Shown: piece after piece, positions 1 through 64,000 of the stretch
How positions within the stretch are numbered: position 1 is the stretch's first letter
How the letters are laid out: every line of letters starts with the position of its first letter
Assembly (NCBI GenBank): GCA_947487385.1
Contig: CANKWU010000007.1
Span: forward strand, 7,894-71,893
Direction of reading: 5' to 3'
DNA: 64,000 nucleotides
Origin: Spartobacteria bacterium
GTDB lineage: Bacteria > Verrucomicrobiota > Verrucomicrobiia > Chthoniobacterales > UBA6821
Notes under the pieces: generated by a model
The model's database searches: none
What the model was told of the DNA's origin: nothing
What the model saw: the letters and a program-made list of their open reading frames with translations, nothing else
Translations under genes and position numbers: made by a program

Positions 1-331
1 TTTCTCTTTCCTCAGCCAAGGCTGCCAGTTGACCATGCAGATCAGGAGCATGGTCAAAAGGATGCCCTTGGCAGAAAACGGTGAGATCAGCCAGGGAATC
101 GTATCTCGCGATAAGATGAGTCAGGTAGGTATGGGCTTCCCTGCCTATATTCGGAAGAGGTATTTCGCACATCCCCGCCCTTCCAAGGAGACTCTGCGGC
201 AAAGCCTGGACAGACCCCTTGTTGTAGATCGAGATCCGAAACGATACTGGCACTCTTCTAAGCCACCGGAGATCCTCCTCATGGTGTGCGACCACAAGTT
301 CAACCGATCGTTGATTGGAACAAGACTTCAT
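1..331 (-). CDS. Hypothetical protein, N-terminal part only (gene runs off the left edge)
   Basis: My own minus-strand translation from the ATG at 331 reads MKSCSNQRSVELVVAHHEEDLRWLRRV...NIGREAHTYLTHLIARYDSLADLTVFCQGHPFDH... and stays open to position 1. It is absent from the ORF track because it has no stop in the window. The listed + ORF 29..379 is its antisense shadow. The GREA..YL motif weakly recalls DUF3431-type putative glycosyltransferases. Confidence 0.4.
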   Translation of the reverse strand, partial: MKSCSNQRSVELVVAHHEEDLRWLRRVPVSFRISIYNKGSVQALPQSLLGRAGMCEIPLPNIGREAHTYLTHLIARYDSLADLTVFCQGHPFDHAPDLHGQLAALAEERE

Positions 332-394
332 TTCCTTCTTTCCTTAATGAGCTTGGCTAGGGCATGCCAGATCCATTAGACATCAACTTTTACC

Positions 395-1153
395 ATGAAC
401 ATTCTAATCCTGGCAGCCGGATACGCAACACGCCTCTATCCCCTCACTGAAAACAAGGCCAAACCCCTTCTCGAAGTAGCGGGCAAGCCGATGATTGAAT
501 GGGTTCTCGATAACCTCGCTCTGATTCCCGACATCGACCGAGTCTATGTGGTAACGAACAATAAGTTCGCCGGCGCTTTCGAGGAATGGGCCGTGGAATA
601 CAAATCAAAGGGAGAGGGCGGAGCCAAGATGGAGTTTTCGATCATTAATGATGGATCCACATGCGATGCGGACAAACTTGGGGCCATCGGCGACATCCAT
701 CATGTCCTCAAAACCCAAAATATAAGCCATCAAGATCTGCTGGTCGTTGCCGGGGACAATCTCTTCAGTCAGCCAGTTCCTGAATTTGCGGAAGCCGCTA
801 AAAAATATCCTGTCACCCTAGCACTCTATGATGTCGGAAATCTTGAGGAGATTCGAAAATACAACAATGTCTCCATTGACCCCGAAGGTGTGATCACTCA
901 CTTCGAGGAAAAACCATCCCACCCCACCACCACGAAGACCGGTATCGCCCTTTATTACTACCGCAAGGATACTCTTCCCCTCATCGATACCTATGTTGCC
1001 GAGGGGAACAATCCGGATCAACCCGGACGCCTTATCCAGTGGCTCTTTCCTCGTGTCAAGGTGGGTACCTGGGATGTACCAGGAACGTGGTTCGACATCG
1101 GCAGCAAGGAGACCTTGATCGAAGCCAATGAAGTGTTCAAAAAATTCGCCTGA
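395..1153 (+). CDS. Sugar-phosphate nucleotidyltransferase (NTP_transferase family)
   Basis: The N-terminus MNILILAAGYATRLYPLTENKAKPLLEVAGKPMIEW matches the G-x-G-T-R-L / KPLL signature of glucose-1-P thymidylyl/uridylyl-transferase-like enzymes. ATG at 395. Confidence 0.8.
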   Translation: MNILILAAGYATRLYPLTENKAKPLLEVAGKPMIEWVLDNLALIPDIDRVYVVTNNKFAGAFEEWAVEYKSKGEGGAKMEFSIINDGSTCDADKLGAIGDIHHVLKTQNISHQDLLVVAGDNLFSQPVPEFAEAAKKYPVTLALYDVGNLEEIRKYNNVSIDPEGVITHFEEKPSHPTTTKTGIALYYYRKDTLPLIDTYVAEGNNPDQPGRLIQWLFPRVKVGTWDVPGTWFDIGSKETLIEANEVFKKFA

Positions 1154-1277
1154 AGCTCAGGCAAGGCAGAATGAGTAAGAATCAACCCTCCACCTCTGAG
1201 TACCGTAATAAATCACAGAACCCGAGGCAGATAAATGGCTGATTGATCCAGCGCTTCCTTAAGAAGCTCAAGCAAGC

Positions 1278-1451
1278 CTAAGCAATCTTGAGCCTCTTGC
1301 TTCCGTGGCGAGTCTTAGCAACCACGCTCCCCCGCCGGAAGAGATCTTGGATGGCAGCCAGTGTTTCGCGATCATTGCGGGCGTAGCTGGAAACTGTTGC
1401 GACCAGATCGCCTAGTGAAGTGATGTGTTTGGGGTTTGTTTGTGTTTTCAT
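1278..1451 (-). CDS. Small hypothetical protein (57 aa from internal ATG)
   Basis: ORF only (MKTQTNPKHITSLGDLVATVSSYARNDRETLAAIQDLFRRG...). No recognisable family. Confidence 0.3.
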   Translation of the reverse strand: MKTQTNPKHITSLGDLVATVSSYARNDRETLAAIQDLFRRGSVVAKTRHGSKRLKIA

Positions 1452-1621
1452 GGTTGGATCTTTCTGTTGAGTAAGACACGCCACAGGCTGAGGATGTTCA
1501 AAATTGTTATCATTAGGAAAAGGGCTCTCGACTCTTGCCCTTCGGATGATAACGGAATGGCCGGGCCTTGCTTGTCTCCAAGCTGTGGATATGCTCCATG
1601 AATCTCTAGATCAGGAATCTA

Positions 1622-2422
1622 ATGCACCTACCATCTGCCAAACGATTAACCCTCCACGGCCTGTTCGCGCCCTTTGTTCTCGGAGCACTTGCCACCTCGT
1701 CAGCAATGGCCGTCGAGACCAACCCCAGCACAGTCCTCTCTTCTGTTCCCGCCCTTGCCACAAATGCATCCGGGAATCCGGAGACACTTCTAAAACTCCT
1801 CTCGGCAGGCGGCCTCGTCATGATTCCGTTGTTGGTTCTTTCCGTGATCACCCTTGCCTTGATACTCGTCTATCTCGTGACCCTCAGGAGGGGAGCAGTG
1901 GCCGGCGCCCGATTCATGACAGTGGCCGAGACCCTGCTTGGGAAAGGAGATCTTCTGGGGCTCCTAGCCATTGCCAACAAACACCGCGACATTGCCGCCT
2001 CCATCCTTGTACGGACCCTGGACTTCGTGGCCAGCAACCCGACGGCCACTGATGAGCAACTCCGAGAAATCGCGCAGACAGAGGGAAGCAGGGAGGCCTC
2101 CCTACTGAACCAGCGTGTCGCTTGGCTTGCCGACATCGCGACCGTTGCCCCGATGCTTGGATTGCTTGGAACAGTTTTTGGTATGATCCGATCCTTTAGC
2201 GTGATGGCCAACGATGTGGCCGCCTCACGCCCGATGCTTCTGGCGGAGGGGGTAGCCGAGGCGCTCGTCGCCACAGCCGCCGGCTTGGTTGTCGGGATTC
2301 CGGCAATGATCGCCTACGCCTGGTTCCGCGGAAGGGTGCAGGAAATGATTTCTGAAATGGAAGGGGCGACTTCCCTCTTGCTGGTGAAGCTCGTCATCGC
2401 CAGAAAGCTGACGCACCGCTGA
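1622..2422 (+). CDS. MotA/TolQ/ExbB proton-channel family protein
   Basis: The motif LADIATVAPMLGLLGTVFGMIRSF and the C-terminal TM LAEGVAEALVATAAGLVVGIPA are typical of ExbB/TolQ. It is followed by an ExbD/TolR gene. Confidence 0.85.
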   Translation: MHLPSAKRLTLHGLFAPFVLGALATSSAMAVETNPSTVLSSVPALATNASGNPETLLKLLSAGGLVMIPLLVLSVITLALILVYLVTLRRGAVAGARFMTVAETLLGKGDLLGLLAIANKHRDIAASILVRTLDFVASNPTATDEQLREIAQTEGSREASLLNQRVAWLADIATVAPMLGLLGTVFGMIRSFSVMANDVAASRPMLLAEGVAEALVATAAGLVVGIPAMIAYAWFRGRVQEMISEMEGATSLLLVKLVIARKLTHR

Positions 2423-2437
2423 TTTGCACCAACCACC

Positions 2438-2878
2438 GTGAATTTCCGCACGCGCTTACAGCCGGAGCCACGGGGATTCCTGATCGCCCCGATGGTCGAT
2501 ATCCTTCTCGTGCTGCTAGGGTTCTTCATGCTCACGTGGAGCTTTGCCAGGCAGGAACGGGAACTCGACGTCCAGATGCCCTCGGCCGGCGAGGCCAAGG
2601 AGCAGAGGCGCTCCGTCGGAGAGGTGATTATCAACGTCAAGGCCGATGGTAGCCTTGTCATGAATCGTCGGAGCATGACCGCGGATGAGCTTTTGGCGGC
2701 GCTTTCACGAATTGCCGCACTCTATCCGGACCAGGCCGTGGTGCTACGCGGCGACCAGCGCGTCGACTATGGACACATCATTAAGACACTCGATCTCTGC
2801 CGGAAGGCCAATATCTGGAACATCGCCTTCGCCACGGCCAGTCCCGAAGTTTCAATGACTCCCCCCTCCCGTCTATGA
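2438..2878 (+). CDS. ExbD/TolR biopolymer transport protein
   Basis: GTG start. The single N-terminal TM (LIAPMVDILLVLLGFFM) and periplasmic domain (VVLRGDQRVDYGHIIKTLDLCRKA) follow the ExbD pattern. Confidence 0.8.
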   Translation: MNFRTRLQPEPRGFLIAPMVDILLVLLGFFMLTWSFARQERELDVQMPSAGEAKEQRRSVGEVIINVKADGSLVMNRRSMTADELLAALSRIAALYPDQAVVLRGDQRVDYGHIIKTLDLCRKANIWNIAFATASPEVSMTPPSRL

Positions 2879-5664
2879 AGAGGGCCATTTCCAACAAGAG
2901 TGCTTTTTCCAACGTCTCTCGCGACCGCACTTCCGCTGCAGCTTTTTTTTGGATCGGCCTGAGCGGACTTTCCGGACTCATGTCCACGCTCTACGCGCAG
3001 TCGCTCTCACCCGAGCCTGAAGTCCGTCGCGCCCTTCCCGTGACAGAATCCTCATATCCGACTCCGACACCGATTCCGGTCATGAGAGCTCTTCCGGTGG
3101 ATCACAATTCCATTGCTCCCTCCCTTTCAGTTTCCCCCTCGACCTCTCCTTCGAGCTCTACCACTACCGCTCCTTTGACCTCCATTCCCCGGGGATCCCG
3201 TTCATTTAATTCCTCGATTCTGGAGTCTCAACCCACTGCCCCGGCTCCGCCGCCTCCTTCCTCACCATCAGCTTCCGCATCATCCTCGAAGACGCCATCA
3301 CCCGCTCCCACGACAACAACAATAATTTCCTCTGATGCACCGGGCAGCATCCGCCTTACCCCGGGGGCGGCAGTCGATCCGTCAGCCCTGGCAACGTCAC
3401 AACTTGCGATCGCCGACGGATGCTATGCAAGGAAACAACCGGAACTGGCCATTCCCGAATATGAAAAATTCCTGATCATGGCGTCACGGAGTTCCGACGA
3501 TCGGGAACGTGCCCTGTATCGTTTGGGGGAATCACAACGCCAGATGGGCAGCATGAACGCCGCGGAGAACACCTTTCTCAAGGTGATCGCCGAATACCCG
3601 GCTGGCCAATACGTTGCCTCCTCATCATACCGCCTTGGCGAGATGAGGGAGGCGCGGAGTGAGTATTCCAATGCGGCTGATAATTTTGCGACGACTGCCA
3701 AGCGTGCCACCGATCCCAGCATCCGTCTTGCCGCGCTCTACCATCAGGCACTCTCTTTGGAAAAGAGCGGGCACCAAAAGGAGGGAGAGGTTCTTTTTCG
3801 CACGGTGGCTTCGGAAAAACAGCTCGGAACGGGACCTAATCCCTACCGCACCCCCACCCTGATGCATCTGGCCACCTTGGCTACGAACTCGGGAAACAAG
3901 CAGGAGGCTCTGGCCGATTATCGGGAAATCATGGTGACGGAAACCAAAGGAGAAACCTTTGCCCAGGCAGCTCTGAATGCAGCCCAGATCGAATCAGACC
4001 TTGGTCATCCGGAGGAGGCCCGCAAACTCCTCGAGAAAGTAGCCTCTTCCAAAGATTCTGGACGCTGGCAAAGCATTGCTTCACTCGGTGCATTGCGACT
4101 GGCCGCACAGTCCGGTGACAATGGTGCGGTCCTTCGGACTTCGGAAAGCGCCCTAGCCATCGATTCCGAAAACAAACCGGAAATCCTGCTCCTCCAAGCG
4201 AATGCCCTGAGAAAATTGGGAAAGAATGGGAAGGCCCTTGAGAACTACGATATCATCATCCGCGAGTACACCGTGAGCAAGGCCGCTTCCGAAGCTCCTT
4301 TCCAACGTCTTCTCGCGCTGCATGCCTTGAGGAGCCCTCAACTCCTCTCAGAGATCGACCAGTATCTCCTGACGGCAAGCGCTCCATCCGACAGGGCTCG
4401 AGCCCAGTTACTCAAGGCCGAGGCCACGCTCATGGCGACGAAGTATCAAGAAGCAGCCCAGCTATACCACGACCTTCCGCTTAAGGACCTGCCCCCGACC
4501 GCAAAATCCGACATCTTCTACAAGGAGGCTTGGGCGCTCATGCAAGCGAACACACAGACCACCGCAGATCAGTCCAAGCCCGTTGACTCAGCGCTCCAGG
4601 CAGAGGCGCTTGGGGCTTTGACACGCTTTATCGACTCCTTTCCGGACGACACGCGGACTCCCGCAAGCCTTGCACAGCGCGGACTCCTGAATCTCAAACA
4701 AAAAAAATTTGATGCCTCAGTGGCGGATTTTACCCTACTTGAGACCCGCTACCCGAAAGCTCCCGAACGGGAACTGGCTCTCCAACAGAAGGGCCTTCTG
4801 CTGGGTCAGCAGCAGAAGAGTGAGGAGATGGTCGCAACGTTTACCCGTCTTATTCAGGACTACCCGAAGAGCAGCGCTGCCCCTGAAGCCCATTACTGGA
4901 TCGGATTGACTGCCCTCGACCGCAAGGATTACCCCACAGCCATCGCCGAACTCACCGAAGCTCGCAAAAAAGATCCCAAACAGTTCGGAGAACGGGCTGG
5001 GCTCCGGATCCTTCTTGCCCGGTACGACCAGAATGACGTGGGAGAAGCCTCGCGTGAGGCGATGGCCTTGAAGAGCTCACTCATTCCGCCAGAGGTCGGC
5101 CGTTGGCTCGGCCTGAAAACCATGGAAGCCGGTGATCCTTCGAAAGCCGAACGCTTTCTTGCTCCTCTTGTGAATGCGGGCCTTCCCGGGAATACAGATT
5201 CAGAAATCCAAGGATCTCTGGCCCAATCCCTCATCCTACAGAATAAACTCAAAGAAGCCCAGATTCCTGCCGCTGCTTGCCTCAAGCTCGCCAAGGATCC
5301 GGCAGCCAGGGCCAAGGCTCTCCTTATGGCTGCAGCGATCCAACGCTCGCTGAAGGACTTCAACTCCGCCTCCTCGATGGTCGAGGAGGTGATGCTTCTT
5401 CAACCTGAGGGACCTATCAACGCGGAGGCTCGAATCCTGAGCGGTGATCTGCTAGTCTCAAAGCAAGACTACGTCGGCGCCGCCAAGGCATACATCACGG
5501 TCGCGGTACTTTATGACGACGCGACGATGACTCCCAAGGCGCTGGCGCGAGCCGCCGATGCCTACCGCCAGGCCGGCAATGAACCCGAGGCTCAGAAAAC
5601 GCTGGACGAACTGCACAAACGTTTTCCAAATTTTCGCAATAATCCCGGCCCGTCAAAAAAATGA
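2875..5664 (+). CDS. Membrane-anchored Pro/Ser/Thr-rich protein with long TPR-repeat domain
   Basis: Its ATG overlaps the exbD stop (ATGA at 2875-2878). It has an N-terminal hydrophobic anchor, then a low-complexity P/S/T linker of about 130 aa (nt ~3000-3400). Many TPR-like A-x-Y/A-x-x-A repeats follow (e.g. ALYRLGESQRQMGSMNAAENTFLKVIAEYP). Confidence 0.7.
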   Translation: MKRAISNKSAFSNVSRDRTSAAAFFWIGLSGLSGLMSTLYAQSLSPEPEVRRALPVTESSYPTPTPIPVMRALPVDHNSIAPSLSVSPSTSPSSSTTTAPLTSIPRGSRSFNSSILESQPTAPAPPPPSSPSASASSSKTPSPAPTTTTIISSDAPGSIRLTPGAAVDPSALATSQLAIADGCYARKQPELAIPEYEKFLIMASRSSDDRERALYRLGESQRQMGSMNAAENTFLKVIAEYPAGQYVASSSYRLGEMREARSEYSNAADNFATTAKRATDPSIRLAALYHQALSLEKSGHQKEGEVLFRTVASEKQLGTGPNPYRTPTLMHLATLATNSGNKQEALADYREIMVTETKGETFAQAALNAAQIESDLGHPEEARKLLEKVASSKDSGRWQSIASLGALRLAAQSGDNGAVLRTSESALAIDSENKPEILLLQANALRKLGKNGKALENYDIIIREYTVSKAASEAPFQRLLALHALRSPQLLSEIDQYLLTASAPSDRARAQLLKAEATLMATKYQEAAQLYHDLPLKDLPPTAKSDIFYKEAWALMQANTQTTADQSKPVDSALQAEALGALTRFIDSFPDDTRTPASLAQRGLLNLKQKKFDASVADFTLLETRYPKAPERELALQQKGLLLGQQQKSEEMVATFTRLIQDYPKSSAAPEAHYWIGLTALDRKDYPTAIAELTEARKKDPKQFGERAGLRILLARYDQNDVGEASREAMALKSSLIPPEVGRWLGLKTMEAGDPSKAERFLAPLVNAGLPGNTDSEIQGSLAQSLILQNKLKEAQIPAAACLKLAKDPAARAKALLMAAAIQRSLKDFNSASSMVEEVMLLQPEGPINAEARILSGDLLVSKQDYVGAAKAYITVAVLYDDATMTPKALARAADAYRQAGNEPEAQKTLDELHKRFPNFRNNPGPSKK

Positions 5665-6350
5665 AAACCATGAAGAGCCTTTCACTTTTTCCGCTTGTTC
5701 TTTTTTTGATTCCAGCCACCGCTCTGATGCCGAAAACACTTCTGGCTAACGCAACAAATACTCCATCAGCGACTTCCGGGACGACCACTGGGTTGGTATC
5801 CAAAGTAGCTACCAATACAGCCTTAACGAATCCACCAACTACAAATGCGCCACTCACCATGAATCCCCCCGCTCTAATCGCCCATGATCTGAGTGAAATT
5901 CATGGATCCATTTCCTTGCCAAAGGATTGGACCCTTCTTCCTGGCAAACTGCTGGAGGGAGATGTTCTTCTCGCCACCAAGGAAAATATTTCCGGGGAGA
6001 ACGATCCCTACATCACAGGCCTGAGCATGACCCTCGACCGCAACGGGGCAAAAGATTCAGGTCAGAAGGTAACGGAATACGCCATGAGTCTTGCCCGCGA
6101 AGCTCATGCCAAGGCTGGCGATGAGGCTTCTCCGCTCTGGGAGTCTCAGAGCGGATCCTTCCATGAAATTCGTTTTGATTTCCCTGTCGCGGGTGATCAA
6201 CCCCTGCAAATCACCGAGGTACTGCGCTCCTACGAAAAGACCGGAACGCTCGCCGTCATTCTCTGGCAATCCCCGAAGGAGGGAGCCGTGGCCCTTCAGG
6301 ATCTCCGGGATGCGATTCTTGCGGGCCTTATCCTTAGTGCCGAAAAATGA
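5661..6350 (+). CDS. Hypothetical secreted protein
   Basis: ATGA overlap with the upstream stop. Signal-peptide-like N-terminus (MKTMKSLSLFPLVLFLIPATA) and a T/N-rich linker. No family recognised. Confidence 0.55.
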   Translation: MKTMKSLSLFPLVLFLIPATALMPKTLLANATNTPSATSGTTTGLVSKVATNTALTNPPTTNAPLTMNPPALIAHDLSEIHGSISLPKDWTLLPGKLLEGDVLLATKENISGENDPYITGLSMTLDRNGAKDSGQKVTEYAMSLAREAHAKAGDEASPLWESQSGSFHEIRFDFPVAGDQPLQITEVLRSYEKTGTLAVILWQSPKEGAVALQDLRDAILAGLILSAEK

Positions 6351-7522
6351 GCATTTTGCGGGCCTACAAAAACCGGGGCAACCTGCCTGCGTTCCTGCTC
6401 TTTTTGTTTGCTCTGGCACTTGCCGTGGGAGGCATCGCCTTCTGGCGACTCATGCAACCCAAGCCTCTCCCACAAGTCACCCAGACACTTTCCGGTTGGT
6501 CGGCTTTGCAGGATCAAAAAGATCGTTTTTCCCATTCCTTGGCCTCAGATCGTTCACTGGAAACGATCGATCGTGAATTCACCGCTCTAGTCGAGCATGT
6601 GATCCCCTCTGTGGTCAGCATCGCTACCACGACGGCACCGGATCGCGATGTGTTGATCCGTCAATTCTTCGGCCTTAGTGGTGGTAATGTCAGCCAAAAT
6701 AGCAAGATGGGCTCCGGCATGATTGTCTCCCCGGAGGGGTACATCGTCACCAACTGGCATGTCGTCAAAGGCGCCTCCCAAGTCACAGTTCAGCTGAGTG
6801 ACGGCCGTTCTCTTCCTGCTGCGATCGCTGGCGCCGATCAACGTTCTGATATTGCTGTCCTGAAGGTTGCCACCGAAGGGCTCGAACCAATCGCCTTCGG
6901 CGACTCTGAATTGGTCAAGGTCGGCCAGATGGTCTTTGCCGTGGGCAATCCCTTCGGGCTACAGGAAACTGTAACTCAGGGGATCATCAGTGCCAAGGGA
7001 CGCCGTACCGTCAGTGAGGCCGCCAATGAGTTTTTCCAGACAAGCACCACCATTAACCCCGGCAACTCGGGCGGCCCCCTGGTCGACATCCACGGGAAGG
7101 TCATCGGCATCAACAACTTCATTATCAGCAGGAGTGGCGGCTCTGAGGGGATCGGATTTGCGATTCCCTCCAATGTGGCGCGGCGGGTCTACGAGGACAT
7201 CGTTCAGCGCGGCCGTGTTATCCATCCCTGGTTCGGAGTCGTGATGCGCCCCTTGAATGCCAGCCTTGCAAAACAGCTCGGACTACCGAATTCGAATGGA
7301 GCCTTGGTCGCCGCCACGCTTGCTGGATCGCCCGCGGAGCGGAGCGGACTTCTAGGCGGCGATGTGATTGTTTCCTTTAACGGTCACCCGATCCGTGATG
7401 GGAAAGACCTGCGCAATCGCGTGGCAGAGGCTGAAGTCGGCCCTCCCACAGGCCTAGGGGTTCTCCGTGGGGGAAGACCACTCCAGCTCAGCGTCACGAT
7501 GATTGAGGAGCCGACTGATTGA
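6347..7522 (+). CDS. HtrA/DegP-family serine protease with PDZ domain
   Basis: ATGA overlap with the upstream gene. Catalytic motifs are TNWHVV (His), DIAVLKV (Asp) and GNSGGPLVD (Ser). The C-terminal region is PDZ-like (GALVAATLAGSPAERSGLLGGDVIVSFNG). Confidence 0.9.
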   Translation: MSILRAYKNRGNLPAFLLFLFALALAVGGIAFWRLMQPKPLPQVTQTLSGWSALQDQKDRFSHSLASDRSLETIDREFTALVEHVIPSVVSIATTTAPDRDVLIRQFFGLSGGNVSQNSKMGSGMIVSPEGYIVTNWHVVKGASQVTVQLSDGRSLPAAIAGADQRSDIAVLKVATEGLEPIAFGDSELVKVGQMVFAVGNPFGLQETVTQGIISAKGRRTVSEAANEFFQTSTTINPGNSGGPLVDIHGKVIGINNFIISRSGGSEGIGFAIPSNVARRVYEDIVQRGRVIHPWFGVVMRPLNASLAKQLGLPNSNGALVAATLAGSPAERSGLLGGDVIVSFNGHPIRDGKDLRNRVAEAEVGPPTGLGVLRGGRPLQLSVTMIEEPTD

Positions 7523-7631
7523 TCCGAAACTTTTGTTCACTCCTCATCGTATCTTCACTCCTCTCCTTCCAAAATCCGGCTCTCGCGCGCTTGCGGAGTC
7601 AGGGCCTTGGGAACTAGATTATTCCTTTGTC

Positions 7632-8378
7632 ATGCTAGCAGATCCCTACACCCGAACATCAAGTGCCCCGCGCAGCGCTCGCGTCCGAGTTGCTCTCTGG
7701 GCCCTTGGGATCATCGCCCTCATCGAGTTGATCCTTGCCGCGATCGCTCTGGCTCCCCGTTTTGTTTCCGAAATACGATCCGGCACGTTCCCAGTGCAGG
7801 CTCTGGAAGCAGTATCATTGACCAATTCTGCTGCTCCTTTGATCCAACCAGCAACTCCACAGTTTCCTGCCTCTTTGCCTGTCAACCAGCAGGCCACAGC
7901 CACTTTACCAGTCAACTCCACGCTTAAGAAGATCCTAGCCGATCAGAAGGTAGAGACACCTTTCAGACAGCAACCTGCGGATGCGGCAGTCAGCGGGGAG
8001 ACATCCCTTAAGATCGTCAACGCTCGCCTCACCGATACCGAGGATGGGTCCAAGAGGCTTCAAGTAGCCATCAAGGCAAGCTCTCAGGAACAAATCGACA
8101 GCGCCCAGGAAAAGGTTCAGGTCTATTTCTATGATCAGGATGGCGATGAGATTGTTCCAAGCAAGGCACAGGTAACCTCCAAGTGGCTCAACTGGCAAAA
8201 TGGGGAGCCCCAGCTGGTTGAGGTGACTTATCTCCCCGAATCAATTGATCCCAGTGTCAAGTTTGCCGGATATGTCATCGCAGTCTATTACAAGGGGGAT
8301 CTTCAGGACTGCCGTGCTCAACCCGTACGGCTTCAGAAGCTTTTTGAGCCCAAGTACTATATCGGAACAGACGAGTGA
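7632..8378 (+). CDS. Hypothetical membrane-anchored protein
   Basis: The track ORF 7503..8378 starts at TTG inside htrA, so the first ATG at 7632 (MLADPYTR...) is preferred. It has one TM (VALWALGIIALIELILAAIALAP). No family recognised. Confidence 0.5.
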   Translation: MLADPYTRTSSAPRSARVRVALWALGIIALIELILAAIALAPRFVSEIRSGTFPVQALEAVSLTNSAAPLIQPATPQFPASLPVNQQATATLPVNSTLKKILADQKVETPFRQQPADAAVSGETSLKIVNARLTDTEDGSKRLQVAIKASSQEQIDSAQEKVQVYFYDQDGDEIVPSKAQVTSKWLNWQNGEPQLVEVTYLPESIDPSVKFAGYVIAVYYKGDLQDCRAQPVRLQKLFEPKYYIGTDE

Positions 8379-9382
8379 TGCATCGCATGACTACTGCCAT
8401 GCCCCGGGCGACCTCCCTCGCTCTCGCCTTATTTCTGGTGCTGATCGCTTTTCCACCGACTACCCTACACTCTCAAATCCTTGTTGATCTCTCCATCAAG
8501 AGGGTGCTGTATCTCGCCTACGAGCCGCTTCTGGCCACCGTGCGGATTTCCAATCTCTCCGGCAACCCTCTTCTGCTCGCCGATGTGGAGGGAAAGAAGT
8601 GGTTTGGCTTCCAGGTGGATACACTCGACGGGCGCCCCATCCCCCCTTCCAACCCCGACTACGAGATTGAACCGATCAAAGTGGGTCCCGGAGAGTCGAT
8701 CACCCGCACCATTAATCTGGTCCAACTTTACCCGCTTGCCGACTTCGGCTCTTATCGGATCAGGGCAAGCGTCTACTCTGTCGAGCTCTCCAACTATTTC
8801 AGCAGCCCTTCGCTTACCATCGAAATTACCGAAGGACGCCTTCTCTGGCAGCAGACCGTAGGAGTGCCTGCAAGGGATGGAATCCGGGGCGGCAGCCGCA
8901 CTATCAGTCTCCTCTCCCATCGCCTGACAGAGAGGACGGATCTCTACTTGAGGATCGAGGACAAGGAAGCCGGCATAGTCTACTGCACCCACCGGCTCGG
9001 GGACTACATCTCTTACGGAAAGCCCGATATCATGCTCGACGCCTCCAACACCATTCATGTTCTTCAGAACAACATCCCCCACGAGTTTATCTACACGAAG
9101 GTCGGTCTGGACGGTAAAATTCTGGACCAGCTTTCTTACACCGCTCCCAAATCACGTCCCCAACTCAAACGCTTCGAAGACGGCACCATCTCTGTGGTGG
9201 GGGGCGCCCTGTTTGATCCAAAAGCCACCCCGACTCCTGGCATCATTCCGAATCTCTCCGACCGCCCCGTACCGCTGCCAACTCCCGAGATGCCAGCCTC
9301 TACATCTGAGAAGGGCAAGAAAAAGAAGCCTAACCCGTTGCCAACCCCTGCTCCAGTTCCTGCCCCCGTTCACATCGACTAA
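8378..9382 (+). CDS. Hypothetical secreted protein with Pro/Lys-rich tail
   Basis: GTGATG overlap with the upstream stop (8375-8380). Signal peptide (ATSLALALFLVLIAF). The C-terminus reads PVPLPTPEMPASTSEKGKKKKPNPLPTPAPVPAP. No family recognised. Confidence 0.55.
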   Translation: MHRMTTAMPRATSLALALFLVLIAFPPTTLHSQILVDLSIKRVLYLAYEPLLATVRISNLSGNPLLLADVEGKKWFGFQVDTLDGRPIPPSNPDYEIEPIKVGPGESITRTINLVQLYPLADFGSYRIRASVYSVELSNYFSSPSLTIEITEGRLLWQQTVGVPARDGIRGGSRTISLLSHRLTERTDLYLRIEDKEAGIVYCTHRLGDYISYGKPDIMLDASNTIHVLQNNIPHEFIYTKVGLDGKILDQLSYTAPKSRPQLKRFEDGTISVVGGALFDPKATPTPGIIPNLSDRPVPLPTPEMPASTSEKGKKKKPNPLPTPAPVPAPVHID

Positions 9383-9445
9383 AGAACCGCTGAAGTCTCA
9401 GATCCGCTCAACTTGACTAGAAGAAGTTTCCGCCGATAAGTATTA

Positions 9446-10105
9446 GTGCTCATGTCACTCTTGTTCATAAAACGATTTCTGCAAATCAGCGGATTCAGGC
9501 AAGTCATCCAGACTGCCATAGCCTGCATGGCCATGCTTCTCATCGGCGCCTGCGCCTCCTACGACGGTCGGTTGAACTCCACAGCAACCCAGTATCTAGG
9601 GACCGATGGCTCCATTGTCACGAGAGCCTCCACGGCATCGCTGGCCGACAGAATATCCTACTGGGCGGGTGAGTCAGCGAACGGCCCTGGCCACATCATC
9701 ATCAATATCAGCCAGCAGAAACTCTTTTACTACAAGGGAGGGAAACTCGTCGGCGTCTCCGCAGTCTCAACCGGCAAGGATGGACACGACTCGCCAGTGG
9801 GTAATTTCAAAGTCCAGAAGAAGGAAAAAGAGCATGCCTCCAATCTCTACGGCGACTTCGTCGACACCTCTGGCACTGTGGTGGTAAAGAACGTCGATGC
9901 TATTAAAGACAAGCCTCCTGAAGGCACTCACTTTCAAGGCTCTTCCATGCCGTGGTTTATGCAGTTTGCTCCGGGTGTTGGAATGCACACCGGCTTCCTG
10001 CCGGGAATCCCTGATTCCCATGGTTGCATCCGTCTGCCGGACAAGATGGCCAGGATTTTCTACGATGTGACGCCGGTCGGCACTCCCGTCACGGTCGAGA
10101 AATAG
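9446..10105 (+). CDS. L,D-transpeptidase (YkuD domain), probable lipoprotein
   Basis: The catalytic motif HGCIRLP lies near the C-terminus, with a lipobox-like LLIGAC near the N-terminus. The start is ambiguous (GTG 9446 / ATG 9452). Confidence 0.8.
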   Translation: MLMSLLFIKRFLQISGFRQVIQTAIACMAMLLIGACASYDGRLNSTATQYLGTDGSIVTRASTASLADRISYWAGESANGPGHIIINISQQKLFYYKGGKLVGVSAVSTGKDGHDSPVGNFKVQKKEKEHASNLYGDFVDTSGTVVVKNVDAIKDKPPEGTHFQGSSMPWFMQFAPGVGMHTGFLPGIPDSHGCIRLPDKMARIFYDVTPVGTPVTVEK

Positions 10106-10227
10106 TGATCGGGCCATTGGCCCTATAAGCTTGAAATCAGAAGTAGGAAAAGAATCTCCGTTCTGTGACGATTATACTTTCTTCCCCCCTTCATCATTCG
10201 TACTTCCTCGTTCATCCTTAGTTAGCC

Positions 10228-11322
10228 ATGCCCTCTTCTTCGATCATCGTACCCGTTCCGCTTGAGAACTCGCCTTACGAGATCCTAATTGGCTCCGGAA
10301 TCCTTGCGGAGACCGGGGATCTTGCCTCCAAGGTCATCAATACTTGTCGTTGCGTTTTGATCTCAGATGAAATCGTCGCTGCTCTCCATGCTTCCAAAGT
10401 CCTGCAATCACTTCTAAGCACCGGCTTCGACCCTCACCTCTTGACCGTTCCAGCTGGAGAGGCTTCCAAGTCGATGGTGGTTGCCGCAGATCTCTGTGAC
10501 CGCATGATCCAGCTAGGCCTGGATCGAAAGAGTGCCGTCTTTGCGCTCGGCGGGGGCGTCGTGGGTGATCTGGCCGGATTTATAGCCTCCATCCACTATC
10601 GTGGGATCCCCGTGATCCAACTCCCAACGACGGTCGTCGCCCAAGTCGACAGCTCCATCGGAGGAAAAACAGGCGTCAACAGCCCTCTCGGAAAAAATCT
10701 GATCGGCACATTCCATCAGCCCCGCCTTGTGCTCTCTGACACCGCCACACTCTCAACCCTGCCAGATCGCATCTTCCAGGAGGGACTTGCCGAGGCTATC
10801 AAGCATGCCGTGATTGCCGATGAGCCCATGCTTGCTCTCCTGCTCGGTTTATTACCTTTTGACCGCTCCTCGGATCTGAGTCCCCTAATCGCCCGGAATG
10901 CCGCCATCAAGGCCCGGATTGTCAGCGAGGATGAGTTCGAGACCAAGGGTACACGCGCCCTACTGAACTTCGGTCATACCATCGGTCATGCTATCGAGTC
11001 CGTTGCAGGTTATGGCAAACTATCCCATGGGGAATGCGTCGCCATCGGAATGATCGCCGCTCTTGATCTCTCTGTCCGTCTTGCGGGCTTACCAAGCGAT
11101 CAGGCCAACCGCGTTAAGGAAGTGATCATGGCATGCGGTCTTCCAACCTCCATTCCGCACGATCTGCCTATCAACTCCATTTTAGCCGCCCTGGGCCGGG
11201 ACAAGAAATTCGATGCTGGCGCCATCCGCTTTATTCTAACCCCAAAACTCGGCACCGCTTTCGTCAGTGACAAGGTGACCCTTGACGATGTCACCGAGGC
11301 GATCGCTAGGATTACCACTTGA
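10228..11322 (+). CDS. aroB: 3-dehydroquinate synthase
   Basis: GGGVVGDLAGFIA, LPTTVVAQVDSSIGGKTGVN and NFGHTIGHAIE are canonical AroB motifs. Confidence 0.9.
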   Translation: MPSSSIIVPVPLENSPYEILIGSGILAETGDLASKVINTCRCVLISDEIVAALHASKVLQSLLSTGFDPHLLTVPAGEASKSMVVAADLCDRMIQLGLDRKSAVFALGGGVVGDLAGFIASIHYRGIPVIQLPTTVVAQVDSSIGGKTGVNSPLGKNLIGTFHQPRLVLSDTATLSTLPDRIFQEGLAEAIKHAVIADEPMLALLLGLLPFDRSSDLSPLIARNAAIKARIVSEDEFETKGTRALLNFGHTIGHAIESVAGYGKLSHGECVAIGMIAALDLSVRLAGLPSDQANRVKEVIMACGLPTSIPHDLPINSILAALGRDKKFDAGAIRFILTPKLGTAFVSDKVTLDDVTEAIARITT

Positions 11323-11328
11323 TCCGTA

Positions 11329-11358
11329 ATAACAACCGTGGCAACTTAAGGTTGTTAT
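11329..11358. promoter_or_regulatory. 9-bp perfect inverted repeat overlapping the phd start codon (candidate TA operator)
   Basis: ATAACAACC (11329-11337) - 12 nt - GGTTGTTAT (11350-11358). The ATG of the antitoxin gene is at 11357. Confidence 0.4.
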
Positions 11359-11584
11359 GACCCTCGAACTTAAAGTCCGCAAGATCGGTAATTCCCTTGG
11401 GGTGGTACTTCCCAAGGAGGCCCTGTCCCGTCTCAATGTGGAGGAGGGCGACACCCTAACCCTCAGCGAATCTCAGGATGGTATCCGTCTGACAGCGGCC
11501 AATCCAGCCTTTGCCGACACAATGGCCGTCTTTGAATCGCTGAGTCGTCGGTACCGAAACACCCTGCGGGAACTAGCCAAATAG
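11357..11584 (+). CDS. AbrB/SpoVT-fold antitoxin (Phd-like partner of Doc)
   Basis: MTLELKVRKIGNSLGVVLPKEAL is the classic swapped-hairpin AbrB/MazE N-terminus. It lies directly upstream of a Doc gene. Confidence 0.8.
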   Translation: MTLELKVRKIGNSLGVVLPKEALSRLNVEEGDTLTLSESQDGIRLTAANPAFADTMAVFESLSRRYRNTLRELAK

Positions 11585-11591
11585 CAATCCG

Positions 11592-11978
11592 GTGAAAGAG
11601 CCGCGATGGATCGAACGCGAGGTCTGCCTCGCGCTTCACGATATGCTTCTTTCCCAATACGGAGGATGCGCTGGACTTCGCGAATCAGGATTGCTGGATT
11701 CGGCCCTCGCCCGACCGCTCCAGCTTCTTTCCTACGGATCGCCTTCGCTCGCCGAGTTAGCAGCCTCCTACGCAGCTGGAATCATCAAAAATCATCCCTT
11801 CCTCGACGGGAACAAGCGGACAGGTTTTATGCTCGGAGCCGGTTTTCTTGAGCTCAACGGCATGGAGTTCGTGGCCTCGGAGGCCGATGCCGTGATCAAA
11901 ACCCTTGCACTAGCAGCAGGAGAGATGACCGAAGGAGCTTATGCAGTGTGGATCGAGCAGAACTGCCGTAAAGCCTAG
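11592..11978 (+). CDS. doc: Doc (death-on-curing) Fic-family toxin
   Basis: HPFLDGNKRTGF matches the Doc variant of the Fic motif HxFx(D/N)(A/G)NKR. GTG start 8 nt after the antitoxin stop. Confidence 0.85.
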   Translation: MKEPRWIEREVCLALHDMLLSQYGGCAGLRESGLLDSALARPLQLLSYGSPSLAELAASYAAGIIKNHPFLDGNKRTGFMLGAGFLELNGMEFVASEADAVIKTLALAAGEMTEGAYAVWIEQNCRKA

Positions 11979-11983
11979 AGCAC

Positions 11984-12691
11984 TTATTTGCCACGCTTAT
12001 ACTCAATGGTTCCTTTGCCCTTGAGAGGTTGGGAATCGTAGATCTGCTTGCCGTCCTCAAGGATAGATAGCGTTACGTCCGTATCATCCTCCGTACTTGT
12101 TGCTGTGATACTTTCAAAATATTGGCCGGGAAAATTACAGCTTGGAGGGTTGGAGAATATCTTTTCCTGATCAACCCCACTCGTATTCCACCTGGCATCT
12201 ACTTTCATTTTCTCCATGCCTTTACCCATAACCACAAAAGTCAATGTTTTGTCTTTAGGACCACTCCATCCGAGATCCGTACTCTTTGTCGTAATGAGAT
12301 AGTACTTTCCATTGATGACGGCATAGCCATCGCCACCAGATGTCATTCCATTTTCACCTGCGGGGGCGCAGGTAACTTTAATTTGGCCTGATGGAGGGTA
12401 CGTAGGCTCGTATTTTTTCCCGTTTACAATATTGACGAAACTTTTTCCTTCGGAGTTTGACTCAAATTTCACATCTGTAATTTTTCCGTTGGAAAAATGA
12501 AACCCCACAACAGCTTCAAGCATCTTTTTATCTGCCTCTGAACAACCATCCGTGTAGTAAAAGGATAAAAGCTTGGCTTTATCTTTTTGTTCAATCGCCC
12601 TTCGATAATTTGCCAAAAACTCTTCGCCGGTATCCGCTAGAGCTAGTTTTGGTAACAAAAAGACCAATAAAAGAGGGAAAACTTTTTTCAT
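11984..12691 (-). CDS. Hypothetical secreted protein (AT-rich gene)
   Basis: The internal ATG at 12691 gives the signal peptide MKKVFPLLLVFLLPKLALA. The sequence is visibly more AT-rich than its neighbours. No family recognised. Confidence 0.55.
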   Translation of the reverse strand: MKKVFPLLLVFLLPKLALADTGEEFLANYRRAIEQKDKAKLLSFYYTDGCSEADKKMLEAVVGFHFSNGKITDVKFESNSEGKSFVNIVNGKKYEPTYPPSGQIKVTCAPAGENGMTSGGDGYAVINGKYYLITTKSTDLGWSGPKDKTLTFVVMGKGMEKMKVDARWNTSGVDQEKIFSNPPSCNFPGQYFESITATSTEDDTDVTLSILEDGKQIYDSQPLKGKGTIEYKRGK

Positions 12692-12776
12692 TTTCCTCTG
12701 GAAATAATTACTCAAATTCCTCAGGTCAATCTGCAAAGGCGCTGGAAGCTTGGATGAATAACAAGGCGAGAGAGAA

Positions 12777-12795
12777 GCGGTAGTGTTTCTACCGC
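12777..12795 (-). terminator. Possible intrinsic terminator downstream of fabH
   Basis: GCGGTAG-tgttt-CTACCGC 7-bp stem. On the minus strand it is followed by TTCTCTCTCGCCTTGTT, which is T/C-rich and not a clean U-tract. Confidence 0.35.
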
Positions 12796-12848
12796 AAGTG
12801 ATTAGCAACGCCGCCCCGCGCCAAAATCCCAAGCCTTAGCCCAAAGGG

Positions 12849-13859
12849 CTACCACTCGACGACGGTGCTCGCCCAAGTCAACCCCCCCCCAAACACCACC
12901 ATCAGGATCTTATCACCCTGCTTGAAACGGCCTGAGCGGGCAGCCTCATCGAGGGCAATGGCGACGGCAGCGGCCGAAGTATTGCCATAGAAGTCGAGAT
13001 TAACCATGAAGCGGTCCATGGAAACTTGGAGGCGATCGGCGATAGCCTCGATGATGCGGAGATTGGCCTGGTGGGGAATAAAGCAAGCGATGTCATCGGC
13101 AGAGACACCGGCATCAGCAAGCGCCTGCTGGGAGGCATTGACCATGGCAGTCACAGCATGCTTGTAGGTCTCGCGACCGTTCATTCTCATGGTGGCGGGA
13201 TTCTCTGTGAAGGTGGGGGAGTTAGCCGGGTGAGCGCTGCCGCCGCCGGGAATATAAAGAATCTCGGCCAGCTTGCCATTGCTGCCCATGCGGGAGGAGA
13301 GGATGCCTCGTGATCCCTCGCGATGACGCAGGATGGCGGCGCCGGCACCATCCCCGAAGAGAACGCAGGTATTCCGGTCGGTCCAGTCGACAATGCCTGA
13401 GAGCTTGTCAGCGCCGATCACCAGCACGGTCTGACAGGTGCTGGAGGCGATGTACTGACGGGCTGTCTCCACGCCGAAGAGGAAGCCGGAGCAGGCGGCA
13501 GAAATGTCAAAGCAGGCGGCGTTGACAGCACCGATCTTGGTCTGCACCAAGCATGCAGTGCTAGGGAAGAACATGTCCGGAGTGCAGGTCGCGCAGATGA
13601 TCAGATCGATCTCCTCCGGGCTGATACCGGCGTTCTCTATCGCGGCTTGGGCCGCACGGGCTGCGAGTTCGCTGGTCGGTTGTTCCGGCCCGGCAATGCG
13701 GCGTTCGCGGATGCCAGTGCGTGCCTGGATCCACTCGTCACTTGTCTCAACCAGCTTCTCCAAGTCGGCGTTGGTCATCACACGGTCAGGCGCATAGCTG
13801 CCGGTACCAATGATAGAGGCGCTACGGAGGGAGCGGAGGGAGGGAGTATCAGACGGCAT
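12849..13859 (-). CDS. fabH: 3-oxoacyl-ACP synthase III
   Basis: SIIGTGSYAPDRVMTNADLEK..., the active-site ACSGF, and the C-terminal GGGLTWAS. The start is taken at ATG 13859 (MPSDTP), overlapping the plsX stop. Confidence 0.9.
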   Translation of the reverse strand: MPSDTPSLRSLRSASIIGTGSYAPDRVMTNADLEKLVETSDEWIQARTGIRERRIAGPEQPTSELAARAAQAAIENAGISPEEIDLIICATCTPDMFFPSTACLVQTKIGAVNAACFDISAACSGFLFGVETARQYIASSTCQTVLVIGADKLSGIVDWTDRNTCVLFGDGAGAAILRHREGSRGILSSRMGSNGKLAEILYIPGGGSAHPANSPTFTENPATMRMNGRETYKHAVTAMVNASQQALADAGVSADDIACFIPHQANLRIIEAIADRLQVSMDRFMVNLDFYGNTSAAAVAIALDEAARSGRFKQGDKILMVVFGGGLTWASTVVEW

Positions 13860-14937
13860 GGGAATCTTCCAAAGTTGATGTATCTGGAGCAAGGGCTGTT
13901 AAGGTGGCTGATGCAGCCTGGGCCAGATGGGCATTCTTTAAATTGTAGGCCCTAACCGCCTCAACGATGCGGGGGTTCACCTGCTGCTCGATGAACTCGG
14001 TGGCGACGCGGATTGCGTTCTTGATGGCTAGGGGTGTGCTGGATCCGTGGGCGATGATGCAGATGCCGTTCACCCCCAGCAGGGGGCTGCCGCCGTAGTT
14101 CTCGTAATTGGTTTTTTTGCGGATGGCACGGAAGGCATTCCTAGCAATCCATGCGCCGAACATCCGGAAGGGGGTTTTGGTGAGTTCGTGCTTCAACCAG
14201 CGGAAGACAGCACCGGCGGTTGCCTCGGCCGTCTTGAGGACAACATTGCCGGTGAATCCGTCGCAGAGGATCACCTCGACAGGATGCTCGAAGAGGTCAT
14301 GTCCCTCAATGTTACCACGGAAATTCAAGGAGGAGGCTTTCAGAAGTTTGAAGACATCCTTGGTGAACTCGCTTCCCTTCACATCCTCGCCACCGATCGA
14401 CATGAGGCCGATCTCGGGATTGGTGTAACCAAGGACATGTTCGGAAAGGACTGACCCCATGATCGCGTATTGGAGAAGGTGGACGGGACGGGCGTCGACA
14501 TTCGCTCCCGCATCAATGAGAACGCAGACGTTCTTCTCGGTGGGAAGGTAGGAGGCGATGCCGGGACGCTCGATTCCCTCAAGGGTGCGAAGTTTGATCG
14601 TCGTGGCCGCGACGGCTGCCCCAGTATGACCTGCACTCACGATGGCGTCTGCATCACCCTTCTTGACCAGATCAACAGCACGGGCGACGGACGAGTCTTT
14701 CTTGCGACGGACAGAATCGACGGCCGCATCGCTCATCTCCACAACCTGGGTCGTGTGGACAATCTCTATCCTAGGGTCGGTACAGCCAATCTTGGCCAAC
14801 TCGATCTTGATGGCCGTCTCGTTGCCAGTGAGGAAAAGTTTGGTGATCTTCGGGTACTCCCGGAGAGCCATAGCAGCTCCGGCGATCGTACTCTGAGGGG
14901 CGTAGTCACCCCCCATGGCATCGAGGGCAATCCTCAT
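13849..14937 (-). CDS. plsX: Phosphate acyltransferase
   Basis: MRIALDAMGGDYAP is the signature PlsX N-terminus. It sits in the conserved yceD-rpmF-plsX-fabH order. Confidence 0.9.
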   Translation of the reverse strand: MRIALDAMGGDYAPQSTIAGAAMALREYPKITKLFLTGNETAIKIELAKIGCTDPRIEIVHTTQVVEMSDAAVDSVRRKKDSSVARAVDLVKKGDADAIVSAGHTGAAVAATTIKLRTLEGIERPGIASYLPTEKNVCVLIDAGANVDARPVHLLQYAIMGSVLSEHVLGYTNPEIGLMSIGGEDVKGSEFTKDVFKLLKASSLNFRGNIEGHDLFEHPVEVILCDGFTGNVVLKTAEATAGAVFRWLKHELTKTPFRMFGAWIARNAFRAIRKKTNYENYGGSPLLGVNGICIIAHGSSTPLAIKNAIRVATEFIEQQVNPRIVEAVRAYNLKNAHLAQAASATLTALAPDTSTLEDSHAV

Positions 14938-15030
14938 GGTCCTGCGGCTACTGGTCCTGTTATCGTTACTGGGACTGTCTGATTCCTCAATGGATGAGGG
15001 TGAAGAGCAAGCCCGAGACGTTAATCCGCT

Positions 15031-15213
15031 TTATGCCACCTCGACATCAAGCACCTGACGACCGCGGTAGGTGCCGCAAGCGGTGCAGGCAGTGTGGGAA
15101 GGAAGAGGTGCGCCGCACTGGGTGCACTTGCCCAGCTTGGGGGCATGCCAGCGGTTTGCGGCCTTGCGGGTGCGAAGGCGCATCTTTGAAGTTTTACGTT
15201 TAGGTACTCCCAT
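15031..15213 (-). CDS. rpmF: 50S ribosomal protein L32 (Zn-ribbon type)
   Basis: The internal start gives MGVPKRKTSKMRLRTRKAANRWHAP...CTQCG...CTACG. The track ORF is 5'-extended. Confidence 0.9.
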   Translation of the reverse strand: MGVPKRKTSKMRLRTRKAANRWHAPKLGKCTQCGAPLPSHTACTACGTYRGRQVLDVEVA

Positions 15214-15682
15214 CGGATGGTGGTGTTTTGAGTTGGTCGAGTGCTTCCCAGATTGCAGGACGAGCCGCCTTCTCCATTGGCAAAGGAGCGGTGCGGGCAC
15301 TCGCCGGGAAACTGGCGGGGCAGGTCTTTTGTCCACCTTGGTCACATCGGGGATGTGCAGGCAGAAGGAGATGTATATCCTCCCTCACCTCGCGGGTCAA
15401 GTCCACTAATTCATTTCCGTCCAGCTCGATCTGAGTGGCGAATGAGTCGATCACGATCTCCCTCTCAAAGGTTTCAAGGCAGGAAACACAGGTCATAGCG
15501 ACCCTCTGAGCCAAAGCCCCGGTGGCAAAGAGCCCACCGTCGGAAAGTCCCACATCAAGAGAGTATTCCAAGAGGCCGATCGGTTCAGCCTCGGCCTCTT
15601 CGAGGCCCAGGGAAGCTGGGTCCTCCTCACCCTCCAGATGCAGGGTTCCTCCCTCGGGAATCTGACGGAGATGGACTTTCAT
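15200..15682 (-). CDS. yceD: YceD/DUF177 family protein
   Basis: Acidic 160-aa protein with C-x-x-C (CVSCLETFE), lying immediately upstream of rpmF as in most bacteria. Confidence 0.75.
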   Translation of the reverse strand: MKVHLRQIPEGGTLHLEGEEDPASLGLEEAEAEPIGLLEYSLDVGLSDGGLFATGALAQRVAMTCVSCLETFEREIVIDSFATQIELDGNELVDLTREVREDIHLLLPAHPRCDQGGQKTCPASFPASARTAPLPMEKAARPAIWEALDQLKTPPSDGST

Positions 15683-15831
15683 GTCCTGATCCTACCCTAA
15701 GGTTCTCAGGGATGAAAGGGATCATGAAAAATTGATCTCTGAAAAGTTAAAAAGTTACAAGGTAAGCGAATGCCTCCGAGTTCCGGATTTCCCCCGCCGC
15801 TTGAACCCTTCTAACCCTTTTTTAGCGTTCC

Positions 15832-16320
15832 TCAGTCTTTAGGAAATTTTTCTTTGAGGGCCGCAAAGACAGGAACGGAAACAAAAGGAGTCACATCGCC
15901 AGCAAGTCGCGCCACCTCCTTTACGATCCGGGAACTCAGGAAGATACAATCCTCGCGGGGCGTCAGGAAAATCGTCTCGATCTTTGGTTCGAGACGGCGG
16001 TTTGTCAGGGCCATCTGGAACTCAAACTCGAAGTCGGAGACCGCCCTTAAACCACGGATGACCACGAAGGCCTCACGACGACGGCAGAAATCGACCAGCA
16101 GCCCGTTGAGCGGCTCGACCAAAAGCCCCTCTCGTGGACCAACGCTCTTCTGAATCAGATCGACTCTCTCGGCGGTCGTGAAGAGAGGGTTCTTTGCCTC
16201 ATTGTCCGCCACGCCGATGATCACTTCGTCAAAGAGCCCGAGCGAGCGGGTGATCAGGTCGAGATGACCATTTGTGACTGGGTCAAAGCTTCCCGGGTAG
16301 ATCGCACGGCGGTGGCTCAT
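15832..16320 (-). CDS. coaD: Phosphopantetheine adenylyltransferase
   Basis: AIYPGSFDPVTNGHLDLI (T/H-x-G-H motif). The start is taken at ATG 16320 (MSHRRAIYPG). Confidence 0.9.
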   Translation of the reverse strand: MSHRRAIYPGSFDPVTNGHLDLITRSLGLFDEVIIGVADNEAKNPLFTTAERVDLIQKSVGPREGLLVEPLNGLLVDFCRRREAFVVIRGLRAVSDFEFEFQMALTNRRLEPKIETIFLTPREDCIFLSSRIVKEVARLAGDVTPFVSVPVFAALKEKFPKD

Positions 16321-16336
16321 AAAGCTAAGGAAGTGT

Positions 16337-17998
16337 CTATTCCCACTCGATGGTTGCCGGCGGCTTGCTGGAGACATCCAACACGCAGCGGTTCACACCC
16401 TTCACCTCGTTGATGATGCGGCTTGAGATCTTGGCAAGAAGGTCATAAGGAAGACGCACCCAGTCGGCCGTCATGCCGTCCTGACTCTCCACGACGCGTA
16501 GGGCGATCGTGTAGTCATAGGTGCGCTCGTCACCCATCACCCCGACCGACTGGACCGGCAGGAGAACAGCGAAGGACTGCCAGACCTTAAAGTACCAGCC
16601 CGAGGTCTTCATTTCCTGAAGAACGATCAAGTCGGCATCACGCACAATGCGGAGACGCTCCGGAGTGATCGCTCCGATGATGCGGACGGCCAAGCCGGGG
16701 CCCGGGAATGGCTGACGATCCACCACCTCCTGAGGCAGCCCCAGCTCGCGGCCCACCTCGCGGACCTCATCCTTAAAGAGCTGCCGCAATGGCTCAACGA
16801 GTTCAAATTTCATATCCTTCGGGAGACCGCCTACATTGTGGTGGCTCTTGATCAGCGAGGCGGGATTCCCGGCGATGGAGACGCTCTCGATGACATCCGG
16901 ATAGAGCGTCCCTTGGGCAAGGAATCTGAAGGGATGCTTAGAGCCCTTTGCTGATTTCCGAAGATCCTCGGCGGCATGCTCAAAAATACGGATGAATTCC
17001 GTTCCGATGATTTTGCGTTTTTTCTCTGGATCGGTGACCCCCTTGAGCTTGCCAAGGAAACGTTCGGCCCCATCGACAATCTTCAGCCGGATCTTGAAGT
17101 TCCTTCCAAAAAGTTTTCCGACAGCATCCCTCTCCCCGGAACGCAGAAGTCCATTGTCAACGAAGATGCAGGTGAGTTGATCCCCGATCGCCTTATGAAT
17201 GAGCGCCGCCGCCACGCTCGAATCCACCCCGCCGCTGAGACCGAGAATCACGCGCCCGTCACCGACCTGGTCACGGATCTGGGAGCAGATTCGATCGATG
17301 AAAGACTCCATCGTCCAGTCACTCGGACAGCCGCAGATGCCATGGAGGAAATTCTGGATGATTGCCTTCCCTTTCGGGGTGTGGTGCACCTCAGGATGAA
17401 ATTGCATCCCGTAAATCCTGCGTTTGGAGTCTGCAATGACCGCATGGGGTGCATTCTCCGTGGTTCCGATGGCAGTGAAGCCCTTGGGCAATTTTTCAAC
17501 GCGGTCGCCGTGACTGTTCCAGACATCGATCTTCTTGGGCAAACCCTTGAAGAGAGGGGAGGAGCCGATGGTGGCAAGCACCCCTTTCCCATACTCACGG
17601 TGGTTGGAGCGAGCCACAGAACCGCCGAGATCTCGGGAGAGGAGCTGCATGCCGTAGCAGATGCCGAGGATCGGCAGCCCCAGATCATAGATGGCCGGGT
17701 CGACTTTCGGAGCCATTGGCGCGTAGACGCTAGCAGGACCGCCCGAAAGGATGATCCCCTTCACCGTCCCGTCAGCGAGGATCTCGCTGGCCTTTGTCGA
17801 GTGAGGCAGGATCTCGGAAAAAACGCGACACTCACGCACACGGCGGGCAATGACCTGAGTGTATTGGGACCCGAAATCAAGGATAACAATCTTGGAAGCT
17901 GCCTTGGAAACCTTCGGTGCTTCGGGAGACTTGCTCTTTTTGAGTGACGGTTTCAAAGGCTTTTTAGATTTTATAGTTTTTGTAGACACTGTTGGCAT
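16337..17998 (-). CDS. guaA: GMP synthase (glutamine-hydrolysing) with Lys-rich N-terminal extension
   Basis: [18 protein letters not shown], the GATase Cys (ILGICYGMQ), the ATP-PPase SGGVDSS and the C-terminal TIEWE. About 38 extra N-terminal residues are rich in K/S/P. Confidence 0.9.
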
Positions 17999-18076
17999 CT
18001 CGGTCGGAAAGGATTTAGTCAGGGCTCTAGTCTTGCTGAAGGCTTCTTCTGGGCTTAGTGAGAGCTGATTGGGAGC

Positions 18077-18280
18077 TTATTGGAATTCGTTGCCGAGTTG
18101 GCCGCCCATGTCGCTCTTCATCACCTTTTCATTAAACAGATGCCCTTTACCCTCAAGCCCCTGCACAGCTGTATCGGCGACATCATCGGCATCACTTTCA
18201 GCCGTAGCGCAACCCGTCATAGAGAACAAGGGAATCACAAGGAGGATAGAGACGATAAGAATTCTGAATCGATTCATCAT
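18077..18280 (-). CDS. Small lipoprotein
   Basis: MMNRFRILIVSILLVIPLFSMTGC is a signal peptide plus lipobox. The mature part is acidic. Confidence 0.55.
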   Translation of the reverse strand: MMNRFRILIVSILLVIPLFSMTGCATAESDADDVADTAVQGLEGKGHLFNEKVMKSDMGGQLGNEFQ

Positions 18281-18447
18281 GCGACCCTAAAAGATCCGAT
18301 CCAGAAGGCAATACGGGAAGCCGAGTCAACGACTCGGCGGGGATGGGATATCGGCCATCGGGAATAGGCGTGAGAAAGCAGACCGCACCAATTCTTTTCC
18401 TGATTTGCTGAATTCCAAAACAATCGGCATCATTCTAAATCAAGTTC

Positions 18448-19044
18448 ATGAAAGGTGGCATCCCTCCCGATCTGCTCTTGGAGGCCTATGCCTCGGGTAT
18501 CTTCCCGATGGGGCTGCCAGATGGGAAGATCCATTGGTACTCGCCCGACCCCAGAGGCATTCTCCCTCTGGAGGAATTTCACACGCCTCATGGACTCAAG
18601 AGGGCCCTCAAAAACCACAGCTGGGAAATCCGTATCGACACAGTCTTTCAAGAGGTCATGCGAGCCTGTGCATCACGCGAAGAGACCTGGATCACGGAAG
18701 CGATCGAGGGGAGCTACACCCTCCTTTTTGAGAGCGGTCACGCTCACTCCGTTGAGGTCTGGCAGGACGGGAAGCTGGCAGGAGGCCTCTACGGTGTATC
18801 CATCGGAGGGGCATTCTTTGGCGAGTCGATGTTCCACCGCGTCACCGATGCCTCGAAGGTTGCACTCTGGCATCTCGTGGAGATTCTGAAAAGAGGAGGC
18901 TTCACATTGCTCGACAGCCAATGGACCACCCCCCACCTGGAACAATTTGGTGCCAGAGAAATCCCGCGGACTGACTATCTGGAAAAACTTGCTGCAGCCT
19001 TGATCCAGAAAACAACATTCTCCAAGCCTCACAATTTCCCTTGA
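18448..19044 (+). CDS. aat: Leucyl/phenylalanyl-tRNA--protein transferase
   Basis: LLEAYASGIFPM...W.SPDPRGILPL..FH and GESMFH are typical of Aat. Confidence 0.85.
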   Translation: MKGGIPPDLLLEAYASGIFPMGLPDGKIHWYSPDPRGILPLEEFHTPHGLKRALKNHSWEIRIDTVFQEVMRACASREETWITEAIEGSYTLLFESGHAHSVEVWQDGKLAGGLYGVSIGGAFFGESMFHRVTDASKVALWHLVEILKRGGFTLLDSQWTTPHLEQFGAREIPRTDYLEKLAAALIQKTTFSKPHNFP

Positions 19045-19201
19045 ACACAGAGCAAGCTGGCAAGATCAGAGCAGCATGACAGACACCCTCTTCACGATGG
19101 CCCTCTCCCTTTTGGGTGGATACCTCAACTGCTTGGCCTTCAACCGTCTTGTTGCCAAACATGATCGGATACCCGCCAAGGCTCAGTAATAATAATCCCT
19201 G

Positions 19202-20485
19202 TTAAAGAGTGGGCACCATTACGCGGATCAGCACGTTTGCGATCCCGCCGAGCAGGATAAGCGGAACAATGCTCACTTTCTTGGAGTGCAGCAAAAAGAA
19301 GGCGATCAGGGCTAGCAGTAGGGGAAGTGCTGAGGGTCGGCCTGAAGGCAGAAAGAGGGCCTCTGAAAACCAGAGGGCAAGGCAGGTCATCACAGACGTC
19401 ACCACAGCTCCTATTGCGGCAAGCCCGCCAGCCATGCGGGGATTCCGAGCAATCCCATCCAGATGGGGGGCCAGCGAAAAAATCCAAAGAAAGCTAGGCA
19501 GGAAAAGAGACCAGATGGCTGACAGGCTTCCCAATGTCGCGGAAAGTAGAGGTGACAGAATTCCCGGGGCCTTGTAGCAGCCCAGGAAAGCCACGAATTG
19601 CAGGGCGATCAGCAAAGGGCCAGGAGTTGTCTCGGCAAGACCTAGCCCGTCCATCATCTCCCCGGAGGAAAGCCATCCCCAGTCACCCGAGGCATGCAGT
19701 GAGACATAGGAGAGGGCCGCGTAGGCACCGCCGAAACTCAGCACCGCAACCTTGCCAAAGAAAAGTCCTACCTGAAACGGCATCGCCATGAACCCAAGCC
19801 AAAAGAACAGAGCCAGCATTGGAACCAGCCAAATTGCTAGAATGCTCAGGGCCATGCTTAGAGACGATAGGCAAGATCTCATCTGACTTCCCGACCTCGG
19901 TGGGGATTTCTCGGAGGACTCTTCCGGCGTCGAAGTTTTTTTCAGTAATAACCCCCCGATCAAACCGAATCCCAACACCACAACGGGATAGGGAATATGT
20001 GACAGAAAGAGACCAAAGGAAATCATGGCAATCAGTGCAAGCGGCCAACTGGTTATGGTCCGACGTGCGATCCTGAACAATGCAGAGGCAACGATCGCCA
20101 CCACAGCAGGCTTCAAGCCGTCAAAAAAGGAATGCATCAACGGCCAGTCGCGACCTGTCACATAGAGCAGACTTAGCACCCAGAGGAGTAGGACCGCAGG
20201 CAGAAGAAAGAGCACCCCGGCAGCGATTCCTCCCCGGATCCCGTGGAGACGCCACCCGAGATAGATGGCGAGTTGTTGGGCCTCCGGACCAGGCAGAAGC
20301 ATGCAAAATTGAAGAGCCCTCAGGAACTCGACTTCGTTGATCCATCCTCTTTTATCGACTACCTCGGCCTGGAGGATCGCGATCTGACCCGATGGCCCAC
20401 CGAAGCCGATACAGCCGATCTTTAACCAGAGACACACGGCCTCACCTAAGGTTGGCTTGGCTGGAGAGAGGTGGGCAACACCCAT
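19202..20485 (-). CDS. chrA: Chromate ion transporter (CHR family, two-domain)
   Basis: FGGPSGQIAILQAEVVDKRGWI in the first half and SFGGAYAALSYV in the second half mark the duplicated CHR domains. Confidence 0.8.
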   Translation of the reverse strand: MGVAHLSPAKPTLGEAVCLWLKIGCIGFGGPSGQIAILQAEVVDKRGWINEVEFLRALQFCMLLPGPEAQQLAIYLGWRLHGIRGGIAAGVLFLLPAVLLLWVLSLLYVTGRDWPLMHSFFDGLKPAVVAIVASALFRIARRTITSWPLALIAMISFGLFLSHIPYPVVVLGFGLIGGLLLKKTSTPEESSEKSPPRSGSQMRSCLSSLSMALSILAIWLVPMLALFFWLGFMAMPFQVGLFFGKVAVLSFGGAYAALSYVSLHASGDWGWLSSGEMMDGLGLAETTPGPLLIALQFVAFLGCYKAPGILSPLLSATLGSLSAIWSLFLPSFLWIFSLAPHLDGIARNPRMAGGLAAIGAVVTSVMTCLALWFSEALFLPSGRPSALPLLLALIAFFLLHSKKVSIVPLILLGGIANVLIRVMVPTL

Positions 20486-20507
20486 AACGGCTTGCTTTCG
20501 ACCCGTC

Positions 20508-23000
20508 TTATCCTTGGTTAAACAGCGGCAACTCTGCCGTCGGGTCGGGGGCTCCCTGCATCTTACGACGTGTTCCGGCCAGGGTTGGACGTCCCTCGGC
20601 GTTAAGTTCCGTTTTTTCCAGATTTGTCAGGATCTCCCACGCCCGTTCAATCACCGCGGGGGGAAGTCCCGCCAGACGAGCCACCTGGATGCCGTAGCTC
20701 CGGTCGGCTGCCCCTTGGATGATTTTTCTGAGAAAAATGATCCGGTCGTTCTGCTCCCGAACAGCAACATTCAGATTCCGAACGCCAGAACGTGTACGGG
20801 CAAGATCGGGGAGTTCATGGTAGTGGGTCGCAAAGAAGGTGCGGCATCCGGTGATATCATGCAGATACTCCGCGACGCTCCAGGCGATCGAAAGTCCATC
20901 GAAAGTCGCGGTGCCGCGTCCGATCTCATCCAGCAGGACAAGACTCCGGGAAGTGCCGTTGTGGAGAATATTCGCCGTCTCGTTCATCTCGACCATGAAT
21001 GTCGAATGTCCCCTCGAGAGATCGTCACTAGCTCCAACCCGGGTGAAGATCCGATCAGTCACACCGATCCGGGCCGACTTAGCGGGAATCCAACTTCCCA
21101 TCTGGGCCATAACGGTGAGAAGGCCGACCTGCCGAAGGTAGGTCGATTTACCGGCCATGTTCGGTCCGGTAATGATGCCCATGCGATGGTTGGCCGCATC
21201 GAGATCGGTGTCATTCGGCACAAAGGACTCTCCGCCGGCACGCTGATCGAGCACAGGATGACGCCCCTCGTGAATCTCGAGCATCATGGAATCATCCACC
21301 ACGGGACGGGCATAGCCAAAGAGTCGAGCCGTCTCTGCCAACGAGCAAAGGGTGTCGAGCGCACCTGCCGATGCTGCCGTTTCCTGCAGAGGTCTCACCT
21401 GATCCAGGACGGCGGAGCGGAGGCGTTGGAAAATTTCAATCTCGAGCGCTTTTGCCCTTTCCTCGGAACCGAGGATCCTACCCTCCATCTCCTTCAGCTC
21501 CGGGGTGATGAACCGTTCCCCTCCGGCTGTTGTCTGCTTGCGGGTGTAGTCGCCGGGAACGCTCCCAAGATTCGCCGTGGTGATCTCGATGAAATAGCCG
21601 AAGACAGCATTGAAACGGACTTTCAACGACTTGATCCCGGTGCGCTCAATCTCCGTTTCCTGCAACGCGGCAATCCAGCCCTTTCCCTCGGTGGAAGCAT
21701 TCCGGAGTTCATCCAGAGCAGCATCGAATCCAGCACGGATAATTCCTCCCTCGCGGATTGTGGGAGGAGGTTCATCGACAAGTGCGGATTGAAGAAGAAC
21801 GGTAAGTTCCGGAAGCAGATGGAGATGCTCCCCGAGTTCTCCTAGGAGGCTCCCTCCACACGAGGCAAGCGTTTCTCTAAGGGAAGGCAATGATCCCAAA
21901 GAAGAAGACAGAGTGGCAAGGTCGCGGGCATTGCCGGAATTCTGACTAAGTCGGGAGATGGAGCGCTCGATGTCACGGATTCCGCCGAGTTGATCGCGCA
22001 GATCGCCCAGCTTAATCTCTGAGGAGATCAGAAAACCTATGGCATCCTGCCGTCCGGTGATCGCGGCAGGATCAATTAACGGGCGCAGAACCCAGTCACG
22101 CAAGGTGCGGGCTCCCATCGGTGTAACGGTCTTGTCGAGCGCCCCGAGAAGGGTCATCCCCCGTCCGGCCCTCGAAGAGACAAGTTCCAGATGTCCCTGA
22201 GTGGAGGCATCCAGCAGAAGATGCTCGGCCTGCCGATAGCCCCTGAGGGAACGGAGATGCCCAGCATCGCGGCGAAGCGTGCGGGTCAAGTAATGGAGGA
22301 GAGCGCCGGCGGCGGTGATTCCAGACGGAATGTCATTCACGCCGAAGCCGTCCAAGGAGTGAACTTTGAAATGGGAAAGCAGTATCTCCTTCGAGGCCAT
22401 CGGATCGAAGAGATAGGTCTCCACCTCCTCGGGCTCAGCGAAACCAAGGGGCAACTCTTTCAATAAATTCTTACTCCCCTCGGGAACAAGAATCTCAGCG
22501 GGAGACATGCGCACCACCTCGTCTAAGACCGCCTCGGCGGAAGAGAGCTCCGTAATGTGGAACTCGCCTGTACTCAGGTCCGCACAGGCAAGGCCGAAGA
22601 GACCCCCTTCCTTGGCCGGGGGAAGAATTGCTGCGGTGAAATTATGACTTTTCTCCTCGAGTCCTGCATCTTCCAGGGTGCCTGGGCTGAGAATGCGGGT
22701 GATCTCACGTCGAACAAGTTTTCCTGGCTGGACCTCTCCCACTTGCTCGCAGAAAGCGACACGGCGACCGGCAGCAAGCAGCTTCTCCATGTAGCCGCGT
22801 GCCGCATGATAGGGGACGCCGCACATCGGCACGTCGCCGCGCTTCGTGAGTGCCACATTCAGGATCGCCGAGGCCTCCTTGGCATCGTCGAAGAACATCT
22901 CATAAAAATCACCGAGACGAAAAAGCAGGAACGTCCCCGGCGGTAGGTCGCGCCGCAGGGCGTGATACTGCTTCATCATCGGCGTTCCCTCGGCGGCCAT
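20508..23000 (-). CDS. mutS: DNA mismatch repair protein MutS
   Basis: TPMMKQYHALR at the N-terminus, Walker A GPNMAGKSTYLRQ, and STFMVEM. Confidence 0.95.
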   Translation of the reverse strand: MAAEGTPMMKQYHALRRDLPPGTFLLFRLGDFYEMFFDDAKEASAILNVALTKRGDVPMCGVPYHAARGYMEKLLAAGRRVAFCEQVGEVQPGKLVRREITRILSPGTLEDAGLEEKSHNFTAAILPPAKEGGLFGLACADLSTGEFHITELSSAEAVLDEVVRMSPAEILVPEGSKNLLKELPLGFAEPEEVETYLFDPMASKEILLSHFKVHSLDGFGVNDIPSGITAAGALLHYLTRTLRRDAGHLRSLRGYRQAEHLLLDASTQGHLELVSSRAGRGMTLLGALDKTVTPMGARTLRDWVLRPLIDPAAITGRQDAIGFLISSEIKLGDLRDQLGGIRDIERSISRLSQNSGNARDLATLSSSLGSLPSLRETLASCGGSLLGELGEHLHLLPELTVLLQSALVDEPPPTIREGGIIRAGFDAALDELRNASTEGKGWIAALQETEIERTGIKSLKVRFNAVFGYFIEITTANLGSVPGDYTRKQTTAGGERFITPELKEMEGRILGSEERAKALEIEIFQRLRSAVLDQVRPLQETAASAGALDTLCSLAETARLFGYARPVVDDSMMLEIHEGRHPVLDQRAGGESFVPNDTDLDAANHRMGIITGPNMAGKSTYLRQVGLLTVMAQMGSWIPAKSARIGVTDRIFTRVGASDDLSRGHSTFMVEMNETANILHNGTSRSLVLLDEIGRGTATFDGLSIAWSVAEYLHDITGCRTFFATHYHELPDLARTRSGVRNLNVAVREQNDRIIFLRKIIQGAADRSYGIQVARLAGLPPAVIERAWEILTNLEKTELNAEGRPTLAGTRRKMQGAPDPTAELPLFNQG

Positions 23001-23068
23001 GGTTTAGGTGATTAGTCTGAAGACTGAAGGCTAAAGGCTGTTCACGAGCCACTCTAAGAATATCGATC

Positions 23069-23857
23069 CTAGGAATTGAGGAAAGCTGTCAGAGGACTGG
23101 TCGCAATGGCATGCTCGGCGGCCATGGGCAATCCGGCAGCCACCGCTTCAGCGGCCCCCTCGACAGCCATCCGGAAAGCACGGGCCATGCGGACTGGATC
23201 ACCTGCGACGGCAATCGCGGTATTAACCAGTACGGCATCGGCCCCTAACTCCAAGGCCTCGGCTGCATGGCTAGGCGCTCCGATTCCCGCATCGACGATG
23301 ACAGGCACCGTCGCCTGCTCGATGATGATGGAGATTTGATGACGAGTCTCGAGGCCCCGGTTGCTCCCGATCGGTGAACCAAGCGGCATGACCGTCGCGG
23401 CTCCCGCTTCCTGCAGGCGCTTGGCCAGAACAGGGTCAGCATTGATGTAAGGAAGAACAGTGAACCCTTCAGCCACCAGCATCTCTGTCGCTTTCAGTGT
23501 CTCAATGGGATCTGGAAGCAGGTAGCGGGGGTCGGGATGGATCTCTAGCTTTACCCACTTCGGCAGACCTGCGGACGCGGAGAGGTGTGCCAGACGAAGA
23601 GCCTCCTCTGCCGTATTGGCGCCACTAGTGTTGGGAAGGAGGAGGTATTTCTCAGGGTCAATGAACTCCAGGATATTGGCAAAGGGATCTCCCTTCCCGG
23701 AGAGATCGGCACGGCGGAGCGCCACAGTAACGACCTGGGTGCCACTCGCGGCCAACGCCTCACTCATGACGGAGGCAGAGGAAAACTTTCCAGTTCCCAG
23801 AAAAAGGCGCGAGGAAAACTCACGCCCGGCAATGATCAGTGGCGATGCTGCAGACAT
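23069..23857 (-). CDS. thiG: Thiazole synthase
   Basis: [37 protein letters not shown] and VIVDAGIG are canonical ThiG motifs. Confidence 0.9.
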
Positions 23858-24126
23858 TTCCCCTATGCTATTGGTGAAGTGGCAACCCGTGCAAGAAACC
23901 CCGACAGTGGGAGTTTTAAATATGGTATTGCTTGCGTGCTAAAGCGTCAGGAACTCAAAAAGGGAATCTAGGCAACCGCTGAATCAATCTTAGCGAGGCG
24001 CGCTGCTTGGAATTCTGAAACTAAGGCAAGGTGATTGGGAGGGAGCGTGTGAAAATCTACCCCAACTCCTCTCCTCTCGCCAGCAGTGCACTTTTTGGAC
24101 AGCCTCTTACGGATCAACTTACCCCG

Positions 24127-26244
24127 ATGATATCCCTCAGAAAGTCTTTGGTTCCGCGATCCATCGGACAGCGTTTTGCATTGGCCATCGGGACCGGGGC
24201 CTCTGGCATCCTGATCGCACTAGCATTAGTGAATTTCATTAACGGGAGTGAGTTGCTCTTGAATCAAGCCTCACAAGAGGCGATCAGGCAGGTCCATAAT
24301 GAGATTGGCAACTGGGACGACCAAATCGAACGGATCGGAATGCTTCCGAGGGTCATCGGAGCAATCGAGGTAGATAGTCAAAGCCAGGTAACAATCCCCT
24401 TGCTGGCAACCCTGCTAAAACGTACCACCGGCAACAGCGTCTTCGGCCTTTACATGTATCGTGAGGATTTAGACTGGCATGATCCCAAGTCGTACAGCTG
24501 GGTTAACCTCAAGAGTTGGCCCAATGCCGCATCCCCTACATACCTTGCTTACGACTTTCATGATCCTACGCAAGATTGGTATCGGGGAGCGAAGGAGGGC
24601 AAAGGACTGCACGTTACTCTCCCCTATTTTGCTGCGGGCGGCTCAGAAATCAACATGATCAGCATCACTAAGGCTGTACGCGATCCCTCCGGAAAATTCA
24701 TTGGAGTGGCAGGAGCCGATGTTTCCATGGAAGAAATGGAAAAGATGATCCGGGAGATGGATCTCCGTGATTTTGGGACAAATCGTTTTGTTAAAAACGA
24801 TGATCCCAAGAGTGCTAACTCAACAAGGATGGAGAAATATCCCGTCCAATCCTCCTACCTGATCTCAAAAACAGGCGCAGTGATCATCGGTCCCGGAATC
24901 GAAACAGAAAAGAGGGCTCGCAAACCGGGGTATCAGCATCCTGAAGAAAGCATGGAAACCCTTGCTGACCATGGCCTGCAACTCGCCCCTGAACATCTCT
25001 CGCAGATTCTCTCCACAGAGACCGGTTGGCTGCGTGTCGAACAAAATGGAGACAAGCTGATTTGTTGGGCTCAAAGCAAGATTACCGGATGGAAACTTAT
25101 TCGATCGGTTCCCTACAGCATGATCATTGCGCCAGCCAGTCACTTGGCATCGGAATCTCTTGTGATTGGAGGGGTCGGGCTTTTTGTGCTGATCGGTGTC
25201 GTGTTCTTCACTGCTCGCAGGATCTCGGAACCGATCACATCACTCCAGTCCGTCGCCACAAACTTTGAGCGCGGTTCCTATGATAAAGGGAGAGATGTAC
25301 TCAGCCGGATCGAAAAACGCCCCGACGAGCTGGGTCGGTTTGCCAAGAGCTTCTCCGCCATGGCGCAGGAAATCCACCTGAGGGAAGAGAGACTCTCGGA
25401 GTGGAACACCAACCTGGAAGTGACGGTGAAAGAACGAACTTCCGATCTGGCTGCCGCCATGTCCAAAGTCGAGAAAGTGAATGCCGCCATGGAGGCTGAA
25501 CTTGCAGAGGCAGCAGCTTACTCCCGTGCCGTACTGCCTGGGAAACTGACCACGCCCGTCACCACCGACTGGGTATTCATCTCTTCTTCGCAGCTCGGTG
25601 GGGATTCCTTCGGTTATCACTGGATCGACGACGACACCTTCTCCCTTTATCTGCTCGATGTCTGCGGTCACGGCGTGGGGGCGGCCTTGCTCTCCACTAG
25701 CGTGGTGAATGTCCTCCGCTCCTCCTCCCTTGCTGACACAAACTTCCTAGATCCTGCAAATGTTCTTGCTCAACTGAATGCCGCTTTCCCGATGGAGCGG
25801 CATAACGACATGTATTTTACTGCCTGGTATGGAGTCTACACCCTCTCCAACGGCACCCTGCGCTTCGCCTGCGGCGGACACCCTCCCGCCGTGCTCGTTG
25901 CGCCGGATGGAACGATCTCCAATTTGACTGCCAAGGGCACCGTCGTAGGGGCCTTCCCCAATCCCACCTACGAAACGGCTTCGACTGAAGTAACGCCGGG
26001 CTCCAGACTCTATCTTTTCAGTGACGGAACCTATGAAATCGATCGCCCCGACTCCACAATGATGACCCATCAGGAGTTTTCCGAAATCCTCAAAGCTCCC
26101 GTCACAACAGGAACTTCCAAACTGGAAACTGTTGTCATGGAGGTGCGGAAACAGCAGCAAAAGGAGGCCTTCGCGGATGATTTCTCATTGGTGGAGTTTC
26201 TCTTCCCCGATCACAACATCCCTCCCACGGCCTCCTCGGAGTGA
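24127..26244 (+). CDS. Membrane sensor: periplasmic Cache-like domain + HAMP + PP2C/SpoIIE serine phosphatase (RsbU-like), kinase domain lost
   Basis: Two TMs flank an extracytoplasmic domain of about 300 aa. An HAMP/coiled coil follows (RPDELGRFAKSFSAMAQEI), then a SpoIIE-type phosphatase (GGDSFGYHW...LLDVCGHGVGAALLS...LYLFSDG). The start is taken at ATG 24127 by alignment with the paralog. Confidence 0.8.
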   Translation: MISLRKSLVPRSIGQRFALAIGTGASGILIALALVNFINGSELLLNQASQEAIRQVHNEIGNWDDQIERIGMLPRVIGAIEVDSQSQVTIPLLATLLKRTTGNSVFGLYMYREDLDWHDPKSYSWVNLKSWPNAASPTYLAYDFHDPTQDWYRGAKEGKGLHVTLPYFAAGGSEINMISITKAVRDPSGKFIGVAGADVSMEEMEKMIREMDLRDFGTNRFVKNDDPKSANSTRMEKYPVQSSYLISKTGAVIIGPGIETEKRARKPGYQHPEESMETLADHGLQLAPEHLSQILSTETGWLRVEQNGDKLICWAQSKITGWKLIRSVPYSMIIAPASHLASESLVIGGVGLFVLIGVVFFTARRISEPITSLQSVATNFERGSYDKGRDVLSRIEKRPDELGRFAKSFSAMAQEIHLREERLSEWNTNLEVTVKERTSDLAAAMSKVEKVNAAMEAELAEAAAYSRAVLPGKLTTPVTTDWVFISSSQLGGDSFGYHWIDDDTFSLYLLDVCGHGVGAALLSTSVVNVLRSSSLADTNFLDPANVLAQLNAAFPMERHNDMYFTAWYGVYTLSNGTLRFACGGHPPAVLVAPDGTISNLTAKGTVVGAFPNPTYETASTEVTPGSRLYLFSDGTYEIDRPDSTMMTHQEFSEILKAPVTTGTSKLETVVMEVRKQQQKEAFADDFSLVEFLFPDHNIPPTASSE
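25480..25849 (+). repeat. Near-identical 370-bp block shared with 28236..28605 (gene-conversion tract)
   Basis: By manual alignment at constant offset 2756 there are 4 mismatches in 370 bp. The flanking homologous sequence is clearly more diverged. Confidence 0.85.
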
Positions 26245-26270
26245 ATGCCTAACTAAGAAAGCGTTAACTC

Positions 26271-26385
26271 ATCGAATCTCTCCGCGAGAGGAACCAAATG
26301 CCATCCGCTTCAGCGACCGTGGCAATGCGTTCAACCTGCTTGATCGGGACGCAGTCGAGGCAGACAAACCCGATCGAGCGATTTC
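26271..26385 (+). pseudogene. Fossil of an RsbW-like HATPase_c kinase domain (out of frame, after the stop of the upstream gene)
   Basis: The segment is alignable to 29169..29273 of the paralog. It translates in another frame to AIRFSDRGNAFNLLDRDAVEADKP, against ITIRFSDHGNPFNPLDRDEVDTDKP in the intact copy. Confidence 0.8.
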
Positions 26386-26736
26386 CTAGGCCACTGAGGA
26401 GCCGATCGCAACGAGTGCCTCGTCCCGCGTAGCGCAGACGGGATACGCGGTCTCAAACTGAGCGATATCGAAAATTCTTTTCACAGAAGGCTGGAGGGCA
26501 CAAACGGCCAAACCCCCACCGACCCGCTGCAACTGCCTCCCAAGCAGGAAGAACTCGCGAAAACCAGCACTACTCACGTACTCAAGACCAGCTAGGTCGA
26601 ACACAACACCTTTAGAGCCACATGACTCGATCTCCTTAGCCACGGAGTCCTTGATCATGTTCTGCTCGGTTGCATCAAGACGCCCTTTGAGTACTACGAC
26701 AAGGATGGGACCGGCTTTTTCGAATTGCAAATCCAT
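26386..26736 (-). CDS. STAS-domain anti-sigma-factor antagonist (RsbV/SpoIIAA-like)
   Basis: 116 aa. VVVLKGRLDA...VVFDLAGLEYVSSAGFREF places the phosphorylatable Ser in the D-x-x-x-x-x-x-S-S-x-G context. Confidence 0.85.
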   Translation of the reverse strand: MDLQFEKAGPILVVVLKGRLDATEQNMIKDSVAKEIESCGSKGVVFDLAGLEYVSSAGFREFFLLGRQLQRVGGGLAVCALQPSVKRIFDIAQFETAYPVCATRDEALVAIGSSVA

Positions 26737-26867
26737 AATTCAGATTAACTCAAAACGCTCCGAGGTCAAGTACTGCTCTCTCAATGTGTCGCAAGCAGAG
26801 GCAAACAGCGCCTGAGCATCCGCTTGGCATTGACCCATGGATAAACTATCACTTGCCTAAGAAGCAA

Positions 26868-29411
26868 ATGTCCATGCTCTCTCTGAAACATTATCTAACA
26901 CCCCGATCAATCGGGCAGCAGTTCGCCCTCACCATCGGAGCCGGAGCAGGTGTGATCCTGATCGTCTTGGCAGTAGCCAACTACATCAGTGGCAGGGAGC
27001 TGCTTCTCCAGCAAACTTCACAGGAGGCACTCCGGGCGGTAAATGACGAGATCAACACGATGGATGATCTCGTCGAGAAGATGGCGATGTATCCCGAGGT
27101 CATCGCCGCCACAGAACTCTCCGGCACGAATAACGAGGGAGTTAAGGTTCCATGGCTCTCCTCTCTGCTCGTGCACTCGCCGATGCCTGCCATCTACGGG
27201 GTCTACATGGCCAGAGATTCCAAGCACTGGCAGGATCCCGATTCCGACCCGTGGGTTGACCGCAAGAGCTGCCCAAATCCGGCACACCTGAAGTACGACT
27301 TCCATGATGAGAGTCAGGACTGGTACATCGGGGCAAAGGAGGACAAAAGACTCCATGTGACTCAGCCTTATTTTGATGCGGGAGGCTCAGACATCGACAT
27401 GATCAGCATTACCAAGCCCGTTTACTCAGACGAAGGAACCTTCGTTGGGGTGGCAGGCGTCGATGTGGCTCTGGACGAAATGCGAAAAATCGTCCGGAAA
27501 ATTAACATTAGGGATTATGAAACGGATCTGACTCAGGGCGATGGGGGCGGCAAGGTCACCCTCTCTCCGAAGAGTCAGACCGTGGGTGTGCAGGAACCGC
27601 ATGAAACGGCCTATCTGGTCTCCCAAAGTGGCGCGATCATCGTCAGTCCCGAGACATCGCAGGAAAAACCTGCTTCGAAATCTGGCGAACAGGATCCGAC
27701 CAAGGCCCTGGAAGACCTGCTCAGCAACGGACTGGTCACCAGCGTTCCCGGCATCCAGAAGATTCTGGCCTCGGACAGCGGATGGCAGCGCCTCAAGGAT
27801 GGAAGTAACAAGGTGATTTACTGGGCCAAGGGCAGGACCACCGGATGGAAACTGGTGCTGGAAGTGCCTTACGAACTCATCGTGGCTCCGGCCAGAAAAT
27901 TAGCAGAACAGTCGGCGATCATCGGTGGGGCGGGGCTTTTTGTGCTGATCGGTGTCGTGTTCTTCACATCCCGCAGGGTTTCGGAGCCCATTACCGAGCT
28001 TCAGACCGTGGCTACCTCGTTTGAGAAAGGAAGCTATGACGGCGGGGCGGGGATTCTGGAACGGATCGAAAAACGCCCCGACGAGCTGGGTCGGTTTGCC
28101 AAGAGCTTCTCCGCCATGGCGCAGGAAATCCGCCTGAGGGAAGAGCGTCTCTCGGAATGGAATGCCAATCTCGAACAGACAGTCAAGGACCGCACCGCCG
28201 ACCTCGCCGCAGCCATGGAGAAGGTCAAGACGGTCAATGCCGCCATGGAGGCGGAACTTGCAGAGGCAGCAGCTTACTCCCGTGCCGTACTGCCTGGGAA
28301 ACTGACCACGCCCGTCACCACCGACTGGGTATTCATCTCTTCTTCGCAGCTCGGTGGTGATTCCTTCGGTTATCACTGGATCGACGACGACACCTTCTCC
28401 CTTTATCTGCTCGATGTCTGCGGTCACGGCGTGGGGGCTGCCTTGCTCTCCACTAGCGTGGTGAATGTCCTCCGCTCCTCCTCCCTTGCTGACACAAACT
28501 TCCTAGATCCTGCAAATGTTCTTGCTCAACTGAATGCCGCTTTCCCGATGGAGCGGCATAACAACATGTATTTTACTGCCTGGTATGGAGTCTACACCCT
28601 CTCCACCGGCATCCTACGCTTTGCCAGCGGTGGTCACCCTCCCGCCGTATTGATCGCTCCAGACGGAAACGTGCTTCATCTCTCAGCCAAGGGCGCGGTC
28701 GTGGGAGCCTTCCCCAAGCCCATCTACGAAACGGCTTTGACTCAAGTTGTGCCGGGCTCCAGACTCTATCTTTTCAGTGACGGAACCTATGAAATCGATC
28801 GCCCCGACTCCACAATGATGACGCACGAGGAATTCTCCATTATCCTCAAGGATCCTGTTGCAACAGGAACCCGTAAACTGGAATCTGTCGTCATGGAGGT
28901 GCGACAACAGCAGCAAAAGGAAGCCTTCGCTGATGATTTCTCATTGGTGGAGTTTCTCTTCCCCGATAACCAGCCTGCGTCCCATGGGGTCCTCCGATTG
29001 AAGGCCGAACTTAGCGAACTGACACGACTCCACCCGTTTCTCACCTCCTACTGCGAGAAAGAAGGTACCCCTACGGAGCAGATCTTCGACTTCGAGGTCA
29101 TCCTCGAGGAACTCGTCACCAATGTCATCAAATACGGTTGTGTTCAGGCCGGGAAGGAATGCTGCCTCATCGAACTTCTCCGCGAGGGAAACCAAATCAC
29201 CATCCGCTTCAGCGACCATGGCAATCCGTTCAACCCACTTGATCGGGACGAAGTCGACACAGACAAACCGATTGAGGAACGCGAGATCGGAGGCCTCGGC
29301 ATCCACTTCATCAAGAATCTCACCGACTCACAGAGCTACGAATACAAGGATGGAATGAACATCCTCACTCTCAACGTAACATTCACTACTTTAGCTAATG
29401 TTGATGCCTGA
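26868..29411 (+). CDS. Membrane sensor: Cache-like + HAMP + PP2C/SpoIIE phosphatase fused to C-terminal RsbW-like serine kinase (HATPase_c)
   Basis: Architecture matches 24127..26244. It adds a C-terminal domain of about 140 aa with an N-box EELVTNVIKYG, DHGNPFNP and GGLGIHFIKNL. Confidence 0.8.
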   Translation: MSMLSLKHYLTPRSIGQQFALTIGAGAGVILIVLAVANYISGRELLLQQTSQEALRAVNDEINTMDDLVEKMAMYPEVIAATELSGTNNEGVKVPWLSSLLVHSPMPAIYGVYMARDSKHWQDPDSDPWVDRKSCPNPAHLKYDFHDESQDWYIGAKEDKRLHVTQPYFDAGGSDIDMISITKPVYSDEGTFVGVAGVDVALDEMRKIVRKINIRDYETDLTQGDGGGKVTLSPKSQTVGVQEPHETAYLVSQSGAIIVSPETSQEKPASKSGEQDPTKALEDLLSNGLVTSVPGIQKILASDSGWQRLKDGSNKVIYWAKGRTTGWKLVLEVPYELIVAPARKLAEQSAIIGGAGLFVLIGVVFFTSRRVSEPITELQTVATSFEKGSYDGGAGILERIEKRPDELGRFAKSFSAMAQEIRLREERLSEWNANLEQTVKDRTADLAAAMEKVKTVNAAMEAELAEAAAYSRAVLPGKLTTPVTTDWVFISSSQLGGDSFGYHWIDDDTFSLYLLDVCGHGVGAALLSTSVVNVLRSSSLADTNFLDPANVLAQLNAAFPMERHNNMYFTAWYGVYTLSTGILRFASGGHPPAVLIAPDGNVLHLSAKGAVVGAFPKPIYETALTQVVPGSRLYLFSDGTYEIDRPDSTMMTHEEFSIILKDPVATGTRKLESVVMEVRQQQQKEAFADDFSLVEFLFPDNQPASHGVLRLKAELSELTRLHPFLTSYCEKEGTPTEQIFDFEVILEELVTNVIKYGCVQAGKECCLIELLREGNQITIRFSDHGNPFNPLDRDEVDTDKPIEEREIGGLGIHFIKNLTDSQSYEYKDGMNILTLNVTFTTLANVDA
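28236..28605 (+). repeat. Partner of the 25480..25849 near-identical block
   Basis: See 25480..25849. Confidence 0.85.
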
Positions 29412-29657
29412 TCGCTCGAGAGGAGAGCGAAGCGAGGCTTTAGTGGTTCCCTGGTAGAGCTTGATCCCACTTCCTCGGTCTCACAAATCCAATGAACTTC
29501 CTCACCCAGTTGCGAAAAAGTCATACTTCCCCGCAACGATGCTGCGGGAGAACGGGCCTTGTGAAATCTTCCCCACCTCTCATCCCACATCGCATCGGAT
29601 ATGGGAGAACTCTGTGGAACCTTGGAAATCAACGAGTTATCACTCATCTTTTAAAAT

Positions 29658-29698
29658 AACACATGTGTTCCATTAGTGCAATATAATGACATGTCATT
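29658..29698. promoter_or_regulatory. Two perfect palindromes with a shared ACATGT core flanking a TATAAT hexamer
   Basis: AACACATGTGTT lies at 29658-29669, TATAAT at 29682-29687 and AATGACATGTCATT at 29685-29698. This is 23 nt upstream of the first gene of the AT-rich block. Confidence 0.35.
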
Positions 29699-29720
29699 CT
29701 AAAATACGTTCGCTTCAAAA

Positions 29721-30131
29721 ATGATCCTTCGATACACGGCAGTATCTATCTTCGCGACCTGCTTGGTTACTGGCTGCGATGAGTCCGTGCCACTGAATTA
29801 CTCCACTCGCGCTGATGCCAATGCCGAGAGCCTTTTCGCACGAGGATGGCTACCTGAGATTATTCCGCCATCGAGTCGCAACATTTCCATGCGCAACGAA
29901 CTCGACCTGAATATCTCGAACGGTGAGTTCAGTTTCGAGCAGTCGGATCATGACGCATTCGTGACCCAGCTTGAGAGAGAGTCATCACGGGACGAGGGTG
30001 GGTCTCTCGCCTATGTCTATCACGAATGGACCTTCTGGATCAATGGCGACAAGAACCACTGCCGATTTCACATGCGCCTCACCCGGAACAAAAAACAAAG
30101 CGAACAAGACGGCACATCCAACGGCGGGTAA
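29721..30131 (+). CDS. Small lipoprotein, unknown function
   Basis: The signal peptide plus lipobox is AVSIFATCLVTGC. No family recognised. Confidence 0.6.
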   Translation: MILRYTAVSIFATCLVTGCDESVPLNYSTRADANAESLFARGWLPEIIPPSSRNISMRNELDLNISNGEFSFEQSDHDAFVTQLERESSRDEGGSLAYVYHEWTFWINGDKNHCRFHMRLTRNKKQSEQDGTSNGG

Positions 30132-30165
30132 CCTCCTTCTTTGAATTCGGGCTTCACTCTCCTCC

Positions 30166-30888
30166 GTGGATGGCCTAGACGTTCGGCTGAAAAATCTTCC
30201 TATGCCCCTAACTCAATCCTATTCGCGCGTTAAAGACGGTGTCGTGCAAGTCCTCGCCCTGAACGGCTCAACGCTTGTATCCTTCGGATCAGGTTCGGTT
30301 ATCGACGATGGATGCAAGGTTCTGACCTGTGAGCATTGCGTGATTGCTGGCACGCAGGCAGCTATCGCAGACCCAAGGAACCCAGGACGAGCACTTTTCG
30401 GTAATGCGATCTTTGTGGACAAGGCCAACGATATCGCCGTGCTAGAATTTCCAAATCCTGTCGGCACGGCTGTCGAACTCGTGAATAGCTCGAAATGTCA
30501 GATTGGGAATGGTGCCTTTGTAGTTGGATTCCCAATGGGGGTGAACGAACAAACGCTCTTTTCTGCTCACATTGCTAGCATCACTGGAAGTCACCTCCGT
30601 ATTGATGCGTCAGTGAACCACGGCAACAGCGGTGGGCCGCTTTTTGACCTCGATGGCAGGCAGATCGGCATCGTGAACGCGAAACATGGCTCACTTTCGC
30701 AGTTTCTTACACAGGTGAAGGATGCCAAGCCTGGTGCGATGATGAGTATTGGAGGGATTGATCCAGTGAAAACAATTCAAGTGCTGATACAAGAAATGCA
30801 GAAGAATCTGAATTTGGGTATTGGTTACGCAGTTCCGACCGAGAAGATAAAACCACTTCACGCCATCCTCACAAAGTGTGTTAAATAA
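30166..30888 (+). CDS. Trypsin-like (S1/S1C) serine protease without PDZ domain
   Basis: The triad context is LTCEHCV (His), NDIAVLEF (Asp) and NHGNSGGPLF (Ser). The start may be GTG 30166 or ATG 30187. Confidence 0.75.
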   Translation: MDGLDVRLKNLPMPLTQSYSRVKDGVVQVLALNGSTLVSFGSGSVIDDGCKVLTCEHCVIAGTQAAIADPRNPGRALFGNAIFVDKANDIAVLEFPNPVGTAVELVNSSKCQIGNGAFVVGFPMGVNEQTLFSAHIASITGSHLRIDASVNHGNSGGPLFDLDGRQIGIVNAKHGSLSQFLTQVKDAKPGAMMSIGGIDPVKTIQVLIQEMQKNLNLGIGYAVPTEKIKPLHAILTKCVK

Positions 30889-30892
30889 ACTC

Positions 30893-30951
30893 GCCGAACA
30901 AGTCGGTGGAGGCAACCGGCATTCGCCGGTGCCTCACCTCTGCCGTTAGCC
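30893..30951 (+). repeat. attC-like element A (59 bp)
   Basis: GCCGAAC-aagtc-GGTG(G)AGGC-a-ACCGGC-attc-GCCGGT-GCCTCACC-tctgcc-GTTAGCC. The outer boxes resemble RYYYAAC / GTTRRRY with one mismatch each. The spacers are 5 and 6 nt, the left arm has a bulged G, and no T-run follows. Confidence 0.55.
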
Positions 30952-30963
30952 TAAAACCTACAC

Positions 30964-31596
30964 ATGATGCCATCGCTTAGCGTAGCAATTTCACTTATCG
31001 CACTAGGCGTGTCGGTAATTACGGCTTGGCTTACATTTTTTCGTCGAGGTAGGCTTGTAATGACGCAGCCGACGCTGGTGTTTTTCGGGCCAGACGGACC
31101 TCAGTTCATCGGAAAAAATAAAATATACCTTCGAACACTAATATATTGCACGGCTAAGCGTGGAATTGTAATTGAGAGCCTTCACGTGACAGTGCAGAGA
31201 AACGAGTCGAAACAGAACTTCAATATATGGGTATATGGAGACAATGGAGATCTGAAGAGAGGAAGCGGTATTTTCGTCCCACAGGAGGGAATTACATTCG
31301 ACCACCATTTTCTACAACCAGCAGACGGCTCTAACTTTAAATTTAAAGCAGGTGCATACAGACTGACGGTTTTAGCCAAGCTCGTAGGTGAAGAAACTCC
31401 TAAAGAGCTGATGACGATAAAGCTCTCAATAAGTGAGTCGCAAGAACTTGCGCTTTCAAGCCCGCAAACAGCTATCTTTTTCGACTGGGGACCTGATCAG
31501 CAAAACTATCATCCTCATATTCGAAACGGCATGGATATCGATTCGGATATGAAGAAACTCATAGAATCATTTGATAAAATAAAAGGAAAAGGCTAA
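30964..31596 (+). CDS. Hypothetical single-pass membrane protein
   Basis: N-terminal TM (SLSVAISLIALGVSVITAWLTFF) followed by a soluble domain that looks beta-rich. No family recognised. Confidence 0.55.
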   Translation: MMPSLSVAISLIALGVSVITAWLTFFRRGRLVMTQPTLVFFGPDGPQFIGKNKIYLRTLIYCTAKRGIVIESLHVTVQRNESKQNFNIWVYGDNGDLKRGSGIFVPQEGITFDHHFLQPADGSNFKFKAGAYRLTVLAKLVGEETPKELMTIKLSISESQELALSSPQTAIFFDWGPDQQNYHPHIRNGMDIDSDMKKLIESFDKIKGKG

Positions 31597-31648
31597 CCAA
31601 GCGATGCAGCGAACGCCCTTCGGTCGTCGCTGATCTTGCACGTTAAAT
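31591..31648 (+). repeat. attC-like element B (58 bp)
   Basis: GGCTAAC-caagc-GAT(G)CAGCGA-acgcccttcggtcg-TCGCTGATC-ttgcac-GTTAAAT. The right box is a perfect GTTRRRY. The stop codon TAA of the upstream gene lies inside the left box. Spacer and bulge geometry match element A. Confidence 0.55.
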
Positions 31649-31665
31649 AACTCCAAGCTTTTCCT

Positions 31666-32163
31666 GTGCTAATTAGCCCATTGGCAGATGTTCCAGCGGC
31701 CATTCCTACGATGGCAAAATGGTTCTATGATGAATGGCACACCTTTGATGGTCGTTCCATCGATCAGATCACTGCCCAACTTTCAGATAATCTCAACCGC
31801 CATTCACTCCCTATCACCTTTGTGGCACATGAGAATCTTGAGATCATGGGGACTGTTTCCCTCGATATTTCGGATCTTCCGGAATTTGACTGCTATTCTC
31901 CTTGGCTCTCATCGCTCTATGTCCATGAGGGCCATCGAGGCAAAGGCGTTGCCTCTACTCTTGTCAGTCATCTCAAGCATTTTGCATGCTCAGGTGGAGT
32001 CACTCCCTTATACCTCTGGACTCCTGGCTCTACATCCCTCTACGAGCGATTAGGATGGTTTGAGATTTCAAGAAGATCTTACCGATATAAGGATATCACT
32101 ATCATGAGTTATGCCGGTTTGCATGGGTGTTCTGTACATAGTGTCGCTCAGCTCCTACGTTGA
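31666..32163 (+). CDS. GNAT-family N-acetyltransferase
   Basis: The acetyl-CoA motif A is HEGHRGKGVASTLV. The start may be GTG 31666 or ATG 31711. Confidence 0.75.
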   Translation: MLISPLADVPAAIPTMAKWFYDEWHTFDGRSIDQITAQLSDNLNRHSLPITFVAHENLEIMGTVSLDISDLPEFDCYSPWLSSLYVHEGHRGKGVASTLVSHLKHFACSGGVTPLYLWTPGSTSLYERLGWFEISRRSYRYKDITIMSYAGLHGCSVHSVAQLLR

Positions 32164-32169
32164 GGAAAA

Positions 32170-32583
32170 ATGAATATTCATTACGAAACTAATCGTGCGA
32201 TTTCTGAGCATGAATTTATCGACCTGCTTCGTCGCTCGACGTTAGCCGAACGTCGCCCCATTGATGACGCAAACTGCGTGAAAGCGATGCTTCATCATGC
32301 AAATTTGCTCTGTACTGCGTGGGACGGTACGGCGTTGGTTGGTGTAGCCCGCTCTGTTACCGATTTTGAGTATTGCTGTTACTTATCTGATTTGGCGGTT
32401 GACCAAGACTATCAGAAGAAGGGGATTGGTCGTGCGTTGATCCGACTGACACAGTCAAAGCTAGGGAAGCGAGCGAAGTTGATTCTCCTGGCGGCACCGA
32501 AGGCCGAAGCTTATTACCCTCAGATTGGGTTCGAGGCGCACCGATCCGCATGGCTTATCCCCGCTATCCAAGAACTAAAATAA
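32170..32583 (+). CDS. GNAT-family N-acetyltransferase
   Basis: Motif A is DQDYQKKGIGRALI. A GAGG sits 8 nt upstream of the ATG, and the gene is only 6 nt from the previous GNAT stop. Confidence 0.8.
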   Translation: MNIHYETNRAISEHEFIDLLRRSTLAERRPIDDANCVKAMLHHANLLCTAWDGTALVGVARSVTDFEYCCYLSDLAVDQDYQKKGIGRALIRLTQSKLGKRAKLILLAAPKAEAYYPQIGFEAHRSAWLIPAIQELK

Positions 32584-32593
32584 AAATCACGAA

Positions 32594-32635
32594 GCCAAAC
32601 CAGGCGTTAAAACATAACGCCCACGGACGTTAGCC
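32594..32635 (+). repeat. attC-like element C (short/degenerate)
   Basis: GCCAAAC-ca-GGCGTTA-aaaca-TAACGCC-cacggac-GTTAGCC. The right box is identical to that of element A, but the spacers are asymmetric (2 and 7 nt) and the length is only 42 bp. Confidence 0.3.
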
Positions 32636-32851
32636 TAATTCCTCAGCCAAGGCGGGGAAGTTTGGATGCAGGACATGACGGCTTGGAACCAAGCCTCAGG
32701 GAAGAGGCGCGGGAGACGGCCTCCCGGCAGCCCTACAGAGAGGGACTGCTTGCCGGAAGCAAGTTTGCCGTCAAAAGCCCATTAGTCATCCTACGCCGAC
32801 CGTAGGCCAACGCTGCTATCCGCCGATATCGCGAGCGCCTTCCCTTGCCAC

Positions 32852-34264
32852 TTAGATCTTGCGGAGCTGAATCGAATCAAACTTCTCATCCCCCTCAACG
32901 ATGTCGCTCATCACGATGAGCTGATCACCTTTGTTCAGGAGGCCACGGGAAAGAAGAAGTTCTTCTGCCTTTTTGACAGATTCCTCGGGAGTCGCCCCGA
33001 ATGGCATCACGAGCGGCATGACGCCCCAGTTGAGCGTGAGATGACGGGCCGTCACTTCCGAAGGGGTGATGGCGTAGATGGTTGCGTGCTCGGGACGGAT
33101 GTGGCTGGTGTAGTCGGCCATGTCGCCGTGGCGGGTCAAGACGGCAATGCTGGCATTCGCAAAGGAGTTAGCCAGCACGACACCGGAGTGTGCGGTCTTC
33201 TGGCGGGGAGTCAGCAGGGAGGTCTGCTCGGCAAAGTGGGCGCTGCCGCTACGCTCAATACGACGTGCGATCCGGTCGAGGACCTTCACGCAATCGATGG
33301 GATATTTCCCGACGGTAGTTTCTCCACTGAGCATGATGGCATCAGCCTGCTCAAAGACTGCGTTGGCGACATCGGTCACCTCGGCGCGGGTCGGGACAGG
33401 ATTTTCGATCATCGACTCCAGCATGTGCGTGGCGACAATGACCTGCTTGCCGATCTTAAGAGCTATCTTGAGAATCTTGCGCTGGATGATGGGCAGTTCC
33501 TCCATCGGGCATTCGATGCCGAGATCTCCACGGGCGATCATGACGGCATCGGTCTCCTTGATGATCTCGGCGATCAGCTTGACGGCGCTCTGATCCTCGA
33601 TCTTCGCGATGACGCGGGCCTTGCTGTTATGGAGAGCCAACACACGGCGCATCTCGACGACGTCCGAAGGTTCGCGACAGAAACTCAGGGCGACAAAGTC
33701 GACGCCCACCTCGGTGCCGACAGCAATATCAGCAAGGTCTTTTTCCGTGAGGGGGGGGAGATTGACCTTCACTCCCGGCAGATTGATATGCCTGCGGGAA
33801 CCAAGCGCTCCCGGTGTGAGTACCTCGCAGCGGATACGGTTATTGATCTTGGAAAGAACCTTGAGATGGATGACGCCATTGTCCACAAGGACCACGTCCC
33901 CCTCGTTGATGTCGTCGATCAGGCCGTCGTAGTTAACGTTGACGGAATAGAGCTCCTCACTGCGGGCACCACGGACGGTGAACTCCATGATGTCCCCAAC
34001 CTTGAGATTAAGTTTCGTCGGGAGGTCGCCGGTGCGGACAGCAGGACCCTGTGTGTCGAGGAGGATACCTACCGGCATATCAAGCTCGGCAGCGATCCCC
34101 CTGATGGTCGGGACGATCTGGCGCACCCAATCATGCTGGGCATGGCTCATGTTGAGCCTGAAGATATTGGTTCCAGCCAGGATCATCTCGCGAAGACGCT
34201 CCGGAGACTCGGTCGCAGGGCCTAGGGTACAGATAATTTTGGTTTTACGAAGAGCAATGGTCAT
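32852..34264 (-). CDS. pyk: Pyruvate kinase
   Basis: RKTKIICTLGPA, NMSHAQH and MIARGDLGIE. The start is taken at ATG 34264 (MTIALRKTKI). Confidence 0.9.
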   Translation of the reverse strand: MTIALRKTKIICTLGPATESPERLREMILAGTNIFRLNMSHAQHDWVRQIVPTIRGIAAELDMPVGILLDTQGPAVRTGDLPTKLNLKVGDIMEFTVRGARSEELYSVNVNYDGLIDDINEGDVVLVDNGVIHLKVLSKINNRIRCEVLTPGALGSRRHINLPGVKVNLPPLTEKDLADIAVGTEVGVDFVALSFCREPSDVVEMRRVLALHNSKARVIAKIEDQSAVKLIAEIIKETDAVMIARGDLGIECPMEELPIIQRKILKIALKIGKQVIVATHMLESMIENPVPTRAEVTDVANAVFEQADAIMLSGETTVGKYPIDCVKVLDRIARRIERSGSAHFAEQTSLLTPRQKTAHSGVVLANSFANASIAVLTRHGDMADYTSHIRPEHATIYAITPSEVTARHLTLNWGVMPLVMPFGATPEESVKKAEELLLSRGLLNKGDQLIVMSDIVEGDEKFDSIQLRKI

Positions 34265-34387
34265 AAAAATGGGATGGTTTGGAAATGATGTCTCGGCAGT
34301 GTCTGGGGAATCCAAAGAGCCAATCAGAGAGGCACGCTCTTGAAAAGCATCACTTCAATGAGACTCTGTAGAATTGTGCGGCGGTTG

Positions 34388-35125
34388 CTATAATCCGCTT
34401 ATCGGGACGACAAACTCTGGGCGCTGTAAAAAGGGAAGTTCGCCAAGTTTTTTAGGACGGCGGGTCTTCCTTTCTGGAATCAAACCATGCTGAAAACAAT
34501 ACTCGGAAATCGTCGCGACGATCTCTCGCGCGGTCCGTTTCCGATCAATCGAAATCCCTCCGAGTGAGGCTCCTCCGGCGTTTGCCACAGCACCCGGCAC
34601 GGAGAAGGCTCCCGCAGGGGTGAAGGCTGCCCAAGCGCCGGGAGCCAAGCCAGACCCCCCTGAGGTAAGGAGAGATAGGAATTGGGTGGATTCCTTCCCT
34701 GAGTCTGCGAAAACCTGGACCCGAGTCTCAAGCTTGGTTCCCCCAGCTCCGAACCCGACAATCGTTCTCAAGACGCGGCTCCCCTGATTCACACGATCAT
34801 AGGTGCCAGCCACGAGCCAGAAGTTTCCGCGTGGCGGCACTTTGCCTGGCTTGAGGACTTCGGCAGGAGCGACATACTTATTGAGTTGTTCAACGATCCC
34901 CTGAGCGAGAGCAAGCTTTTCGGCAGCAATGAAGGTCGTTAGGTCTTTCCCATCACGATCAACGCGAAAATTGTCGAAGGGGGCTTTGAATTCTTGGACA
35001 TAAATCCTGGCAGGAAGTTTTTTCGGGCCCTCACCCTTGGAAAAAACATTGCCGACTCCGACAGAGGCGCAACCCGTAAGAGCTACCAAGGAGACAGCAA
35101 AAAGAAAACGAAGAGAGCAGTTCAC
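34388..35125 (-). CDS. Putative lipoprotein
   Basis: A GTG at 35125 gives (M)NCSLRFLFAVSLVALTGC, a signal peptide plus lipobox. The track ORF start at 35224 would overlap the divergent neighbour. Possibly DUF4410-like (weak recollection). Confidence 0.5.
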   Translation of the reverse strand: MNCSLRFLFAVSLVALTGCASVGVGNVFSKGEGPKKLPARIYVQEFKAPFDNFRVDRDGKDLTTFIAAEKLALAQGIVEQLNKYVAPAEVLKPGKVPPRGNFWLVAGTYDRVNQGSRVLRTIVGFGAGGTKLETRVQVFADSGKESTQFLSLLTSGGSGLAPGAWAAFTPAGAFSVPGAVANAGGASLGGISIDRKRTAREIVATISEYCFQHGLIPERKTRRPKKLGELPFLQRPEFVVPISGL

Positions 35126-35197
35126 GAGACGGAAGAGATTCAAGGTCGTTGAATTTGCTCGCGAAGCCGACGATGTCCATGAAAAAAGCAGATTGCC

Positions 35198-36502
35198 ATG
35201 ACAGCCGCTGAAGTTCCTCATCATCTCCCCGGGCCCCTTCTTCTGGTCCCGTTCATTCTTCAGTTGCTGGCCATCGCCCTCATGCCGTTTCTCTCACCTC
35301 ATTGGTGGGAGCGTCATTACCCCAAGGTTGCCATGGTGCTCGGCGGATTTACAGGGGGTTACTATCTACTGATTTATCACGATGCTCCTCGCATCGGCGA
35401 GGCCCTTCATGAATATGGAAGCTTCGTGATTCTGCTGGCCTCGCTCTTTATCGTGGCTGGGGGAATCCATATAAGTATCCGAGGGGAGATGCGCCCTTCG
35501 GGAAATCTGCTCTTTCTACTCACCGGCGCGGTACTGGCTAATCTGATCGGAACGACGGGAGCCTCGATGCTTTTGATCCGTCCCTGGATTCGAATGAATA
35601 AGTATCGATTCACCGGTTTTCACACGGTTTTTTTCATCTTTCTCGTTTCGAATGTCGGTGGAGCCCTGACCCCCATCGGAGATCCGCCCCTTTTTCTAGG
35701 CTTTCTCAAGGGAGTACCCTTCTTCTGGACTCTGCTCCATCTCTGGCAACCGTGGCTCCTGGTCACTCTGGTCTTGGGCGCGATTTTCTACCTGATAGAT
35801 CGTGAGAATTTTCTCAGGGCGCCCCGCGCCGTACGCTCTGTTTTGGTGGAGGGGAAAGGAAGAGCCGGTGAGCCCTCCTTCTCTGTTGAGGGCATCGCTA
35901 ATCTGATTCCTCTGGGGGCGATCATCGGGGCCTTCTTCCTGCCAAGCCCCTGGCGCGAGGTCATCATGGCCGTCGTTGCTTTCCTCTCCTGGTATCTCAC
36001 CCCCCGACTGATCCATCAACGGAATGACTTTTCGTTCAACCCGATCAAGGAAGTGGCTTGGATTTTTCTTGGGATTTTTCTCACGATGATCCCCGCCCTT
36101 GATTATCTCGGGTACCATGCCCCTGCTCTCGCCTCTACCATGGGCATGGGAAGCACTCACTTCTATTATGCCACGGGAATTCTCTCCTCCGTTCTCGATA
36201 ATGCTCCAACTTATCTGGCCTTCCTTTCCGTGGAGATGGGCCTGCAGGGCGGTTCACTGAACCACCCCCAGGACATCATCAGGGTTGCCAGCGAAGACCC
36301 GGCACATCTGATGGCGATCTCCCTGGGAGCGGTCTTCTTCGGCGCCATGACCTATATCGGTAACGGACCGAACTTCATGGTGAGAAGCATCGTGACAGGG
36401 TCGGGCGAGAAGTGCCCAGACTTCTTCGGATACATATTCCGCTATGCACTCCCAATTCTTCTCCCGGTGCTAGCGCTGGCCGGTTGGTTGTTCCTCAGGT
36501 AG
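35198..36502 (+). CDS. Polytopic permease, ArsB/NhaD (citrate-transporter-like) superfamily; putative ion transporter
   Basis: About 11-12 predicted TMs. The N-terminus PFILQLLAIALMPFLSPHWWERHYPKV resembles proteins annotated as sodium:proton antiporters. The substrate is not inferable. Confidence 0.5.
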   Translation: MTAAEVPHHLPGPLLLVPFILQLLAIALMPFLSPHWWERHYPKVAMVLGGFTGGYYLLIYHDAPRIGEALHEYGSFVILLASLFIVAGGIHISIRGEMRPSGNLLFLLTGAVLANLIGTTGASMLLIRPWIRMNKYRFTGFHTVFFIFLVSNVGGALTPIGDPPLFLGFLKGVPFFWTLLHLWQPWLLVTLVLGAIFYLIDRENFLRAPRAVRSVLVEGKGRAGEPSFSVEGIANLIPLGAIIGAFFLPSPWREVIMAVVAFLSWYLTPRLIHQRNDFSFNPIKEVAWIFLGIFLTMIPALDYLGYHAPALASTMGMGSTHFYYATGILSSVLDNAPTYLAFLSVEMGLQGGSLNHPQDIIRVASEDPAHLMAISLGAVFFGAMTYIGNGPNFMVRSIVTGSGEKCPDFFGYIFRYALPILLPVLALAGWLFLR

Positions 36503-36511
36503 CATCATGCT

Positions 36512-37099
36512 ATGTTTACTGGACTTATTGAATCTATCGGGACCGTTCGATCGCTCGAGAAGCGCGGCGATGCCGCCCGCGTGGCTCTCGAGACTCCCTT
36601 GGCGATCGACCTCTCTGTAGGTGAAAGCCTGGCCGTCAATGGTTGCTGCCTCACCGTTACGACCAAAGATTCCGCTTCGGCAAGTTTCGATCTCCTGGGG
36701 GAGACCCTTGCACGGACAAATCTCGGTCATCTCGCTGCCGGATCACGGGTGAATCTGGAACGCGCCCTGCGAGCAGACGGCCGTTTCGGAGGACACTTTG
36801 TCCAAGGCCATATCGACACGACGGCCCAGGTCATCTCTGTAGAAAAAAAGAACGGAGATCTCCTTCTTCTGATCGAACTTCCTCCGGCGGGAGCCCCTTA
36901 CTTCATCGAAAAGGGATCAATAGCCGTGAATGGAGTTTCGCTGACCGTCTCCTCTCTCACGAACGATCACTTCGGCCTCTGGATCATACCACACACCCTT
37001 CAAGAAACAAATCTTGGCGATCTTAAGAATGGTGATCTCGTGAACCTCGAGTATGACATGCTCGCGAAATACGCGGCGCGGCAATTGGGTGACAGGTAA
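36512..37099 (+). CDS. ribE: Riboflavin synthase alpha chain
   Basis: MFTGLIESIGTV, with the duplicated lumazine-binding repeats (GESLAVNGCCLTV / GSIAVNGVSLTV). Confidence 0.9.
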   Translation: MFTGLIESIGTVRSLEKRGDAARVALETPLAIDLSVGESLAVNGCCLTVTTKDSASASFDLLGETLARTNLGHLAAGSRVNLERALRADGRFGGHFVQGHIDTTAQVISVEKKNGDLLLLIELPPAGAPYFIEKGSIAVNGVSLTVSSLTNDHFGLWIIPHTLQETNLGDLKNGDLVNLEYDMLAKYAARQLGDR

Positions 37100-37197
37100 C
37101 GAGAATGGATGATCAGGCATGCATGACCTAGCTGCCTTTCCCATGATTTTTCATCTCCCCCCATCGCCGATTACCTGAACCCTATCCCCCTCTTGTC

Positions 37198-38331
37198 ATG
37201 CTTCGCATCGCTCTCCTCATGCTCTTTCGGGATCGAGCTAAGTATGTTATGCTCATCGTCGGACTGACCTTCTGCTCTCTTCTCATGACCCAGCAGTCCT
37301 CGGTCTTTTGCGGCCTGATGCTCTGGACCTCGGCAACGGTCCGAAACATCGGGGCCAAGGTGTGGGTCTTCGATGCCAAGGTGGAGCAGGTCAACGAAGT
37401 GATCCCGCTTCGAGAGATTGAGGTCACACGGGTCCGCGGTATACCTGGAGTCGAATGGGCCGTCCCTCTCTATGTCGGCATTGAGCAGGCCCGACTCAGC
37501 GACGGATCGTTCCAGAATATTCAGTTGGTGGGACTCGACACGGCGACTTTTGTTGGTCGTCCCATGGAGATCACCAAGGGAAGGATCGAGGACCTGCGCA
37601 TGCCGGACGCCGTCATCATCGACCAAGTCGGTGTTGATAAGTTCCGAAAAAAGGGAATCACGATCGATATTGGAACCACCTTTGAGATCAACGACAAGAC
37701 GGCGCGCGTCGTGGCGCTCTGCCATGCCAACCGGAGCTTCCTCGGGCAACCATACATCTACACAACCTATGACCGGGCACTTCAGTTTGCGAAGCCCCAG
37801 CGAAAGATGATGAGCTGCGTCCTGGTAGAGCCCAAGCCAGGGGTTTCCTCCAAGGAGCTTGCTGAGAGCATCAGTGCGATTCCGGGCCTGCGAGCCTTCG
37901 AACGCGACGATCTCTTCTGGAGTACCGTGTGGTGGTATATCAAGAACACCGGCATCCCAATCTCCTTCGGCACGGTTGTTCTTATGGGAGTGATCGTTGG
38001 CATCGCAATCGCTGGGCAGACCTTCTACCTCTTCATTCTGGATAATCTCCGCTACCTCGCAGCGCTGAAGGCCATGGGTGCGCGTATGCCTATCTTGGCC
38101 GCCATGGTCTTTCTCCAATCCTTCTCCGTAGGATTTGTCGGCTTCGGTCTCGGTGTAGGGTTGACATCAATCTTCGGATACAAGGTTCTTAAAATCGAAC
38201 AGCCACCTTTTTTCATGCCGTGGCAGGTGCCGGCCTTTGTGGCAGTGATCATTATCCTTATCTGCTGTTTTTCAGCAGCAATTGGCCTTCGCCAGATCGC
38301 AAAGCTGGAGCCAGCCGTCGTCTTCAAATGA
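37198..38331 (+). CDS. ABC exporter permease, FtsX/DevC-like
   Basis: It has an N-terminal TM, a large periplasmic loop and a C-terminal FtsX-type 3-TM bundle. An ABC ATPase and an HlyD adaptor follow. Confidence 0.75.
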   Translation: MLRIALLMLFRDRAKYVMLIVGLTFCSLLMTQQSSVFCGLMLWTSATVRNIGAKVWVFDAKVEQVNEVIPLREIEVTRVRGIPGVEWAVPLYVGIEQARLSDGSFQNIQLVGLDTATFVGRPMEITKGRIEDLRMPDAVIIDQVGVDKFRKKGITIDIGTTFEINDKTARVVALCHANRSFLGQPYIYTTYDRALQFAKPQRKMMSCVLVEPKPGVSSKELAESISAIPGLRAFERDDLFWSTVWWYIKNTGIPISFGTVVLMGVIVGIAIAGQTFYLFILDNLRYLAALKAMGARMPILAAMVFLQSFSVGFVGFGLGVGLTSIFGYKVLKIEQPPFFMPWQVPAFVAVIIILICCFSAAIGLRQIAKLEPAVVFK

Positions 38332-39065
38332 GCTCTTACGAAGCATCGCAAGTAGGGTCGGGTTCCATAGCTGTGGCAGTCCGTAACGTGACGAAGATCT
38401 TTCAAAACGGTGACACCCCTACTTATGCCCTGCGTGATGTTTCCTTCGAGGCTCGGTGTGGAGAACTCACCATGATCGTCGGCCCCTCGGGTTGCGGAAA
38501 GACAACCCTACTAAGCGTGATCTGCGGGACATTGGCGATAGACTCCGGCAGCATTGAGGTCTTTGGAAAAAACTTGGGCGCCATGAGTTCCTCGGAGGTG
38601 ACCGGGTTCCGCAGTAAGAATGTGGGATTCATCTTTCAGCAGTTCAACCTGATCCCAACCCTTACCGTGGTGGAGAATGTTTCCATCCCGCTCATCCTAC
38701 AGGGTTGGAACTACCGCAAGGCCGAGGAAAAGTCTGCAGCGATCCTTAAAGATGTGGGCCTGGGCGAGCGTATTCGATCGTTTCCAAAACAGCTCTCCGG
38801 GGGGCAGCAGCAACGGGTCGCAATCTCCCGTGCCCTAGTCCATGACCCCAAACTCATCATCTGTGACGAACCGACCGCCTCACTCGATGCCAAGACCGGT
38901 CATCATGCTCTGGAACTTCTTAAGAGGAGCGCCTGCGCTCCCGATCGCTGTGTGATTGTCGTCACCCACGATAGTAGGATTTTTTCCTTCGCAGATTGGA
39001 TTGCAGAGATGGAAGATGGCAGGGTGGTAAAAAGTTGTTCCGCCTCCGAATATCATCATGCTTAA
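38328..39065 (+). CDS. ABC transporter ATP-binding protein (MacB/LolD/DevA-like)
   Basis: Its ATG overlaps the upstream stop (ATGA at 38328-38331). Walker A is GPSGCGKTT, the signature LSGGQQQRVAISRAL and Walker B LIICDEPT. Confidence 0.9.
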   Translation: MSSYEASQVGSGSIAVAVRNVTKIFQNGDTPTYALRDVSFEARCGELTMIVGPSGCGKTTLLSVICGTLAIDSGSIEVFGKNLGAMSSSEVTGFRSKNVGFIFQQFNLIPTLTVVENVSIPLILQGWNYRKAEEKSAAILKDVGLGERIRSFPKQLSGGQQQRVAISRALVHDPKLIICDEPTASLDAKTGHHALELLKRSACAPDRCVIVVTHDSRIFSFADWIAEMEDGRVVKSCSASEYHHA

Positions 39066-40050
39066 ACGTCTCAGCATTTTTCTGGCGCTTGCGGGGATCC
39101 TCGCAGTCACCCTGCTCGTGTTCCGACTGAAGAAAGCCCCGCCAACACCAATCCCCTTGGTTGAACCGTCACGAGCACCCTATGCCGACTCCATCGGGGC
39201 TCGCGGGATCGTTGAGGCGGTCAATGAGAACGTCATTGTTGCACCGATTCTGCCAGGGATGATCACGGATATCTACGTGCACGTCGGGGACTTGGTGAAA
39301 AAGGGAGCCCCCCTCTTCCGACAGGATACCCGTGATGCTGGGGCTAAAGTCAGCGCCCAGCAGGCTCAAGTCGCACTCTTGGAAGCGCGCGTCAAGGAAT
39401 CGGAGGTGCGGGTAGCCGACAAGCAGGATGATCTGGCGCGAGCTGACCGACTCCTCTCGCAGAGGGTGATTAGCGACGATGTGCAGCGGAGGAAGTATTT
39501 TGAACTTAAGTCGGCAGAGTCCTCCCTTGACTCCGCGCGCGCAGAACTCCTCCTGGCTCGCGCCCAGTTGACTCAGGCGGAAGTGACGCTCGATCTGCTC
39601 ACCGTTCGAGCACCGCGAGATGGCGAGATCCTCCGGCAGAACATGCATGAGGGGGAATACGCGGGGGTCGCTTCTTCCGATCAGAACACTCCCTCCCTAC
39701 TGCTTGGGGAAACGACGCACCTGCAGCTCCGTGCCGACGTGGATGAGGATAGTGCTTCACGAGTCCAGACGGGAGCTGTTGCCGTGGCCTACATCAAGGG
39801 GATGCACTCTGATCCCATCCCTCTCCGCTTCGTCCGGATCGAACCCTACATCACCGTGAAGAAGTCGCTCACCGGCGATAGTAGCGAGCGCGTCGACACC
39901 CGCGTCCTTCAGGTGATCTACCAGTTCGACAAGACCAAGGTGCCCGTCTATGTGGGCCAGCAGATGGATGTCTTTATCGAGGGTAAAGCCCCTAAGGATC
40001 CGCAACGCGAGAACGACAAAAAGATCCTTCTCACGCCTAAGTCATCCTGA
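39058..40050 (+). CDS. HlyD-family periplasmic adaptor (DevB-like)
   Basis: 8-nt overlap with the ATPase gene. It has an N-terminal TM, a lipoyl-like hairpin (GDLVKKGAPLFRQD), a coiled coil and a beta-barrel. Confidence 0.8.
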   Translation: MLKRLSIFLALAGILAVTLLVFRLKKAPPTPIPLVEPSRAPYADSIGARGIVEAVNENVIVAPILPGMITDIYVHVGDLVKKGAPLFRQDTRDAGAKVSAQQAQVALLEARVKESEVRVADKQDDLARADRLLSQRVISDDVQRRKYFELKSAESSLDSARAELLLARAQLTQAEVTLDLLTVRAPRDGEILRQNMHEGEYAGVASSDQNTPSLLLGETTHLQLRADVDEDSASRVQTGAVAVAYIKGMHSDPIPLRFVRIEPYITVKKSLTGDSSERVDTRVLQVIYQFDKTKVPVYVGQQMDVFIEGKAPKDPQRENDKKILLTPKSS

Positions 40051-40146
40051 GCCTGGTAAAGTCCCTCAGCCAAATGGTGTGAAGGCAAATTAACATTCAC
40101 CGGTTTTATCAGCGGAATGAGTGGGAGAGACGCCCTGCACCTACCC

Positions 40147-40872
40147 TTAAGACTTGCCGGAAAAAGGTAATTTACCTCGGACTGCTATTGGAGAACCTTC
40201 GGCAAGAAAAATGGAACTCGGCGGATAAGATAGACTTTCGACAAAAGCATTTCCATAAAGTTTGGAAACGTCTGCGTCTAATTCGTAATCAGTACATTGC
40301 TGAATATTCCAGCGTGGATGTTCCACCTGAAATTCGCAACCTTCCCGAGACTGAGCGTTATAACCCCAGTAGTGCTCAGTAATGAACTCTTCTTCCGAGC
40401 CAACCGCTATTGCCCCTAAAGGACCTACTCCCGTAGCTCGAACTGATTCCCATTGATGATTTCTTTTCCAGGAATATTCAATCCGGACTCCTGATTCGGT
40501 CACACCGATGTGGTGTTTCATCGGCAGAGCTCGATAGGGCTCACCGTAGAAAGTACGTGCAGTAAAGGCAATCGCCCACTTGGGAACCAATTCGCTGACA
40601 AAAACTACTCCCCGTCGCCAGGAATTCTTGATTTTACGCCGAACATAAAATCTTAAATTCACCTCTTCAAAATCTTTGTGAAAGGGAAATGTGAACCCCA
40701 GAACCCGAGTCTTGATGAACCTAAATCCAACGATGCTCAGATACGTTTTATTATCAAAGAAGTCCAACTCAGTACCTGAAGGCACAAGTGGCTTCAGGAC
40801 AGCAGGATCGACCACATAATTAGCCATTAAAAGGTGCCTCCATTCGGCAGTGAGGAATAGGGAAGTTTTCAA
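40147..40872 (-). CDS. DUF2071 (YqjF-like) family protein
   Basis: LFLTAEWRHLLMANYVVDPAVLKPLVPSGTELD matches my recollection of the DUF2071 N-terminus. Confidence 0.6.
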   Translation of the reverse strand: MKTSLFLTAEWRHLLMANYVVDPAVLKPLVPSGTELDFFDNKTYLSIVGFRFIKTRVLGFTFPFHKDFEEVNLRFYVRRKIKNSWRRGVVFVSELVPKWAIAFTARTFYGEPYRALPMKHHIGVTESGVRIEYSWKRNHQWESVRATGVGPLGAIAVGSEEEFITEHYWGYNAQSREGCEFQVEHPRWNIQQCTDYELDADVSKLYGNAFVESLSYPPSSIFLAEGSPIAVRGKLPFSGKS

Positions 40873-40924
40873 GGGCTACCCTTAAGTCCAGTTGAGCGAT
40901 CGTGAGATGTCGATTAAGAGTTTT

Positions 40925-42517
40925 TTAACCTGGAGTGTTAAGCGTAAGCGTCCTTTTAGGATCCTTGTTTAAGGATTTCAGAAAACTCTCTGCCTCGGCG
41001 ACGATTTTGAGACGCTCCTTGGCATCACGTTTTTGCCATGACCGGACAGGCATTGCGGTTCTGGGATTTCGGATCAAGAGCTCCTGATTCGTGTGGAAAA
41101 AATTCCAATAGAGTAGATTCAGCGGGCAGGCCCCTTTACCGCTCTTGATGCTGGGACTGAATGAACAGGTGCTGCAATAGTTGCTCATTTTATTGATGTA
41201 GGCACCACTGGCAGCATAGGGCTTGGTAGCCATGAATCCGCCATCCGCGTGCAAGGCCATTCCAAGAACGTTCGCAGCCATCACCCAATCATGGGCATCG
41301 ACATACATCTCGTTGAACCATCGAAGTGCTTCCTGAGGATTAACTCCTGCCATTAGTAAAAAGTTCCCCAGAACCATGAGCCGCTGGATGTGGTGATTGA
41401 AACCCCGGTCAAGCGTTTCCCGTAGGGCTGTGGACAAACAGTTCATCGAGGTCTCACCGGAGTAGAAGAACTCGGGGAGCGACCGTGTGGCGTTAAGACC
41501 ATTGACCGAGGCGTACTCAGGCATTTTTAGCCAGTAGACACCGTTCACAAACTCACGCCAGCCGATCACTTGCCTGATAAATCCCTCCACGGCATGGAGG
41601 GGTGCCTTCCCTTCTTTGAAGGCCTTCTCTGCCGCCAGAACGCACTCCATTGGTTCGAGTAAGCCGATGTTGAGCATTGGTGAGAGGATGGAATGAAAGA
41701 GATCGCCATCTTCCGACACCATCAAGTCCTGCCAGGTGCCGAATTCCGGCAAGCGAGATTCGATGAATTCGCGCAGAGCTGTAAGAGAATCCACCCTCGT
41801 GACCGGTAATGAAAAGTCAGCGGCTTTTCCCGGTGCATCCGGATAGATCGTTGCCAACTCACGAGCGACTTCCTGTGTGATTTCATCCTGTGGCAGTGGA
41901 TGTGACTTTTTCGGTCGCGGCATACCTGCCTTCTTCCAGTCGGCAAAGGTGGCTCGGTTCTCCTGATCGTAGTTCCACTGCCCGCCGAGTGGCTTGGAGG
42001 CATCATCGGCCTCCATCAGCAGTCCCGTGCGACGACGCATCTCGCGATAAAAGGTCTCCATGAGAAGGCGCTTCTTAACTCCTGCCATCTCTAGAAAATC
42101 TTCCCTGGAGCACAAAAACTGAGTCGTTGGGATGATTGTGAGGGGAACAGGCAACTTGGCTTCTAGGATCTTCAGCGCCAGCTGCTCGTCATAATTATTA
42201 GGCTGGGCAACAAGCAGGGATGCGGGCTTTTGATCCCTACAATGCACTTCTAAAACAGATCGCATATCAGCTGTATTCTCCAACCGGTGATACTCAACTT
42301 CCCACCCTTCTGCTTCCCGTTCCGCCGCGAAGTGTCGCATGGCAGAGAGCAAAAGCATGAGGCGATGACGATGGTAGGGCAACTTGCCGAAGGACTGCCT
42401 CGACTCCACAAAGAGGAGGCGGTCCCTACCCTTTCGGGCCGATGCGATGGCCGCATGATGCTCCGAGAGCTGATCCGGAAGGATCAAAATAGAGTGCTTT
42501 TCAGAAGAAATAGGCAT
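40925..42517 (-). CDS. Fe-S bacterial cryptochrome/photolyase (FeS-BCP, COG3046; (6-4) photolyase-like)
   Basis: It resembles the deoxyribodipyrimidine photolyase-related protein family. One Cys lies in NCLSTALRE, followed by CSTC-x12-C (CSTCSFSPSIKSGKGAC). That reproduces the C..C-x2-C-x12-C 4Fe-4S ligand spacing known for PhrB/CryB. Confidence 0.8.
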   Translation of the reverse strand: MPISSEKHSILILPDQLSEHHAAIASARKGRDRLLFVESRQSFGKLPYHRHRLMLLLSAMRHFAAEREAEGWEVEYHRLENTADMRSVLEVHCRDQKPASLLVAQPNNYDEQLALKILEAKLPVPLTIIPTTQFLCSREDFLEMAGVKKRLLMETFYREMRRRTGLLMEADDASKPLGGQWNYDQENRATFADWKKAGMPRPKKSHPLPQDEITQEVARELATIYPDAPGKAADFSLPVTRVDSLTALREFIESRLPEFGTWQDLMVSEDGDLFHSILSPMLNIGLLEPMECVLAAEKAFKEGKAPLHAVEGFIRQVIGWREFVNGVYWLKMPEYASVNGLNATRSLPEFFYSGETSMNCLSTALRETLDRGFNHHIQRLMVLGNFLLMAGVNPQEALRWFNEMYVDAHDWVMAANVLGMALHADGGFMATKPYAASGAYINKMSNYCSTCSFSPSIKSGKGACPLNLLYWNFFHTNQELLIRNPRTAMPVRSWQKRDAKERLKIVAEAESFLKSLNKDPKRTLTLNTPG

Positions 42518-42664
42518 CGGTGATTAGGAAAAAGTTTACCCCTGCCGTGAGCGATTGCAGATGTAAATAGATGAGTGTTTCGAAAGTTTTTACAATTTTA
42601 GAACCAAAACTTTAGCAAAGTGGCATGAATGACGCCAAATTGACTCCCCTGCTAGAGTTAACCC

Positions 42665-43468
42665 ATGAGCAACACTCTTACGACGACGGAAGCCTATCTT
42701 AATGAAACTCTGCAGTCGGACTTAGAGACCATTGAATTACATCCCATCTTTGGATCCGTTCAATCTGAAGCCCAACTTCGCCTCTTCATGGAAAATCATG
42801 TTTTCCCGGTTTGGGATTTCATGTCTCTGCTGAAGTTTCTGCAGGCCACCCTGGCACCTGCAACCTGGCCTTGGATGCCAAGGCCTCTGGCTCACGGTGA
42901 TCTGGTGCGCTTGATCAACGATATTGTTGTCGCAGAAGAGAGCGATAAACTTCCCAAATCCCATCAAGGAGATTCTTCTCACGCCAGCCATTTTGACCTT
43001 TACCTGATAGCCATGCGTGAGGTCGGAGCCGACACGATGCCGATTACCGAGTTCCTGAGTGTCGTGGCGTCCCGAGGTCTTGATGCGGCTCTGGAGGCAC
43101 CGATGGTTTCTGATGCATCGCGGGCTTTCATGAAGGATACTTTTGCACTCCTTAGAGAGGGTAAACCCCACAAGGTGGCGGCCGCTTTCTCTTTCGGTCG
43201 TGAAAATGTCATCCCAGGCATGTTCACCTCATTGCTCGAGAAACTTGTCATCACTGAAGACCGTGCTCCGATTTTTCATTACTACCTGAAGCGTCACGCC
43301 GAACTCGATGGCGACGAACATGGTCCAGCAGCCCTTCGTTTGGTAGCCACTCTTTGCGGAGATGATCCGGTGAAGCTGGATGAGGCAGTCCATGCTGCCA
43401 AGGCGGCGCTGGCAAGCAGGGGCCGTCTCTGGGATAGCCTTCTAGAGAGACTGCTTTCCGATCACTAG
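42665..43468 (+). CDS. DUF3050 family (heme-oxygenase-like fold) protein
   Basis: IELHPIFGSVQSEAQLRLFMENHVFPVWDFMSLLKFLQ matches my recollection of DUF3050. Confidence 0.65.
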   Translation: MSNTLTTTEAYLNETLQSDLETIELHPIFGSVQSEAQLRLFMENHVFPVWDFMSLLKFLQATLAPATWPWMPRPLAHGDLVRLINDIVVAEESDKLPKSHQGDSSHASHFDLYLIAMREVGADTMPITEFLSVVASRGLDAALEAPMVSDASRAFMKDTFALLREGKPHKVAAAFSFGRENVIPGMFTSLLEKLVITEDRAPIFHYYLKRHAELDGDEHGPAALRLVATLCGDDPVKLDEAVHAAKAALASRGRLWDSLLERLLSDH

Positions 43469-43470
43469 TC

Positions 43471-43638
43471 ATGAGGATCAACGGGAAGGTGGTTAAGAAG
43501 GCCGACTTGCCGGAGAAGATCTGCCTGCACTGCAACCGCCCTTTCGCATGGCGCAAGAAATGGGATCGTGACTGGGAGTCCATCACCTGCTGCAGCGAAG
43601 CCTGCAAGGGAGAGTTAAAGCAAAGCCGTCGCCAGTGA
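43471..43638 (+). CDS. DUF2256 zinc-ribbon protein (55 aa; not in supplied ORF track)
   Basis: My own translation reads MRINGKVVKKADLPEKICLHCNRPFAWRKKWDRDWESITCCSEACKGELKQSRRQ*. The pattern C-x2-C..F.WRKKW...W....CS..C is the DUF2256 signature. The gene sits 2 nt after DUF3050 and 2 nt before the photolyase gene. Confidence 0.8.
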   Translation: MRINGKVVKKADLPEKICLHCNRPFAWRKKWDRDWESITCCSEACKGELKQSRRQ

Positions 43639-43640
43639 TC

Positions 43641-45080
43641 ATGAGTGCTCGGGAGCGGGTTCATCTGGTCTGGCTGAAGCGGGATCTGCGCCTCCACGAT
43701 CATGCCCCACTGGCCGAGGCTTCGCGGCGGTGTGCCGCAGGAGAAAAAGCCCTCGCCCTCTATGTCCACGAGACGGACTACTGGGCTACCGACAAGGCCT
43801 CGCCGGACCAATGGGGATTTGTGGCGGAATGTCTGAGGTACCTTGCGACGAATCTTGAAAAAATTAACTGCCCGCTGCTGATCGCGAAAGCTCCCTCCGC
43901 AGAGATCGTGTTGGAATCGCTCTTTGATCACTATGGGGTTGCGGAACTCCTCTGCCATCAGGAGACGGGCAACGGCTGGACCTTTGAGCGGGATAAGCGT
44001 GTGCATTGGCTTTGCAGAGAACGAGGCATCCCGGTACGGGAATTTCTCCAGAACGCCGTAGTCCGTGGCCGGAACAGACCACCCCAGAAGCCGGAGCATC
44101 AGTCTTTCTGGAGAGAGTGGATTTCGGAAGCGCAAGCCCCGACGCCTCGCTTCTGGAGTGCCCCTTCCACTCTGCCGCCGCAGTTCGTCTCCCCCGATCT
44201 CTCGACACCGGCGAGCGTCACGCGTCAACGTGGCGGCGAGGCTATGGCTCTTGGGCTACTGGAGAGTTTCCTGAATGAGCGTTGTCTTCTGCACGCCGGA
44301 TACCGTGTGGAAATGGGAAGCCCCCTGCATGCCCATGAGGCCTGCTCGCGCCTCTCCCCGCATCTTACCTGGGGGAGTCTCTCCACAAAGCGGGCGTCTC
44401 AGGACTCCATGGCACGAGAGCCGCGCCCACCTCACGGGAGCATGATGCACCGCAACAGCTTCCACCGCCGCCTCCGCTGGAGGGATCACTTTCTACAGAA
44501 ATTCGAGTCCCTGTCATGGATGGAATTCCGCTGCATTAATAGCTCAAGGGAGAGCCTGCACCGATGGGATCAGGCCGCTTACGAGCGCTGGGCCTCGGGC
44601 ATGACGGGCTATCCCTTCATCGATGCCTGTATGCGCTCACTCAATGCCACGAAATGGATCAACTTCCGCGCCCGGGCCATGCTTGTCTCGTTTGCCTCCT
44701 ATGCGCTGAATCTCGATTGGCGGCGATTCGCTCCCCATCTCGCCCGCACATTCCTCGACTACGAACCAGGCATCCATTACAGCCAGATCCAGATGCAGGC
44801 GGGCACCACCTATGGCTCCCCTCCTAGGATCTACAATCCGATGAAGCAGTCTCTGGAGAAGGATCCTGATGGGGAATTTATCCGCCATTGGGTTCCGGAG
44901 CTTCGAGACATTTCAAGCAACGCCATTCATCTTCCCCAAGATGTCAACCGACCGGGCTATCCGGCCGCAATCGTCTCACCAGGATCGCTCTGGCGCGTCA
45001 TGCGATCAAACGGCCCAAAGACTCAGAATCCTAAGACAAAGAAATCTGAGCTTCAGCCGGAGCTATTTCTTCCCGATTGA
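43641..45080 (+). CDS. Cryptochrome/photolyase-family protein (canonical domain order)
   Basis: The N-terminal alpha/beta domain reads VHLVWLKRDLRLHDHAPL. The FAD domain reads TGYPFIDACMRSLNATKWINFRARAMLVSFA...LDYEPGIHYSQIQMQAG...IYNPMKQSLEKDPDGEFIRHWVPEL. The subclass (CPD/DASH) is not assignable by eye. Confidence 0.8.
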   Translation: MSARERVHLVWLKRDLRLHDHAPLAEASRRCAAGEKALALYVHETDYWATDKASPDQWGFVAECLRYLATNLEKINCPLLIAKAPSAEIVLESLFDHYGVAELLCHQETGNGWTFERDKRVHWLCRERGIPVREFLQNAVVRGRNRPPQKPEHQSFWREWISEAQAPTPRFWSAPSTLPPQFVSPDLSTPASVTRQRGGEAMALGLLESFLNERCLLHAGYRVEMGSPLHAHEACSRLSPHLTWGSLSTKRASQDSMAREPRPPHGSMMHRNSFHRRLRWRDHFLQKFESLSWMEFRCINSSRESLHRWDQAAYERWASGMTGYPFIDACMRSLNATKWINFRARAMLVSFASYALNLDWRRFAPHLARTFLDYEPGIHYSQIQMQAGTTYGSPPRIYNPMKQSLEKDPDGEFIRHWVPELRDISSNAIHLPQDVNRPGYPAAIVSPGSLWRVMRSNGPKTQNPKTKKSELQPELFLPD

Positions 45081-45113
45081 TGATTCTTCCAGGCGGGATA
45101 CTCTTTCAGGGAG

Positions 45114-46082
45114 ATGAGCATGGCTTCCCACTGGATCAATGCATGGCGCGGATCCCTAGCTGCCGATGCCCTGGCGATGCCTGTTCATTGGTACTACGAC
45201 ACAGGGGCCCTTCGACGTGAGTATGGTGTCGTCGACCGCTACCTTGAGCCAAAAAATCCCCATTCCGGAAGCATTCTCTGGCGTTCGGAATACCATGCAC
45301 TCAACGAGAAGGGAGATATTCTCCGCGATCAGGCCCGCTACTGGGGAGAGCGCGGGATTCATTATCATCAGTTCCTCAAGGCCGGCGAGAATACACTGAA
45401 TTACCGGCTCGCCCGGGAACTCTTCGCATTCGTGAAGGAAAGAGGTGGTTACGATCCCGATGCCTGGCTTGAGCGCTATATTACTAAAATGCTGGAGCCC
45501 GGATGGCATCGCGACACCTATGTGGAGGAGTATCACCGTGCCTTCTTCACTAGGTACGCGCAGGGTAAGAAGCCAAGAAAATGCGGAATCAGCGATGAGC
45601 ATATCGGGGGGCTAGCCACCGTACCTGCTCTTTGCGCGGCGCTATGCTCCTTGGAACAGGGGATCGAGCTTTCGGAATTGAGGGTGATCGTGAAAGAGCA
45701 TGTCGGGTTAACTCATGCCCATGCCAATGTACTACGTGCAGCAGATACCCTAGTACGCCTTCTCTGGAAGGTAACTGAAGGGATGGAAGTTCACGAGGCG
45801 ATCCGCCTTGAGGGCGGGGACTGGATCTCAGGTAAGAAATCAGATTCATGGCTCCACCAACCTGACGAGTATGTCGTCGGATCCCGCTTCAGCCCCGCCT
45901 GCTACATCGCCGATGCAATGCCTGCATCGCTCTATCTGGTCTGGAAATATTCGCGCGACTTCTCGGCAGGTATTATCGCCAACGCTATGGTCGGAGGTGA
46001 CAGCTGCCACCGCGGGGCCGTGGTAGGCAGCATCCTCGGGGCAGCTAACGGAGTGCCAGAACGGTTTTTGCTCACCCTATAA
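45114..46082 (+). CDS. ADP-ribosylglycohydrolase-family protein
   Basis: LAADALAMPVHWYY lies near the N-terminus and GGDSCHRGAVVGSILGAANG near the C-terminus. These correspond to the two metal-site regions of the ARH/DraG fold. Confidence 0.7.
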   Translation: MSMASHWINAWRGSLAADALAMPVHWYYDTGALRREYGVVDRYLEPKNPHSGSILWRSEYHALNEKGDILRDQARYWGERGIHYHQFLKAGENTLNYRLARELFAFVKERGGYDPDAWLERYITKMLEPGWHRDTYVEEYHRAFFTRYAQGKKPRKCGISDEHIGGLATVPALCAALCSLEQGIELSELRVIVKEHVGLTHAHANVLRAADTLVRLLWKVTEGMEVHEAIRLEGGDWISGKKSDSWLHQPDEYVVGSRFSPACYIADAMPASLYLVWKYSRDFSAGIIANAMVGGDSCHRGAVVGSILGAANGVPERFLLTL

Positions 46083-46100
46083 TTCGGAATTATTGATTCA

Positions 46101-47303
46101 ATGAATCCAACGCGTGAGGAGGGACTGCAAACGCTCGAGCGTTTTTTACCCCATGCCGGTATCAGCTATAGAGAGAGGCGTAATTTTGTCCCCGGAGTTG
46201 TTTCGGGGCTTTCCCCCTACGTGCGTCACCGGTTGATCACGGAAGCTGAAGTCGTCGGAGCAGTTCTTCAAAAGCATTCTTTTCAAGAAGCCGAGAAATT
46301 CATCCAGGAAATCTGCTGGCGTACCTATTGGAAGGGATGGCTGGAGATGAGGCCCTCGGTTTGGTCGGAGTATCTTGAGGCACTTCAAACGCTTAAAATC
46401 CAAATGCAAGAGGAGCCTGATGTGAATGATCGAGTCCAATCAGCCGAAAGTGGTGTTACAGGGATTGGTTGCTTTGATGACTGGGCCAACGCACTCCGTG
46501 AGACCGGATATCTTCACAACCATGTCAGGATGTGGTTTGCGAGCATCTGGGTTCATACGCTGCGTCTGCCATGGCAACTGGGAGCTGACTTCTTTATGAG
46601 GCACCTGCTGGACGGAGACCCAGCTTCCAATACCCTCTCGTGGCGCTGGGTCTGCGGACTGCAGACGCAGGGAAAGGTCTATGTGGCGACTGCCGAGAAT
46701 ATCGAGCGCTTCACGGATGGGCGTTATACTCCGCGCGGGCTTCTGGCTCAGGAAGCTCCGATGATGAGGGAGTCTTTCACAAATCACCCGCCACTCCCAC
46801 TGGCTCATCCCGATCAGCATGTTTCGGGTGAAAAAACTCTTCTGCTCATCACTGAGGAGGATCTCCACCCGGAGGATTGGGGTATTCCTCGTAGCGATGT
46901 GTTGGGAATCGTTCTTCTCGATTCGGCTGAGGCATATCCCGGGATCGCAGCGCTCCCCGTGGGATGGAAGAGCCACGCGCTCGAGGGAGCTGCCGCACGA
47001 TTGGCCGGTGAATTTCAGTGCCCTATCACGTGCCTCCAGAGTGATAAGGAATCACTATCCGCTAAACTGCGCACCCTTCTGCAGGAGTATGGAGCAGGCT
47101 GCTACAGCACCATGACTCCTCCCGTTGGCCCGACACTCAGCCTCATTGATCCGGTGCTTTCGGAACTGGTGAAGGAGGGTGTTACTGTCAGAAGACTGCG
47201 GCGTTCTTGGGATGACGCATTCTGGCCGCACGCGACCCATGGGTTTTTTAAGTTGAAGGAGCGGATTCCATCCGTTCTGAAGCAGCTGTCATTGATCCCT
47301 TGA
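46101..47303 (+). CDS. Photolyase-like protein with FAD-binding domain at the N-terminus (possible permuted CPF)
   Basis: LSPYVRHRLIT, TGYLHNHVRMWFASIW and LLDGDPASNTLSWRWVCG all lie in the first ~200 aa. The C-terminal ~185 aa read like a photolyase alpha/beta domain (KTLLLITEEDLHPEDW...). Confidence 0.65.
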   Translation: MNPTREEGLQTLERFLPHAGISYRERRNFVPGVVSGLSPYVRHRLITEAEVVGAVLQKHSFQEAEKFIQEICWRTYWKGWLEMRPSVWSEYLEALQTLKIQMQEEPDVNDRVQSAESGVTGIGCFDDWANALRETGYLHNHVRMWFASIWVHTLRLPWQLGADFFMRHLLDGDPASNTLSWRWVCGLQTQGKVYVATAENIERFTDGRYTPRGLLAQEAPMMRESFTNHPPLPLAHPDQHVSGEKTLLLITEEDLHPEDWGIPRSDVLGIVLLDSAEAYPGIAALPVGWKSHALEGAAARLAGEFQCPITCLQSDKESLSAKLRTLLQEYGAGCYSTMTPPVGPTLSLIDPVLSELVKEGVTVRRLRRSWDDAFWPHATHGFFKLKERIPSVLKQLSLIP

Positions 47304-47339
47304 TCAATGACTTATCGGCGAGACTCCCGTAGCGTTCTA

Positions 47340-47588
47340 TCACTCCAAGTCCTCATGATTCGAGGGCTTCAAACGGCGCTCCAGAAGCTTCCGGTGTTTT
47401 GTCACCCGGCCGCCAACTCGTTTTCTCCACATGGTAAAACTGGATGGCTTAAGTTCGCGGCGCATGATGTCGATCACCTCATGCTCTGCAAGACCAGTGC
47501 GTGTTTTTATTTCCTCAAACGTGGTTCGATCTTCCCACGCCAGACGAATCACCAAAGAAATCTGATCGCTTTGAATTTTTCCCTTCAT
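47340..47588 (-). CDS. TIGR03643/DUF2805 family small protein (photolyase-associated)
   Basis: RLAWEDRTTFEEIKTRTGLAEHEVIDIMRRELKPSSFTMWRKRVGGRVTKH matches the family consensus as I recall it. Confidence 0.7.
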   Translation of the reverse strand: MKGKIQSDQISLVIRLAWEDRTTFEEIKTRTGLAEHEVIDIMRRELKPSSFTMWRKRVGGRVTKHRKLLERRLKPSNHEDLE

Positions 47589-47597
47589 GGCGTGTGA

Positions 47598-48224
47598 TCA
47601 TCGGATCCCAATGAATTTACGGAAGGTGAGGTTGATCCGGGGCGTAGAGATTTTCTTGGTCTTGGGCATGGTATGCTCCCAGTGATGCTGGGTGGCTCCC
47701 TTCATCACCAGCAGGCTGCCATCTTCAAGAAGCACGGAAACGACCTCCTTGGACTTGCGGTGTTTCAGTTTAAAGATCCTTTCCGCCCCAAGGCTCACGG
47801 AGGCAATGAGAGGATTCTCGCCTAGGGTCTTTTCATCATCGCTGTGCCATCCCATTCCCTCGGAGCCGTCATGGTAAAGATTCAGCAGGCAAGAGTTGAA
47901 CTGGTGGCCGCACTCGCTCTCGACGCGCTCCTTGATCGTCACAAGAGCAGGGGTCCATGGTGCCGCGACTTTGCTTGTGCCGGAATAGGAGTAGGTGAAC
48001 TCTCCATCCCCCATCCAGGCCACTTTCCGGGAGAGGATCCTTTTCTGTCCAAAGAGGATCACCTCGTCCTGCTGCCAAGGGATCCCTGTTAGGAGCTCTT
48101 CAAAAAGACGGGACGACTCCCCCGCCCCAAAGAGCGAGGGGACATATTCGACGATCCCATCATAAGGAAGATAAGGAAGAAGTTGCCCGTTATTCACTGG
48201 CACAGAGGCCCCTGCTGGAGTCAC
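47598..48224 (-). CDS. alkB: Alpha-ketoglutarate/Fe(II)-dependent dioxygenase AlkB
   Basis: NLYHDGSEGMGWHSDDE (HxD), QHHWEH (distal His) and RINLTFRK (2OG Arg). Confidence 0.85.
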   Translation of the reverse strand: MTPAGASVPVNNGQLLPYLPYDGIVEYVPSLFGAGESSRLFEELLTGIPWQQDEVILFGQKRILSRKVAWMGDGEFTYSYSGTSKVAAPWTPALVTIKERVESECGHQFNSCLLNLYHDGSEGMGWHSDDEKTLGENPLIASVSLGAERIFKLKHRKSKEVVSVLLEDGSLLVMKGATQHHWEHTMPKTKKISTPRINLTFRKFIGIR

Positions 48225-48348
48225 GACCAGTTGGGAGGGTGATTCCAGAAACGGGGCTTGCCCACATGGCAGTGCAGTGACGTTCCGATGGCATTACCGA
48301 ACCACCGGGTCACAAAGAAAAGGAGGCGGGGAATCTGGTTCATGGGAG

Positions 48349-49560
48349 TTAGTCTAGGCTGGAGAGACGATCCTGCAGCGGTGAGATGGGATGGAAAACA
48401 GCCGTCTTGGTTGGGGAAAGGGAGATGTCGGTGGCGTTGAGTCGTTCAACCTTGGATAAGATGTCGCGTACCTCTGCAAGAGTTGCCAAGGAGGCTAGGA
48501 ATGAATCGGCACGCCGCGTCCAGAGCCTATTCAGTGTTGGCCAGACAAAGAGGGCCAAAAAGCACCATGTCGTCATAACGGCTGCTCCGCATAGCCCTGC
48601 CTGCACCGGATTTATGCTTGGCAGAAGAGATGCCGCTAAAATTCCCAGCAATGTCCAAACCGCCACGATGACCAGGATTAGGATCCACGCTCCCGATCTG
48701 CGGTAATATTCCTCACGGGCTACAAGAAGGGCAGCCTCACGCGGGGTGAGCCATTGCGCGACTGTGGTCGAGAGGGAAAGGACTCCCCGGGGGGAGATGC
48801 AACCGTTCACCGTTTCTTCATCGCCATGATCGAACCAGCGAACTGGTCTCAAGGTGATCTTCAGCGGTTTCAGCTCGAACTCAAGATTCTCCTCAAAAGC
48901 TTTCTCTAAAGAGCCTGCATCAGATGGACGGCCAGCAGGGACAAACAGAAAAAGGATCAAAATGAACGCTCCCGCGGCGAGCAGCATCGGCACAGCCCAT
49001 TGCCGAGGAACTTGATGAAACGCGGCGAAGAAAAGAAACCCAGTCCAGAGCCCCGCTAACGTGAGCAACCGGTTTCGCACCCAATCCTTCAGCCAACCAG
49101 TTTCATATTCCACGATACGATTCGCCGCACTTTCCAGGGCGCTGCCCATTAGAAGGTCAAAAGGGAGGTTCGCCAGAGTTATCAGCAGCGCCACCGAAAG
49201 TAAAACCGCCGGGACCGCTACTGGACCGGAGAGGCCACTTGCCCACCACGATGCACTGAGGGCAAGCCCCCAGATCAGCGCAAGATTGGCTCCGATCGAT
49301 GTGATGCCCGCCCAAAGACGAACGCGCTGGTAGTTACTAGGATCCACCGTGGTAGTTTGTGCAATAGAAAAGGCCGGGTCAATGACCCGGTCGCCGTCGG
49401 TTCGCTGCTTTGAAAAGACCCTCTTAACCCTGGAGAGGCAGTCGTGCGTCACTATGATAGCTCCTGCGTTGGAGGTTGTTGGATGTTTCGAATCTTTATT
49501 AGCCCAAGTATCCCAACTCTCCTCCACATGAACAACCTCCAGAAACTTCACACCTAACAC
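48349..49560 (-). CDS. Polytopic membrane protein, M48/M56-peptidase-like but lacking HExxH
   Basis: Multiple TMs. LTPREAALLVAREEYYRRSG occupies the position and context of the ...E..AVLAHElgH... zinc motif, and the C-terminus FHPISPLQDRL resembles the HPP...R tail of M48 peptidases. The true start is uncertain. Confidence 0.45.
   Translation of the reverse strand: MLGVKFLEVVHVEESWDTWANKDSKHPTTSNAGAIIVTHDCLSRVKRVFSKQRTDGDRVIDPAFSIAQTTTVDPSNYQRVRLWAGITSIGANLALIWGLALSASWWASGLSGPVAVPAVLLSVALLITLANLPFDLLMGSALESAANRIVEYETGWLKDWVRNRLLTLAGLWTGFLFFAAFHQVPRQWAVPMLLAAGAFILILFLFVPAGRPSDAGSLEKAFEENLEFELKPLKITLRPVRWFDHGDEETVNGCISPRGVLSLSTTVAQWLTPREAALLVAREEYYRRSGAWILILVIVAVWTLLGILAASLLPSINPVQAGLCGAAVMTTWCFLALFVWPTLNRLWTRRADSFLASLATLAEVRDILSKVERLNATDISLSPTKTAVFHPISPLQDRLSSLD
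49268..49390. repeat. Left copy of a 123-bp diverged direct repeat (within the 5' part of the membrane-protein gene)
   Basis: It matches 54542..54664. The first 29 bp are identical, then 72 of 94 match with no indels (manual count). Confidence 0.85.
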
Positions 49561-49682
49561 TCTGGTTGAAACGTTACCCTTACACTGTCTTAAACATTAG
49601 TGACTCCACAGGTTCTCCATTCTTAGATATGGCTGTCTCAATAAGATTTCTTTTGATAAGGAATCCCTGCCTACCAACCTTT

Positions 49683-51227
49683 ATGAAGATCGCATTATTC
49701 CCTGCGCGAATCCTTTTCGCCATTCTTGGACTGCTCATCACCGCACACTCAACGCACGCGGCCGATAAACAGAAAAAGCCCAACATTCTCATCATCTGGG
49801 GTGATGACATCGGTCAGTTCAATCTCAGTGCAGTTAACCGCGGCATGATGGGCTACCGCACACCGAATATCGACCGTATCGCCAGCGAGGGTGCTTATTT
49901 TACCGATTGGTATGGCCAGCAATCCTGCACGGCAGGACGCGCAGCCTTTATCACAGGCCAGTCACCGATCCGCACCGGCCTCACCAAAGTGGGTCTTCCA
50001 GGTGCCCCTGAAGGGATGAAAAAAGAGGATCCCACCATCGCGACCCTTCTTAGAGCGCAGGGCTATGTCACGGGCCAGTTCGGTAAGAATCACCTCGGGG
50101 ATCGGGACGACATGCTGCCGACCAGTAATGGATTTGATGAGTTTTTTGGGAATCTCTATCACCTGAATGCCGAGGAGGAGCCTGAAAACCCCGACTATCC
50201 GAAGAGTCCCGAGTTCAAAAAGAAGTTCGCCCCACGCGGCGTGATTCACAGTTATGCCGACGGCCGCATCAAGGACACAGGCCCACTGAACAAAAAACGC
50301 ATGGAGACGATTGACGACGAGGTCAACGAAAAGACCTTCGCCTTCATGGAGCGTGCGGTGAAGGAGGGTAAGCCTTTCTTTCTTTGGTGGAACTCAACAC
50401 GTATGCACATCTTCACGCACTTGAAGAAGGAGTCCGATGGCAAGACGGGACTCGGCATTTATGCGGATGGTATGGTTGAGCACGACGCCCATGTCGCTCA
50501 GTTGCTTGCTAAACTCAAGGAGCTTGGTCTTGAGGAGAACACCATCGTGATGTACTCCAGCGACAATGGTGCCGAGTCCTTCACCTGGCCAGATGGAGGT
50601 ACCACCATGTTCCGTGGGGAGAAAAACACTCAGTGGGAGGGAGGATATCGCGTGCCGACTTTCATCCGCTGGCCTGGGGTCATTAAGCCCGGCACCGTGA
50701 TTAACGATATCGGGTCCCATGAAGACATGTTGCCCACACTGCTTGCCGCTGCGGGAGAACCAGCTGTAAAGGAAGAGTTGCTCAAGGGAATGAAGGTTGC
50801 AGACACCACTTACAAAGTGCACTTGGATGGCAATAACCTCCTACCATCACTAAAAGGAGAGGCGCCGTGGCCTCGCAAGGAATTCATCTATTGGACCGAT
50901 GACGGTAGCGTTGCGGCCCTTCGGTACGATAACTGGAAGATCACCTTCCTGAAACAAAATGCCCACGGCATGAATGTCTGGCTTCATCCGTTTGAGGCGC
51001 TTAGGGCGCCAATGGTCACCAACCTTCGCATGGACCCCTTCGAACTCGCTCCGGACATTGGCATGGGTTACCAACGCTGGTATCTAGAGCACATGTTTGT
51101 TATCGCACCCGCCGCAAATTATGTGGGGGGATGGTTGCAGAGTTTCCGTGAGTTCCCTCCACGTCAAAAGCCCGGCAGCTTCAATCTTGATCGTGTGATG
51201 GAGTCCGTAACCTCGGCGAATGAGTAA
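49683..51227 (+). CDS. Arylsulfatase (Cys-type, formylglycine-dependent)
   Basis: The signal peptide starts at ATG 49683. PNILIIWGDDIG and the FGly motif SCTAGRAAFITG (C-x-A-x-R) are present, with GKNHLG as the sulfatase signature 2. Confidence 0.9.
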   Translation: MKIALFPARILFAILGLLITAHSTHAADKQKKPNILIIWGDDIGQFNLSAVNRGMMGYRTPNIDRIASEGAYFTDWYGQQSCTAGRAAFITGQSPIRTGLTKVGLPGAPEGMKKEDPTIATLLRAQGYVTGQFGKNHLGDRDDMLPTSNGFDEFFGNLYHLNAEEEPENPDYPKSPEFKKKFAPRGVIHSYADGRIKDTGPLNKKRMETIDDEVNEKTFAFMERAVKEGKPFFLWWNSTRMHIFTHLKKESDGKTGLGIYADGMVEHDAHVAQLLAKLKELGLEENTIVMYSSDNGAESFTWPDGGTTMFRGEKNTQWEGGYRVPTFIRWPGVIKPGTVINDIGSHEDMLPTLLAAAGEPAVKEELLKGMKVADTTYKVHLDGNNLLPSLKGEAPWPRKEFIYWTDDGSVAALRYDNWKITFLKQNAHGMNVWLHPFEALRAPMVTNLRMDPFELAPDIGMGYQRWYLEHMFVIAPAANYVGGWLQSFREFPPRQKPGSFNLDRVMESVTSANE

Positions 51228-51242
51228 GGGAGAAGACTCACG

Positions 51243-52226
51243 GTGATCCACCGCAACCTCTGTACGCTGGCATGCATTCTCTGGTCTGCGCTGGCGACCC
51301 ATGCGAGCGAGCCCCTGCCATCATGGAACGATAGTTCCTCGAGGAGGGCGATCCTCTCCTTTGTGGCGAAAGTCACCGATAAATCGGGAGGCAGTTTTGT
51401 GCCCCCCGCCCAGAGGATCGCCGTATTCGACAACGACGGGACACTCTGGCCAGAAAACCCGATTCCATTTCAGATGTCATTCACCATTGAGGAGATAAAA
51501 CGACAGCTCCCTCAGCACCCCGAATGGAAGTCCGATAAGGATATTCAGGCTGCTCTTTCGGGTGACTTCCCCCCTCTTCTTCGAGACCATTTCAGGGGAC
51601 TGTTACACATCATCTCTGTTGCAGGCTCCGGCATGACTACCGACGAGTTTGCTGCAAGCGTCCGTCGTTGGTTTGCCTCTGCCAAGCATCCACGATTTAA
51701 CAAGGCTTACGACGGCCTTGCGTACCAACCCATGCAGGAGTTATTGGCCTACCTGAGAGCCAATGGATTCAAAAACTACATTGTTTCCGGCGGAGGGTTG
51801 GATTTCATGCGCGCCTTCAGTGAGCGAGTTTACGGCGTTGTGCCGGAACAGGTCGTGGGATCCCACACTGCTGTCGTCTATGAATTGAGGGATAGCGGTC
51901 CCGTACTGGTCAAAACCATGAACCGTCTCTTTGTGGATGACGGCGCCGCCAAGCCAGAGGCCATTCATCAATTCATCGGACGCCGGCCTATTGCTGCCTT
52001 TGGCAATAGCGACGGAGATAAAGAGATGCTGGAATACACCACTATCGGGAATCCTCTCCCATCCCTCGGCCTGCTTATCCACCACACCGATAAGGAGAGG
52101 GAGTATGCCTATGACGCCAAGCCACAGAGCAGTGGAAAACTTATTACCGCTCTAGCAGAGGCCCCCCAGCGCGGCTGGGTTGTGACTGATATGAAAAAGG
52201 ACTGGCGGTTGATCTTTTCGGAGTAG
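51243..52226 (+). CDS. Secreted HAD-superfamily hydrolase/phosphatase
   Basis: GTG start and signal peptide. HAD motif I is VFDNDGTLW and motif IV-like is FGNSDGDKEM. Confidence 0.65.
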   Translation: MIHRNLCTLACILWSALATHASEPLPSWNDSSSRRAILSFVAKVTDKSGGSFVPPAQRIAVFDNDGTLWPENPIPFQMSFTIEEIKRQLPQHPEWKSDKDIQAALSGDFPPLLRDHFRGLLHIISVAGSGMTTDEFAASVRRWFASAKHPRFNKAYDGLAYQPMQELLAYLRANGFKNYIVSGGGLDFMRAFSERVYGVVPEQVVGSHTAVVYELRDSGPVLVKTMNRLFVDDGAAKPEAIHQFIGRRPIAAFGNSDGDKEMLEYTTIGNPLPSLGLLIHHTDKEREYAYDAKPQSSGKLITALAEAPQRGWVVTDMKKDWRLIFSE

Positions 52227-52253
52227 TGTGTGCATCGTTCCACTGCTGAAAAT

Positions 52254-53492
52254 ATGAGATCCATCCCGTTTTTATTATTACTCGGCTTACCTGTTCTATC
52301 TGCTCAGGTGGCCCCTCAGTCCAATTACGAAGTGCTTGAGCCAGTTCCTGCAGCAAACTTCATCCCTGCTGTCCTGATGACGAATACACACTGCACCGTC
52401 GCACCTATGGCGCAGACCGATGGCCTCCACCTTACCTATACTCTTCAGAGTCCTGCTGGCACTGAATCAATCGTCGGCACACAGAGCCTCATCACACGCG
52501 TCACCGAGATGAAAGCACTCGTAGCACTTGATGAAATCGATAATTCGGAGGAGTTTGGAAAGGCGCTGCTCAAGGCGGGTGCCGAAAAAGTCGGGAGCGT
52601 GAGGGATGTCGTGAAGGATCCACTTGGAACCGTCCAACGCCTCCCCCTCGGAGCCTCCCGACTCTTGGGACGCGTCTCCACCTCTGTTAAAAATGCTGCT
52701 GAAGGGAATGCCGATCCGCGCGCTGGAGCACAGCAAGTTCTGGGAGTCAGGAGAATGAAGAACGAGTTGGCCGCTCGTTTCGGAGTCAGCCCCTACTCAC
52801 GGAATGCCTTGCTTCAGAATAAGCTGGATGCCACTGCTCGGGCGATGGCGGGCGGCGCTCTCGTCGTGAACCTCTCAGGTCTCATGTTCACTGGAGGAGT
52901 TGGCACTGCCATTTCCGTAGTTGGCGTAAATCAGACACTTCAGCGCACGCTCATTGAGTCGACACCCGAGGAAATGGCAGTCAAGAACCGTGCTATACTT
53001 CTGGCGCTCAAGGCCGCTCCCGATGCGGTGGAAGGCTTTCTCTCAAATCCCTCCCTCTCACCTTGGCAGAAGACGATTCTCACTGCCGAACTGAAGGATA
53101 TTGGTCTGAATCCAGATCCCTTTCTTAGGCTTGCATCGAAGCCCGCAACCCAAGAGGAGGTTCTTGATGAGATGCAGATCATGCAAATTTTACTCAAACA
53201 CCATAAAGAGATCGCCCCCATTGTCTCCATTATCTCCATAAGTGAGGTCGCCGGCGCGCTTGCCGCACTAGATGCAAACGGCACCTTGGTCACACCAGTT
53301 AGCGCAGATCTTATTCTCTGGAGTGCAACGAAAGAGTCTGGTGCCGATGCGCTCCTGAAAATGGCAAAGGAAGATCCGAGGGTAAAACACGTGACTCTTG
53401 TCACAGATGGTCTCGTCTCGGCCCGTGCCATGGAGGAATTCGACAAACGGGGAATCTTCGCAACCCCCCAAGCTCTCGGACCCCTACGCTAA
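52254..53492 (+). CDS. Hypothetical secreted protein
   Basis: ATG 52254 gives the signal peptide MRSIPFLLLLGLPVLSAQ. No family recognised. Confidence 0.5.
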   Translation: MRSIPFLLLLGLPVLSAQVAPQSNYEVLEPVPAANFIPAVLMTNTHCTVAPMAQTDGLHLTYTLQSPAGTESIVGTQSLITRVTEMKALVALDEIDNSEEFGKALLKAGAEKVGSVRDVVKDPLGTVQRLPLGASRLLGRVSTSVKNAAEGNADPRAGAQQVLGVRRMKNELAARFGVSPYSRNALLQNKLDATARAMAGGALVVNLSGLMFTGGVGTAISVVGVNQTLQRTLIESTPEEMAVKNRAILLALKAAPDAVEGFLSNPSLSPWQKTILTAELKDIGLNPDPFLRLASKPATQEEVLDEMQIMQILLKHHKEIAPIVSIISISEVAGALAALDANGTLVTPVSADLILWSATKESGADALLKMAKEDPRVKHVTLVTDGLVSARAMEEFDKRGIFATPQALGPLR

Positions 53493-53503
53493 CTAGCTTC
53501 AGA

Positions 53504-54604
53504 ATGATTCGCTCCTTGCGGTTCTCAATGCTGGGGGTGCTTTTATTGCTGGGATGTCATCCCTCTGCACCATCCAGCGGTATGGTTTTGATCCCCGGTG
53601 GTGACTTCTTGATGGGCTCAGACGCTCCGTATGCTTTACCCAACGAGAGACCGGCTCATCAGGTGAAGGTAAAGCCCTTCTTCATGGACATTCATGCGGT
53701 CACCAATGCCGAATTTGCAAAATTCGTGAAAACCACCGGCTATATCACCGTTGGAGAGCGACCCGTCGATTGGGAGGAATTAAAAAAACAAGTGCCACCA
53801 GAAACGCCTAAGCCACCCGCCGAGACCCTTGCGCCTGGGTCGTTGGTTTTTCATCCAACCACGGGGCCTGTTGATTTACGTGATATGTCTGCGTGGTGGC
53901 AATGGCTCAATGGCGCCTCGTGGTCTCATCCAGAGGGACCCGACAGCAATATCATCGGCAGGGAAAACCACCCAGTGGTGCACATTGCTTGGGAGGATGC
54001 AAAAGCCTATGCGGCTTGGGCTGGGAAACGCCTCCCCACCGAGGCTGAATGGGAATTTGCAGCCAGGGGCGGAGTCAACGGAGAGCGCTACGCATGGGGT
54101 AACCAAGAGAGTCCTGACGGGCGTTTTATGCTGAATCGTTGGACCGGACAATTTCCCTACCACGATGATGCCTCGGATGGTTTTGCCGGCACCTCGCCAG
54201 TCGGCACTTTCCCATCAAATAGCTTCGGGCTTTATGACATGGGAGGCAATGTGTGGAACTGGTGCAGCGATATCTATCGCGCCGATGCCTTTGCTGAGGA
54301 GGCCAAAGCCGGCCTTGTTTGTTGTGACCCCACCGGGCCCAAAACCTTACAGGGTGAGAAAGCCGTTCTAGGTGACCCTTCCCCACCCATGGTTCCAGGA
54401 GCAGAACGAAGAGTGACCAAAGGAGGGTCTTTTCTCTGCCATCCCGACTACTGCGAAAGCTATCGCCCCTCCGCAAGACGTGGCACTCCACCTGACACGG
54501 GGAGTAGCCATGTTGGCTTTCGCTGCGCCAAGGATGCGAGTCCCCAGATCAGCGCAAGATTGGCTCCGATGGAGGTGATGCCAGACCAGAGGCGGGCGCG
54601 TTGA
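53504..54604 (+). CDS. Formylglycine-generating enzyme (SUMF1/FGE family sulfatase maturase)
   Basis: HPVVHIAWEDAKAYAAWAGKRLPTEAEWEFAARGG, RVTKGGSFLC and GFRCA. The last ~22 codons run into the right repeat copy. Confidence 0.9.
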   Translation: MIRSLRFSMLGVLLLLGCHPSAPSSGMVLIPGGDFLMGSDAPYALPNERPAHQVKVKPFFMDIHAVTNAEFAKFVKTTGYITVGERPVDWEELKKQVPPETPKPPAETLAPGSLVFHPTTGPVDLRDMSAWWQWLNGASWSHPEGPDSNIIGRENHPVVHIAWEDAKAYAAWAGKRLPTEAEWEFAARGGVNGERYAWGNQESPDGRFMLNRWTGQFPYHDDASDGFAGTSPVGTFPSNSFGLYDMGGNVWNWCSDIYRADAFAEEAKAGLVCCDPTGPKTLQGEKAVLGDPSPPMVPGAERRVTKGGSFLCHPDYCESYRPSARRGTPPDTGSSHVGFRCAKDASPQISARLAPMEVMPDQRRAR

Positions 54605-54664
54605 TAGTTGACTGGATCCACCGGGATAGTTTGTAAAAAAGAGAAGGCCAGGTCATTGACCCGG
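54542..54664 (-). pseudogene. Orphan fragment homologous to the 5' region of the 48349..49560 gene (right copy of the direct repeat)
   Basis: The minus-strand translation is RVNDLAFSFLQTIPVDPVNYQRARLWSGITSIGANLALIWG. The intact gene reads RVIDPAFSIAQTTTVDPSNYQRVRLWAGITSIGANLALIWG. No downstream continuation exists. Confidence 0.75.
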
Positions 54665-54701
54665 CCTTCTTCGTGAATTTGCGCTCTGGGAGAGCTGAAG
54701 A

Positions 54702-54905
54702 CTATTTTCCCTCGGCGTACCGCGCAAGACGGTTGGAGAGAATCAGGAAGGTCGGGGCCCAGAGGCCGACGAAGATCCCGAAGAGTTCGCCATGGGTACG
54801 AACCTCAAAGCTCACATCCTTGCCGCCGGCATAATACCAGATGGCGATGGAGGCGAGGACTGAGGCGAGTCCTAGAACGAAACAGAGGTGACTGAGTTGT
54901 TTCAT
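54702..54905 (-). CDS. Small two-TM membrane protein
   Basis: 67 aa with two hydrophobic helices (LCFVLGLASVLASIAIWYY; LFGIFVGLWAPTFLILS). No family recognised. Confidence 0.45.
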   Translation of the reverse strand: MKQLSHLCFVLGLASVLASIAIWYYAGGKDVSFEVRTHGELFGIFVGLWAPTFLILSNRLARYAEGK

Positions 54906-55066
54906 AACTGTTCCTTAATGATCTTCAGAACAGAAAGAAGCGAGAAAAATCTTGTAAGCAAAACGACTACTTCCGGAAATGAAACAACTCCTTCCCATGA
55001 AGAAATTTTCAGCTACTCTTTGAGCTGTAGTTAACAGTATTAATTAAATACAAACCACCACATTCC

Positions 55067-56230
55067 ATGACACTCCCGATTGCCGAGCAGATTGCCGCCC
55101 GCTCCTTTCCTCCCTTCAGCCTGGAGCGTCTTCTTAAAACGACTTTCGCCCCGAAAGAGGGCCAACGACTCTGCATCTTGATCGATCTGGAAAATCCAGC
55201 CGATATCAAGGATTTTGCCTTTCTGAACAACGCCTCGCTCACCATTCAGAAGCATGCCGTGGAGTCGTTCCACAAACCGCTCAATGGTGAGATCCTGGCC
55301 AAGATGGGACTCAAGGGTGGAGAGATCTTCGCCTACAAGCTCACAGGCGGCAGCAATCTTGATCTGCCGGATGAGGCTTTTGACCCCTCAGGCAAGCAGG
55401 TCAGTCTCTCCAAGGATGTCTATCCCAACTATGACATCATCCTTTGCATTTCGACCTACTCAGCAACTGCCCCTCTGACAGCCTTTGCCAAGCAGTACGG
55501 CTTCCGTGGAGCGACCCTGCACGGAGTAAACGAGATCATCCTCGCAAGCGGACTCGCTGTTGATTACGACGAGGTCAGCGTCGAGGCCGAGAAGCTTCGT
55601 CTTGGAGTGACCAACGCAGACTGGGTAGAGATCGAGTTCGGCTGCGAAGATAAGGACTACACTCTCCGCCTCATTCTCAATGGCCAAGAGGCCCAGAAAA
55701 GCCATGGCCTCTGCCGCGGTGACGAGCCTGATGTTGCGAATCTTCCCGCCGGAGAGGTCTACTTCGTTCCCGAGGGTGCGGAGGGATCCTTCCCCCACAA
55801 GTACGAGGATGGAACGCTCGGACTGATGACCGTAACCGGCGGCCGTATCGTGAAGGCCGAACTCATCAAGGGAAATGCTGCCACTGTTGAGGCCCACAAT
55901 GCCAAACTCATCTCCGACCCAGTCACTGGAGAACTCGGAGAGCTGGGCCTGGGCACGCAGCTCCTTCCGGTCAGCGGACGTGACATCCAGGATGAGAAAG
56001 TGCGTGGCACCATCCACGTGGCCACAGGGCGTAGCGACCATCTCGGTGGACATCTGGTTCCCTCCATGTTCACAGAGAAGAGCCATGCCACCCATGACGA
56101 CATCCTCTTTGCCCCGCACAAGACTCCTGAGATCCAGGTCAAACAGGTCCGGATGAAGCGCGGTGAGCAAAACGAGGTGCTGATCGAGAACTACGAACCC
56201 TCGGCCTACACCCACTCACTTGTAGCATGA
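55067..56230 (+). CDS. Aminopeptidase-T/M29-like protein (tentative)
   Basis: ANLPAGEVYFVPEGAEG, LGELGLGTQ and IHVATGRS resemble the NLPxGEVF / GEfgiGtN / HiAlG blocks of peptidase family M29. Confidence 0.4.
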   Translation: MTLPIAEQIAARSFPPFSLERLLKTTFAPKEGQRLCILIDLENPADIKDFAFLNNASLTIQKHAVESFHKPLNGEILAKMGLKGGEIFAYKLTGGSNLDLPDEAFDPSGKQVSLSKDVYPNYDIILCISTYSATAPLTAFAKQYGFRGATLHGVNEIILASGLAVDYDEVSVEAEKLRLGVTNADWVEIEFGCEDKDYTLRLILNGQEAQKSHGLCRGDEPDVANLPAGEVYFVPEGAEGSFPHKYEDGTLGLMTVTGGRIVKAELIKGNAATVEAHNAKLISDPVTGELGELGLGTQLLPVSGRDIQDEKVRGTIHVATGRSDHLGGHLVPSMFTEKSHATHDDILFAPHKTPEIQVKQVRMKRGEQNEVLIENYEPSAYTHSLVA

Positions 56231-56392
56231 TCGTTGTCGGCGTGGCCGGCAACGAGGGTGAATAGCTTAAAAAGGCTGTTTTACTGTTAGAAAGGCCAGG
56301 CGGCTTTCACGCCAAGGGCGCGGAGAGTCTTCCCCAAATCCTAGCTTCTAACTTCCAGTCCACGCTTCATCACTTTGATGAAAGTGGCGTCA

Positions 56393-57331
56393 TCAGATGA
56401 GCTGACTTTGCTTCTTGGCTCTTAAGAGAACCCAAGCAAGAAATACTCCTCCAAGGATCAAAAGCCAGAATTCCCCCGGCTCGGGAACGGAATCCAGGAT
56501 GGCGGAGCGGTAAGAGGCCACATCGATGCTGTAGGTAAGGTTTCCAAAGACGGCTGTGTTGTCTGGCTGCCCCGAATAGTTCTCTACCAGATCCATGATG
56601 CCAGCGAGTTGATAAGAGCCGTCGTTCATCAGCACGAAAACCCCTCCGCCGGAGTCACCAACGGCAGCCTGAGCCTCGTTAGGGATCCCGGAATCGAAAG
56701 TTGTCTGGATCATGCTCGTGGAGTTCACCGTTACCACTCCGTCTGCCTGATTGCTTCCCCAACGCTTCGAGTTTGAGGAGAGTTGCTTGTATCCTGAGGC
56801 ATTGAAAAAAACCGGGGGGCGTACCTCACTCCATGTGTAGGGGGTGGAACCCGTGTTGACGTTCCAGTAGGTCCTGGAATCGGCGCGGTCCTTTCCGTTG
56901 CCGATCATCGTCAACGTTTCGCCAGTCGCAGGAGATGTTCCCGCCAGTGTGAGATTGCTCAGCAGGGAAAGGCCGGTCCCTTGGCCCACTGTGATCTGAT
57001 AGGCATAGAGGTCGAGGCCCGCGATATTGGTGCCGCTCCCTGATACTGACTGATATACGGCACCGTTGATGGAGAAATTACGGCTTCCCCCATCGTTATA
57101 GACATGGCCTGCGGTAAGCACCCAGTTCGCGCCGCCATAAGCTCCAAGATAGACGCCCGAACCGCCGTTCACCATCCCCACATAGTTCCACCCCAGATCG
57201 CCGTTAGACCCGGAGGGGGCGTTTGTATTACCCGAACCGTTGCCCGAACCGATCACGACGGCGAACGATGAGGTTGACGAGGTGACCGTGAGGACAACCA
57301 ACAGGAAAATACAGAGTTTTCTAATGCTCAT
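56393..57331 (-). CDS. Trypsin-like serine protease with C-terminal PEP-CTERM sorting signal
   Basis: Signal peptide, then VLTAGHV (His) and AAVGDSGGGVF (Ser). The C-terminus is VPEPGEFWLLILGGVFLAWVLLRAKKQ, i.e. the PEP motif, a TM and a basic tail. Confidence 0.75.
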   Translation of the reverse strand: MSIRKLCIFLLVVLTVTSSTSSFAVVIGSGNGSGNTNAPSGSNGDLGWNYVGMVNGGSGVYLGAYGGANWVLTAGHVYNDGGSRNFSINGAVYQSVSGSGTNIAGLDLYAYQITVGQGTGLSLLSNLTLAGTSPATGETLTMIGNGKDRADSRTYWNVNTGSTPYTWSEVRPPVFFNASGYKQLSSNSKRWGSNQADGVVTVNSTSMIQTTFDSGIPNEAQAAVGDSGGGVFVLMNDGSYQLAGIMDLVENYSGQPDNTAVFGNLTYSIDVASYRSAILDSVPEPGEFWLLILGGVFLAWVLLRAKKQSQLI

Positions 57332-57376
57332 AATTAAGTCACAAAATCACAGCCTTGGAGGGGTGTCAACGGCCCA

Positions 57377-58615
57377 TTACCACTGCATCGCCTTAATGCG
57401 GGCGGCAGCCTCGAGTGCTTTCTCGCGACTGTTGAAGGCGGAGATTCGGAAGTAGCCCTCACCAGCGCGGCCAAAGCCGCTACCGGGTGTGACAACGATG
57501 TTCGCCTCATTCAGCATCCGGTCAAAGATCTGCCAGCTGGTTTGTCCGGTTGGACCATGAACCCAAATATAGGGGGCATTCACTCCTCCATAAACCTCGA
57601 GCCCGCATGACTGAACGGCATCACGCAGAATCTTAGCATTGCCCATGTAATACTCCACGAGCGAGGCAACCTCGGCACGACCCTTCTCACTATAGAGTGA
57701 GGCAGCTCCTCGCTGGGTGATATAGCTGACACCGTTGAATTTAGTCGTGAAACGGCGGTGCCAAAGCGGATGGATGGGGCGACGCTCTCCGCCCAAGCAA
57801 CATGCCGTCAGTTCCTTAGGAACCACGGTGAATGCACAGCGCGTGCCGGTGAACCCGCCGTTCTTCGAAAAGCTACGAAACTCGATCGCACACTCCCGCG
57901 CGCCGGGGATCTCGTAGATCGATCGTGGGATGGAGGAGTCGCTGATATAGGCCTCATAAGCCGCATCGAAGAGGAGAATCGATCCGTGATTCCGTGCATA
58001 GGCCACCCAGGCCTCCAGCTGTGCTCGCGTGGCGACAGCTCCCGTTGGATTATTGGGAAAACAGAGATAGATGACATCGACTTTTTCGGAGGGAATCTGG
58101 GGAACGAAGCCGTTCTCCGCCGTGCACTCCAGATAGGTGATGCCTTCGTAGGAGCCATCTTCCCTCCCCTCACCGGTGTGTCCCGCCATCACATTGGTAT
58201 CGACATAGACGGGGTAGACCGGATCCATGACGGCGATTTTATTATCGTGACCGAGGATATCGAGGATCGCGCCGCCATCGCACTTGGAGCCGTCGGAGAC
58301 AAAGATTTCATCATCCGCCACGTTGAGCCCACGATCACGGTAGTCACTCTGAGCGATTGCCGATCGGAGAAATTCGTAGCCTTGCTCGGGGCCGTAGCCG
58401 CGGAATCCCTCACGGGTCCCCATCTCATCCACAGCGGTGTGCATCGCCTCTCGCACGGCTGAAGGAAGCGGTTCGGTCACATCGCCGATGCCGCAGCGGA
58501 TCATTCGAGTAGCTGCCTCCGGATTTGCCTCCGTGAAGGCCTTCACGCGCCGTGCGATTTCAGGAAAAAGGTAACCGGCCTTGAGCTTGAGATAGTTGGA
58601 ATTGAGAGTCGCCAT
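57377..58615 (-). CDS. dapL: LL-diaminopimelate aminotransferase
   Basis: The N-terminus [23 protein letters not shown]...[13 protein letters not shown] and the PLP Lys context [10 protein letters not shown] are present. Confidence 0.85.
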
Positions 58616-58715
58616 TAGGTCTTCAAGTGAACAAAAAACCCCGCCTTGTTGCCAGCGCGGGATTGGGAATTTTTAGTTCCATGGATCTGTTGCCGCCGAC
58701 TACACATCTTCAAAC

Positions 58716-59198
58716 TCAGATCCTCTTAAGAATCTCCTCCGTAACCTGAGCAAGAGACCGTTCGATGGAGACAGTCAGAGCATCCATCGGCTCCTCCAGG
58801 GTAGAAAACTGACTCTCCAAAAGCGTCGGGGGCATGAAGTGATCAGTGCGTTTCTCGATGCGGCTTCGGATCGCCTCGCGGGACCCCTGAAGGTAGATGA
58901 AGCGCAGGGCAGGAAGACCCACGGCAAGACGGTCACGGTAAACCTGCCGGAGGGCAGAGCAGGCAAGGAAGGTATCGAGGCCATTGGAGGAGCGGTGTTT
59001 CAATTCCTCGTTGAGGAGATCTAGCCATCCCCACCGATCTTCATCGGTGAGAGGTATTCCCGCAGCCATCTTGGCCTTGTTGGCCGGTGGATGAAAATCG
59101 TCCGCATCCAAGAAATCCCCTCCCCTAGCCTCCGATAGACGGAAGGCCACGCTGCTTTTCCCGCAACCCGACACTCCCATGACGACATATAGACCCAT
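58716..59198 (-). CDS. gntK: Gluconokinase
   Basis: The P-loop GVSGCGKSS and DADDFHPPANKAKMAAGIPLTDEDRWGWL are diagnostic of GntK-type kinases. Confidence 0.8.
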   Translation of the reverse strand: MGLYVVMGVSGCGKSSVAFRLSEARGGDFLDADDFHPPANKAKMAAGIPLTDEDRWGWLDLLNEELKHRSSNGLDTFLACSALRQVYRDRLAVGLPALRFIYLQGSREAIRSRIEKRTDHFMPPTLLESQFSTLEEPMDALTVSIERSLAQVTEEILKRI

Positions 59199-59204
59199 GA
59201 CGTA

Positions 59205-60464
59205 TCAGGCCGCGACTCCGGACGCCCAAGATGCGGGGTTCTCAAGTTGGAAGAGCATCTCTCCCGCCTTCGGGACAAGCAGGATCCCCTCCTCCTCGCG
59301 GTCAGCGAAGTCCTCCAAACGGATTGATGCAGGATCACGGTAGCCCATGTTGATCCGCTCGCAGACCTCCCGTGGAATCCCGGTTGCCAGCGTGACGCGA
59401 GCCCTGCAATGCTCGACGCCGCTCTCGTAAGTGCCGACACCGCGAACATGAGTGCTGTGGGCGATGACTCCCCACGGGTAATCCTTGAAGCGCTCCCACT
59501 GGCCGAGGAAGTAGTCGCGGCAGTGGTAGCCGAGTTCTTCGATCAGCTTCCCATGCACCACGGAGACCTCGTGGATGTGGGGTGCGTAGATAATGAGTTC
59601 CCCTCCGTCGGCAAGTACCGGTTCGAGCTTGTACATGCACTTGCCGCCCACCCAGAGCTCGTCGTACATCGCTGGCGCGCATGAAAGGATTGTGTGGAAA
59701 GGGCGCGGTTTGGTGGTGATGTGAAGTTTGCGGGAGAGTTCCGAGGCCTCGTCCCAAGCCTGCTCCGGTGTGCCGGAAAAAAGACCCGCCAGACCTCCTT
59801 TGTCGACGACCATGCAGAGGCAGCGTTTCGAAATCGTCACCAGTGAGGCGGCCCTGTCGACGACCTTGCGGACAGGGGTCCATTTGTGACCGATGATCAT
59901 CGGGTTTGTGACGACGGCTCCAAGCCAGTGGAAAAAGTTCAGGATCTCCGGGCCCGCGACCCCAGGAAAGAGGTACTTGTTCCCACCTGAGAAGCCGACC
60001 ACTTCGTGGGGAAAAACCGGCCCGATGATCAGTAACTCATCGTAGTCAAAGAGGCGTGTGTTGATCGTGACAGGCACCTCCATAGCAAAGAGTCCTCCAG
60101 AGAGATTGCTGATCTCGTCAGGAGTCAGAACGCCTATCTGGCGGAGCGCAGCGGGATTGTCCCATTCATGGTTTAGGAAACCGACCTTCGCGTACTGGGT
60201 GGAGCGCTCCTCCCCGGTGATCTCCAACCGCTCACAGATCGCCTCCTCGCTCATCGGGGGATGGGTTCCGAGGGCGATCATAATATCCAAGGAAGCAACC
60301 TCGGGGGCAAGGTGGCGGTAGACCTCCTTGAAAACCATCCCGAGCGGGCACCCCCGGGTGGCGTCGGGAACAATCAGTAGGAGACGCTTGCCGCTCATGC
60401 CTTCAACAGGAAGGCCCTCCGCGACAATCCCGGCGACCTGTTCAGAGGTGAGGTGATCGCTCAT
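59205..60464 (-). CDS. LarA-like nickel-pincer-dependent 2-hydroxyacid racemase/epimerase (DUF2088)
   Basis: LLLIVPDATR is the N-terminal motif. HEVVGFSGGNKYLFPG holds the His and the NPN-tethering Lys context of LarA. Confidence 0.7.
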   Translation of the reverse strand: MSDHLTSEQVAGIVAEGLPVEGMSGKRLLLIVPDATRGCPLGMVFKEVYRHLAPEVASLDIMIALGTHPPMSEEAICERLEITGEERSTQYAKVGFLNHEWDNPAALRQIGVLTPDEISNLSGGLFAMEVPVTINTRLFDYDELLIIGPVFPHEVVGFSGGNKYLFPGVAGPEILNFFHWLGAVVTNPMIIGHKWTPVRKVVDRAASLVTISKRCLCMVVDKGGLAGLFSGTPEQAWDEASELSRKLHITTKPRPFHTILSCAPAMYDELWVGGKCMYKLEPVLADGGELIIYAPHIHEVSVVHGKLIEELGYHCRDYFLGQWERFKDYPWGVIAHSTHVRGVGTYESGVEHCRARVTLATGIPREVCERINMGYRDPASIRLEDFADREEEGILLVPKAGEMLFQLENPASWASGVAA

Positions 60465-60474
60465 CGGAAGAAAC

Positions 60475-61302
60475 TTAGATGGTCTGACTCAGGAAGCCGC
60501 CGTCCACACGCAAATCGATGCCAGTGACGAACCCGCTGGCCGCGTTGCTGGCAAGGAAGACCGCCGCACCAATAAGCTCAGAGGATGTGCCGAAGCGAGC
60601 CATCGGCGTATGCCCTAGGATGCTCGCAGCACGGGGTGTTGGGGATCCGTCGTCGTTGAAAAGGAGCTTTCGGTTCTGCTCGGCGGGGAAGAAACCTGGA
60701 GTGATCGTGTTCACCCTCACTCCCTTTGGTGCCCATTCGCGTGCCAGGAATTGGCTCAAATTTAGAACGGCGGCCTTGGCGGATGAATAGGCAACAACCC
60801 TTGAGAGGGGAAGATGCGCAGAGACGCTGGCGATATTGATGATGCTTCCTCGCCCTTTTTCGACCATGGCTCCACCGAAGACCTGGCAAGGCAGCAACGC
60901 TCCGCCGACTAGGTTGAGATCGAAACTTTTTGCCCAGTCCTTGCTACTGATCTTCTCAAAGGGGTTTTCCGGAGTCACCGTCACCGAGGGATCGTTGCCT
61001 CCGGCCGCATTGACCAAGATCGTCGGCTCGCCAAGAGCACTGTGAATCTCCTGCTGTGCTTTCTCCAGACTCTCCCTAGAAGCGGCATCGGCAGTGAAGA
61101 ACTGAGCATTTCCACCGGCATCAACAATCCGGGAGACGCATTCGGCGCCACGCTCCTCATTCCGTCCGAGGACAGCAACCTTGGCTCCTGCCGAAGCGAG
61201 CCCATCAGCCAAGGCACCTCCGAGGACACCGGTGGCACCTATCACCACGGCGACCTCTCCGGAAAGATCAAACAGGCTGAGAGAATTTGTCGATGACTTC
61301 AT
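60475..61302 (-). CDS. SDR-family oxidoreductase
   Basis: VVIGATGVLGGALA is the TGxxxGxG-type motif, with NAAG and the catalytic YSSAK. The start is taken at ATG 61302. Confidence 0.85.
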   Translation of the reverse strand: MKSSTNSLSLFDLSGEVAVVIGATGVLGGALADGLASAGAKVAVLGRNEERGAECVSRIVDAGGNAQFFTADAASRESLEKAQQEIHSALGEPTILVNAAGGNDPSVTVTPENPFEKISSKDWAKSFDLNLVGGALLPCQVFGGAMVEKGRGSIINIASVSAHLPLSRVVAYSSAKAAVLNLSQFLAREWAPKGVRVNTITPGFFPAEQNRKLLFNDDGSPTPRAASILGHTPMARFGTSSELIGAAVFLASNAASGFVTGIDLRVDGGFLSQTI

Positions 61303-61563
61303 GGACTGAATATTTGTCGATTCAAGACAAGGAGGCAACCGCCTTCATGATGGAAGGTTTTCCGAGGTTAGGGAATCGCTGATTCAATCGCATAGAGGCC
61401 GTTGCGGGAAGCCGTTGCGGATGTGAAGCAACGACCGGGCAAACAATGGGCCGCGGGCACGGAGGGCTACATCGTTTTGCTATCAGCTGAGTTGAACCAA
61501 AGTCCCGCTTATCTCCTTGCCGTGAGGCTTGTGGAGATTTCTAATCTCAGCTCCCCCAGTAAT

Positions 61564-61638
61564 GCGCGATTAGCTCAGTGGTAGAGCGCTTGCTTCACAC
61601 GCAAGAAGTCGCAGGTTCGAACCCTGCATCGCGCACCA
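61564..61638 (+). tRNA. tRNA-Val (anticodon CAC), CCA encoded
   Basis: Manual cloverleaf: acceptor GCGCGAT/ATCGCGC, D stem GCTC/GAGC, anticodon stem CTTGC/GCAAG with loop TTCACAC, and T arm GCAGG-TTCGAAC-CCTGC. 75 nt. Confidence 0.9.
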
Positions 61639-61804
61639 TTTTCTACCGAATAAATCGGCAGAATGCGATTATCCCCTGATTCATGACGAAAAAGCCCAAC
61701 CTGGCGCAGGGATTATTGATGCGGGGCTAGGCGTGTGAGCGACACTGTAGTTTTCCTACAGCGAGTAAGCAGCAACAACACCCCGCGCTAAAAGCGCAAG
61801 CCGC

Positions 61805-63655
61805 CTACTCGACGGTAACGCTTTTGGCCAGATTCCGCGGCTTATCCACATCGCACCCCAACTCCACCGCAATGTGGTAGGCAAAGATCTGGAGGACGAT
61901 CGATGTCAGGATCGGGGTCAGGATCTCAGGGGCATCAGGAATGAGAATGACATCGTCACAGACCAGCGAGAGTTCCTTCCCCTTACCCTCGGTTCCGATG
62001 GCGATCACAGGGCCACCTCGGGCCTTGACCTCCTCGATATTGCTCAAATTCTTGTGAAAGACGGCGTCGTGCGGGGCAATCACTACAGATGGGGTCTCAG
62101 GGTTAACCAAAGCGATGACTCCGTGCTTCAGTTCTGCACTGGGATAGCCCATGGCGGCGATGTAGCTGATCTCCTTGAGCTTCAGAGCACCTTCCATGGC
62201 CACGGGATAGTTAAACTGACGCCCCATAAAGAGCATCACCTTCGAATGAGCATACCGCTTCGCGATTTTGGCGATCTCAGGCTCAAGCTGGAGGACTTTC
62301 TCGATCTGGGCAGGAAGGGCCTCGAGTTCGGTGATAATACGGGTTCCAGCTGAGCTGGAGAGATTACGAATCCGGCCTAGAAGTAGGGCGATGAGGGTGA
62401 GAATCGTAACCTGGGAGGTGAAGGATTTGGTGGCGGCCACTCCGATCTCAGGGCCGGCATGCATGTAGACGCCGCCGTCACTTTCCCTCGCAATCGTGCT
62501 CGCCACGTTGTTGCAGATCCCAAGGGTTCGGTGACCCTTTCTCTTGCTCTCACGAAGGGCGGCCAGGGTGTCTGCAGTCTCGCCGCTCTGACTGAGAACA
62601 AACACCAGGGTGTCCTTGGTCATCGGAAGGTTGCGGTAGCGGAACTCGCTGGCGTACTCACACTCGGTTGGGATCTGGGCCAGACTCTCGATCAGGTACT
62701 CGCCAACCATGGCAGCATGAAAGGCAGTACCGCAGCCGCTGAGCACGATCCGCTCGATGGTGCGGAGTTCGGCATTGGACATATTGAGTCCGCCGAGTTT
62801 GGCGGTGGCCTCTTCATGGGAAAGCCGCCCACGCATCGCATCGGTGACGCTGCGGACCTGCTCGTGGATCTCCTTGAGCATGTAGTGAGGGTAGTCCCCC
62901 TTGCCCACATCCTCTTCAGTCATGTCGACCTTGGTGACGCTGTAATCAGCCCCATTCCCCTGAACTGTGGAGAGGGTAAATCCCTCGTCGGAGAGGACCG
63001 CAATCTCGTAGTCGTTCAGATAGACGACATCGCGGGTGTAACCAACGATGGCACTGACATCGCTGGCCAGGAAGTGTTCCCCCTTCCCGATGCCGAGCAC
63101 GAGCGGGCTTCCCCGGCGTGCCCCAATCAGGACTCCGGGAAGATCCGCATGCACGATGGCGATTCCATAAGTGCCTGCAACCTGACCAAGAGCCTCCCGA
63201 AGTGCGGAAACAAGAGCTCCCGGAGTACGCTCCGAACAGCGGTCAAAGGCACGTCCGACAAGATGGGCCAGGACCTCGGTGTCGGTCTGGGAGTGAAACT
63301 GATGCCCCTCCTCTTCGAGTTGTGCGCGAAGCGAGGCGTAGTTCTCAATCACGCCGTTATGGACGAGAGCCAACTTGCCGGAACGATCGAAGTGCGGGTG
63401 AGCATTCTCGCGGGTTACCTTGCCATGAGTGGCCCACCGAGTGTGACTGATGCCGGTGGAGCCGCCGATCGGATTGATGGCGATAGCCTTGCGCAGATCA
63501 TCGATACGTCCCACCTCCTTGCGCACGGAGACAATCCCCTCCTCTAGGGTGGCAACGCCGGCAGAGTCATACCCTCTGTATTCCAAACGACGAAGCCCCT
63601 CCAGAAGGATTGGGGCTGCCTCAGCACTACCGACATAGCCTACGATTCCGCACAT
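61805..63655 (-). CDS. glmS: Glutamine--fructose-6-phosphate aminotransferase
   Basis: MCGIVGYVG N-terminus, two SIS domains, and the C-terminal KPRNLAKSVTVE. Confidence 0.95.
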   Translation of the reverse strand: MCGIVGYVGSAEAAPILLEGLRRLEYRGYDSAGVATLEEGIVSVRKEVGRIDDLRKAIAINPIGGSTGISHTRWATHGKVTRENAHPHFDRSGKLALVHNGVIENYASLRAQLEEEGHQFHSQTDTEVLAHLVGRAFDRCSERTPGALVSALREALGQVAGTYGIAIVHADLPGVLIGARRGSPLVLGIGKGEHFLASDVSAIVGYTRDVVYLNDYEIAVLSDEGFTLSTVQGNGADYSVTKVDMTEEDVGKGDYPHYMLKEIHEQVRSVTDAMRGRLSHEEATAKLGGLNMSNAELRTIERIVLSGCGTAFHAAMVGEYLIESLAQIPTECEYASEFRYRNLPMTKDTLVFVLSQSGETADTLAALRESKRKGHRTLGICNNVASTIARESDGGVYMHAGPEIGVAATKSFTSQVTILTLIALLLGRIRNLSSSAGTRIITELEALPAQIEKVLQLEPEIAKIAKRYAHSKVMLFMGRQFNYPVAMEGALKLKEISYIAAMGYPSAELKHGVIALVNPETPSVVIAPHDAVFHKNLSNIEEVKARGGPVIAIGTEGKGKELSLVCDDVILIPDAPEILTPILTSIVLQIFAYHIAVELGCDVDKPRNLAKSVTVE

Positions 63656-63779
63656 AAGATTTTTTTAATAATGCCCTTTACCCTTGCTTGAGGGATTTTG
63701 AGCGATTTAAGAGGATGACAAACAGAAGGAGTCTTCGCAAGATGCTTCGGTCTCCACCAAACCATCCATTCTCAAGAAT

Positions 63780-64000
63780 ATGCAAACCAAGCATGTCATC
63801 GCCCCAGCAACCCGCACCCTGGCCATCATCATGGGTGGAGGAGCAGGCAAGCGTCTCTTTCCCCTCACCAAAGATAGGGCCAAGCCGGCCGTGCCAATCG
63901 GAGGGAAATACCGTCTCGTCGATGTGCCGATCAGCAATTGTCTGAATTCCGGCATCCGGGGCATCTATGTCCTGACGCAGTTCAACAGCACGTCTCTCCA
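63780..64000 (+). CDS. glgC: Glucose-1-phosphate adenylyltransferase, N-terminal part (runs off the right edge)
   Basis: My own translation from ATG 63780 reads [73 protein letters not shown]. This is the canonical GlgC N-terminus. It is not in the ORF track because it has no stop in the window. Confidence 0.85.

Follow-up and report, generated by a model that had tools for sequence, protein, structure and literature searches.

We found that positions 29721-31596 of the window (the whole 64 kb stretch of DNA analysed) very probably comprise three independent single-gene integron cassettes which, together with a following two-gene GNAT acetyltransferase segment, make up a small CALIN-type array (Table 1). 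The array is of an ordinary kind and its cargo is uncharacterised. It lies between the genes for an rsbU-like sensor phosphatase (upstream, identified with Pfam) and pyruvate kinase, and the neighbourhood of its lipoprotein and protease genes is best put down to chance. The original prediction had correctly recognised integron-type cassettes with uncharacterised cargo, and its three open reading frames are present at 29721-30131 (136 aa), 30166-30888 (240 aa) and 30964-31596 (210 aa); all three are genuine genes with many conserved relatives. It had further placed the first two genes on one cassette, as a pair with no attC between them. This part is not supported: an 89-nt attC-like recombination site lies between the genes, and they show no co-conservation in the loci compared.

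Table 1. Features of the cassette array and its leader, in window coordinates.
Feature	Position	Strand	Remarks
Non-coding leader	29412..29707	+	separates the rsbU-like gene from the first cassette
Core site GTTCGCT	29708..29714	+	left edge of the lipoprotein cassette; L179 homology stops here
Lipoprotein gene, 136 aa	29721..30131	+	signal peptide, lipobox VTGC, Asp at +2, PF26610 YbbD_head
attC-like site of the lipoprotein cassette, 89 nt	30099..30187	+	AGCGAAC (30099) ... GTTCGGC (30181)
Protease gene, 228 aa	30202..30888	+	PDZ-less HtrA-like S1 domain; corrected ATG start
attC of the protease cassette	30893..30951	+	GCCGAAC ... GTTAGCC (30945); fold -16.6 kcal/mol, z -3.2
Membrane protein gene, 210 aa	30964..31596	+	N-terminal helix, beta-sandwich domain, C-terminal helix
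attC of the membrane-protein cassette	31591..31648	+	GGCTAAC overlaps the stop codon; ends GTTAAAT; fold -10.8 kcal/mol
Two GNAT acetyltransferase genes	31666..32583 (31666-32163, 32170-32583)	+	common to L179
Short terminal attC-like hairpin	32590..32635	+	ends GTTAGCC (32629); from folding; boundaries uncertain

The three cassettes share a common plan: each is promoterless, with a gene that starts 13-21 nt past a GTT core and its own attC hairpin at the 3' end. Their boundaries follow a simple rule, in that the 5' heptamer of each cassette has its exact reverse complement in the attC at its own 3' end: GTTCGCT at 29708 with AGCGAAC at 30099, GTTCGGC at 30181 with GCCGAAC at 30893, and GTTAGCC at 30945 with GGCTAAC at 31591. 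The joint chance expectation for this, estimated from window-wide heptamer counts, is ~4e-7. The same rule holds in four other loci (L087, L084, L179 and L174), and such complementarity between the 5' end of a cassette and the left core of its own attC is the signature of a circular intermediate. With respect to the GTTRRRY consensus, GTTAGCC and GTTAAAT fit, while GTTCGCT and GTTCGGC carry C at position 4. The former of these two looks like a lineage variant, as it recurs at the start of five related cassettes, 10-15 nt 5' of the ATG of the lipoprotein relatives in L096, L097, L098, L099 and L102. The GNAT segment does not follow the boundary rule, and folding of the region revealed no recognisable attC between its two genes.

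We folded the bottom strands of 30090-30184, 30889-30955 and 31586-31655 and observed the attC layout of pairing outer cores, spacers left unpaired and an inner stem with bulges in all three, with the stability being significant only for the protease site. A combined pattern and energy scanner returned 147 candidates in the window and was non-specific, and only the heptamer positions were used. In the site between the lipoprotein and protease genes the cores pair, with 4-nt unpaired spacers and a bulged inner stem; its left core sits within the coding tail of the lipoprotein gene, and AGCGAAC or a near variant recurs 3' of the coding region in the lipoprotein relatives. The fold itself (-12.5 kcal/mol, z -1.3) is thermodynamically unremarkable in the window. 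The call is supported by the homologous site in L096, which folds far better (-20.7 kcal/mol, z -3.8) and is followed by an unrelated gene; relative to that site, the distal stem here is partly decayed, with pairs lost. Hence, the site may recombine poorly now, and the lipoprotein and protease genes could move together.

Comparison with a second strain (L179) showed that the content of the array has turned over between cores. The two sequences are 98% identical over 19875-29506 of the window and 97.6% identical from 31645 onward. The leader is ~87% conserved over 29572-29712, with 29507-29571 of the window left unaligned (a 66-nt gap). Between the GTT core at 29708 and position 31644, L179 carries two different genes, the first of which is flanked by GTTCGGC...GCCGAAC...GTTAGCC. 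Thus, the breakpoints fall at GTT cores and the content between them differs. L179 is without both the lipoprotein and the protease, and the comparison does not separate these two at this locus. The G+C content is 0.45-0.51 over 29-33 kb versus ~0.55-0.58 in the flanks.

No intI gene adjoins the array, its upstream neighbour being the rsbU-like phosphatase gene, and neither a tyrosine-recombinase motif nor a tblastn match with the Rheinheimera IntI was detected in the 64 kb window. We discarded the idea that an antisense 103-aa ORF at 29336-29647 is what remains of an integrase, since it shows no similarity to IntI and is not preserved as an ORF in L179. An integrase may be encoded elsewhere in the genome, beyond the 64 kb inspected. 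Integron cassettes travel as circles, and the integrase recombines them at G|TT of the folded attC; going by this established integron biology, the cassettes would have been moved by an integrase acting in trans or one that acted in the past. The leader, which contains the palindrome AATGACATGTCATT at 29685-29698, may be an attI-like or secondary insertion site. The array has the same orientation as the upstream gene, and we found no terminator-like or sigma-70-like site on its strand, which makes read-through from upstream the likeliest mode of expression. In the preferred reading, the lipoprotein, the protease and the membrane protein are unrelated cargo that are neighbours by chance in this strain.

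The first cassette codes for a lipoprotein whose N-terminus (MILRYTAVSIFATCLVTGC) has a signal peptide and the lipobox LVTGC of the original prediction; the lipobox Cys is conserved in 90% or more of 19 relatives. The protein is probably periplasmic. Sequence searches returned 56 matches, and precomputed annotation assigns PF26610 (YbbD_head) to 54 of these and to this exact protein. Our own Pfam search returned nothing, the copy used presumably being one without the PF26610 model. PADLOC, PHROGs and NCBIfam offered no family, apart from a weak NCBIfam hit, PRK09781, that stayed far short of the cut-off (E 6e-5). The AlphaFold model (pLDDT 80.5) found nothing convincing among solved structures, the best being TP0453 (E 0.04); a profile search of the PDB sequences gave no match, and the literature search on YbbD_head/PF26610 yielded nothing useful. 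One of the relatives is labelled Verrucomicrobia, and PSCyt/PSD genes neighbour some of them, which hints at a PVC-group origin.

The second cassette codes for a trypsin-like protease with 299 matches, nearly all of which are 228 aa long and start with MPLTQ. This places its start at the ATG at 30202 rather than the GTG at 30166, which falls within the preceding attC-like site, and shortens the 240 aa originally given to 228. Pfam finds only Trypsin_2/Trypsin, over residues 38-176, in agreement with the predicted absence of a PDZ domain. The motifs CEHC, NDIAVLEF and GNSGGPLF are all present, and the His, Asp and Ser of the triad (His45/Asp77/Ser143) are invariant in 26 aligned relatives. Two further invariant residues, Cys43 and Cys46, flank the catalytic His (CxHC), and an insert of ~45 aa precedes the final GIGYAIP strand. 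With its triad intact, the protease is probably catalytically active. As read from the sequence, its N-terminus is without a hydrophobic stretch, as had been predicted, and we infer that the protein is cytoplasmic. No relative was found in 72,556 plasmids, and a literature search for protease cassettes gave nothing useful. The family is common to integron cassettes of several phyla and to accessory slots of Mu-like and siphovirus-like phages. A GNSGGPLF pattern scan of the genome contigs with the protease alignment has generic HtrA genes among the matches listed.

The third cassette codes for the 210-aa protein, the N-terminal anchoring of which was borne out by a hydrophobic helix at residues 3-26 of its AlphaFold model. 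It has 483 matches, and its family is unusually conserved across phyla, its columns averaging 72% identity and its members forming 865 clusters at 50% identity. Pfam, PADLOC, PHROGs and NCBIfam all lack a family for it; its fold search gave only generic Ig-like or beta-sandwich matches; the profile search against the PDB sequences gave none; and the extensions of longer relatives contain no Pfam domain. Of the three proteins, all of which the original prediction could not assign to a nameable family, this is the only one for which that still stands, with the protease being Trypsin_2/HtrA-like and the lipoprotein recorded as YbbD_head. In Rheinheimera, a homologue occupies the first cassette position next to an integron integrase (TIGR02249, 411 bits versus a cut-off of 265), flanked by GTTAGCC/GGCTAAC, the same pair as in the window. 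Likewise, the protease is a single cassette within a Gallaecimonas array (GTTAGGC...GCCTAAC) of small co-oriented genes with attC sites between them.

One might instead see the segment as an ordinary strain-variable chromosomal islet or small operon that has nothing to do with integrons and in which the GTT motifs and hairpins are coincidental. The window indeed offers no integrase within 64 kb, two of the cores depart from GTTRRRY, the stability of two hairpins does not significantly exceed that of shuffled sequence, and the pattern scanner threw up many spurious AAC...GTT candidates elsewhere in the window. Nevertheless, we regard this as highly unlikely, given the exact 7-nt complementarity in all three cassettes here and in four elsewhere, the coincidence of the strain breakpoints with GTT cores, and the finding of the same families both within a classical array and next to a genuine integron integrase. 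Within the cassette reading, the lipoprotein and protease could still constitute a functional two-gene module (envelope, defence or toxin-like) on one cassette, as originally proposed. The two genes adjoin in the same orientation, 70 nt apart; three near-identical contigs retain the pair; the attC between them is weakened in this strain; and cassette fusion by attC decay is possible, as seen in L083, where a PIN gene and the protease share one GTTAGGC...GCCTAAC unit with an internal half-site. However, the attC between the lipoprotein and protease genes is recognisable and has its own boundary complementarity, and the two genes do not co-occur in the unrelated loci compared. Of 78 metagenomic loci with a lipoprotein relative, 47 of which extend for 700 nt or more downstream, none codes for a relative of the protease, the lipoprotein relatives in L088-92 stand alone, and seven independent protease contexts are without the lipoprotein (L081/82, L083, L084/85, L086, L087, L178 and L180). 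The original prediction had held that its pair would fail if the genes were not co-conserved elsewhere, and this is what these counts show. The gene 5' of the protease differs with each context, being a PIN gene, an ORF of 242 aa or one of 77 aa, or absent altogether. In L087 the protease is again a single cassette, with homology to the window limited to the stretch from ~20 nt before its ATG to the left attC core, and in L096 the lipoprotein cassette has the same attC with a different gene after it. Moreover, the lipoprotein, with its signal peptide and lipobox, and the protease, without an export signal, are predicted to reside in different compartments. Taken together, a functional pair appears very improbable.

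A further proposal, compatible with independent cassettes, is that the 228-aa protease acts alone in phage-host or inter-element conflict, as an effector of defence or counter-defence that stays latent until triggered. Integron cassettes of different phyla carry members of its family, at 50-80% identity. In phages, members are found immediately beyond Mor in two diverged Mu-like elements and, in L183-186, between terminase and portal; the latter loci have a head protease of their own. The family is also seen in an island that includes recombinases, a PIN gene and ParDE, and its domain is similar to the one in the RT-Protease_XI defence models (E 2e-14). The accessory phage positions hint weakly at a role in phage-host conflict. 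Against this, no known defence family was matched over its full length, the PADLOC matches being confined to the generic protease domain; neither a sensor domain nor a partner is evident; and no relative turned up among the plasmids. On balance, we consider such an effector role possible, though tentative. We regard it as rather unlikely, though conceivable, that the protease defines an uncharacterised single-gene conflict module and, separately, that the 210-aa family is an uncharacterised membrane-associated enzyme or binding module spread by integrons.

The preferred reading, that of independent cassettes, provides a record of cassette turnover in an array without integrase, between strains that are 98% identical; the bacterium is uncultured, aquatic and possibly non-proteobacterial. 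It also illustrates that adjacency in such an array should not be taken as a sign that two genes function as a pair, since an attC can hide within the 3' end of a coding region. Further, it draws attention to two cassette-borne protein families that are widespread, highly conserved and without known function. Functional screens of integron cassettes are under way (bioRxiv 10.1101/2024.07.02.601719, 10.64898/2026.03.17.712381), and both families are reasonable candidates for them.

Among known systems, PF26610 (YbbD_head) has no function attached to it. Like the HtrA/DegP/DegQ/DegS proteases (MEROPS S1C), with profile matches to DegQ and DegP at E ~1e-22, the cassette protease keeps the triad, the oxyanion motif GNSGG and the GIGxAIP strand at the end. 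Unlike them, it has just 228 aa, shows no PDZ match and ends 20 residues past the protease domain; its N-terminus (MPLTQSYSRVKDGVVQV), judged by reading the sequence, has no hydrophobic stretch and thus no export signal or anchor; it displays the ~45-residue insert where HtrA has a short loop (L2); and it has the invariant CxHC around the catalytic His. RT-Protease_XI of PADLOC, in which a trypsin-like protease is joined to a reverse transcriptase, has a similar protease domain (profile positions 340-491 of 506), but the match is confined to that domain and the cassette protein has no reverse transcriptase.

As for the array, the term CALIN denotes clustered attC sites that have no integron integrase with them (Cury et al. 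2016, PMC4889954), and integrons have been reported in Verrucomicrobia as well as Proteobacteria (PMC4889954). Like a CALIN, the array has two or more attC sites and no intI in its vicinity; it comprises fewer than six cassettes, and their cargo has no characterised homologues. It differs in that its sites were recognised by boundary logic, folding and comparative genomics rather than the IntegronFinder model, and in that two of its cores, GTTCGCT and GTTCGGC, are not GTTRRRY. Small integrase-less clusters have been proposed to arise from direct cassette insertion at attG (SALIN/small CALIN; Loot et al., bioRxiv 10.1101/2022.09.11.507474). The present case is similar in being a small integrase-less array between housekeeping genes with no transposable element alongside, whereas its conserved 300-nt leader with the palindrome could instead be a remnant attI.

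The three cargo ORFs (a lipoprotein, an HtrA-like protease and a membrane protein) are genuine genes: their existence, coordinates and the motifs originally listed for them were all borne out, and the alignments of all three families are strongly conserved. Relatives at E <= 1e-3 number 483 for the membrane protein, and 299 and 56 for the other two cargo proteins. Across the cassette block the G+C fraction is 0.45-0.51, versus about 0.55-0.58 in both flanks. Two more 1-kb stretches of the window, 12001-13000 and 40001-41000, have a G+C of about 0.46, well under the window average; the sole Rfam match in the window is a single tRNA gene at 61564-61635. Because nearly all relatives of the protease are 228 aa long and begin with MPLTQ, its start was moved from the GTG at 30166, which had given the 240-aa frame, to the ATG at 30202.

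Features of the cassette array and its flanks, in window positions
Feature	Position	Strand	Description	5' core	Complement in own attC
Cache-HAMP-SpoIIE-HATPase gene	ends at 29411	co-oriented with array	upstream flank		
Lipoprotein gene	29721-30131	+	136 aa, signal peptide, lipobox LVTGC	GTTCGCT 29708	AGCGAAC 30099
Protease ORF as first called	30166-30888	+	240 aa; CEHC, NDIAVLEF, GNSGGPLF	GTTCGGC 30181	GCCGAAC 30893
Membrane-protein gene	30964-31596	+	210 aa, N-terminal hydrophobic helix	GTTAGCC 30945	GGCTAAC 31591
GNAT acetyltransferase gene 1	31666-32163	+	downstream of membrane-protein gene		
GNAT acetyltransferase gene 2	32170-32583	+	3' of GNAT gene 1		
Pyruvate kinase gene	32852 onward	opposite strand	downstream flank		

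Each cargo ATG is preceded, 13-21 nt upstream, by a GTTNNNN heptamer whose exact reverse complement lies in the gene's own 3' attC (3/3), a coincidence with an estimated chance of about 4e-7 from window-wide heptamer counts. Such complementarity should be the expected mark of cassettes cycling via a circular form. The same rule was observed in the protease cassettes of the comparison loci L087 (GTTCGCT/AGCGAAC) and L084 from Gallaecimonas (GTTAGGC/GCCTAAC), and in the Rheinheimera L174 membrane-protein cassette, which uses the same heptamers as the window (GTTAGCC/GGCTAAC). A locus from another metagenome, L179, shares 98% identity with the window over 19875-29506 and 97.6% identity from position 31645 on. 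The interval from the GTT core at 29708 to 31644 is occupied there by two different genes, encoding 106 and 190 aa; the 106-aa gene, which comes first, also follows the boundary rule (GTTCGGC ... GCCGAAC ... GTTAGCC). Thus, the array has turned over at core sites between very close strains. The prediction of integron-type cassettes is thereby upheld by boundary complements, attC folds, strain breakpoints and relatives in arrays. Neither a tyrosine-recombinase motif nor a tblastn match to the Rheinheimera IntI was found in the 64-kb window, and the region is an ordinary cassette array that lacks an integrase. For small clusters of this kind lying between housekeeping genes, an origin by cassette insertion at secondary sites has been proposed (bioRxiv 10.1101/2022.09.11.507474); this is one possible origin of the present array. 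Only 6 nt, and no attC, separate the two downstream GNAT genes; their segment (31642-32635) breaks the boundary rule, with no ATTTAAC present, and the hairpin at its end, before GTTAGCC (32629), is unusually short. The gene that precedes the GNAT segment in L179 adjoins it directly, with no hairpin between.

The lipoprotein and protease had been proposed to form a functional pair on one mobile cassette with no attC-like element between them. We found such an element, with cores at 30099 and 30181: the left core lies inside the lipoprotein coding tail, where it encodes the 'SEQ' common to many lipoprotein relatives. The bottom-strand DNA of 30090-30184 folds in the attC layout, with cores paired, 4-nt spacers unpaired and two bases bulging from the expected arm of the inner stem. 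The fold has a modest energy (-12.5 kcal/mol, z -1.3); in L096, the homologous site behind an 82%-identical lipoprotein gene folds at -20.7 kcal/mol (z -3.8), and an unrelated gene follows it there. Nor are the two genes co-conserved. Seven other contexts (L081/82, L083, L084/85, L086, L087, L178 and L180) contain a protease relative but not the lipoprotein. The protease gene lies with a PIN gene upstream in L083 (Litorivicinus), in L084/85 (Gallaecimonas) within an array whose small co-oriented genes have attC sites between them, beside a Mu-like early region in L086, between rpe and a deaminase gene in L087 (84% identical), and in L180 (81% identical) with an unrelated 77-aa ORF on one side and a Fic gene on the other. 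The DNA similarity between the window and L087 is confined to a span that begins ~20 nt 5' of the ATG and stops at the left attC core. In L088-92 the lipoprotein relatives stand alone, and none of the 78 metagenomic lipoprotein loci collected by the family-specific motif RGWLPxxxP, 47 of them with at least 700 nt downstream, has a protease relative. The window's arrangement is repeated only in three near-identical contigs (L093-95). A relative of the membrane protein is the first cassette adjoining the integron integrase of Rheinheimera sp. A13L (TIGR02249, 411 bits against a cut-off of 265); the family also occurs as a lone cassette, apparently fossilised, in L175-177 and on Yersinia ruckeri plasmids. 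Thus, the pair is not supported, and the cargo of the array is three unrelated genes.

In two of these loci the cassettes appear to have decayed. In L083, the PIN-domain gene and protease share one unit (4981-6687, GTTAGGC to its complement GCCTAAC) with the attC between them reduced to its 5' half, which looks like two cassettes fused through attC decay. In L175 (5880-6560), a solitary membrane-protein cassette, 76-78% identical, has an alcohol dehydrogenase gene on one side and a gene of 361 aa on the other; degradation of the 5' core to ATTAGCC and collapse of the attC to GGCTAAC-AGTT-GTTAGCG suggest a fossilised single cassette.

The + strand of 29300-32900 showed no terminator-like or sigma-70-like site, which makes read-through from the co-oriented upstream gene the likeliest mode of array expression. 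The 300-nt non-coding leader contains a perfect palindrome, AATGACATGTCATT (29685-29698), 10 nt 5' of the first GTT core and kept in strain L179 with one change; it may bind a protein or belong to an attI-like site. An antisense 103-aa ORF (29336-29647, minus strand) overlapping the phosphatase gene end and the leader has no family match, does not persist as an ORF in L179 and is probably not a gene. Further upstream, 24031-29411 holds a tandem pair of Cache-HAMP-SpoIIE (PP2C) sensor phosphatase genes, paralogues with about 83% DNA identity over 1.2 kb, the second additionally bearing an anti-sigma-type kinase domain, with a STAS-domain gene between them (26386-26736, minus strand); together they look like a partner-switching signalling module.

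None of the cargo proteins had originally been assigned to a nameable family, and this stands for the 210-aa membrane protein, which has no Pfam model and only generic Ig-like structural matches; the protease proved Trypsin_2/HtrA-like, and the lipoprotein is recorded as Pfam PF26610 YbbD_head. The AlphaFold model of the lipoprotein (pLDDT 80.5) found no match among solved structures. Its family conserves an Asp at +2 after the lipid-modified Cys; in E. coli, Asp at this position is the signal for inner-membrane retention of lipoproteins. The membrane-protein model (pLDDT 76) shows a helix (3-26), a beta-sandwich and a C-terminal helix, and basic residues directly C-terminal to the first helix suggest, by the positive-inside rule, that the domain faces the cytoplasm. 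Its family comprises 865 clusters at 50% identity, with 72% mean column identity. Six relatives (P0334, P0342, P0375, P0382, P0395 and P0402) are 330-416 aa long; the additional region at their C-terminus is beta-rich and matches no Pfam family.

The protease matches Trypsin_2 (1e-18), and its family profile matches the protease domains of DegQ and DegP (about 1e-22), in an alignment that takes in the terminal GIGxAIP strand. His45, Asp77 and Ser143 are invariant in 26 aligned members, and neither a PDZ domain nor an export signal was found, as originally described; the protein is therefore probably an active cytoplasmic endopeptidase. It differs from HtrA in having about 45 residues inserted where the latter has a short loop, and in the cysteines on either side of the catalytic His (Cys43 and Cys46; CxHC, here TCEHC at window 30328-30339), which are invariant in 26/26 aligned members and absent from HtrA proteases. 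These could form a putative redox or metal switch at the active site.

Phages, too, carry full-length protease relatives, at accessory positions. Two Mu-like elements, diverged to 30-37% identity in their B, GemA and Mor proteins, have the gene immediately beyond the Mor late activator (L178 5001-5702 and L086 6001-6714). In a siphovirus-like group (L183-186, e.g., L186 4001-4684), it is flanked by the genes for the large terminase and the portal, in phages that additionally have their own HK97-type head maturation protease. No known defence family was matched by the protease at full length. It does resemble the RT-Protease_XI defence models in their protease domain, and this resemblance, taken with the phage positions, makes a role in phage-host conflict plausible.

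Follow-up and report, generated by a model that had tools for sequence, protein, structure and literature searches.

Results

Gene content and layout of the locus

The window is a 64,000-nt stretch of a metagenome-assembled scaffold from a Verrucomicrobial genome. HMM searches against Pfam and NCBIfam, together with independent gene calls on the source scaffold, verified nine gene families at positions 40147–48224. An earlier note on this DNA had counted ten relevant genes; its family assignments held up in the HMM searches, and the count here is nine. The dense cluster of cryptochrome/photolyase-family (CPF) genes that it described is genuine, with three CPF genes lying within 6.4 kb. Genes for DUF3050, DUF2256, a 479-aa CPF, an ADP-ribosylglycohydrolase-family protein (ARH) and a short CPF follow one another on the plus strand, and the gaps of 2, 2, 33 and 18 nt reported for them are correct with ATG starts. 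On the minus strand, TIGR03643/DUF2805 and AlkB-like genes had been taken for a convergent pair. They are instead arranged in tandem, TIGR03643/DUF2805 lying 9 nt downstream of the AlkB-like gene, and it is this minus-strand unit that converges on the plus-strand operon across a 36-nt gap. HMM searches returned no family match for a plus-strand ORF at 47307–47597.

The plus-strand operon begins with DUF3050 and is separated from a divergent CPF gene by 147 bp (42518–42664), a candidate promoter/operator region for the operon. Alignment of upstream regions revealed a block of approximately 75 bp (about 42583–42660) conserved only with locus L015, while neither a sigma-70 consensus site nor an Rfam match was found in the 147 bp.

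Three distinct CPF proteins

The divergent gene (40925–42517, minus strand) encodes a 530-aa FeS-BCP, or PhrB-type bacterial (6-4) photolyase (Pfam DPRP, 207 bits), which scored 443 bits to Agrobacterium tumefaciens PhrB (4dja) and 409 bits to CryB (3zxs). The cysteine cluster signature C...CxxC-x12-C is present as previously noted, PhrB residues C350, C438, C441 and C454 being all aligned. By homology, this protein would repair (6-4) photoproducts under blue light via FADH-. Downstream on the same strand lies a gene for a DUF2071 protein of ADC-like fold (40147–40872, PF09844, 203 bits), supported by a gene call in L001; gene callers put its start at 40827 (226 aa).

The short CPF (46101–47303, plus strand, 400 aa) had been described as having its FAD domain first. 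The N-terminal position of this domain stands, and the assignment can be refined to the NewPHL/SPL photolyases. FAD_binding_7 covers residues 67–195, residues 8–194 align to positions 208–396 of the 472-position E. coli-type photolyase model NF007955, and the C-terminal Z-domain carries a GFF motif at 381–383. The protein retains equivalents of E274, W277, N341, M345, N378, W359, W382 and W384 but has lost that of W306. NewPHL (Emmerich et al. 2020, PMC7736829) and SPL (Xu et al. 2021, PMC8476157) designate the same single-strand-specific CPD photolyases. Judging from the two characterised members, the window protein would repair CPDs in single-stranded DNA.

The remaining CPF (43641–45080, plus strand, 479 aa) contains DNA_photolyase and FAD_binding_7 domains. 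The label of canonical CPF that it had received does not apply to it, as every NCBIfam photolyase/DASH model scored far under its cutoff and the CPD-photolyase residues are absent. Relative to E. coli photolyase, it bears the replacements E274R, N341F, M345A, N378H, W382I and W384M. Among 24 homologues, the most divergent at 42% identity, four of the residues found instead (R277, F342, A346 and H379) never vary and M385 hardly does. We assigned the protein to NewCRY, the VcCry2-like subfamily defined by the absence of E274 and N341 of EcCPDI and for which only signalling was considered feasible (Emmerich et al. 2020, PMC7736829). NewCRY probably corresponds to the "DASH-like", prokaryote-specific group of Xu et al. 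With a different and strongly conserved set of residues in the lesion pocket and close to FAD, NewCRY probably does not work as a CPD photolyase; the near-invariance of this set points to a conserved function of another kind, not to decay. NewCRY would fulfil some other conserved light-dependent role.

DUF2256 and TIGR03643 are recurrent partners of NewCRY

To place the locus in context, we surveyed 80 NewCRY loci from 80 species belonging to many phyla. The survey is anchored on NewCRY and so estimates P(partner | NewCRY) and not P(CPF | DUF2256 or DUF2805), and since short contigs are common among the loci, its counts are lower bounds. Where each flank extended over 3 kb or more (48 loci), 28 loci had at least one core partner. 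FeS-BCP was found in 15/80 loci and NewPHL in 10/80, and all three CPFs occurred together, within 10 kb, in 5/80 (L015, L016, L017, L058 and L079).

DUF2256 (43471–43638, plus strand, 55 aa; PF10013, 68 bits) is a four-cysteine TRASH-type zinc finger, the family belonging to the TRASH clan (PMC4047054). A family alignment of 38 copies revealed the motif C-x2-C...WRKKW...CS-x2-C followed by a basic tail. In the window, the gene lies 2 nt from either neighbour. Gene callers missed it in L001–L004. DUF2256 was present in 31/80 loci. In 26 of these, no more than 300 nt separated it from a CPF gene, with which it almost always shared the strand; many such pairs overlapped, and the usual spacing was an overlap or at most about 20 nt. 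We infer that DUF2256 is co-produced with NewCRY and may act as its partner, for instance by anchoring it to a nucleic acid or a protein.

TIGR03643/DUF2805 (47340–47588, minus strand, 82 aa; TIGR03643, 98.1 bits against a cutoff of 66.55; PF10985, 95 bits) was found in 10/80 loci. A single-sequence model (five helices, pLDDT 76) and the alignment indicate a helix-turn-helix-like (HTH-like) core and a basic tail. Foldseek returned only weak, non-significant matches (E >= 0.35), mostly to HTH DNA-binding regulators, and the protein could be an HTH-like DNA-binding accessory or regulator. The link of both small families to CPF genes therefore extends beyond a single genome, across Proteobacteria, Verrucomicrobiota, Bacteroidota, Chloroflexota, Cyanobacteriota and Acidobacteriota. 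SDR and amine-oxidase-like FAD oxidoreductases, typical members of blue-light/singlet-oxygen regulons, were also recurrent neighbours in other NewCRY loci.

The other accessory families are largely restricted to related Verrucomicrobia or to this species

Across phyla, the co-occurrence that the earlier note had proposed to profile was found for DUF2256 and TIGR03643, but not for the other accessory families. DUF3050 (42665–43468, plus strand, 267 aa; PF11251, 277 bits) and ARH (45114/45120–46082, plus strand, 320–322 aa; PF03747, 132 bits) were each found in 3/80 loci, all Verrucomicrobial. The AlkB-like gene was also found in 3/80, namely Verrucomicrobial L013 and L014 and non-Verrucomicrobial L087, where it lies 3.7 kb from a CPF gene. 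DUF2071 was found in 0/80 other loci and was missing beside the FeS-BCP gene of L015; we read it as a species-specific neighbour and a passenger. L009 and L010 retain DUF3050-DUF2256-NewCRY, ARH-NewPHL and DUF2805-AlkB-like and are devoid of FeS-BCP and DUF2071.

The earlier note regarded all accessory families as lacking an established function; this no longer holds for DUF3050, as HamA is a characterised member, an Fe/2OG N-oxygenase (PMC12522199). The window protein, a haem-oxygenase-like iron oxygenase of the HamA family, scored 197 bits to the HamA structure 9vwb and keeps the iron and 2OG ligands (HamA H40, E84, H96, R167, H199, E206 and R240), and is therefore probably an active oxygenase. 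DUF3050-DUF2256-NewCRY is syntenic in five related Verrucomicrobial genomes (window, L009, L013, L014 and L015), so DUF3050 may be functionally tied to its neighbours within this lineage. None of its homologues at 53–62% identity was near CPF genes. The HamA-like oxygenase would thus represent a lineage-level addition heading the DUF2256-NewCRY operon.

ARH, which has no sequence relative in the PDB, is directly upstream of NewPHL in the same five genomes, and a local functional tie may exist. Orthologues at 73–77% identity sit in other contexts: ARH stands alone in L007/L008 and closes a TetR-ABC1-ARH unit lacking CPFs in L011/L012. In L009/L010 and L013/L014, an inserted DoxX-TetR-ABC1 precedes ARH. 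Since ARH is the terminal gene of such units in relatives, it is probably a passenger in the window, the likely remnant of a TetR-ABC1(UbiB)-ARH unit inserted between NewCRY and NewPHL.

The AlkB-like gene (47598–48224, minus strand, 208 aa; PF13532 [2OG-FeII_Oxy_2], 133 bits) had been named AlkB. The family is right, and the protein is of ALKBH2/ALKBH3 type rather than an orthologue of E. coli AlkB: human ALKBH3 (124 bits) and ALKBH2 (121 bits) outscored E. coli AlkB (22 bits) as matches, the HxD, distal His and RxNxTxR motifs are aligned, and the protein reached 39 bits against NCBIfam AlkB equivalogs, whose cutoffs are 231–267. Upstream, a 403-aa protein lacking any Pfam or NCBIfam match is encoded at 48349–49560 (minus strand). 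The gene is syntenic in Verrucomicrobial relatives: L009, L013 and L014 have copies at 64–70% identity beside their AlkB-like gene. The minus-strand unit may begin with it. In related Verrucomicrobia, this unit would consist of the 403-aa protein, the ALKBH2/3-like dioxygenase and TIGR03643.

Discussion

We consider it probable, on comparative sequence evidence, that the locus is a modular photoreactivation/light-stress island and not a single co-evolved nine-gene system. FeS-BCP, NewPHL/SPL, NewCRY, DUF2256 and TIGR03643/DUF2805 would form its core, conserved across phyla. Chance juxtaposition or misassembly, which a metagenome-assembled scaffold invites one to consider, is highly improbable: the same arrangement was assembled independently in at least four samples (L001–L004), it is present in the more distant genome L015, and CPF clustering recurs across phyla. 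Three CPF genes within 6.4 kb and the recurrence of the FeS-BCP/NewCRY/NewPHL set in five other species indicate that the clustering is not due to chance.

The broader proposal that all nine genes form one light/DNA-damage system, with DUF3050 acting for example in cofactor or antenna synthesis and ARH in DNA or protein de-ADP-ribosylation, draws on the very tight plus-strand spacing, on the ARH-NewPHL and DUF3050-DUF2256-NewCRY adjacencies kept in five genomes, and on the probable oxygenase activity of DUF3050. Furthermore, ALKBH3-like dioxygenases and NewPHL both suggest single-stranded nucleic-acid substrates (PMC7736829). Yet ARH orthologues and DUF3050 homologues reside elsewhere, DUF2071, DUF3050, ARH and AlkB-like genes are rare in NewCRY loci and largely confined to Verrucomicrobia, and the literature searched contained no link of ARH or DUF2071 to photolyases. 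We thus regard a single system as unlikely; the concentration of CPFs with DUF2256 and TIGR03643 stands, and the inclusion of DUF2071, ARH, DUF3050 and AlkB-like is not supported. NewCRY and DUF2256, possibly with TIGR03643, could alternatively work as a photoreceptor-effector module in transcriptional control of the island, serving signalling instead of repair. The absence of repair residues from NewCRY and the view of Emmerich et al. (PMC7736829) fit this idea, as do the zinc finger and basic tail of DUF2256, the HTH-like core predicted for DUF2805 and the lack of any light or damage regulator gene in the annotated part of the window (1–57.3 kb). However, a V. cholerae triple cry1 cry2 phr knockout retained the wild-type set of blue-light-regulated genes, control being exerted via ChrR and MerR (PMC5241685), no operator is conserved among related loci beyond L015, and the predicted fold provides weak evidence of DNA binding. 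A signalling module is accordingly unlikely, and we favor the modular island.

The main value of the locus resides in the NewCRY-DUF2256 pairing. In the literature searched, we found no description of this tight coupling or of its coupling to a HamA-like oxygenase in the Verrucomicrobial lineage.

The island itself belongs to an already known kind of system. CPF genes are likewise grouped with small hypothetical genes in the blue-light/singlet-oxygen operons of V. cholerae (ChrR-SigmaE and MerR regulons), and the operons bearing its three CPF genes, cry2 included, are blue-light induced (PMC5241685); cry2 was assigned to NewCRY by Emmerich et al. (PMC7736829). By analogy, and given the gene spacing, we infer operon structure and light induction here. 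Unlike these regulons, the window has no ChrR/ECF sigma or MerR/LitR gene (annotated 1–57.3 kb), and its copy lacks SDR, amine-oxidase and cfa genes. DUF3050 shares its Pfam family and its iron and 2OG ligands with the HamA, PvfA and MgoB N-oxygenases of diazeniumdiolate pathways, but its surroundings contain no NRPS, AurF-like or other ham/pvf genes, which suggests that the carrier-protein-tethered valine substrate is absent. Human ALKBH2/ALKBH3 and bacterial homologues of that type are the best structural-database relatives of the AlkB-like protein (121–124 bits), with catalytic motifs kept, and its pairing with TIGR03643 is seen in the Verrucomicrobial lineage only.

Among the CPFs, the FeS-BCP is similar over its full length to PhrB and Rhodobacter sphaeroides CryB (FeS-BCP/CryPro) and shares the DPRP N-terminal domain, all four [4Fe-4S] cysteines and the CxxC-x12-C spacing; no notable sequence-level difference was observed, and the DUF2071 gene alongside is an unusual neighbour. 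Like other NewPHL/SPL proteins, the short CPF lacks an N-terminal antenna domain, starts with the catalytic domain, conserves the CPD-site residues, has a Trp dyad in place of the triad and carries GFF in its Z-domain. Verrucomicrobiota, its source, are not among the five named SPL subgroups, and the protein has no counterpart of the C...CxxC-x5-C cysteines found in subgroups C and Ac. Clustering of SPL with FeS-BCP in operons was previously noted (Xu et al. 2021, PMC8476157). Finally, the window NewCRY, placed by the definition of the subfamily to which VcCry2 of Vibrio cholerae belongs, is two-domain, photolyase-annotated and devoid of E274/N341, and it co-occurs with NewPHL and FeS-BCP, as some members of its subfamily do.

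Gene organization of the island

Nine genes were identified by ORF mapping and HMM scans between positions 40147 and 48224, one fewer than the ten reported in an earlier note describing this region as a light/DNA-damage cluster. DUF2071 (40147-40872) and a DPRP/FeS-BCP protein (40925-42517) are encoded on the minus strand. They are followed on the plus strand by DUF3050 (42665-43468), DUF2256 (43471-43638), a two-domain protein of the cryptochrome/photolyase family (CPF) of 479 aa (43641-45080), an ADP-ribosylglycohydrolase (ARH, 45114-46082) and a 400-aa protein with an N-terminal photolyase FAD domain (46101-47303), with intergenic gaps of 2, 2, 33 and 18 nt, exactly as reported. TIGR03643, also known as DUF2805 (47340-47588; 98.1 bits, cutoff 66.55), and a 2OG-Fe(II) oxygenase of the AlkB superfamily (47598-48224) complete the island on the minus strand. 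Only for TIGR03643 did the family calls depart from the reported position and strand: the plus-strand ORF 47307-47597 has no family match, and the gene is encoded on the opposite strand, 9 nt downstream of the AlkB-like gene. As both genes lie on the same strand 9 nt apart, the pair is tandem and not convergent as had been claimed; taken as a unit, it converges on the plus-strand operon.

A 228-kb metagenome scaffold contains a stretch identical to the window, and the same island arrangement was assembled independently in several other metagenome samples. Named relatives of the window proteins belong to Verrucomicrobiota (Akkermansiaceae, Luteolibacter, Chthoniobacterales and 'Spartobacteria'). 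Gene callers missed the 55-aa DUF2256 gene on each of the four source contigs (L001-L004) and called it in the related loci L009 and L010.

The three CPF proteins belong to distinct classes

The minus-strand CPF protein matched the DPRP-type N-terminal domain PF04244 (207 bits) and aligned over its whole length (residues 10-517, 443 bits) with Agrobacterium tumefaciens PhrB (4dja). Each of the PhrB [4Fe-4S] ligands C350, C438, C441 and C454 is matched by a cysteine, and the reported CxxC-x12-C signature is present. On sequence grounds, this gene clearly encodes an FeS-BCP of the PhrB/CryB (6-4) photolyase type. A riboflavin synthase gene (ribE, 228 bits; 36512-37099, plus strand) is found 3.8 kb upstream of FeS-BCP, from which it is separated by a MacB/ABC/HlyD transporter. 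Relatives of this FeS-BCP use 6,7-dimethyl-8-ribityllumazine, the RibE substrate, as antenna.

The 479-aa protein had been described as a canonical CPF. Its domain order agrees with this description; its pocket and model scores do not. It scored 145 bits against the DASH model (cutoff 317) and 141 bits against the class I model (cutoff 506), and no NCBIfam photolyase or DASH model came near its cutoff, which speaks against a class I CPD photolyase or a DASH cryptochrome. Compared to E. coli photolyase, it bears the substitutions E274R, N341F, M345A, N378H, W382I and W384M, and retains the FAD phosphate-binding SRLS motif and D372. The pocket has R277, F342, A346, H379, Y380 and Q382/384/386 where the photolyase has E274, N341, M345, N378 and the Trp residues. 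These replacement residues fall in the motifs RLRWRDHF and FLDYEPGIHYSQLQMQ and are invariant or nearly so in 24 homologues down to 42% identity. As judged from this family alignment, the pocket is a conserved alternative and not a decayed one. Emmerich et al. defined the NewCRY subfamily, exemplified by VcCry2, by the loss of E274 and N341 (PMC7736829). Because both residues are lost here, we assigned the 479-aa protein to NewCRY on the basis of these defining residues.

As reported, the FAD domain of the 400-aa protein comes first: residues 8-194 align with the E. coli-type photolyase model NF007955 (472 positions) at positions 208-396, and the HMM scan found no PF00875 antenna domain. Alignment to 1dnp revealed that the class I residues E274, W277, N341, M345, N378, W359, W382 and W384 are kept, while the W306 position is occupied by Met, leaving the Trp dyad W359 and W382. 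The FAD domain is followed by about 200 C-terminal residues containing Trp at positions 370 and 375 as well as GFF (381-383). The NewPHL/SPL class is marked by a Z-domain of about 150 aa at the C-terminus, in which a Trp and a GFF motif are conserved. The 400-aa protein is therefore assigned to NewPHL, as it fits all sequence criteria of this class (Emmerich et al. 2020, PMC7736829); Xu et al. 2021 equate the class with their SPL (PMC8476157). Unlike the iron-sulfur SPL subgroups, it is devoid of the CxxC-x5-C cysteines. CPD repair limited to ssDNA is known only from the D. shibae and M. mesophilicum enzymes (PMC7736829). In the more distant relative L015, the NewPHL gene is split into two ORFs (12482-12898 and 12926-13699), reflecting either a frameshift or pseudogene, or an assembly error.

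DUF2256 and TIGR03643 accompany CPF genes at NewCRY loci across phyla

To survey gene neighbourhoods, the NewCRY alignment was scanned against one genome per species, yielding 80 loci from 80 species of Alpha-, Beta- and Gammaproteobacteria, Verrucomicrobiota, Cyanobacteriota, Bacteroidota, Chloroflexota, Acidobacteriota, Planctomycetota, Myxococcota, Actinomycetota and Armatimonadota. At these loci, six-frame ORFs were searched with the window proteins and iterated HMMs, and all resulting counts refer to loci anchored on NewCRY only. DUF2256 was present at 31 of the 80 loci; in 26 of them a CPF gene lies no more than 300 nt away, nearly always on the same strand and frequently overlapping. 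DUF2805 was found at 10 loci and, at 7 of them, no more than 300 nt from a CPF gene. FeS-BCP and NewPHL occurred at 15/80 and 10/80 loci, respectively, and all three CPFs occurred together at five (L015, L016, L017, L058 and L079). Of the 48 loci flanked by 3 kb or more on each side, 28 contained at least one of DUF2256, DUF2805, FeS-BCP and NewPHL. Pelagimonas provides a cross-phylum example, with the order FeS-BCP, DUF2256, NewPHL, DUF2805, NewCRY. In this NewCRY-anchored survey, DUF2256 and TIGR03643 are thus real companions of CPF genes across phyla.

The remaining island genes were rare or absent in the survey. DUF3050 and ARH were each found at 3/80 loci, in Verrucomicrobial relatives only; the AlkB-like gene was also found at three (L013, L014 and, at a distance of 3.7 kb, L087), and DUF2071 at none. 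Within this survey, adjacency to CPF genes beyond the immediate lineage was seen for DUF2256 and DUF2805 and not for DUF2071, ARH, DUF3050 and the AlkB-like gene.

De novo clustering of neighbouring genes revealed SDR genes at 12 loci and amine-oxidase-like FAD oxidoreductases at 11; neighbour clusters 1-4 were discarded as alternative-frame shadow clusters. The amine-oxidase-like gene, which is not in the window, lies beside NewCRY in L013 (16938-17975, minus strand), L014 (14725-15768, minus strand) and nine other loci. In L013 and L014, it is placed between the AlkB-like gene and DUF2805.

DUF2256 matched PF10013 with 68 bits (cutoff 25). Its motif C-x2-C...WRKKW...CS-x2-C is followed by a basic tail, and the cysteines are conserved in 38 aligned copies. 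With its four cysteines, it is a zinc finger of the TRASH clan (PMC4047054). DUF2805 matched PF10985 (95 bits); in its family alignment, the core FEEIK..GLSE..VI..MRR is HTH-like and the tail is basic. A single-sequence model was all-helical (pLDDT 76); none of its fold matches was significant, the top ones being mostly HTH-type DNA-binding proteins.

Lineage-level additions

DUF3050 matched PF11251 (277 bits) and, with 197 bits, HamA (PDB 9vwb), a haem-oxygenase-like, mononuclear-iron, 2OG-binding oxygenase of fragin biosynthesis (PMC12522199). It retains the HamA metal and 2OG ligands H40, E84, H96, R167, H199, E206 and R240, while the residue named E184 in the HamA paper (PMC12522199) has no clean mapping onto it. 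The statement that the accessory families are devoid of established function thus does not extend to DUF3050, whose relative HamA has been characterized (PMC12522199). No ham/pvf/mgo context (NRPS, AurF-like N-oxygenase) was found within 10 kb of the gene. The order DUF3050-DUF2256-NewCRY is kept in all five related Verrucomicrobial genomes (the window, L009, L013, L014 and L015). A role of DUF3050 as a general photolyase partner was rejected beyond Verrucomicrobia based on the survey and on the contexts of its homologues, as those sharing 62% (L093) and 53-57% identity (L094-L096) have no adjoining CPF gene. DUF3050 is therefore a lineage-level addition. In L094-L096, the DUF3050/HamA-like gene (7001-7846/7897) ends strings of PAS histidine-kinase and response-regulator genes, a layout that recalls a haem oxygenase beside a bacteriophytochrome gene.

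The AlkB assignment stands at the superfamily level (PF13532, 133 bits). The protein fell below the cutoffs of the NCBIfam AlkB equivalogs (38.9 bits vs 267, 38.7 vs 231). Its similarity to human ALKBH3 (124 bits) and ALKBH2 (121 bits) far exceeds that to E. coli AlkB (22 bits). Alignment with ALKBH3 matched WHSDD, the distal H and RINLTFR, so that the iron triad (HxD...H) and the 2OG site (RxxxxxR) are intact. Upstream of this gene, a 403-aa ORF (48349-49560, minus strand) with no family match is syntenic in L009, L013 and L014. This ALKBH2/3-like dioxygenase and the 403-aa protein are lineage-specific additions. The L009 copy of the ORF has a weak Peptidase_M48_N match, and a second copy of residues 44-92, 61% identical, is found about 5 kb away in the window (54559-54714, minus strand).

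ARH and DUF2071 are probable passengers

ARH matched PF03747 (132 bits) and remained far below the DraG equivalog cutoff (33.5 vs 337); no PDB relative was found by sequence, and its subfamily is small (129 representatives at E ≤ 1e-30). Orthologues with 73-75% identity were found in unrelated contexts (L007, L008). In L011 and L012 (77% identity), ARH is the last gene of a TetR-ABC1(UbiB)-ARH unit, overlapping ABC1 by 4 nt, with no CPF gene nearby. Based on these contexts, ARH was rejected as a conserved photolyase partner. A DoxX-TetR-ABC1-ARH block separates NewCRY from NewPHL in L009 and L010, and in L013 and L014 as detected by tblastn; of this block, only ARH is left in the window and L015. 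In the simplest history, a TetR-ABC1-ARH unit would have inserted between two CPF genes and subsequently lost its first genes. ARH is thus probably a passenger in the island, and it may be cotranscribed with NewPHL and have a local role. The unit of TetR, ABC1/UbiB-family kinase and ARH is conserved in L009 (7934-10972), L011 (7825-10963), L013 and L014, and the 4-nt overlap suggests that the hydrolase works with the atypical kinase.

DUF2071, described as an acetoacetate-decarboxylase-fold relative without the catalytic lysine (PMC4520260), is likewise a passenger. Functions related to photolyases should not be inferred from either gene.

Regulatory context

The 147-bp divergent region between FeS-BCP and DUF3050 contains a non-coding block of about 75 bp (42583-42660) directly upstream of DUF3050. 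When the five related loci were searched for a shared operator upstream of DUF3050, this block was common to the window and L015 only, and was not conserved in L009, L013 and L014. Promoter, terminator and Rfam scans of 39.9-48.5 kb returned nothing informative, the 147-bp region being devoid of a sigma-70 consensus, a clear terminator and an Rfam match. Annotation of the window (about 1-57.3 kb, with 17-39 kb covered by Pfam scan) revealed no gene for MerR/LitR, ChrR/ECF sigma or another evident light regulator.

Two dCache-sensor/SpoIIE (PP2C) phosphatase paralogues lie in tandem on the plus strand (24031-26244 and 26784-29411), the second with an extra HATPase_c_2 anti-sigma-kinase-like domain. 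About 17 kb separate the island from a MutS mismatch-repair gene (20508-23000, minus strand), next to which are chromate transporter and ThiG genes. At about 11357-11978 (plus strand; coordinates converted from L097), a MazE-antitoxin-like gene precedes a small Fic-domain gene. Directly downstream of the island (49566-54604, plus strand) are genes for a sulfatase, a HAD hydrolase, an unknown protein and an FGE-sulfatase (formylglycine-generating enzyme).

A possible light-dependent system and its relation to known clusters

The architecture of the island is modular, and the value of our analysis lies in separating its real companions (DUF2256, TIGR03643) from lineage additions and passengers (ARH, DUF2071). 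We tentatively consider, as a possible though rather doubtful reading, that NewCRY and the zinc-finger protein DUF2256 could form a widespread two-protein light-dependent system with a non-photolyase flavin pocket, acting in signalling or on a substrate that is neither a CPD nor a (6-4) lesion, with TIGR03643 as a third, DNA-binding part and the HamA-like oxygenase recruited in Verrucomicrobia. In V. cholerae, operons comprising all three CPF genes, including cry2, are strongly induced by blue light via ChrR and MerR (PMC5241685). Since the V. cholerae CPFs are dispensable for this blue-light response (PMC5241685), an effector role of NewCRY is favoured over a regulatory one. NewCRY and DUF2256 are a testable pair, and their coupling offers an experimental handle on the role of repair-site-deficient bacterial cryptochromes; DUF2256 and TIGR03643 both deserve to be tested as partners of the NewCRY/VcCry2 subfamily.

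No literature linking DUF2256, TIGR03643, ARH or DUF2071 to photolyases was found in searchable papers. At the species level, NewPHL is already known from the literature to co-occur with FeS-BCP and NewCRY/DASH-like proteins, and the operon link between SPL and FeS-BCP has likewise been published (PMC8476157). Therefore, as the three CPF classes have already been described and photolyase genes are known to cluster, the island represents a known kind of cluster.

Follow-up and report, generated by a model that had tools for sequence, protein, structure and literature searches.

Does the photolyase-like gene in the 64,000-nucleotide window analysed here (the whole stretch of DNA taken from a contig of a Spartobacteria bacterium) encode a protein with its two domains in the reverse of the usual order, and is such a protein new? 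The gene lies at positions 46101-47303 on the plus strand and is an ATG-started open reading frame of 400 amino acids plus stop. The initial annotation proposed that the FAD-binding domain comes first and the alpha/beta domain last, that the protein is a circularly permuted CPF member and that no characterised example was known; it suggested searching Pfam with the two halves separately and looking for the same order in homologs. On the basis of its sequence features, the gene very probably encodes a NewPHL (= SPL, subgroup-A-like) photolyase, that is, an FAD-using CPD repair enzyme, in a verrucomicrobial (Spartobacteria-like) genome. The inverted architecture is already known from a family described in 2020-21, and the protein is a further member rather than a new protein kind. 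NewPHL (Emmerich et al. 2020, PMC7736829) and SPL (Xu et al. 2021, PMC8476157) are the same class, and the supposed absence of a characterised example has to be given up on their account.

The motifs on which the proposal had been built were all located in the product where they had been placed: LSPYVRHRLIT at residues 37-47, TGYLHNHVRMWFASIW at 135-150, LLDGDPASNTLSWRWVCG at 169-186, GEKTLLLITEEDL at 243-255, VLGIVLLDS at 267-275, LLQEYGAGCYSTM at 326-338 and LVKEGVTVRRLRRSWDDAFWPH at 356-377. The neighbouring CPF gene that had served for comparison (43635-45080) does start ...VHLVWLKRDLRLHDHAPL. One explanation of the unusual order would be an artefact, either a fusion created by mis-assembly or a frameshift, or a canonical photolyase that looks truncated since its N-terminal domain was missed in the gene call, and the ADP-ribosylglycohydrolase gene upstream (45114-46082, plus strand), which is in the same frame and stops 18 nt before the ATG, might be taken to fit it. 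However, the protein has more than 8000 homologs in databases. Among the best 120, all but a few shorter entries with partial coverage have ∼390-440 amino acids and align over the entire query, and PF03441 is the sole precomputed Pfam domain of these 120. An alignment of 51 sequences, down to 50% identity, also spans the whole protein length. The same gene with the same neighbours is present on independent contigs (ENA, JGI, Logan and NCBI), the ADP-ribosylglycohydrolase and NewPHL genes of relatives overlap by 4 nt in different frames, and the AF2 model is confident over the whole chain. The conservation across homologs and independent contigs refutes a fusion or assembly artefact, a worry raised in the initial annotation itself, and leaves it a negligible probability.

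The all-alpha FAD-binding catalytic domain occupies residues 1-204 (46101-46712, plus strand), as delimited by Pfam, the alignment with E. coli photolyase 1DNP and the AF2 model. Pfam FAD_binding_7 was found at residues 67-195 (E=6e-23), residues 63-194 aligned with residues 267-395 of 1DNP (E=1.4e-14), and residues 5-204 were all-helical in the model. When the full model was searched with Foldseek, the class I photolyases 1dnp, 1owm and 1iqr were matched over ∼220-270 aligned columns with 24-26% identity; for the protein as a whole, no close relative was found among PDB chains, where the best match had 26% identity. No alpha/beta domain lies ahead of the catalytic domain: residue 2 already corresponds to about position 205 of photolyase models, and residues 2-195 align with positions ∼205-396 of the full-length models in the Pfam/NCBIfam matches. 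The N-terminal placement of the FAD-binding domain is far beyond chance, and the swapped order was borne out, with this domain at residues 1-∼200 and an alpha/beta domain at the C-terminus.

Circular permutation, on the other hand, does not hold in the strict sense, since neither the end of the canonical helical domain nor the inter-domain linker is represented in the protein. FAD_binding_7 is matched only up to profile position 127 of 203, and 1DNP is aligned only up to residue 395 of 471; the C-terminal tail of the protein, in turn, has no detectable counterpart in canonical profiles. Not all segments of the parent fold are kept: the canonical inter-domain linker is absent, and residues 205-245 (46713-46835, plus strand) form a linker that is predicted to be coil. 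DSSP assigned no regular secondary structure to it in the AF2 model, the mean pLDDT fell to 71 at residues 221-230, and its sequence was poorly conserved in the 51-sequence alignment.

The residues of class I photolyase that bind CPD and FAD (E274, W277, N341, M345 and W384; R344, D372 and N378) are all conserved in the protein. The equivalents of 1DNP residues at these sites are E70 (E274), W73 (W277), N140 (N341), R143 (R344), M144 (M345), W158 (W359), D171 (D372), D173 (D374), N177 (N378), W181 (W382) and W183 (W384). All of them are invariant in 199 of 199 family sequences except M144, which is kept in 197, and the same invariance was observed for Y23 and R27, which are nearer the N-terminus and outside the 1DNP alignment. 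A377 and G381 of 1DNP are both replaced by Ser (S176 and S180). The electron-transfer tryptophans form a dyad and not a triad: W181 and W158 are present, and the position of the distal W306 is occupied by M102, a site at which family sequences have M, L, V or F.

These features can be compared with the published definition of the family. NewPHL proteins are defined (Emmerich et al. 2020, PMC7736829) by the lack of an N-terminal antenna domain and by a C-terminal Z-domain of ∼150 amino acids in which one Trp and a GFF motif are conserved, and the hallmarks are found here as a folded C-terminal domain at about residues 246-400, W375 and GFF at 381-383. The family consists of single-strand-specific CPD photolyases, and an 'inverted topology' has been ascribed to it explicitly (PMC7736829, PMC8476157); three members were purified as FAD-containing CPD photolyases and repaired CPD in vitro. 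The link between our protein and the characterised members rests on residue numbering, motifs and similarity to a Ruegeria protein. Residues named for DsNewPHL (E81, W84, N151, W169, W192 and W194) recur at a constant offset of 11, and a constant offset of 31 relates RfSPL to it (N171=N140, M175=M144 and W214=W183). Over residues 3-398, the protein is 46% identical to the SPL of Ruegeria (Silicibacter) lacuscaerulensis ITI-1157, encoded at the single matching locus found in that genome (L074); R. lacuscaerulensis is the species of RlSPL, the subgroup A representative (PMC8476157). Dinoroseobacter shibae was absent among the best 80 loci of one genome-collection scan. The cysteines that bind the [4Fe-4S] cluster of RfSPL (C155, C239, C242 and C248) correspond, by numbering offset and not by alignment, to C124, R208, P211 and Q217. 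Membership in the Fe-S-containing SPL subgroups (C / Ac) was rejected, three of the four positions not being Cys.

What kind of domain follows the linker was left open in both founding papers (PMC7736829, PMC8476157), and no published AlphaFold or structural assignment of the Z-domain was found in our literature search. The full-length AF2 model (pLDDT 90.6, pTM 0.90) predicts a five-stranded alpha/beta core at residues 246-366 (46836-47198, plus strand). Its strands (246-250, 267-274, 309-313, 334-338 and 362-366) alternate with helices at 284-305, 316-330 and 344-358, and the same elements were present in a model of residues 238-400 alone (pLDDT 83.5). When this isolated domain was searched with Foldseek against 350,542 PDB chains, PhrB took ranks 1-4 (E 3e-4 to 6e-3, probability 1.0; TM 0.57-0.58, 133-135 columns, rmsd 3.2-3.7 Å, 17-19% identity), followed by plant CRY1/CRY2 and class II and III photolyases. 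The best CPF matches overall had TM 0.47-0.58 and rmsd 3.2-5.5 Å over ∼130-155 columns. That these matches fall on the N-terminal domain is deduced from the alignment length and from its being the sole alpha/beta domain in those chains. On the basis of the models, the C-terminal part has the fold of the canonical photolyase alpha/beta domain.

The core is followed by a conserved C-terminal tail of two helices (residues 367-400; 47199-47300, plus strand) that carries W375 and G381-F382-F383. These residues are kept in 197 (W375), 196 (G381), 193 (F382) and 195 (F383) of 199 sequences, and the tail had pLDDT 76-84 in the full-length model vs 50-69 in the isolated domain. No counterpart of residues 360-400 was found by hhalign in canonical CPF profiles (E∼0.2), and the idea that the tail represents the canonical C-terminal helices or the FTPF linker motif was dropped on this result.

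[quoted passage not shown] Residues 238-400 alone had no DNA_photolyase or DPRP match in Pfam (only a spurious UBA_6, E=0.087), and an HMM built from 28 Z-domains found nothing at E<=10 among all PDB sequences. It should be noted that the hhalign comparison needed family profiles and not single sequences: against the single sequences of two neighbouring CPFs, the Z profile gave E=0.5 (irrelevant) and E=0.072 (in register, weak). With family profiles, the full NewPHL aligned with the neighbouring CPF family in two blocks of exchanged order (5-196 with 202-394, and 279-366 with 52-137). The Z profile matched the CPF family in register on the N-terminal domain (E=8e-4), and positions 7-129 of the Z profile matched 6-129 of the FeS-BCP family (E=1.3e-3), collinear from strand 1 to strand 5. 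In both cases, the alpha/beta domain was the best match of the Z-domain within a profile of 481 or 530 columns.

We consider it somewhat more probable than the opposite that the Z-domain and the canonical alpha/beta 'antenna' domain are truly homologous, in which case NewPHL/SPL would be two-domain photolyases related to the canonical ones by an inversion of the domain order, and their common ancestor would already have had both domains. A second explanation, to which we give roughly half that weight, is that the C-terminal domain is an unrelated alpha/beta domain of Rossmann-like or HUP class, perhaps akin to universal stress proteins, that was recruited independently or grew from a short C-terminal extension. 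The likeness would in that case be due to convergence, with a single-domain protein as the ancestor of NewPHL. Such an origin is consistent with the empty Pfam and PDB sequence searches, with hhalign probabilities of only 19-25% and with a native score of 27.0 that is barely above the highest score (26.1) among 60 block-shuffled controls; a comparison between two canonical alpha/beta domains was distinctly stronger (E=1e-5, score 45). In the AF2 model, the Z-domain has a loop where the canonical domain has helix alpha1, family members with only ∼53 residues past the catalytic domain are reported in PMC7736829, where the minimal-ancestor scenario is favoured, and USP-family and other nucleotide-binding alpha/beta folds are also among the Foldseek matches. 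However, the four best and most of the PDB matches with TM>=0.5 were CPF proteins, whereas non-CPF matches mostly had lower TM (0.16-0.48) and rmsd above 5 Å; for USP and the other folds, TM was 0.36-0.48, mostly with larger rmsd. An unrelated domain is also at odds with the agreement of two independent canonical families on an in-register match, with the improvement of E from 5.5e-3 to 8e-4 against the CPF family when the Z profile was made more diverse, and with a published contact map in which the first 125 residues of the Z-domain resemble the antenna domain (figure 5 legend, PMC7736829). Given the weak sequence-level homology and the empty Pfam and PDB profile searches, common descent of the Z-domain is thus likely but not proven.

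The surrounding genes provided further information on the possible role of the protein. On the plus strand, the operon opens with a DUF3050 (HamA_HO-like) gene (42665-43468, Pfam E=1e-82), which is followed by a DUF2256 open reading frame of 55 amino acids (43471-43638, E=8e-19), which overlaps the start of the next gene by 4 nt. This third gene (43635-45080) encodes a canonical-order CPF of NewCRY / DASH-like type (Pfam DNA_photolyase plus FAD_binding_7); in the hhalign alignment, both E274 and N341 are without equivalents in it and the DGD...WxW motif is missing, which matches the NewCRY description of PMC7736829. The ADP-ribosylglycohydrolase gene (Pfam ADP_ribosyl_GH, E=4e-38) comes next and is directly upstream of the NewPHL gene also in relatives at 97%, 65% and 59% identity. 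Divergently transcribed from this series, on the minus strand, is the gene of a prokaryotic (6-4) photolyase (FeS-BCP / DPRP family; 40925-42517, Pfam DPRP E=4e-61), which has 4794 representative homologs and occupies the same position in two loci of relatives (L005 and L006); the DUF3050 and DUF2256 genes also occur in relatives' loci (L003 and L006). An AlkB-like repair dioxygenase is also encoded among the surrounding genes. By gene order, the NewPHL gene closes a verrucomicrobial photolyase operon that contains another CPF and lies beside a (6-4) photolyase, and this arrangement is conserved in relatives. SPL and FeS-BCP genes have been predicted in one operon in some organisms (PMC8476157).

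Such a context also allows a different reading of the function, namely a bacterial cryptochrome or regulator that would signal via its C-terminal domain, perhaps with the NewCRY-like protein and the ADP-ribosylglycohydrolase, and would not be a repair enzyme. A CPF without repair residues and an ADP-ribosylglycohydrolase of signalling type are indeed in the same operon, and whether SPLs with C-terminal extensions act as cryptochromes was asked in PMC8476157. We regard a photoreceptor as improbable, since all residues of CPD binding and catalysis are present and, apart from M144, without exception in the 199 sequences, the three purified members are described as repairing CPD in vitro, and the genes nearby include the (6-4) photolyase and the dioxygenase.

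If the protein is a repair enzyme, as preferred here, its action may be outlined by analogy with characterised homologs. FAD would be bound by the N-terminal helical domain, and light-excited FADH- would donate an electron to a cyclobutane pyrimidine dimer held in a pocket of E70, W73, N140, M144 and W183; the dimer would split and the electron return to the flavin. Oxidised flavin may be re-reduced in light via W181 to W158, a path that stands in for the common Trp triad. Judging from DsNewPHL and MmNewPHL, the enzyme probably acts on CPD in single-stranded DNA and has FAD as its only chromophore. The Z-domain most likely packs on the catalytic domain and shields the flavin from the C-terminal side, a task that in other photolyases falls to an alpha/beta domain on the N-terminal side. 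The protein would then be a domain-order-inverted relative of canonical two-domain photolyases, without the last helical part and the long linker and with a family-specific Trp/GFF tail.

The only point beyond the literature, and a modest one, is the evidence from fold for assigning the Z-domain to the photolyase-type alpha/beta domains. Both papers favoured a single-domain 'minimal ancestor', and domain swapping was thought less likely by Emmerich et al. (PMC7736829, PMC8476157). The fold evidence speaks for 'domain swapping' and makes it less convincing that short photolyases represent single-domain ancestors of the family. If the Z-domain is homologous, NewPHL/SPL would not be minimal ancestors, the rooting of the photolyase/cryptochrome tree would change, and antenna or nucleotide binding in some NewPHL Z-domains would again become a question. 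With regard to annotation, this gene and its more than 8000 relatives, which carry database labels such as 'deoxyribodipyrimidine photo-lyase', 'hypothetical protein' and 'FAD-binding domain-containing protein', should read NewPHL/SPL-type photolyase. Moreover, the operon joins a (6-4) photolyase, a NewCRY-type protein, an ADP-ribosylglycohydrolase and a NewPHL, and is therefore a candidate for the study of a coordinated light-dependent repair module.

Among known systems, the protein is most like the characterised NewPHLs, DsNewPHL of Dinoroseobacter shibae and MmNewPHL of Methylobacterium mesophilicum (PMC7736829). It shares with them an N-terminal FAD domain without an N-terminal antenna domain, a Z-domain of ∼150 amino acids with the Trp and GFF, the complete CPD-repair residues, the Trp dyad, a length of ∼400 amino acids and the co-occurrence of its gene with those of a bacterial (6-4) photolyase and a NewCRY-type CPF. 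Those NewPHLs are alphaproteobacterial, whereas the host here is verrucomicrobial; Verrucomicrobia were not listed among the phyla of 187 SPL-bearing genomes (PMC8476157). Like SPL subgroup A (RlSPL, PMC8476157), it is without the four-cysteine set, in contrast with RfSPL (subgroup Ac) and subgroup C, which have four cysteines and a [4Fe-4S] cluster; Cys is found here at the first position only (C124).

The closest solved relative of the catalytic domain is class I CPD photolyase (E. coli Phr, 1DNP; Synechococcus, 1TEZ/1OWL), which has the same FAD- and CPD-binding residues. It differs in having the alpha/beta domain before the helical one, a Trp triad, a long inter-domain linker and ∼75 further C-terminal residues without a counterpart here, and, unlike NewPHL, it repairs double-stranded DNA and binds an antenna chromophore. 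For the Z-domain, the best structural match is PhrB, an iron-sulfur (6-4) photolyase. Its alpha/beta domain is N-terminal and binds a DMRL antenna, whereas the Z-domain is C-terminal, with a loop in place of helix alpha1, and the likeness in sequence is marginal (E∼1e-3). A hydrophobic strand with an acidic-x-L segment after strand 1 occurs on both sides (LLLITEEDL in our protein and ILILPDQL in the neighbouring FeS-BCP). Finally, Cry-DASH is the probable functional analogue of NewPHL, with CPD repair in single-stranded DNA. Unlike NewPHL, Cry-DASH keeps the canonical order of domains and uses an MTHF antenna, and it falls in another clade; the two are reported almost never to be found together (PMC7736829).

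The NewPHL gene (46101-47303, + strand) starts with ATG and encodes a protein of 400 aa, whose residue numbers are used here unless stated otherwise. The initial annotation had described it as a photolyase homolog with swapped domain order, perhaps a circularly permuted member of the photolyase/cryptochrome family (CPF), and all peptide strings quoted there were found in the translation: LSPYVRHRLIT (residues 37-47), TGYLHNHVRMWFASIW (135-150), LLDGDPASNTLSWRWVCG (169-186), GEKTLLLITEEDL (243-255), VLGIVLLDS (267-275), LLQEYGAGCYSTM (326-338) and LVKEGVTVRRLRRSWDDAFWPH (356-377). Its placement of the FAD-binding domain first was borne out by three alignments. Pfam identified a single domain, FAD_binding_7, at residues 67-195 (profile positions 1-127 of 203, E=6e-23), positions ~205-396 of NCBIfam full-length photolyase models corresponded to residues 2-195, and residues 267-395 of E. 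coli photolyase (1DNP) aligned with 63-194 (E=1.4e-14). Thus, the FAD-binding domain starts at the extreme N-terminus. Residue equivalences (1DNP = target) were read from the 1DNP alignment and their conservation was counted in 199 family sequences: E274 = E70, W277 = W73, N341 = N140, R344 = R143, M345 = M144, W359 = W158, D372 = D171, D374 = D173, N378 = N177, W382 = W181 and W384 = W183, with M102 in place of the distal tryptophan W306. All were invariant (199/199) except M144 (197/199) and the variable position 102. The active site of a CPD photolyase is thus complete in this protein, and its photoreduction chain consists of two tryptophans.

A search of 5.8 billion proteins returned at least 8000 scored matches (all E<=1e-5). 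In the best 120 of these, PF03441 was the sole precomputed Pfam domain, and most were 390-440 aa long and aligned over the entire query; a few shorter ones matched only part of it. The full-length alignment, C-terminal part included, comprised 51 sequences with identity down to 50%. The homolog search proposed in the initial annotation showed that the domain order is kept across full-length homologs, as judged from these 120 proteins and the 51-sequence alignment. An assembly or fusion artefact was ruled out by the end-to-end homologs and by independent contigs, drawn from several sources, on which the gene has the same neighbours. At least 596 NewPHL loci were confirmed in species-representative genomes; among the matches listed, the closest ortholog belonged to an uncultured Spartobacteria (Verrucomicrobiota) MAG (80% identity), and the other loci were mostly from Alphaproteobacteria (43-50%). 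The ortholog at 6001-7200 of the Spartobacteria MAG contig CAIOJL010000082.1 (80% identity) has TAG at codon 134 where the window has GAG, which points to a pseudogene or to an error in the sequence of this MAG.

The initial annotation had also suggested a Pfam check of the C-terminal half, which did not help its case: residues 238-400 alone, covering the C-terminal alpha/beta domain (Z-domain), had no relevant match, and a profile of 28 Z-domains had no match among PDB sequences at E<=10. Structural modelling was more informative. The AlphaFold2 model of the full-length protein, built from the 51-sequence alignment (mean pLDDT 90.6, pTM 0.90), comprised an all-helical part (residues 5-204), a coil (205-245), five strands (246-250, 267-274, 309-313, 334-338 and 362-366) alternating with helices (284-305, 316-330 and 344-358), and two terminal helices (369-380 and 382-397). 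The same elements appeared when residues 238-400 were modelled in isolation (pLDDT 83.5). When this isolated model was compared with 350,542 PDB chains by Foldseek, ranks 1-4 were all structures of the iron-sulfur (6-4) photolyase PhrB (5KCM, 4DJA, 6DD6 and 5LFA; E 3e-4 to 6e-3, probability 1.0, TM 0.57-0.58, rmsd 3.2-3.7 Å over 133-135 columns, 17-19% identity), followed by Arabidopsis and maize CRY1/CRY2, class II photolyase 3UMV and class III photolyase 4U63 (TM 0.47-0.58). Matches outside the CPF, including cyclodipeptide synthases, universal stress proteins, KaiC and DnaB, for the most part scored lower in TM (0.16-0.48) and superposed with a much larger rmsd. The Foldseek output carries no target coordinates; we infer that the match falls on the N-terminal domain of the CPF chains, because it is their only alpha/beta domain and its size (~130 residues) fits the alignment length. 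On the basis of these models, the Z-domain is predicted to have the photolyase alpha/beta fold, which gives fold-level support to the view that this domain comes last.

Profile-profile comparisons were run locally with hhalign against two family profiles, one for the neighbouring canonical CPF (116 sequences) and one for the neighbouring FeS-BCP (115 diverse representatives); the NewPHL profiles were enlarged with proteins from the species-representative genome loci. Two matches were observed between the full NewPHL and CPF profiles (5-196 to 202-394, E=2e-7; 279-366 to 52-137, E=7e-3); they cross over, as they should if the domain order is inverted. For the Z-domain profile alone, the E-value against the CPF family improved from 5.5e-3 to 8e-4 with a more diverse profile, and positions 7-129 matched 6-129 of the FeS-BCP family, from strand 1 through strand 5 (E=1.3e-3). 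In both families (481- and 530-column profiles) the top match anywhere was the alpha/beta domain, in register. The controls temper this result. The reversed profile scored 12.6, and the maximum of 60 block-shuffled profiles was 26.1, versus 27.0 for the native profile; a comparison between two canonical alpha/beta domains reached E=1e-5 (score 45). Common descent of the Z-domain and the canonical alpha/beta domain is likely, although not proven at the sequence level.

With regard to circular permutation, the order proposed in the initial annotation (FAD domain first, alpha/beta domain last) stood, but a clean permutation did not. The alignments end at 1DNP residue 395 of 471 and Pfam profile position 127 of 203, leaving ~75 residues of the canonical helical domain unmatched; in their place the modelled target has a single short helix and a coil of 40 residues, and its N-terminus lacks the canonical inter-domain linker. 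Within the C-terminal region, conservation is highest in the tail RRxWDxxFWPHATHGFFxxKExIP, which had no detectable counterpart in canonical CPF profiles (hhalign, E~0.2). The pLDDT of this tail rises from 50-69 when the domain is modelled alone to 76-84 when the whole protein is modelled, which suggests that it packs on the catalytic domain. The protein is an inversion with losses rather than a strict circular permutation.

Five closely packed genes on the + strand (42665-47303; gaps of 2, -4, 33 and 18 nt), ending with the NewPHL gene, apparently form a single operon within a conserved photolyase gene cluster; they encode in order DUF3050/HamA_HO-like, DUF2256, NewCRY-like CPF, ADP-ribosylglycohydrolase and NewPHL proteins. 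An FeS-BCP/DPRP-family (6-4) photolyase gene lies divergently upstream (40925-42517, - strand), and DUF2805 and AlkB-like dioxygenase genes converge from downstream (47340-48224, - strand); class I CPD photolyase was absent from the 64-kb window. The DUF2256 ORF (43471-43638, + strand; 55 aa, Cys-rich motif, E=8e-19), too short for the default ORF list, overlaps by 4 nt the GTG start of the canonical-order CPF gene (43635-45080, + strand). The latter product has L and F at the positions of repair residues E274 and N341, and FLDYEPGIHYSQIQMQ replaces the DGD..N...WxW flavin/substrate motif; judged by these residues, it fits the 'NewCRY'/DASH-like group (PMC7736829). The ADP-ribosylglycohydrolase and NewPHL ORFs (45114-47303) share a frame, separated by one stop codon and 18 nt. 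A fusion of the two is not indicated, because in one relative (L005) their frames differ and the two genes share 4 nt. The same gene order was found in relatives at 97%, 65% and 59% identity (L001-L006) and was absent around a 51%-identical homolog (L007 4605-6469, L008 348-2212). There, the NewPHL gene is preceded by a glutathione peroxidase gene, with which it shares 4 nt, and its surroundings contain no further CPF gene, a different, oxidative-stress-type context.

The target is a member of an already characterised family. NewPHLs were defined as bacterial proteins that rank with the shortest in the superfamily (from ~300 aa upwards), having an N-terminal catalytic domain, no antenna domain at the N-terminus, strictly conserved CPD active-site residues, a Trp dyad and a C-terminal 'Z-domain' of ~150 aa, of then unknown fold, marked by a single conserved Trp and a GFF motif; DsNewPHL and MmNewPHL bound FAD as sole chromophore and repaired CPDs in single-stranded DNA only (Emmerich et al., 2020; PMC7736829). 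The same authors reported that the predicted secondary-structure order of the Z-domain had no Rossmann-fold match; one of their figure legends points out a likeness between its contact map and the antenna domain. Of their two evolutionary scenarios, they gave less weight to an 'early domain swapping event'. Xu et al. (2021; PMC8476157) arrived independently at this class, which they called 'SPL': in their description it has no alpha/beta domain, and its 'C-terminal extensions' resisted modelling. They showed that RfSPL carries FAD plus an Fe-S cluster and is active in CPD repair. A 2026 paper already sums up NewPHLs/SPLs as having 'an inverted domain topology'. With these descriptions in print, the earlier remark that no characterised example was known does not hold. 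We found no solved structure of the family in the PDB release searched (best full-length match 26% identity) and, among the papers searched, no AlphaFold assignment of the photolyase Z-domain. One modest addition is the model-based, fold-level evidence that the Z-domain is probably a photolyase-type alpha/beta domain, which argues against the 'single-domain ancestor' reading of both founding papers.

The DsNewPHL residues E81, W84, N151, W169, W192 and W194 (PMC7736829) correspond to target residues at a constant offset of 11. Compared with Fe-S-binding RfSPL, three of the four cysteine positions, as located by numbering offset, are not Cys in the target. C124 (codon 46470-46472; Cys in 156 of the 199 family sequences) corresponds, by that offset rather than direct alignment, to RfSPL Cys155, the first Fe-S ligand, the other three positions being R208, P211 and a variable residue; it may be left over from an ancestor that bound Fe-S. 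The missing cysteines, together with 46% identity over the whole length to the protein of Ruegeria (Silicibacter) lacuscaerulensis ITI-1157, the species supplying the subgroup A representative (PMC8476157), place the target with SPL subgroup A.
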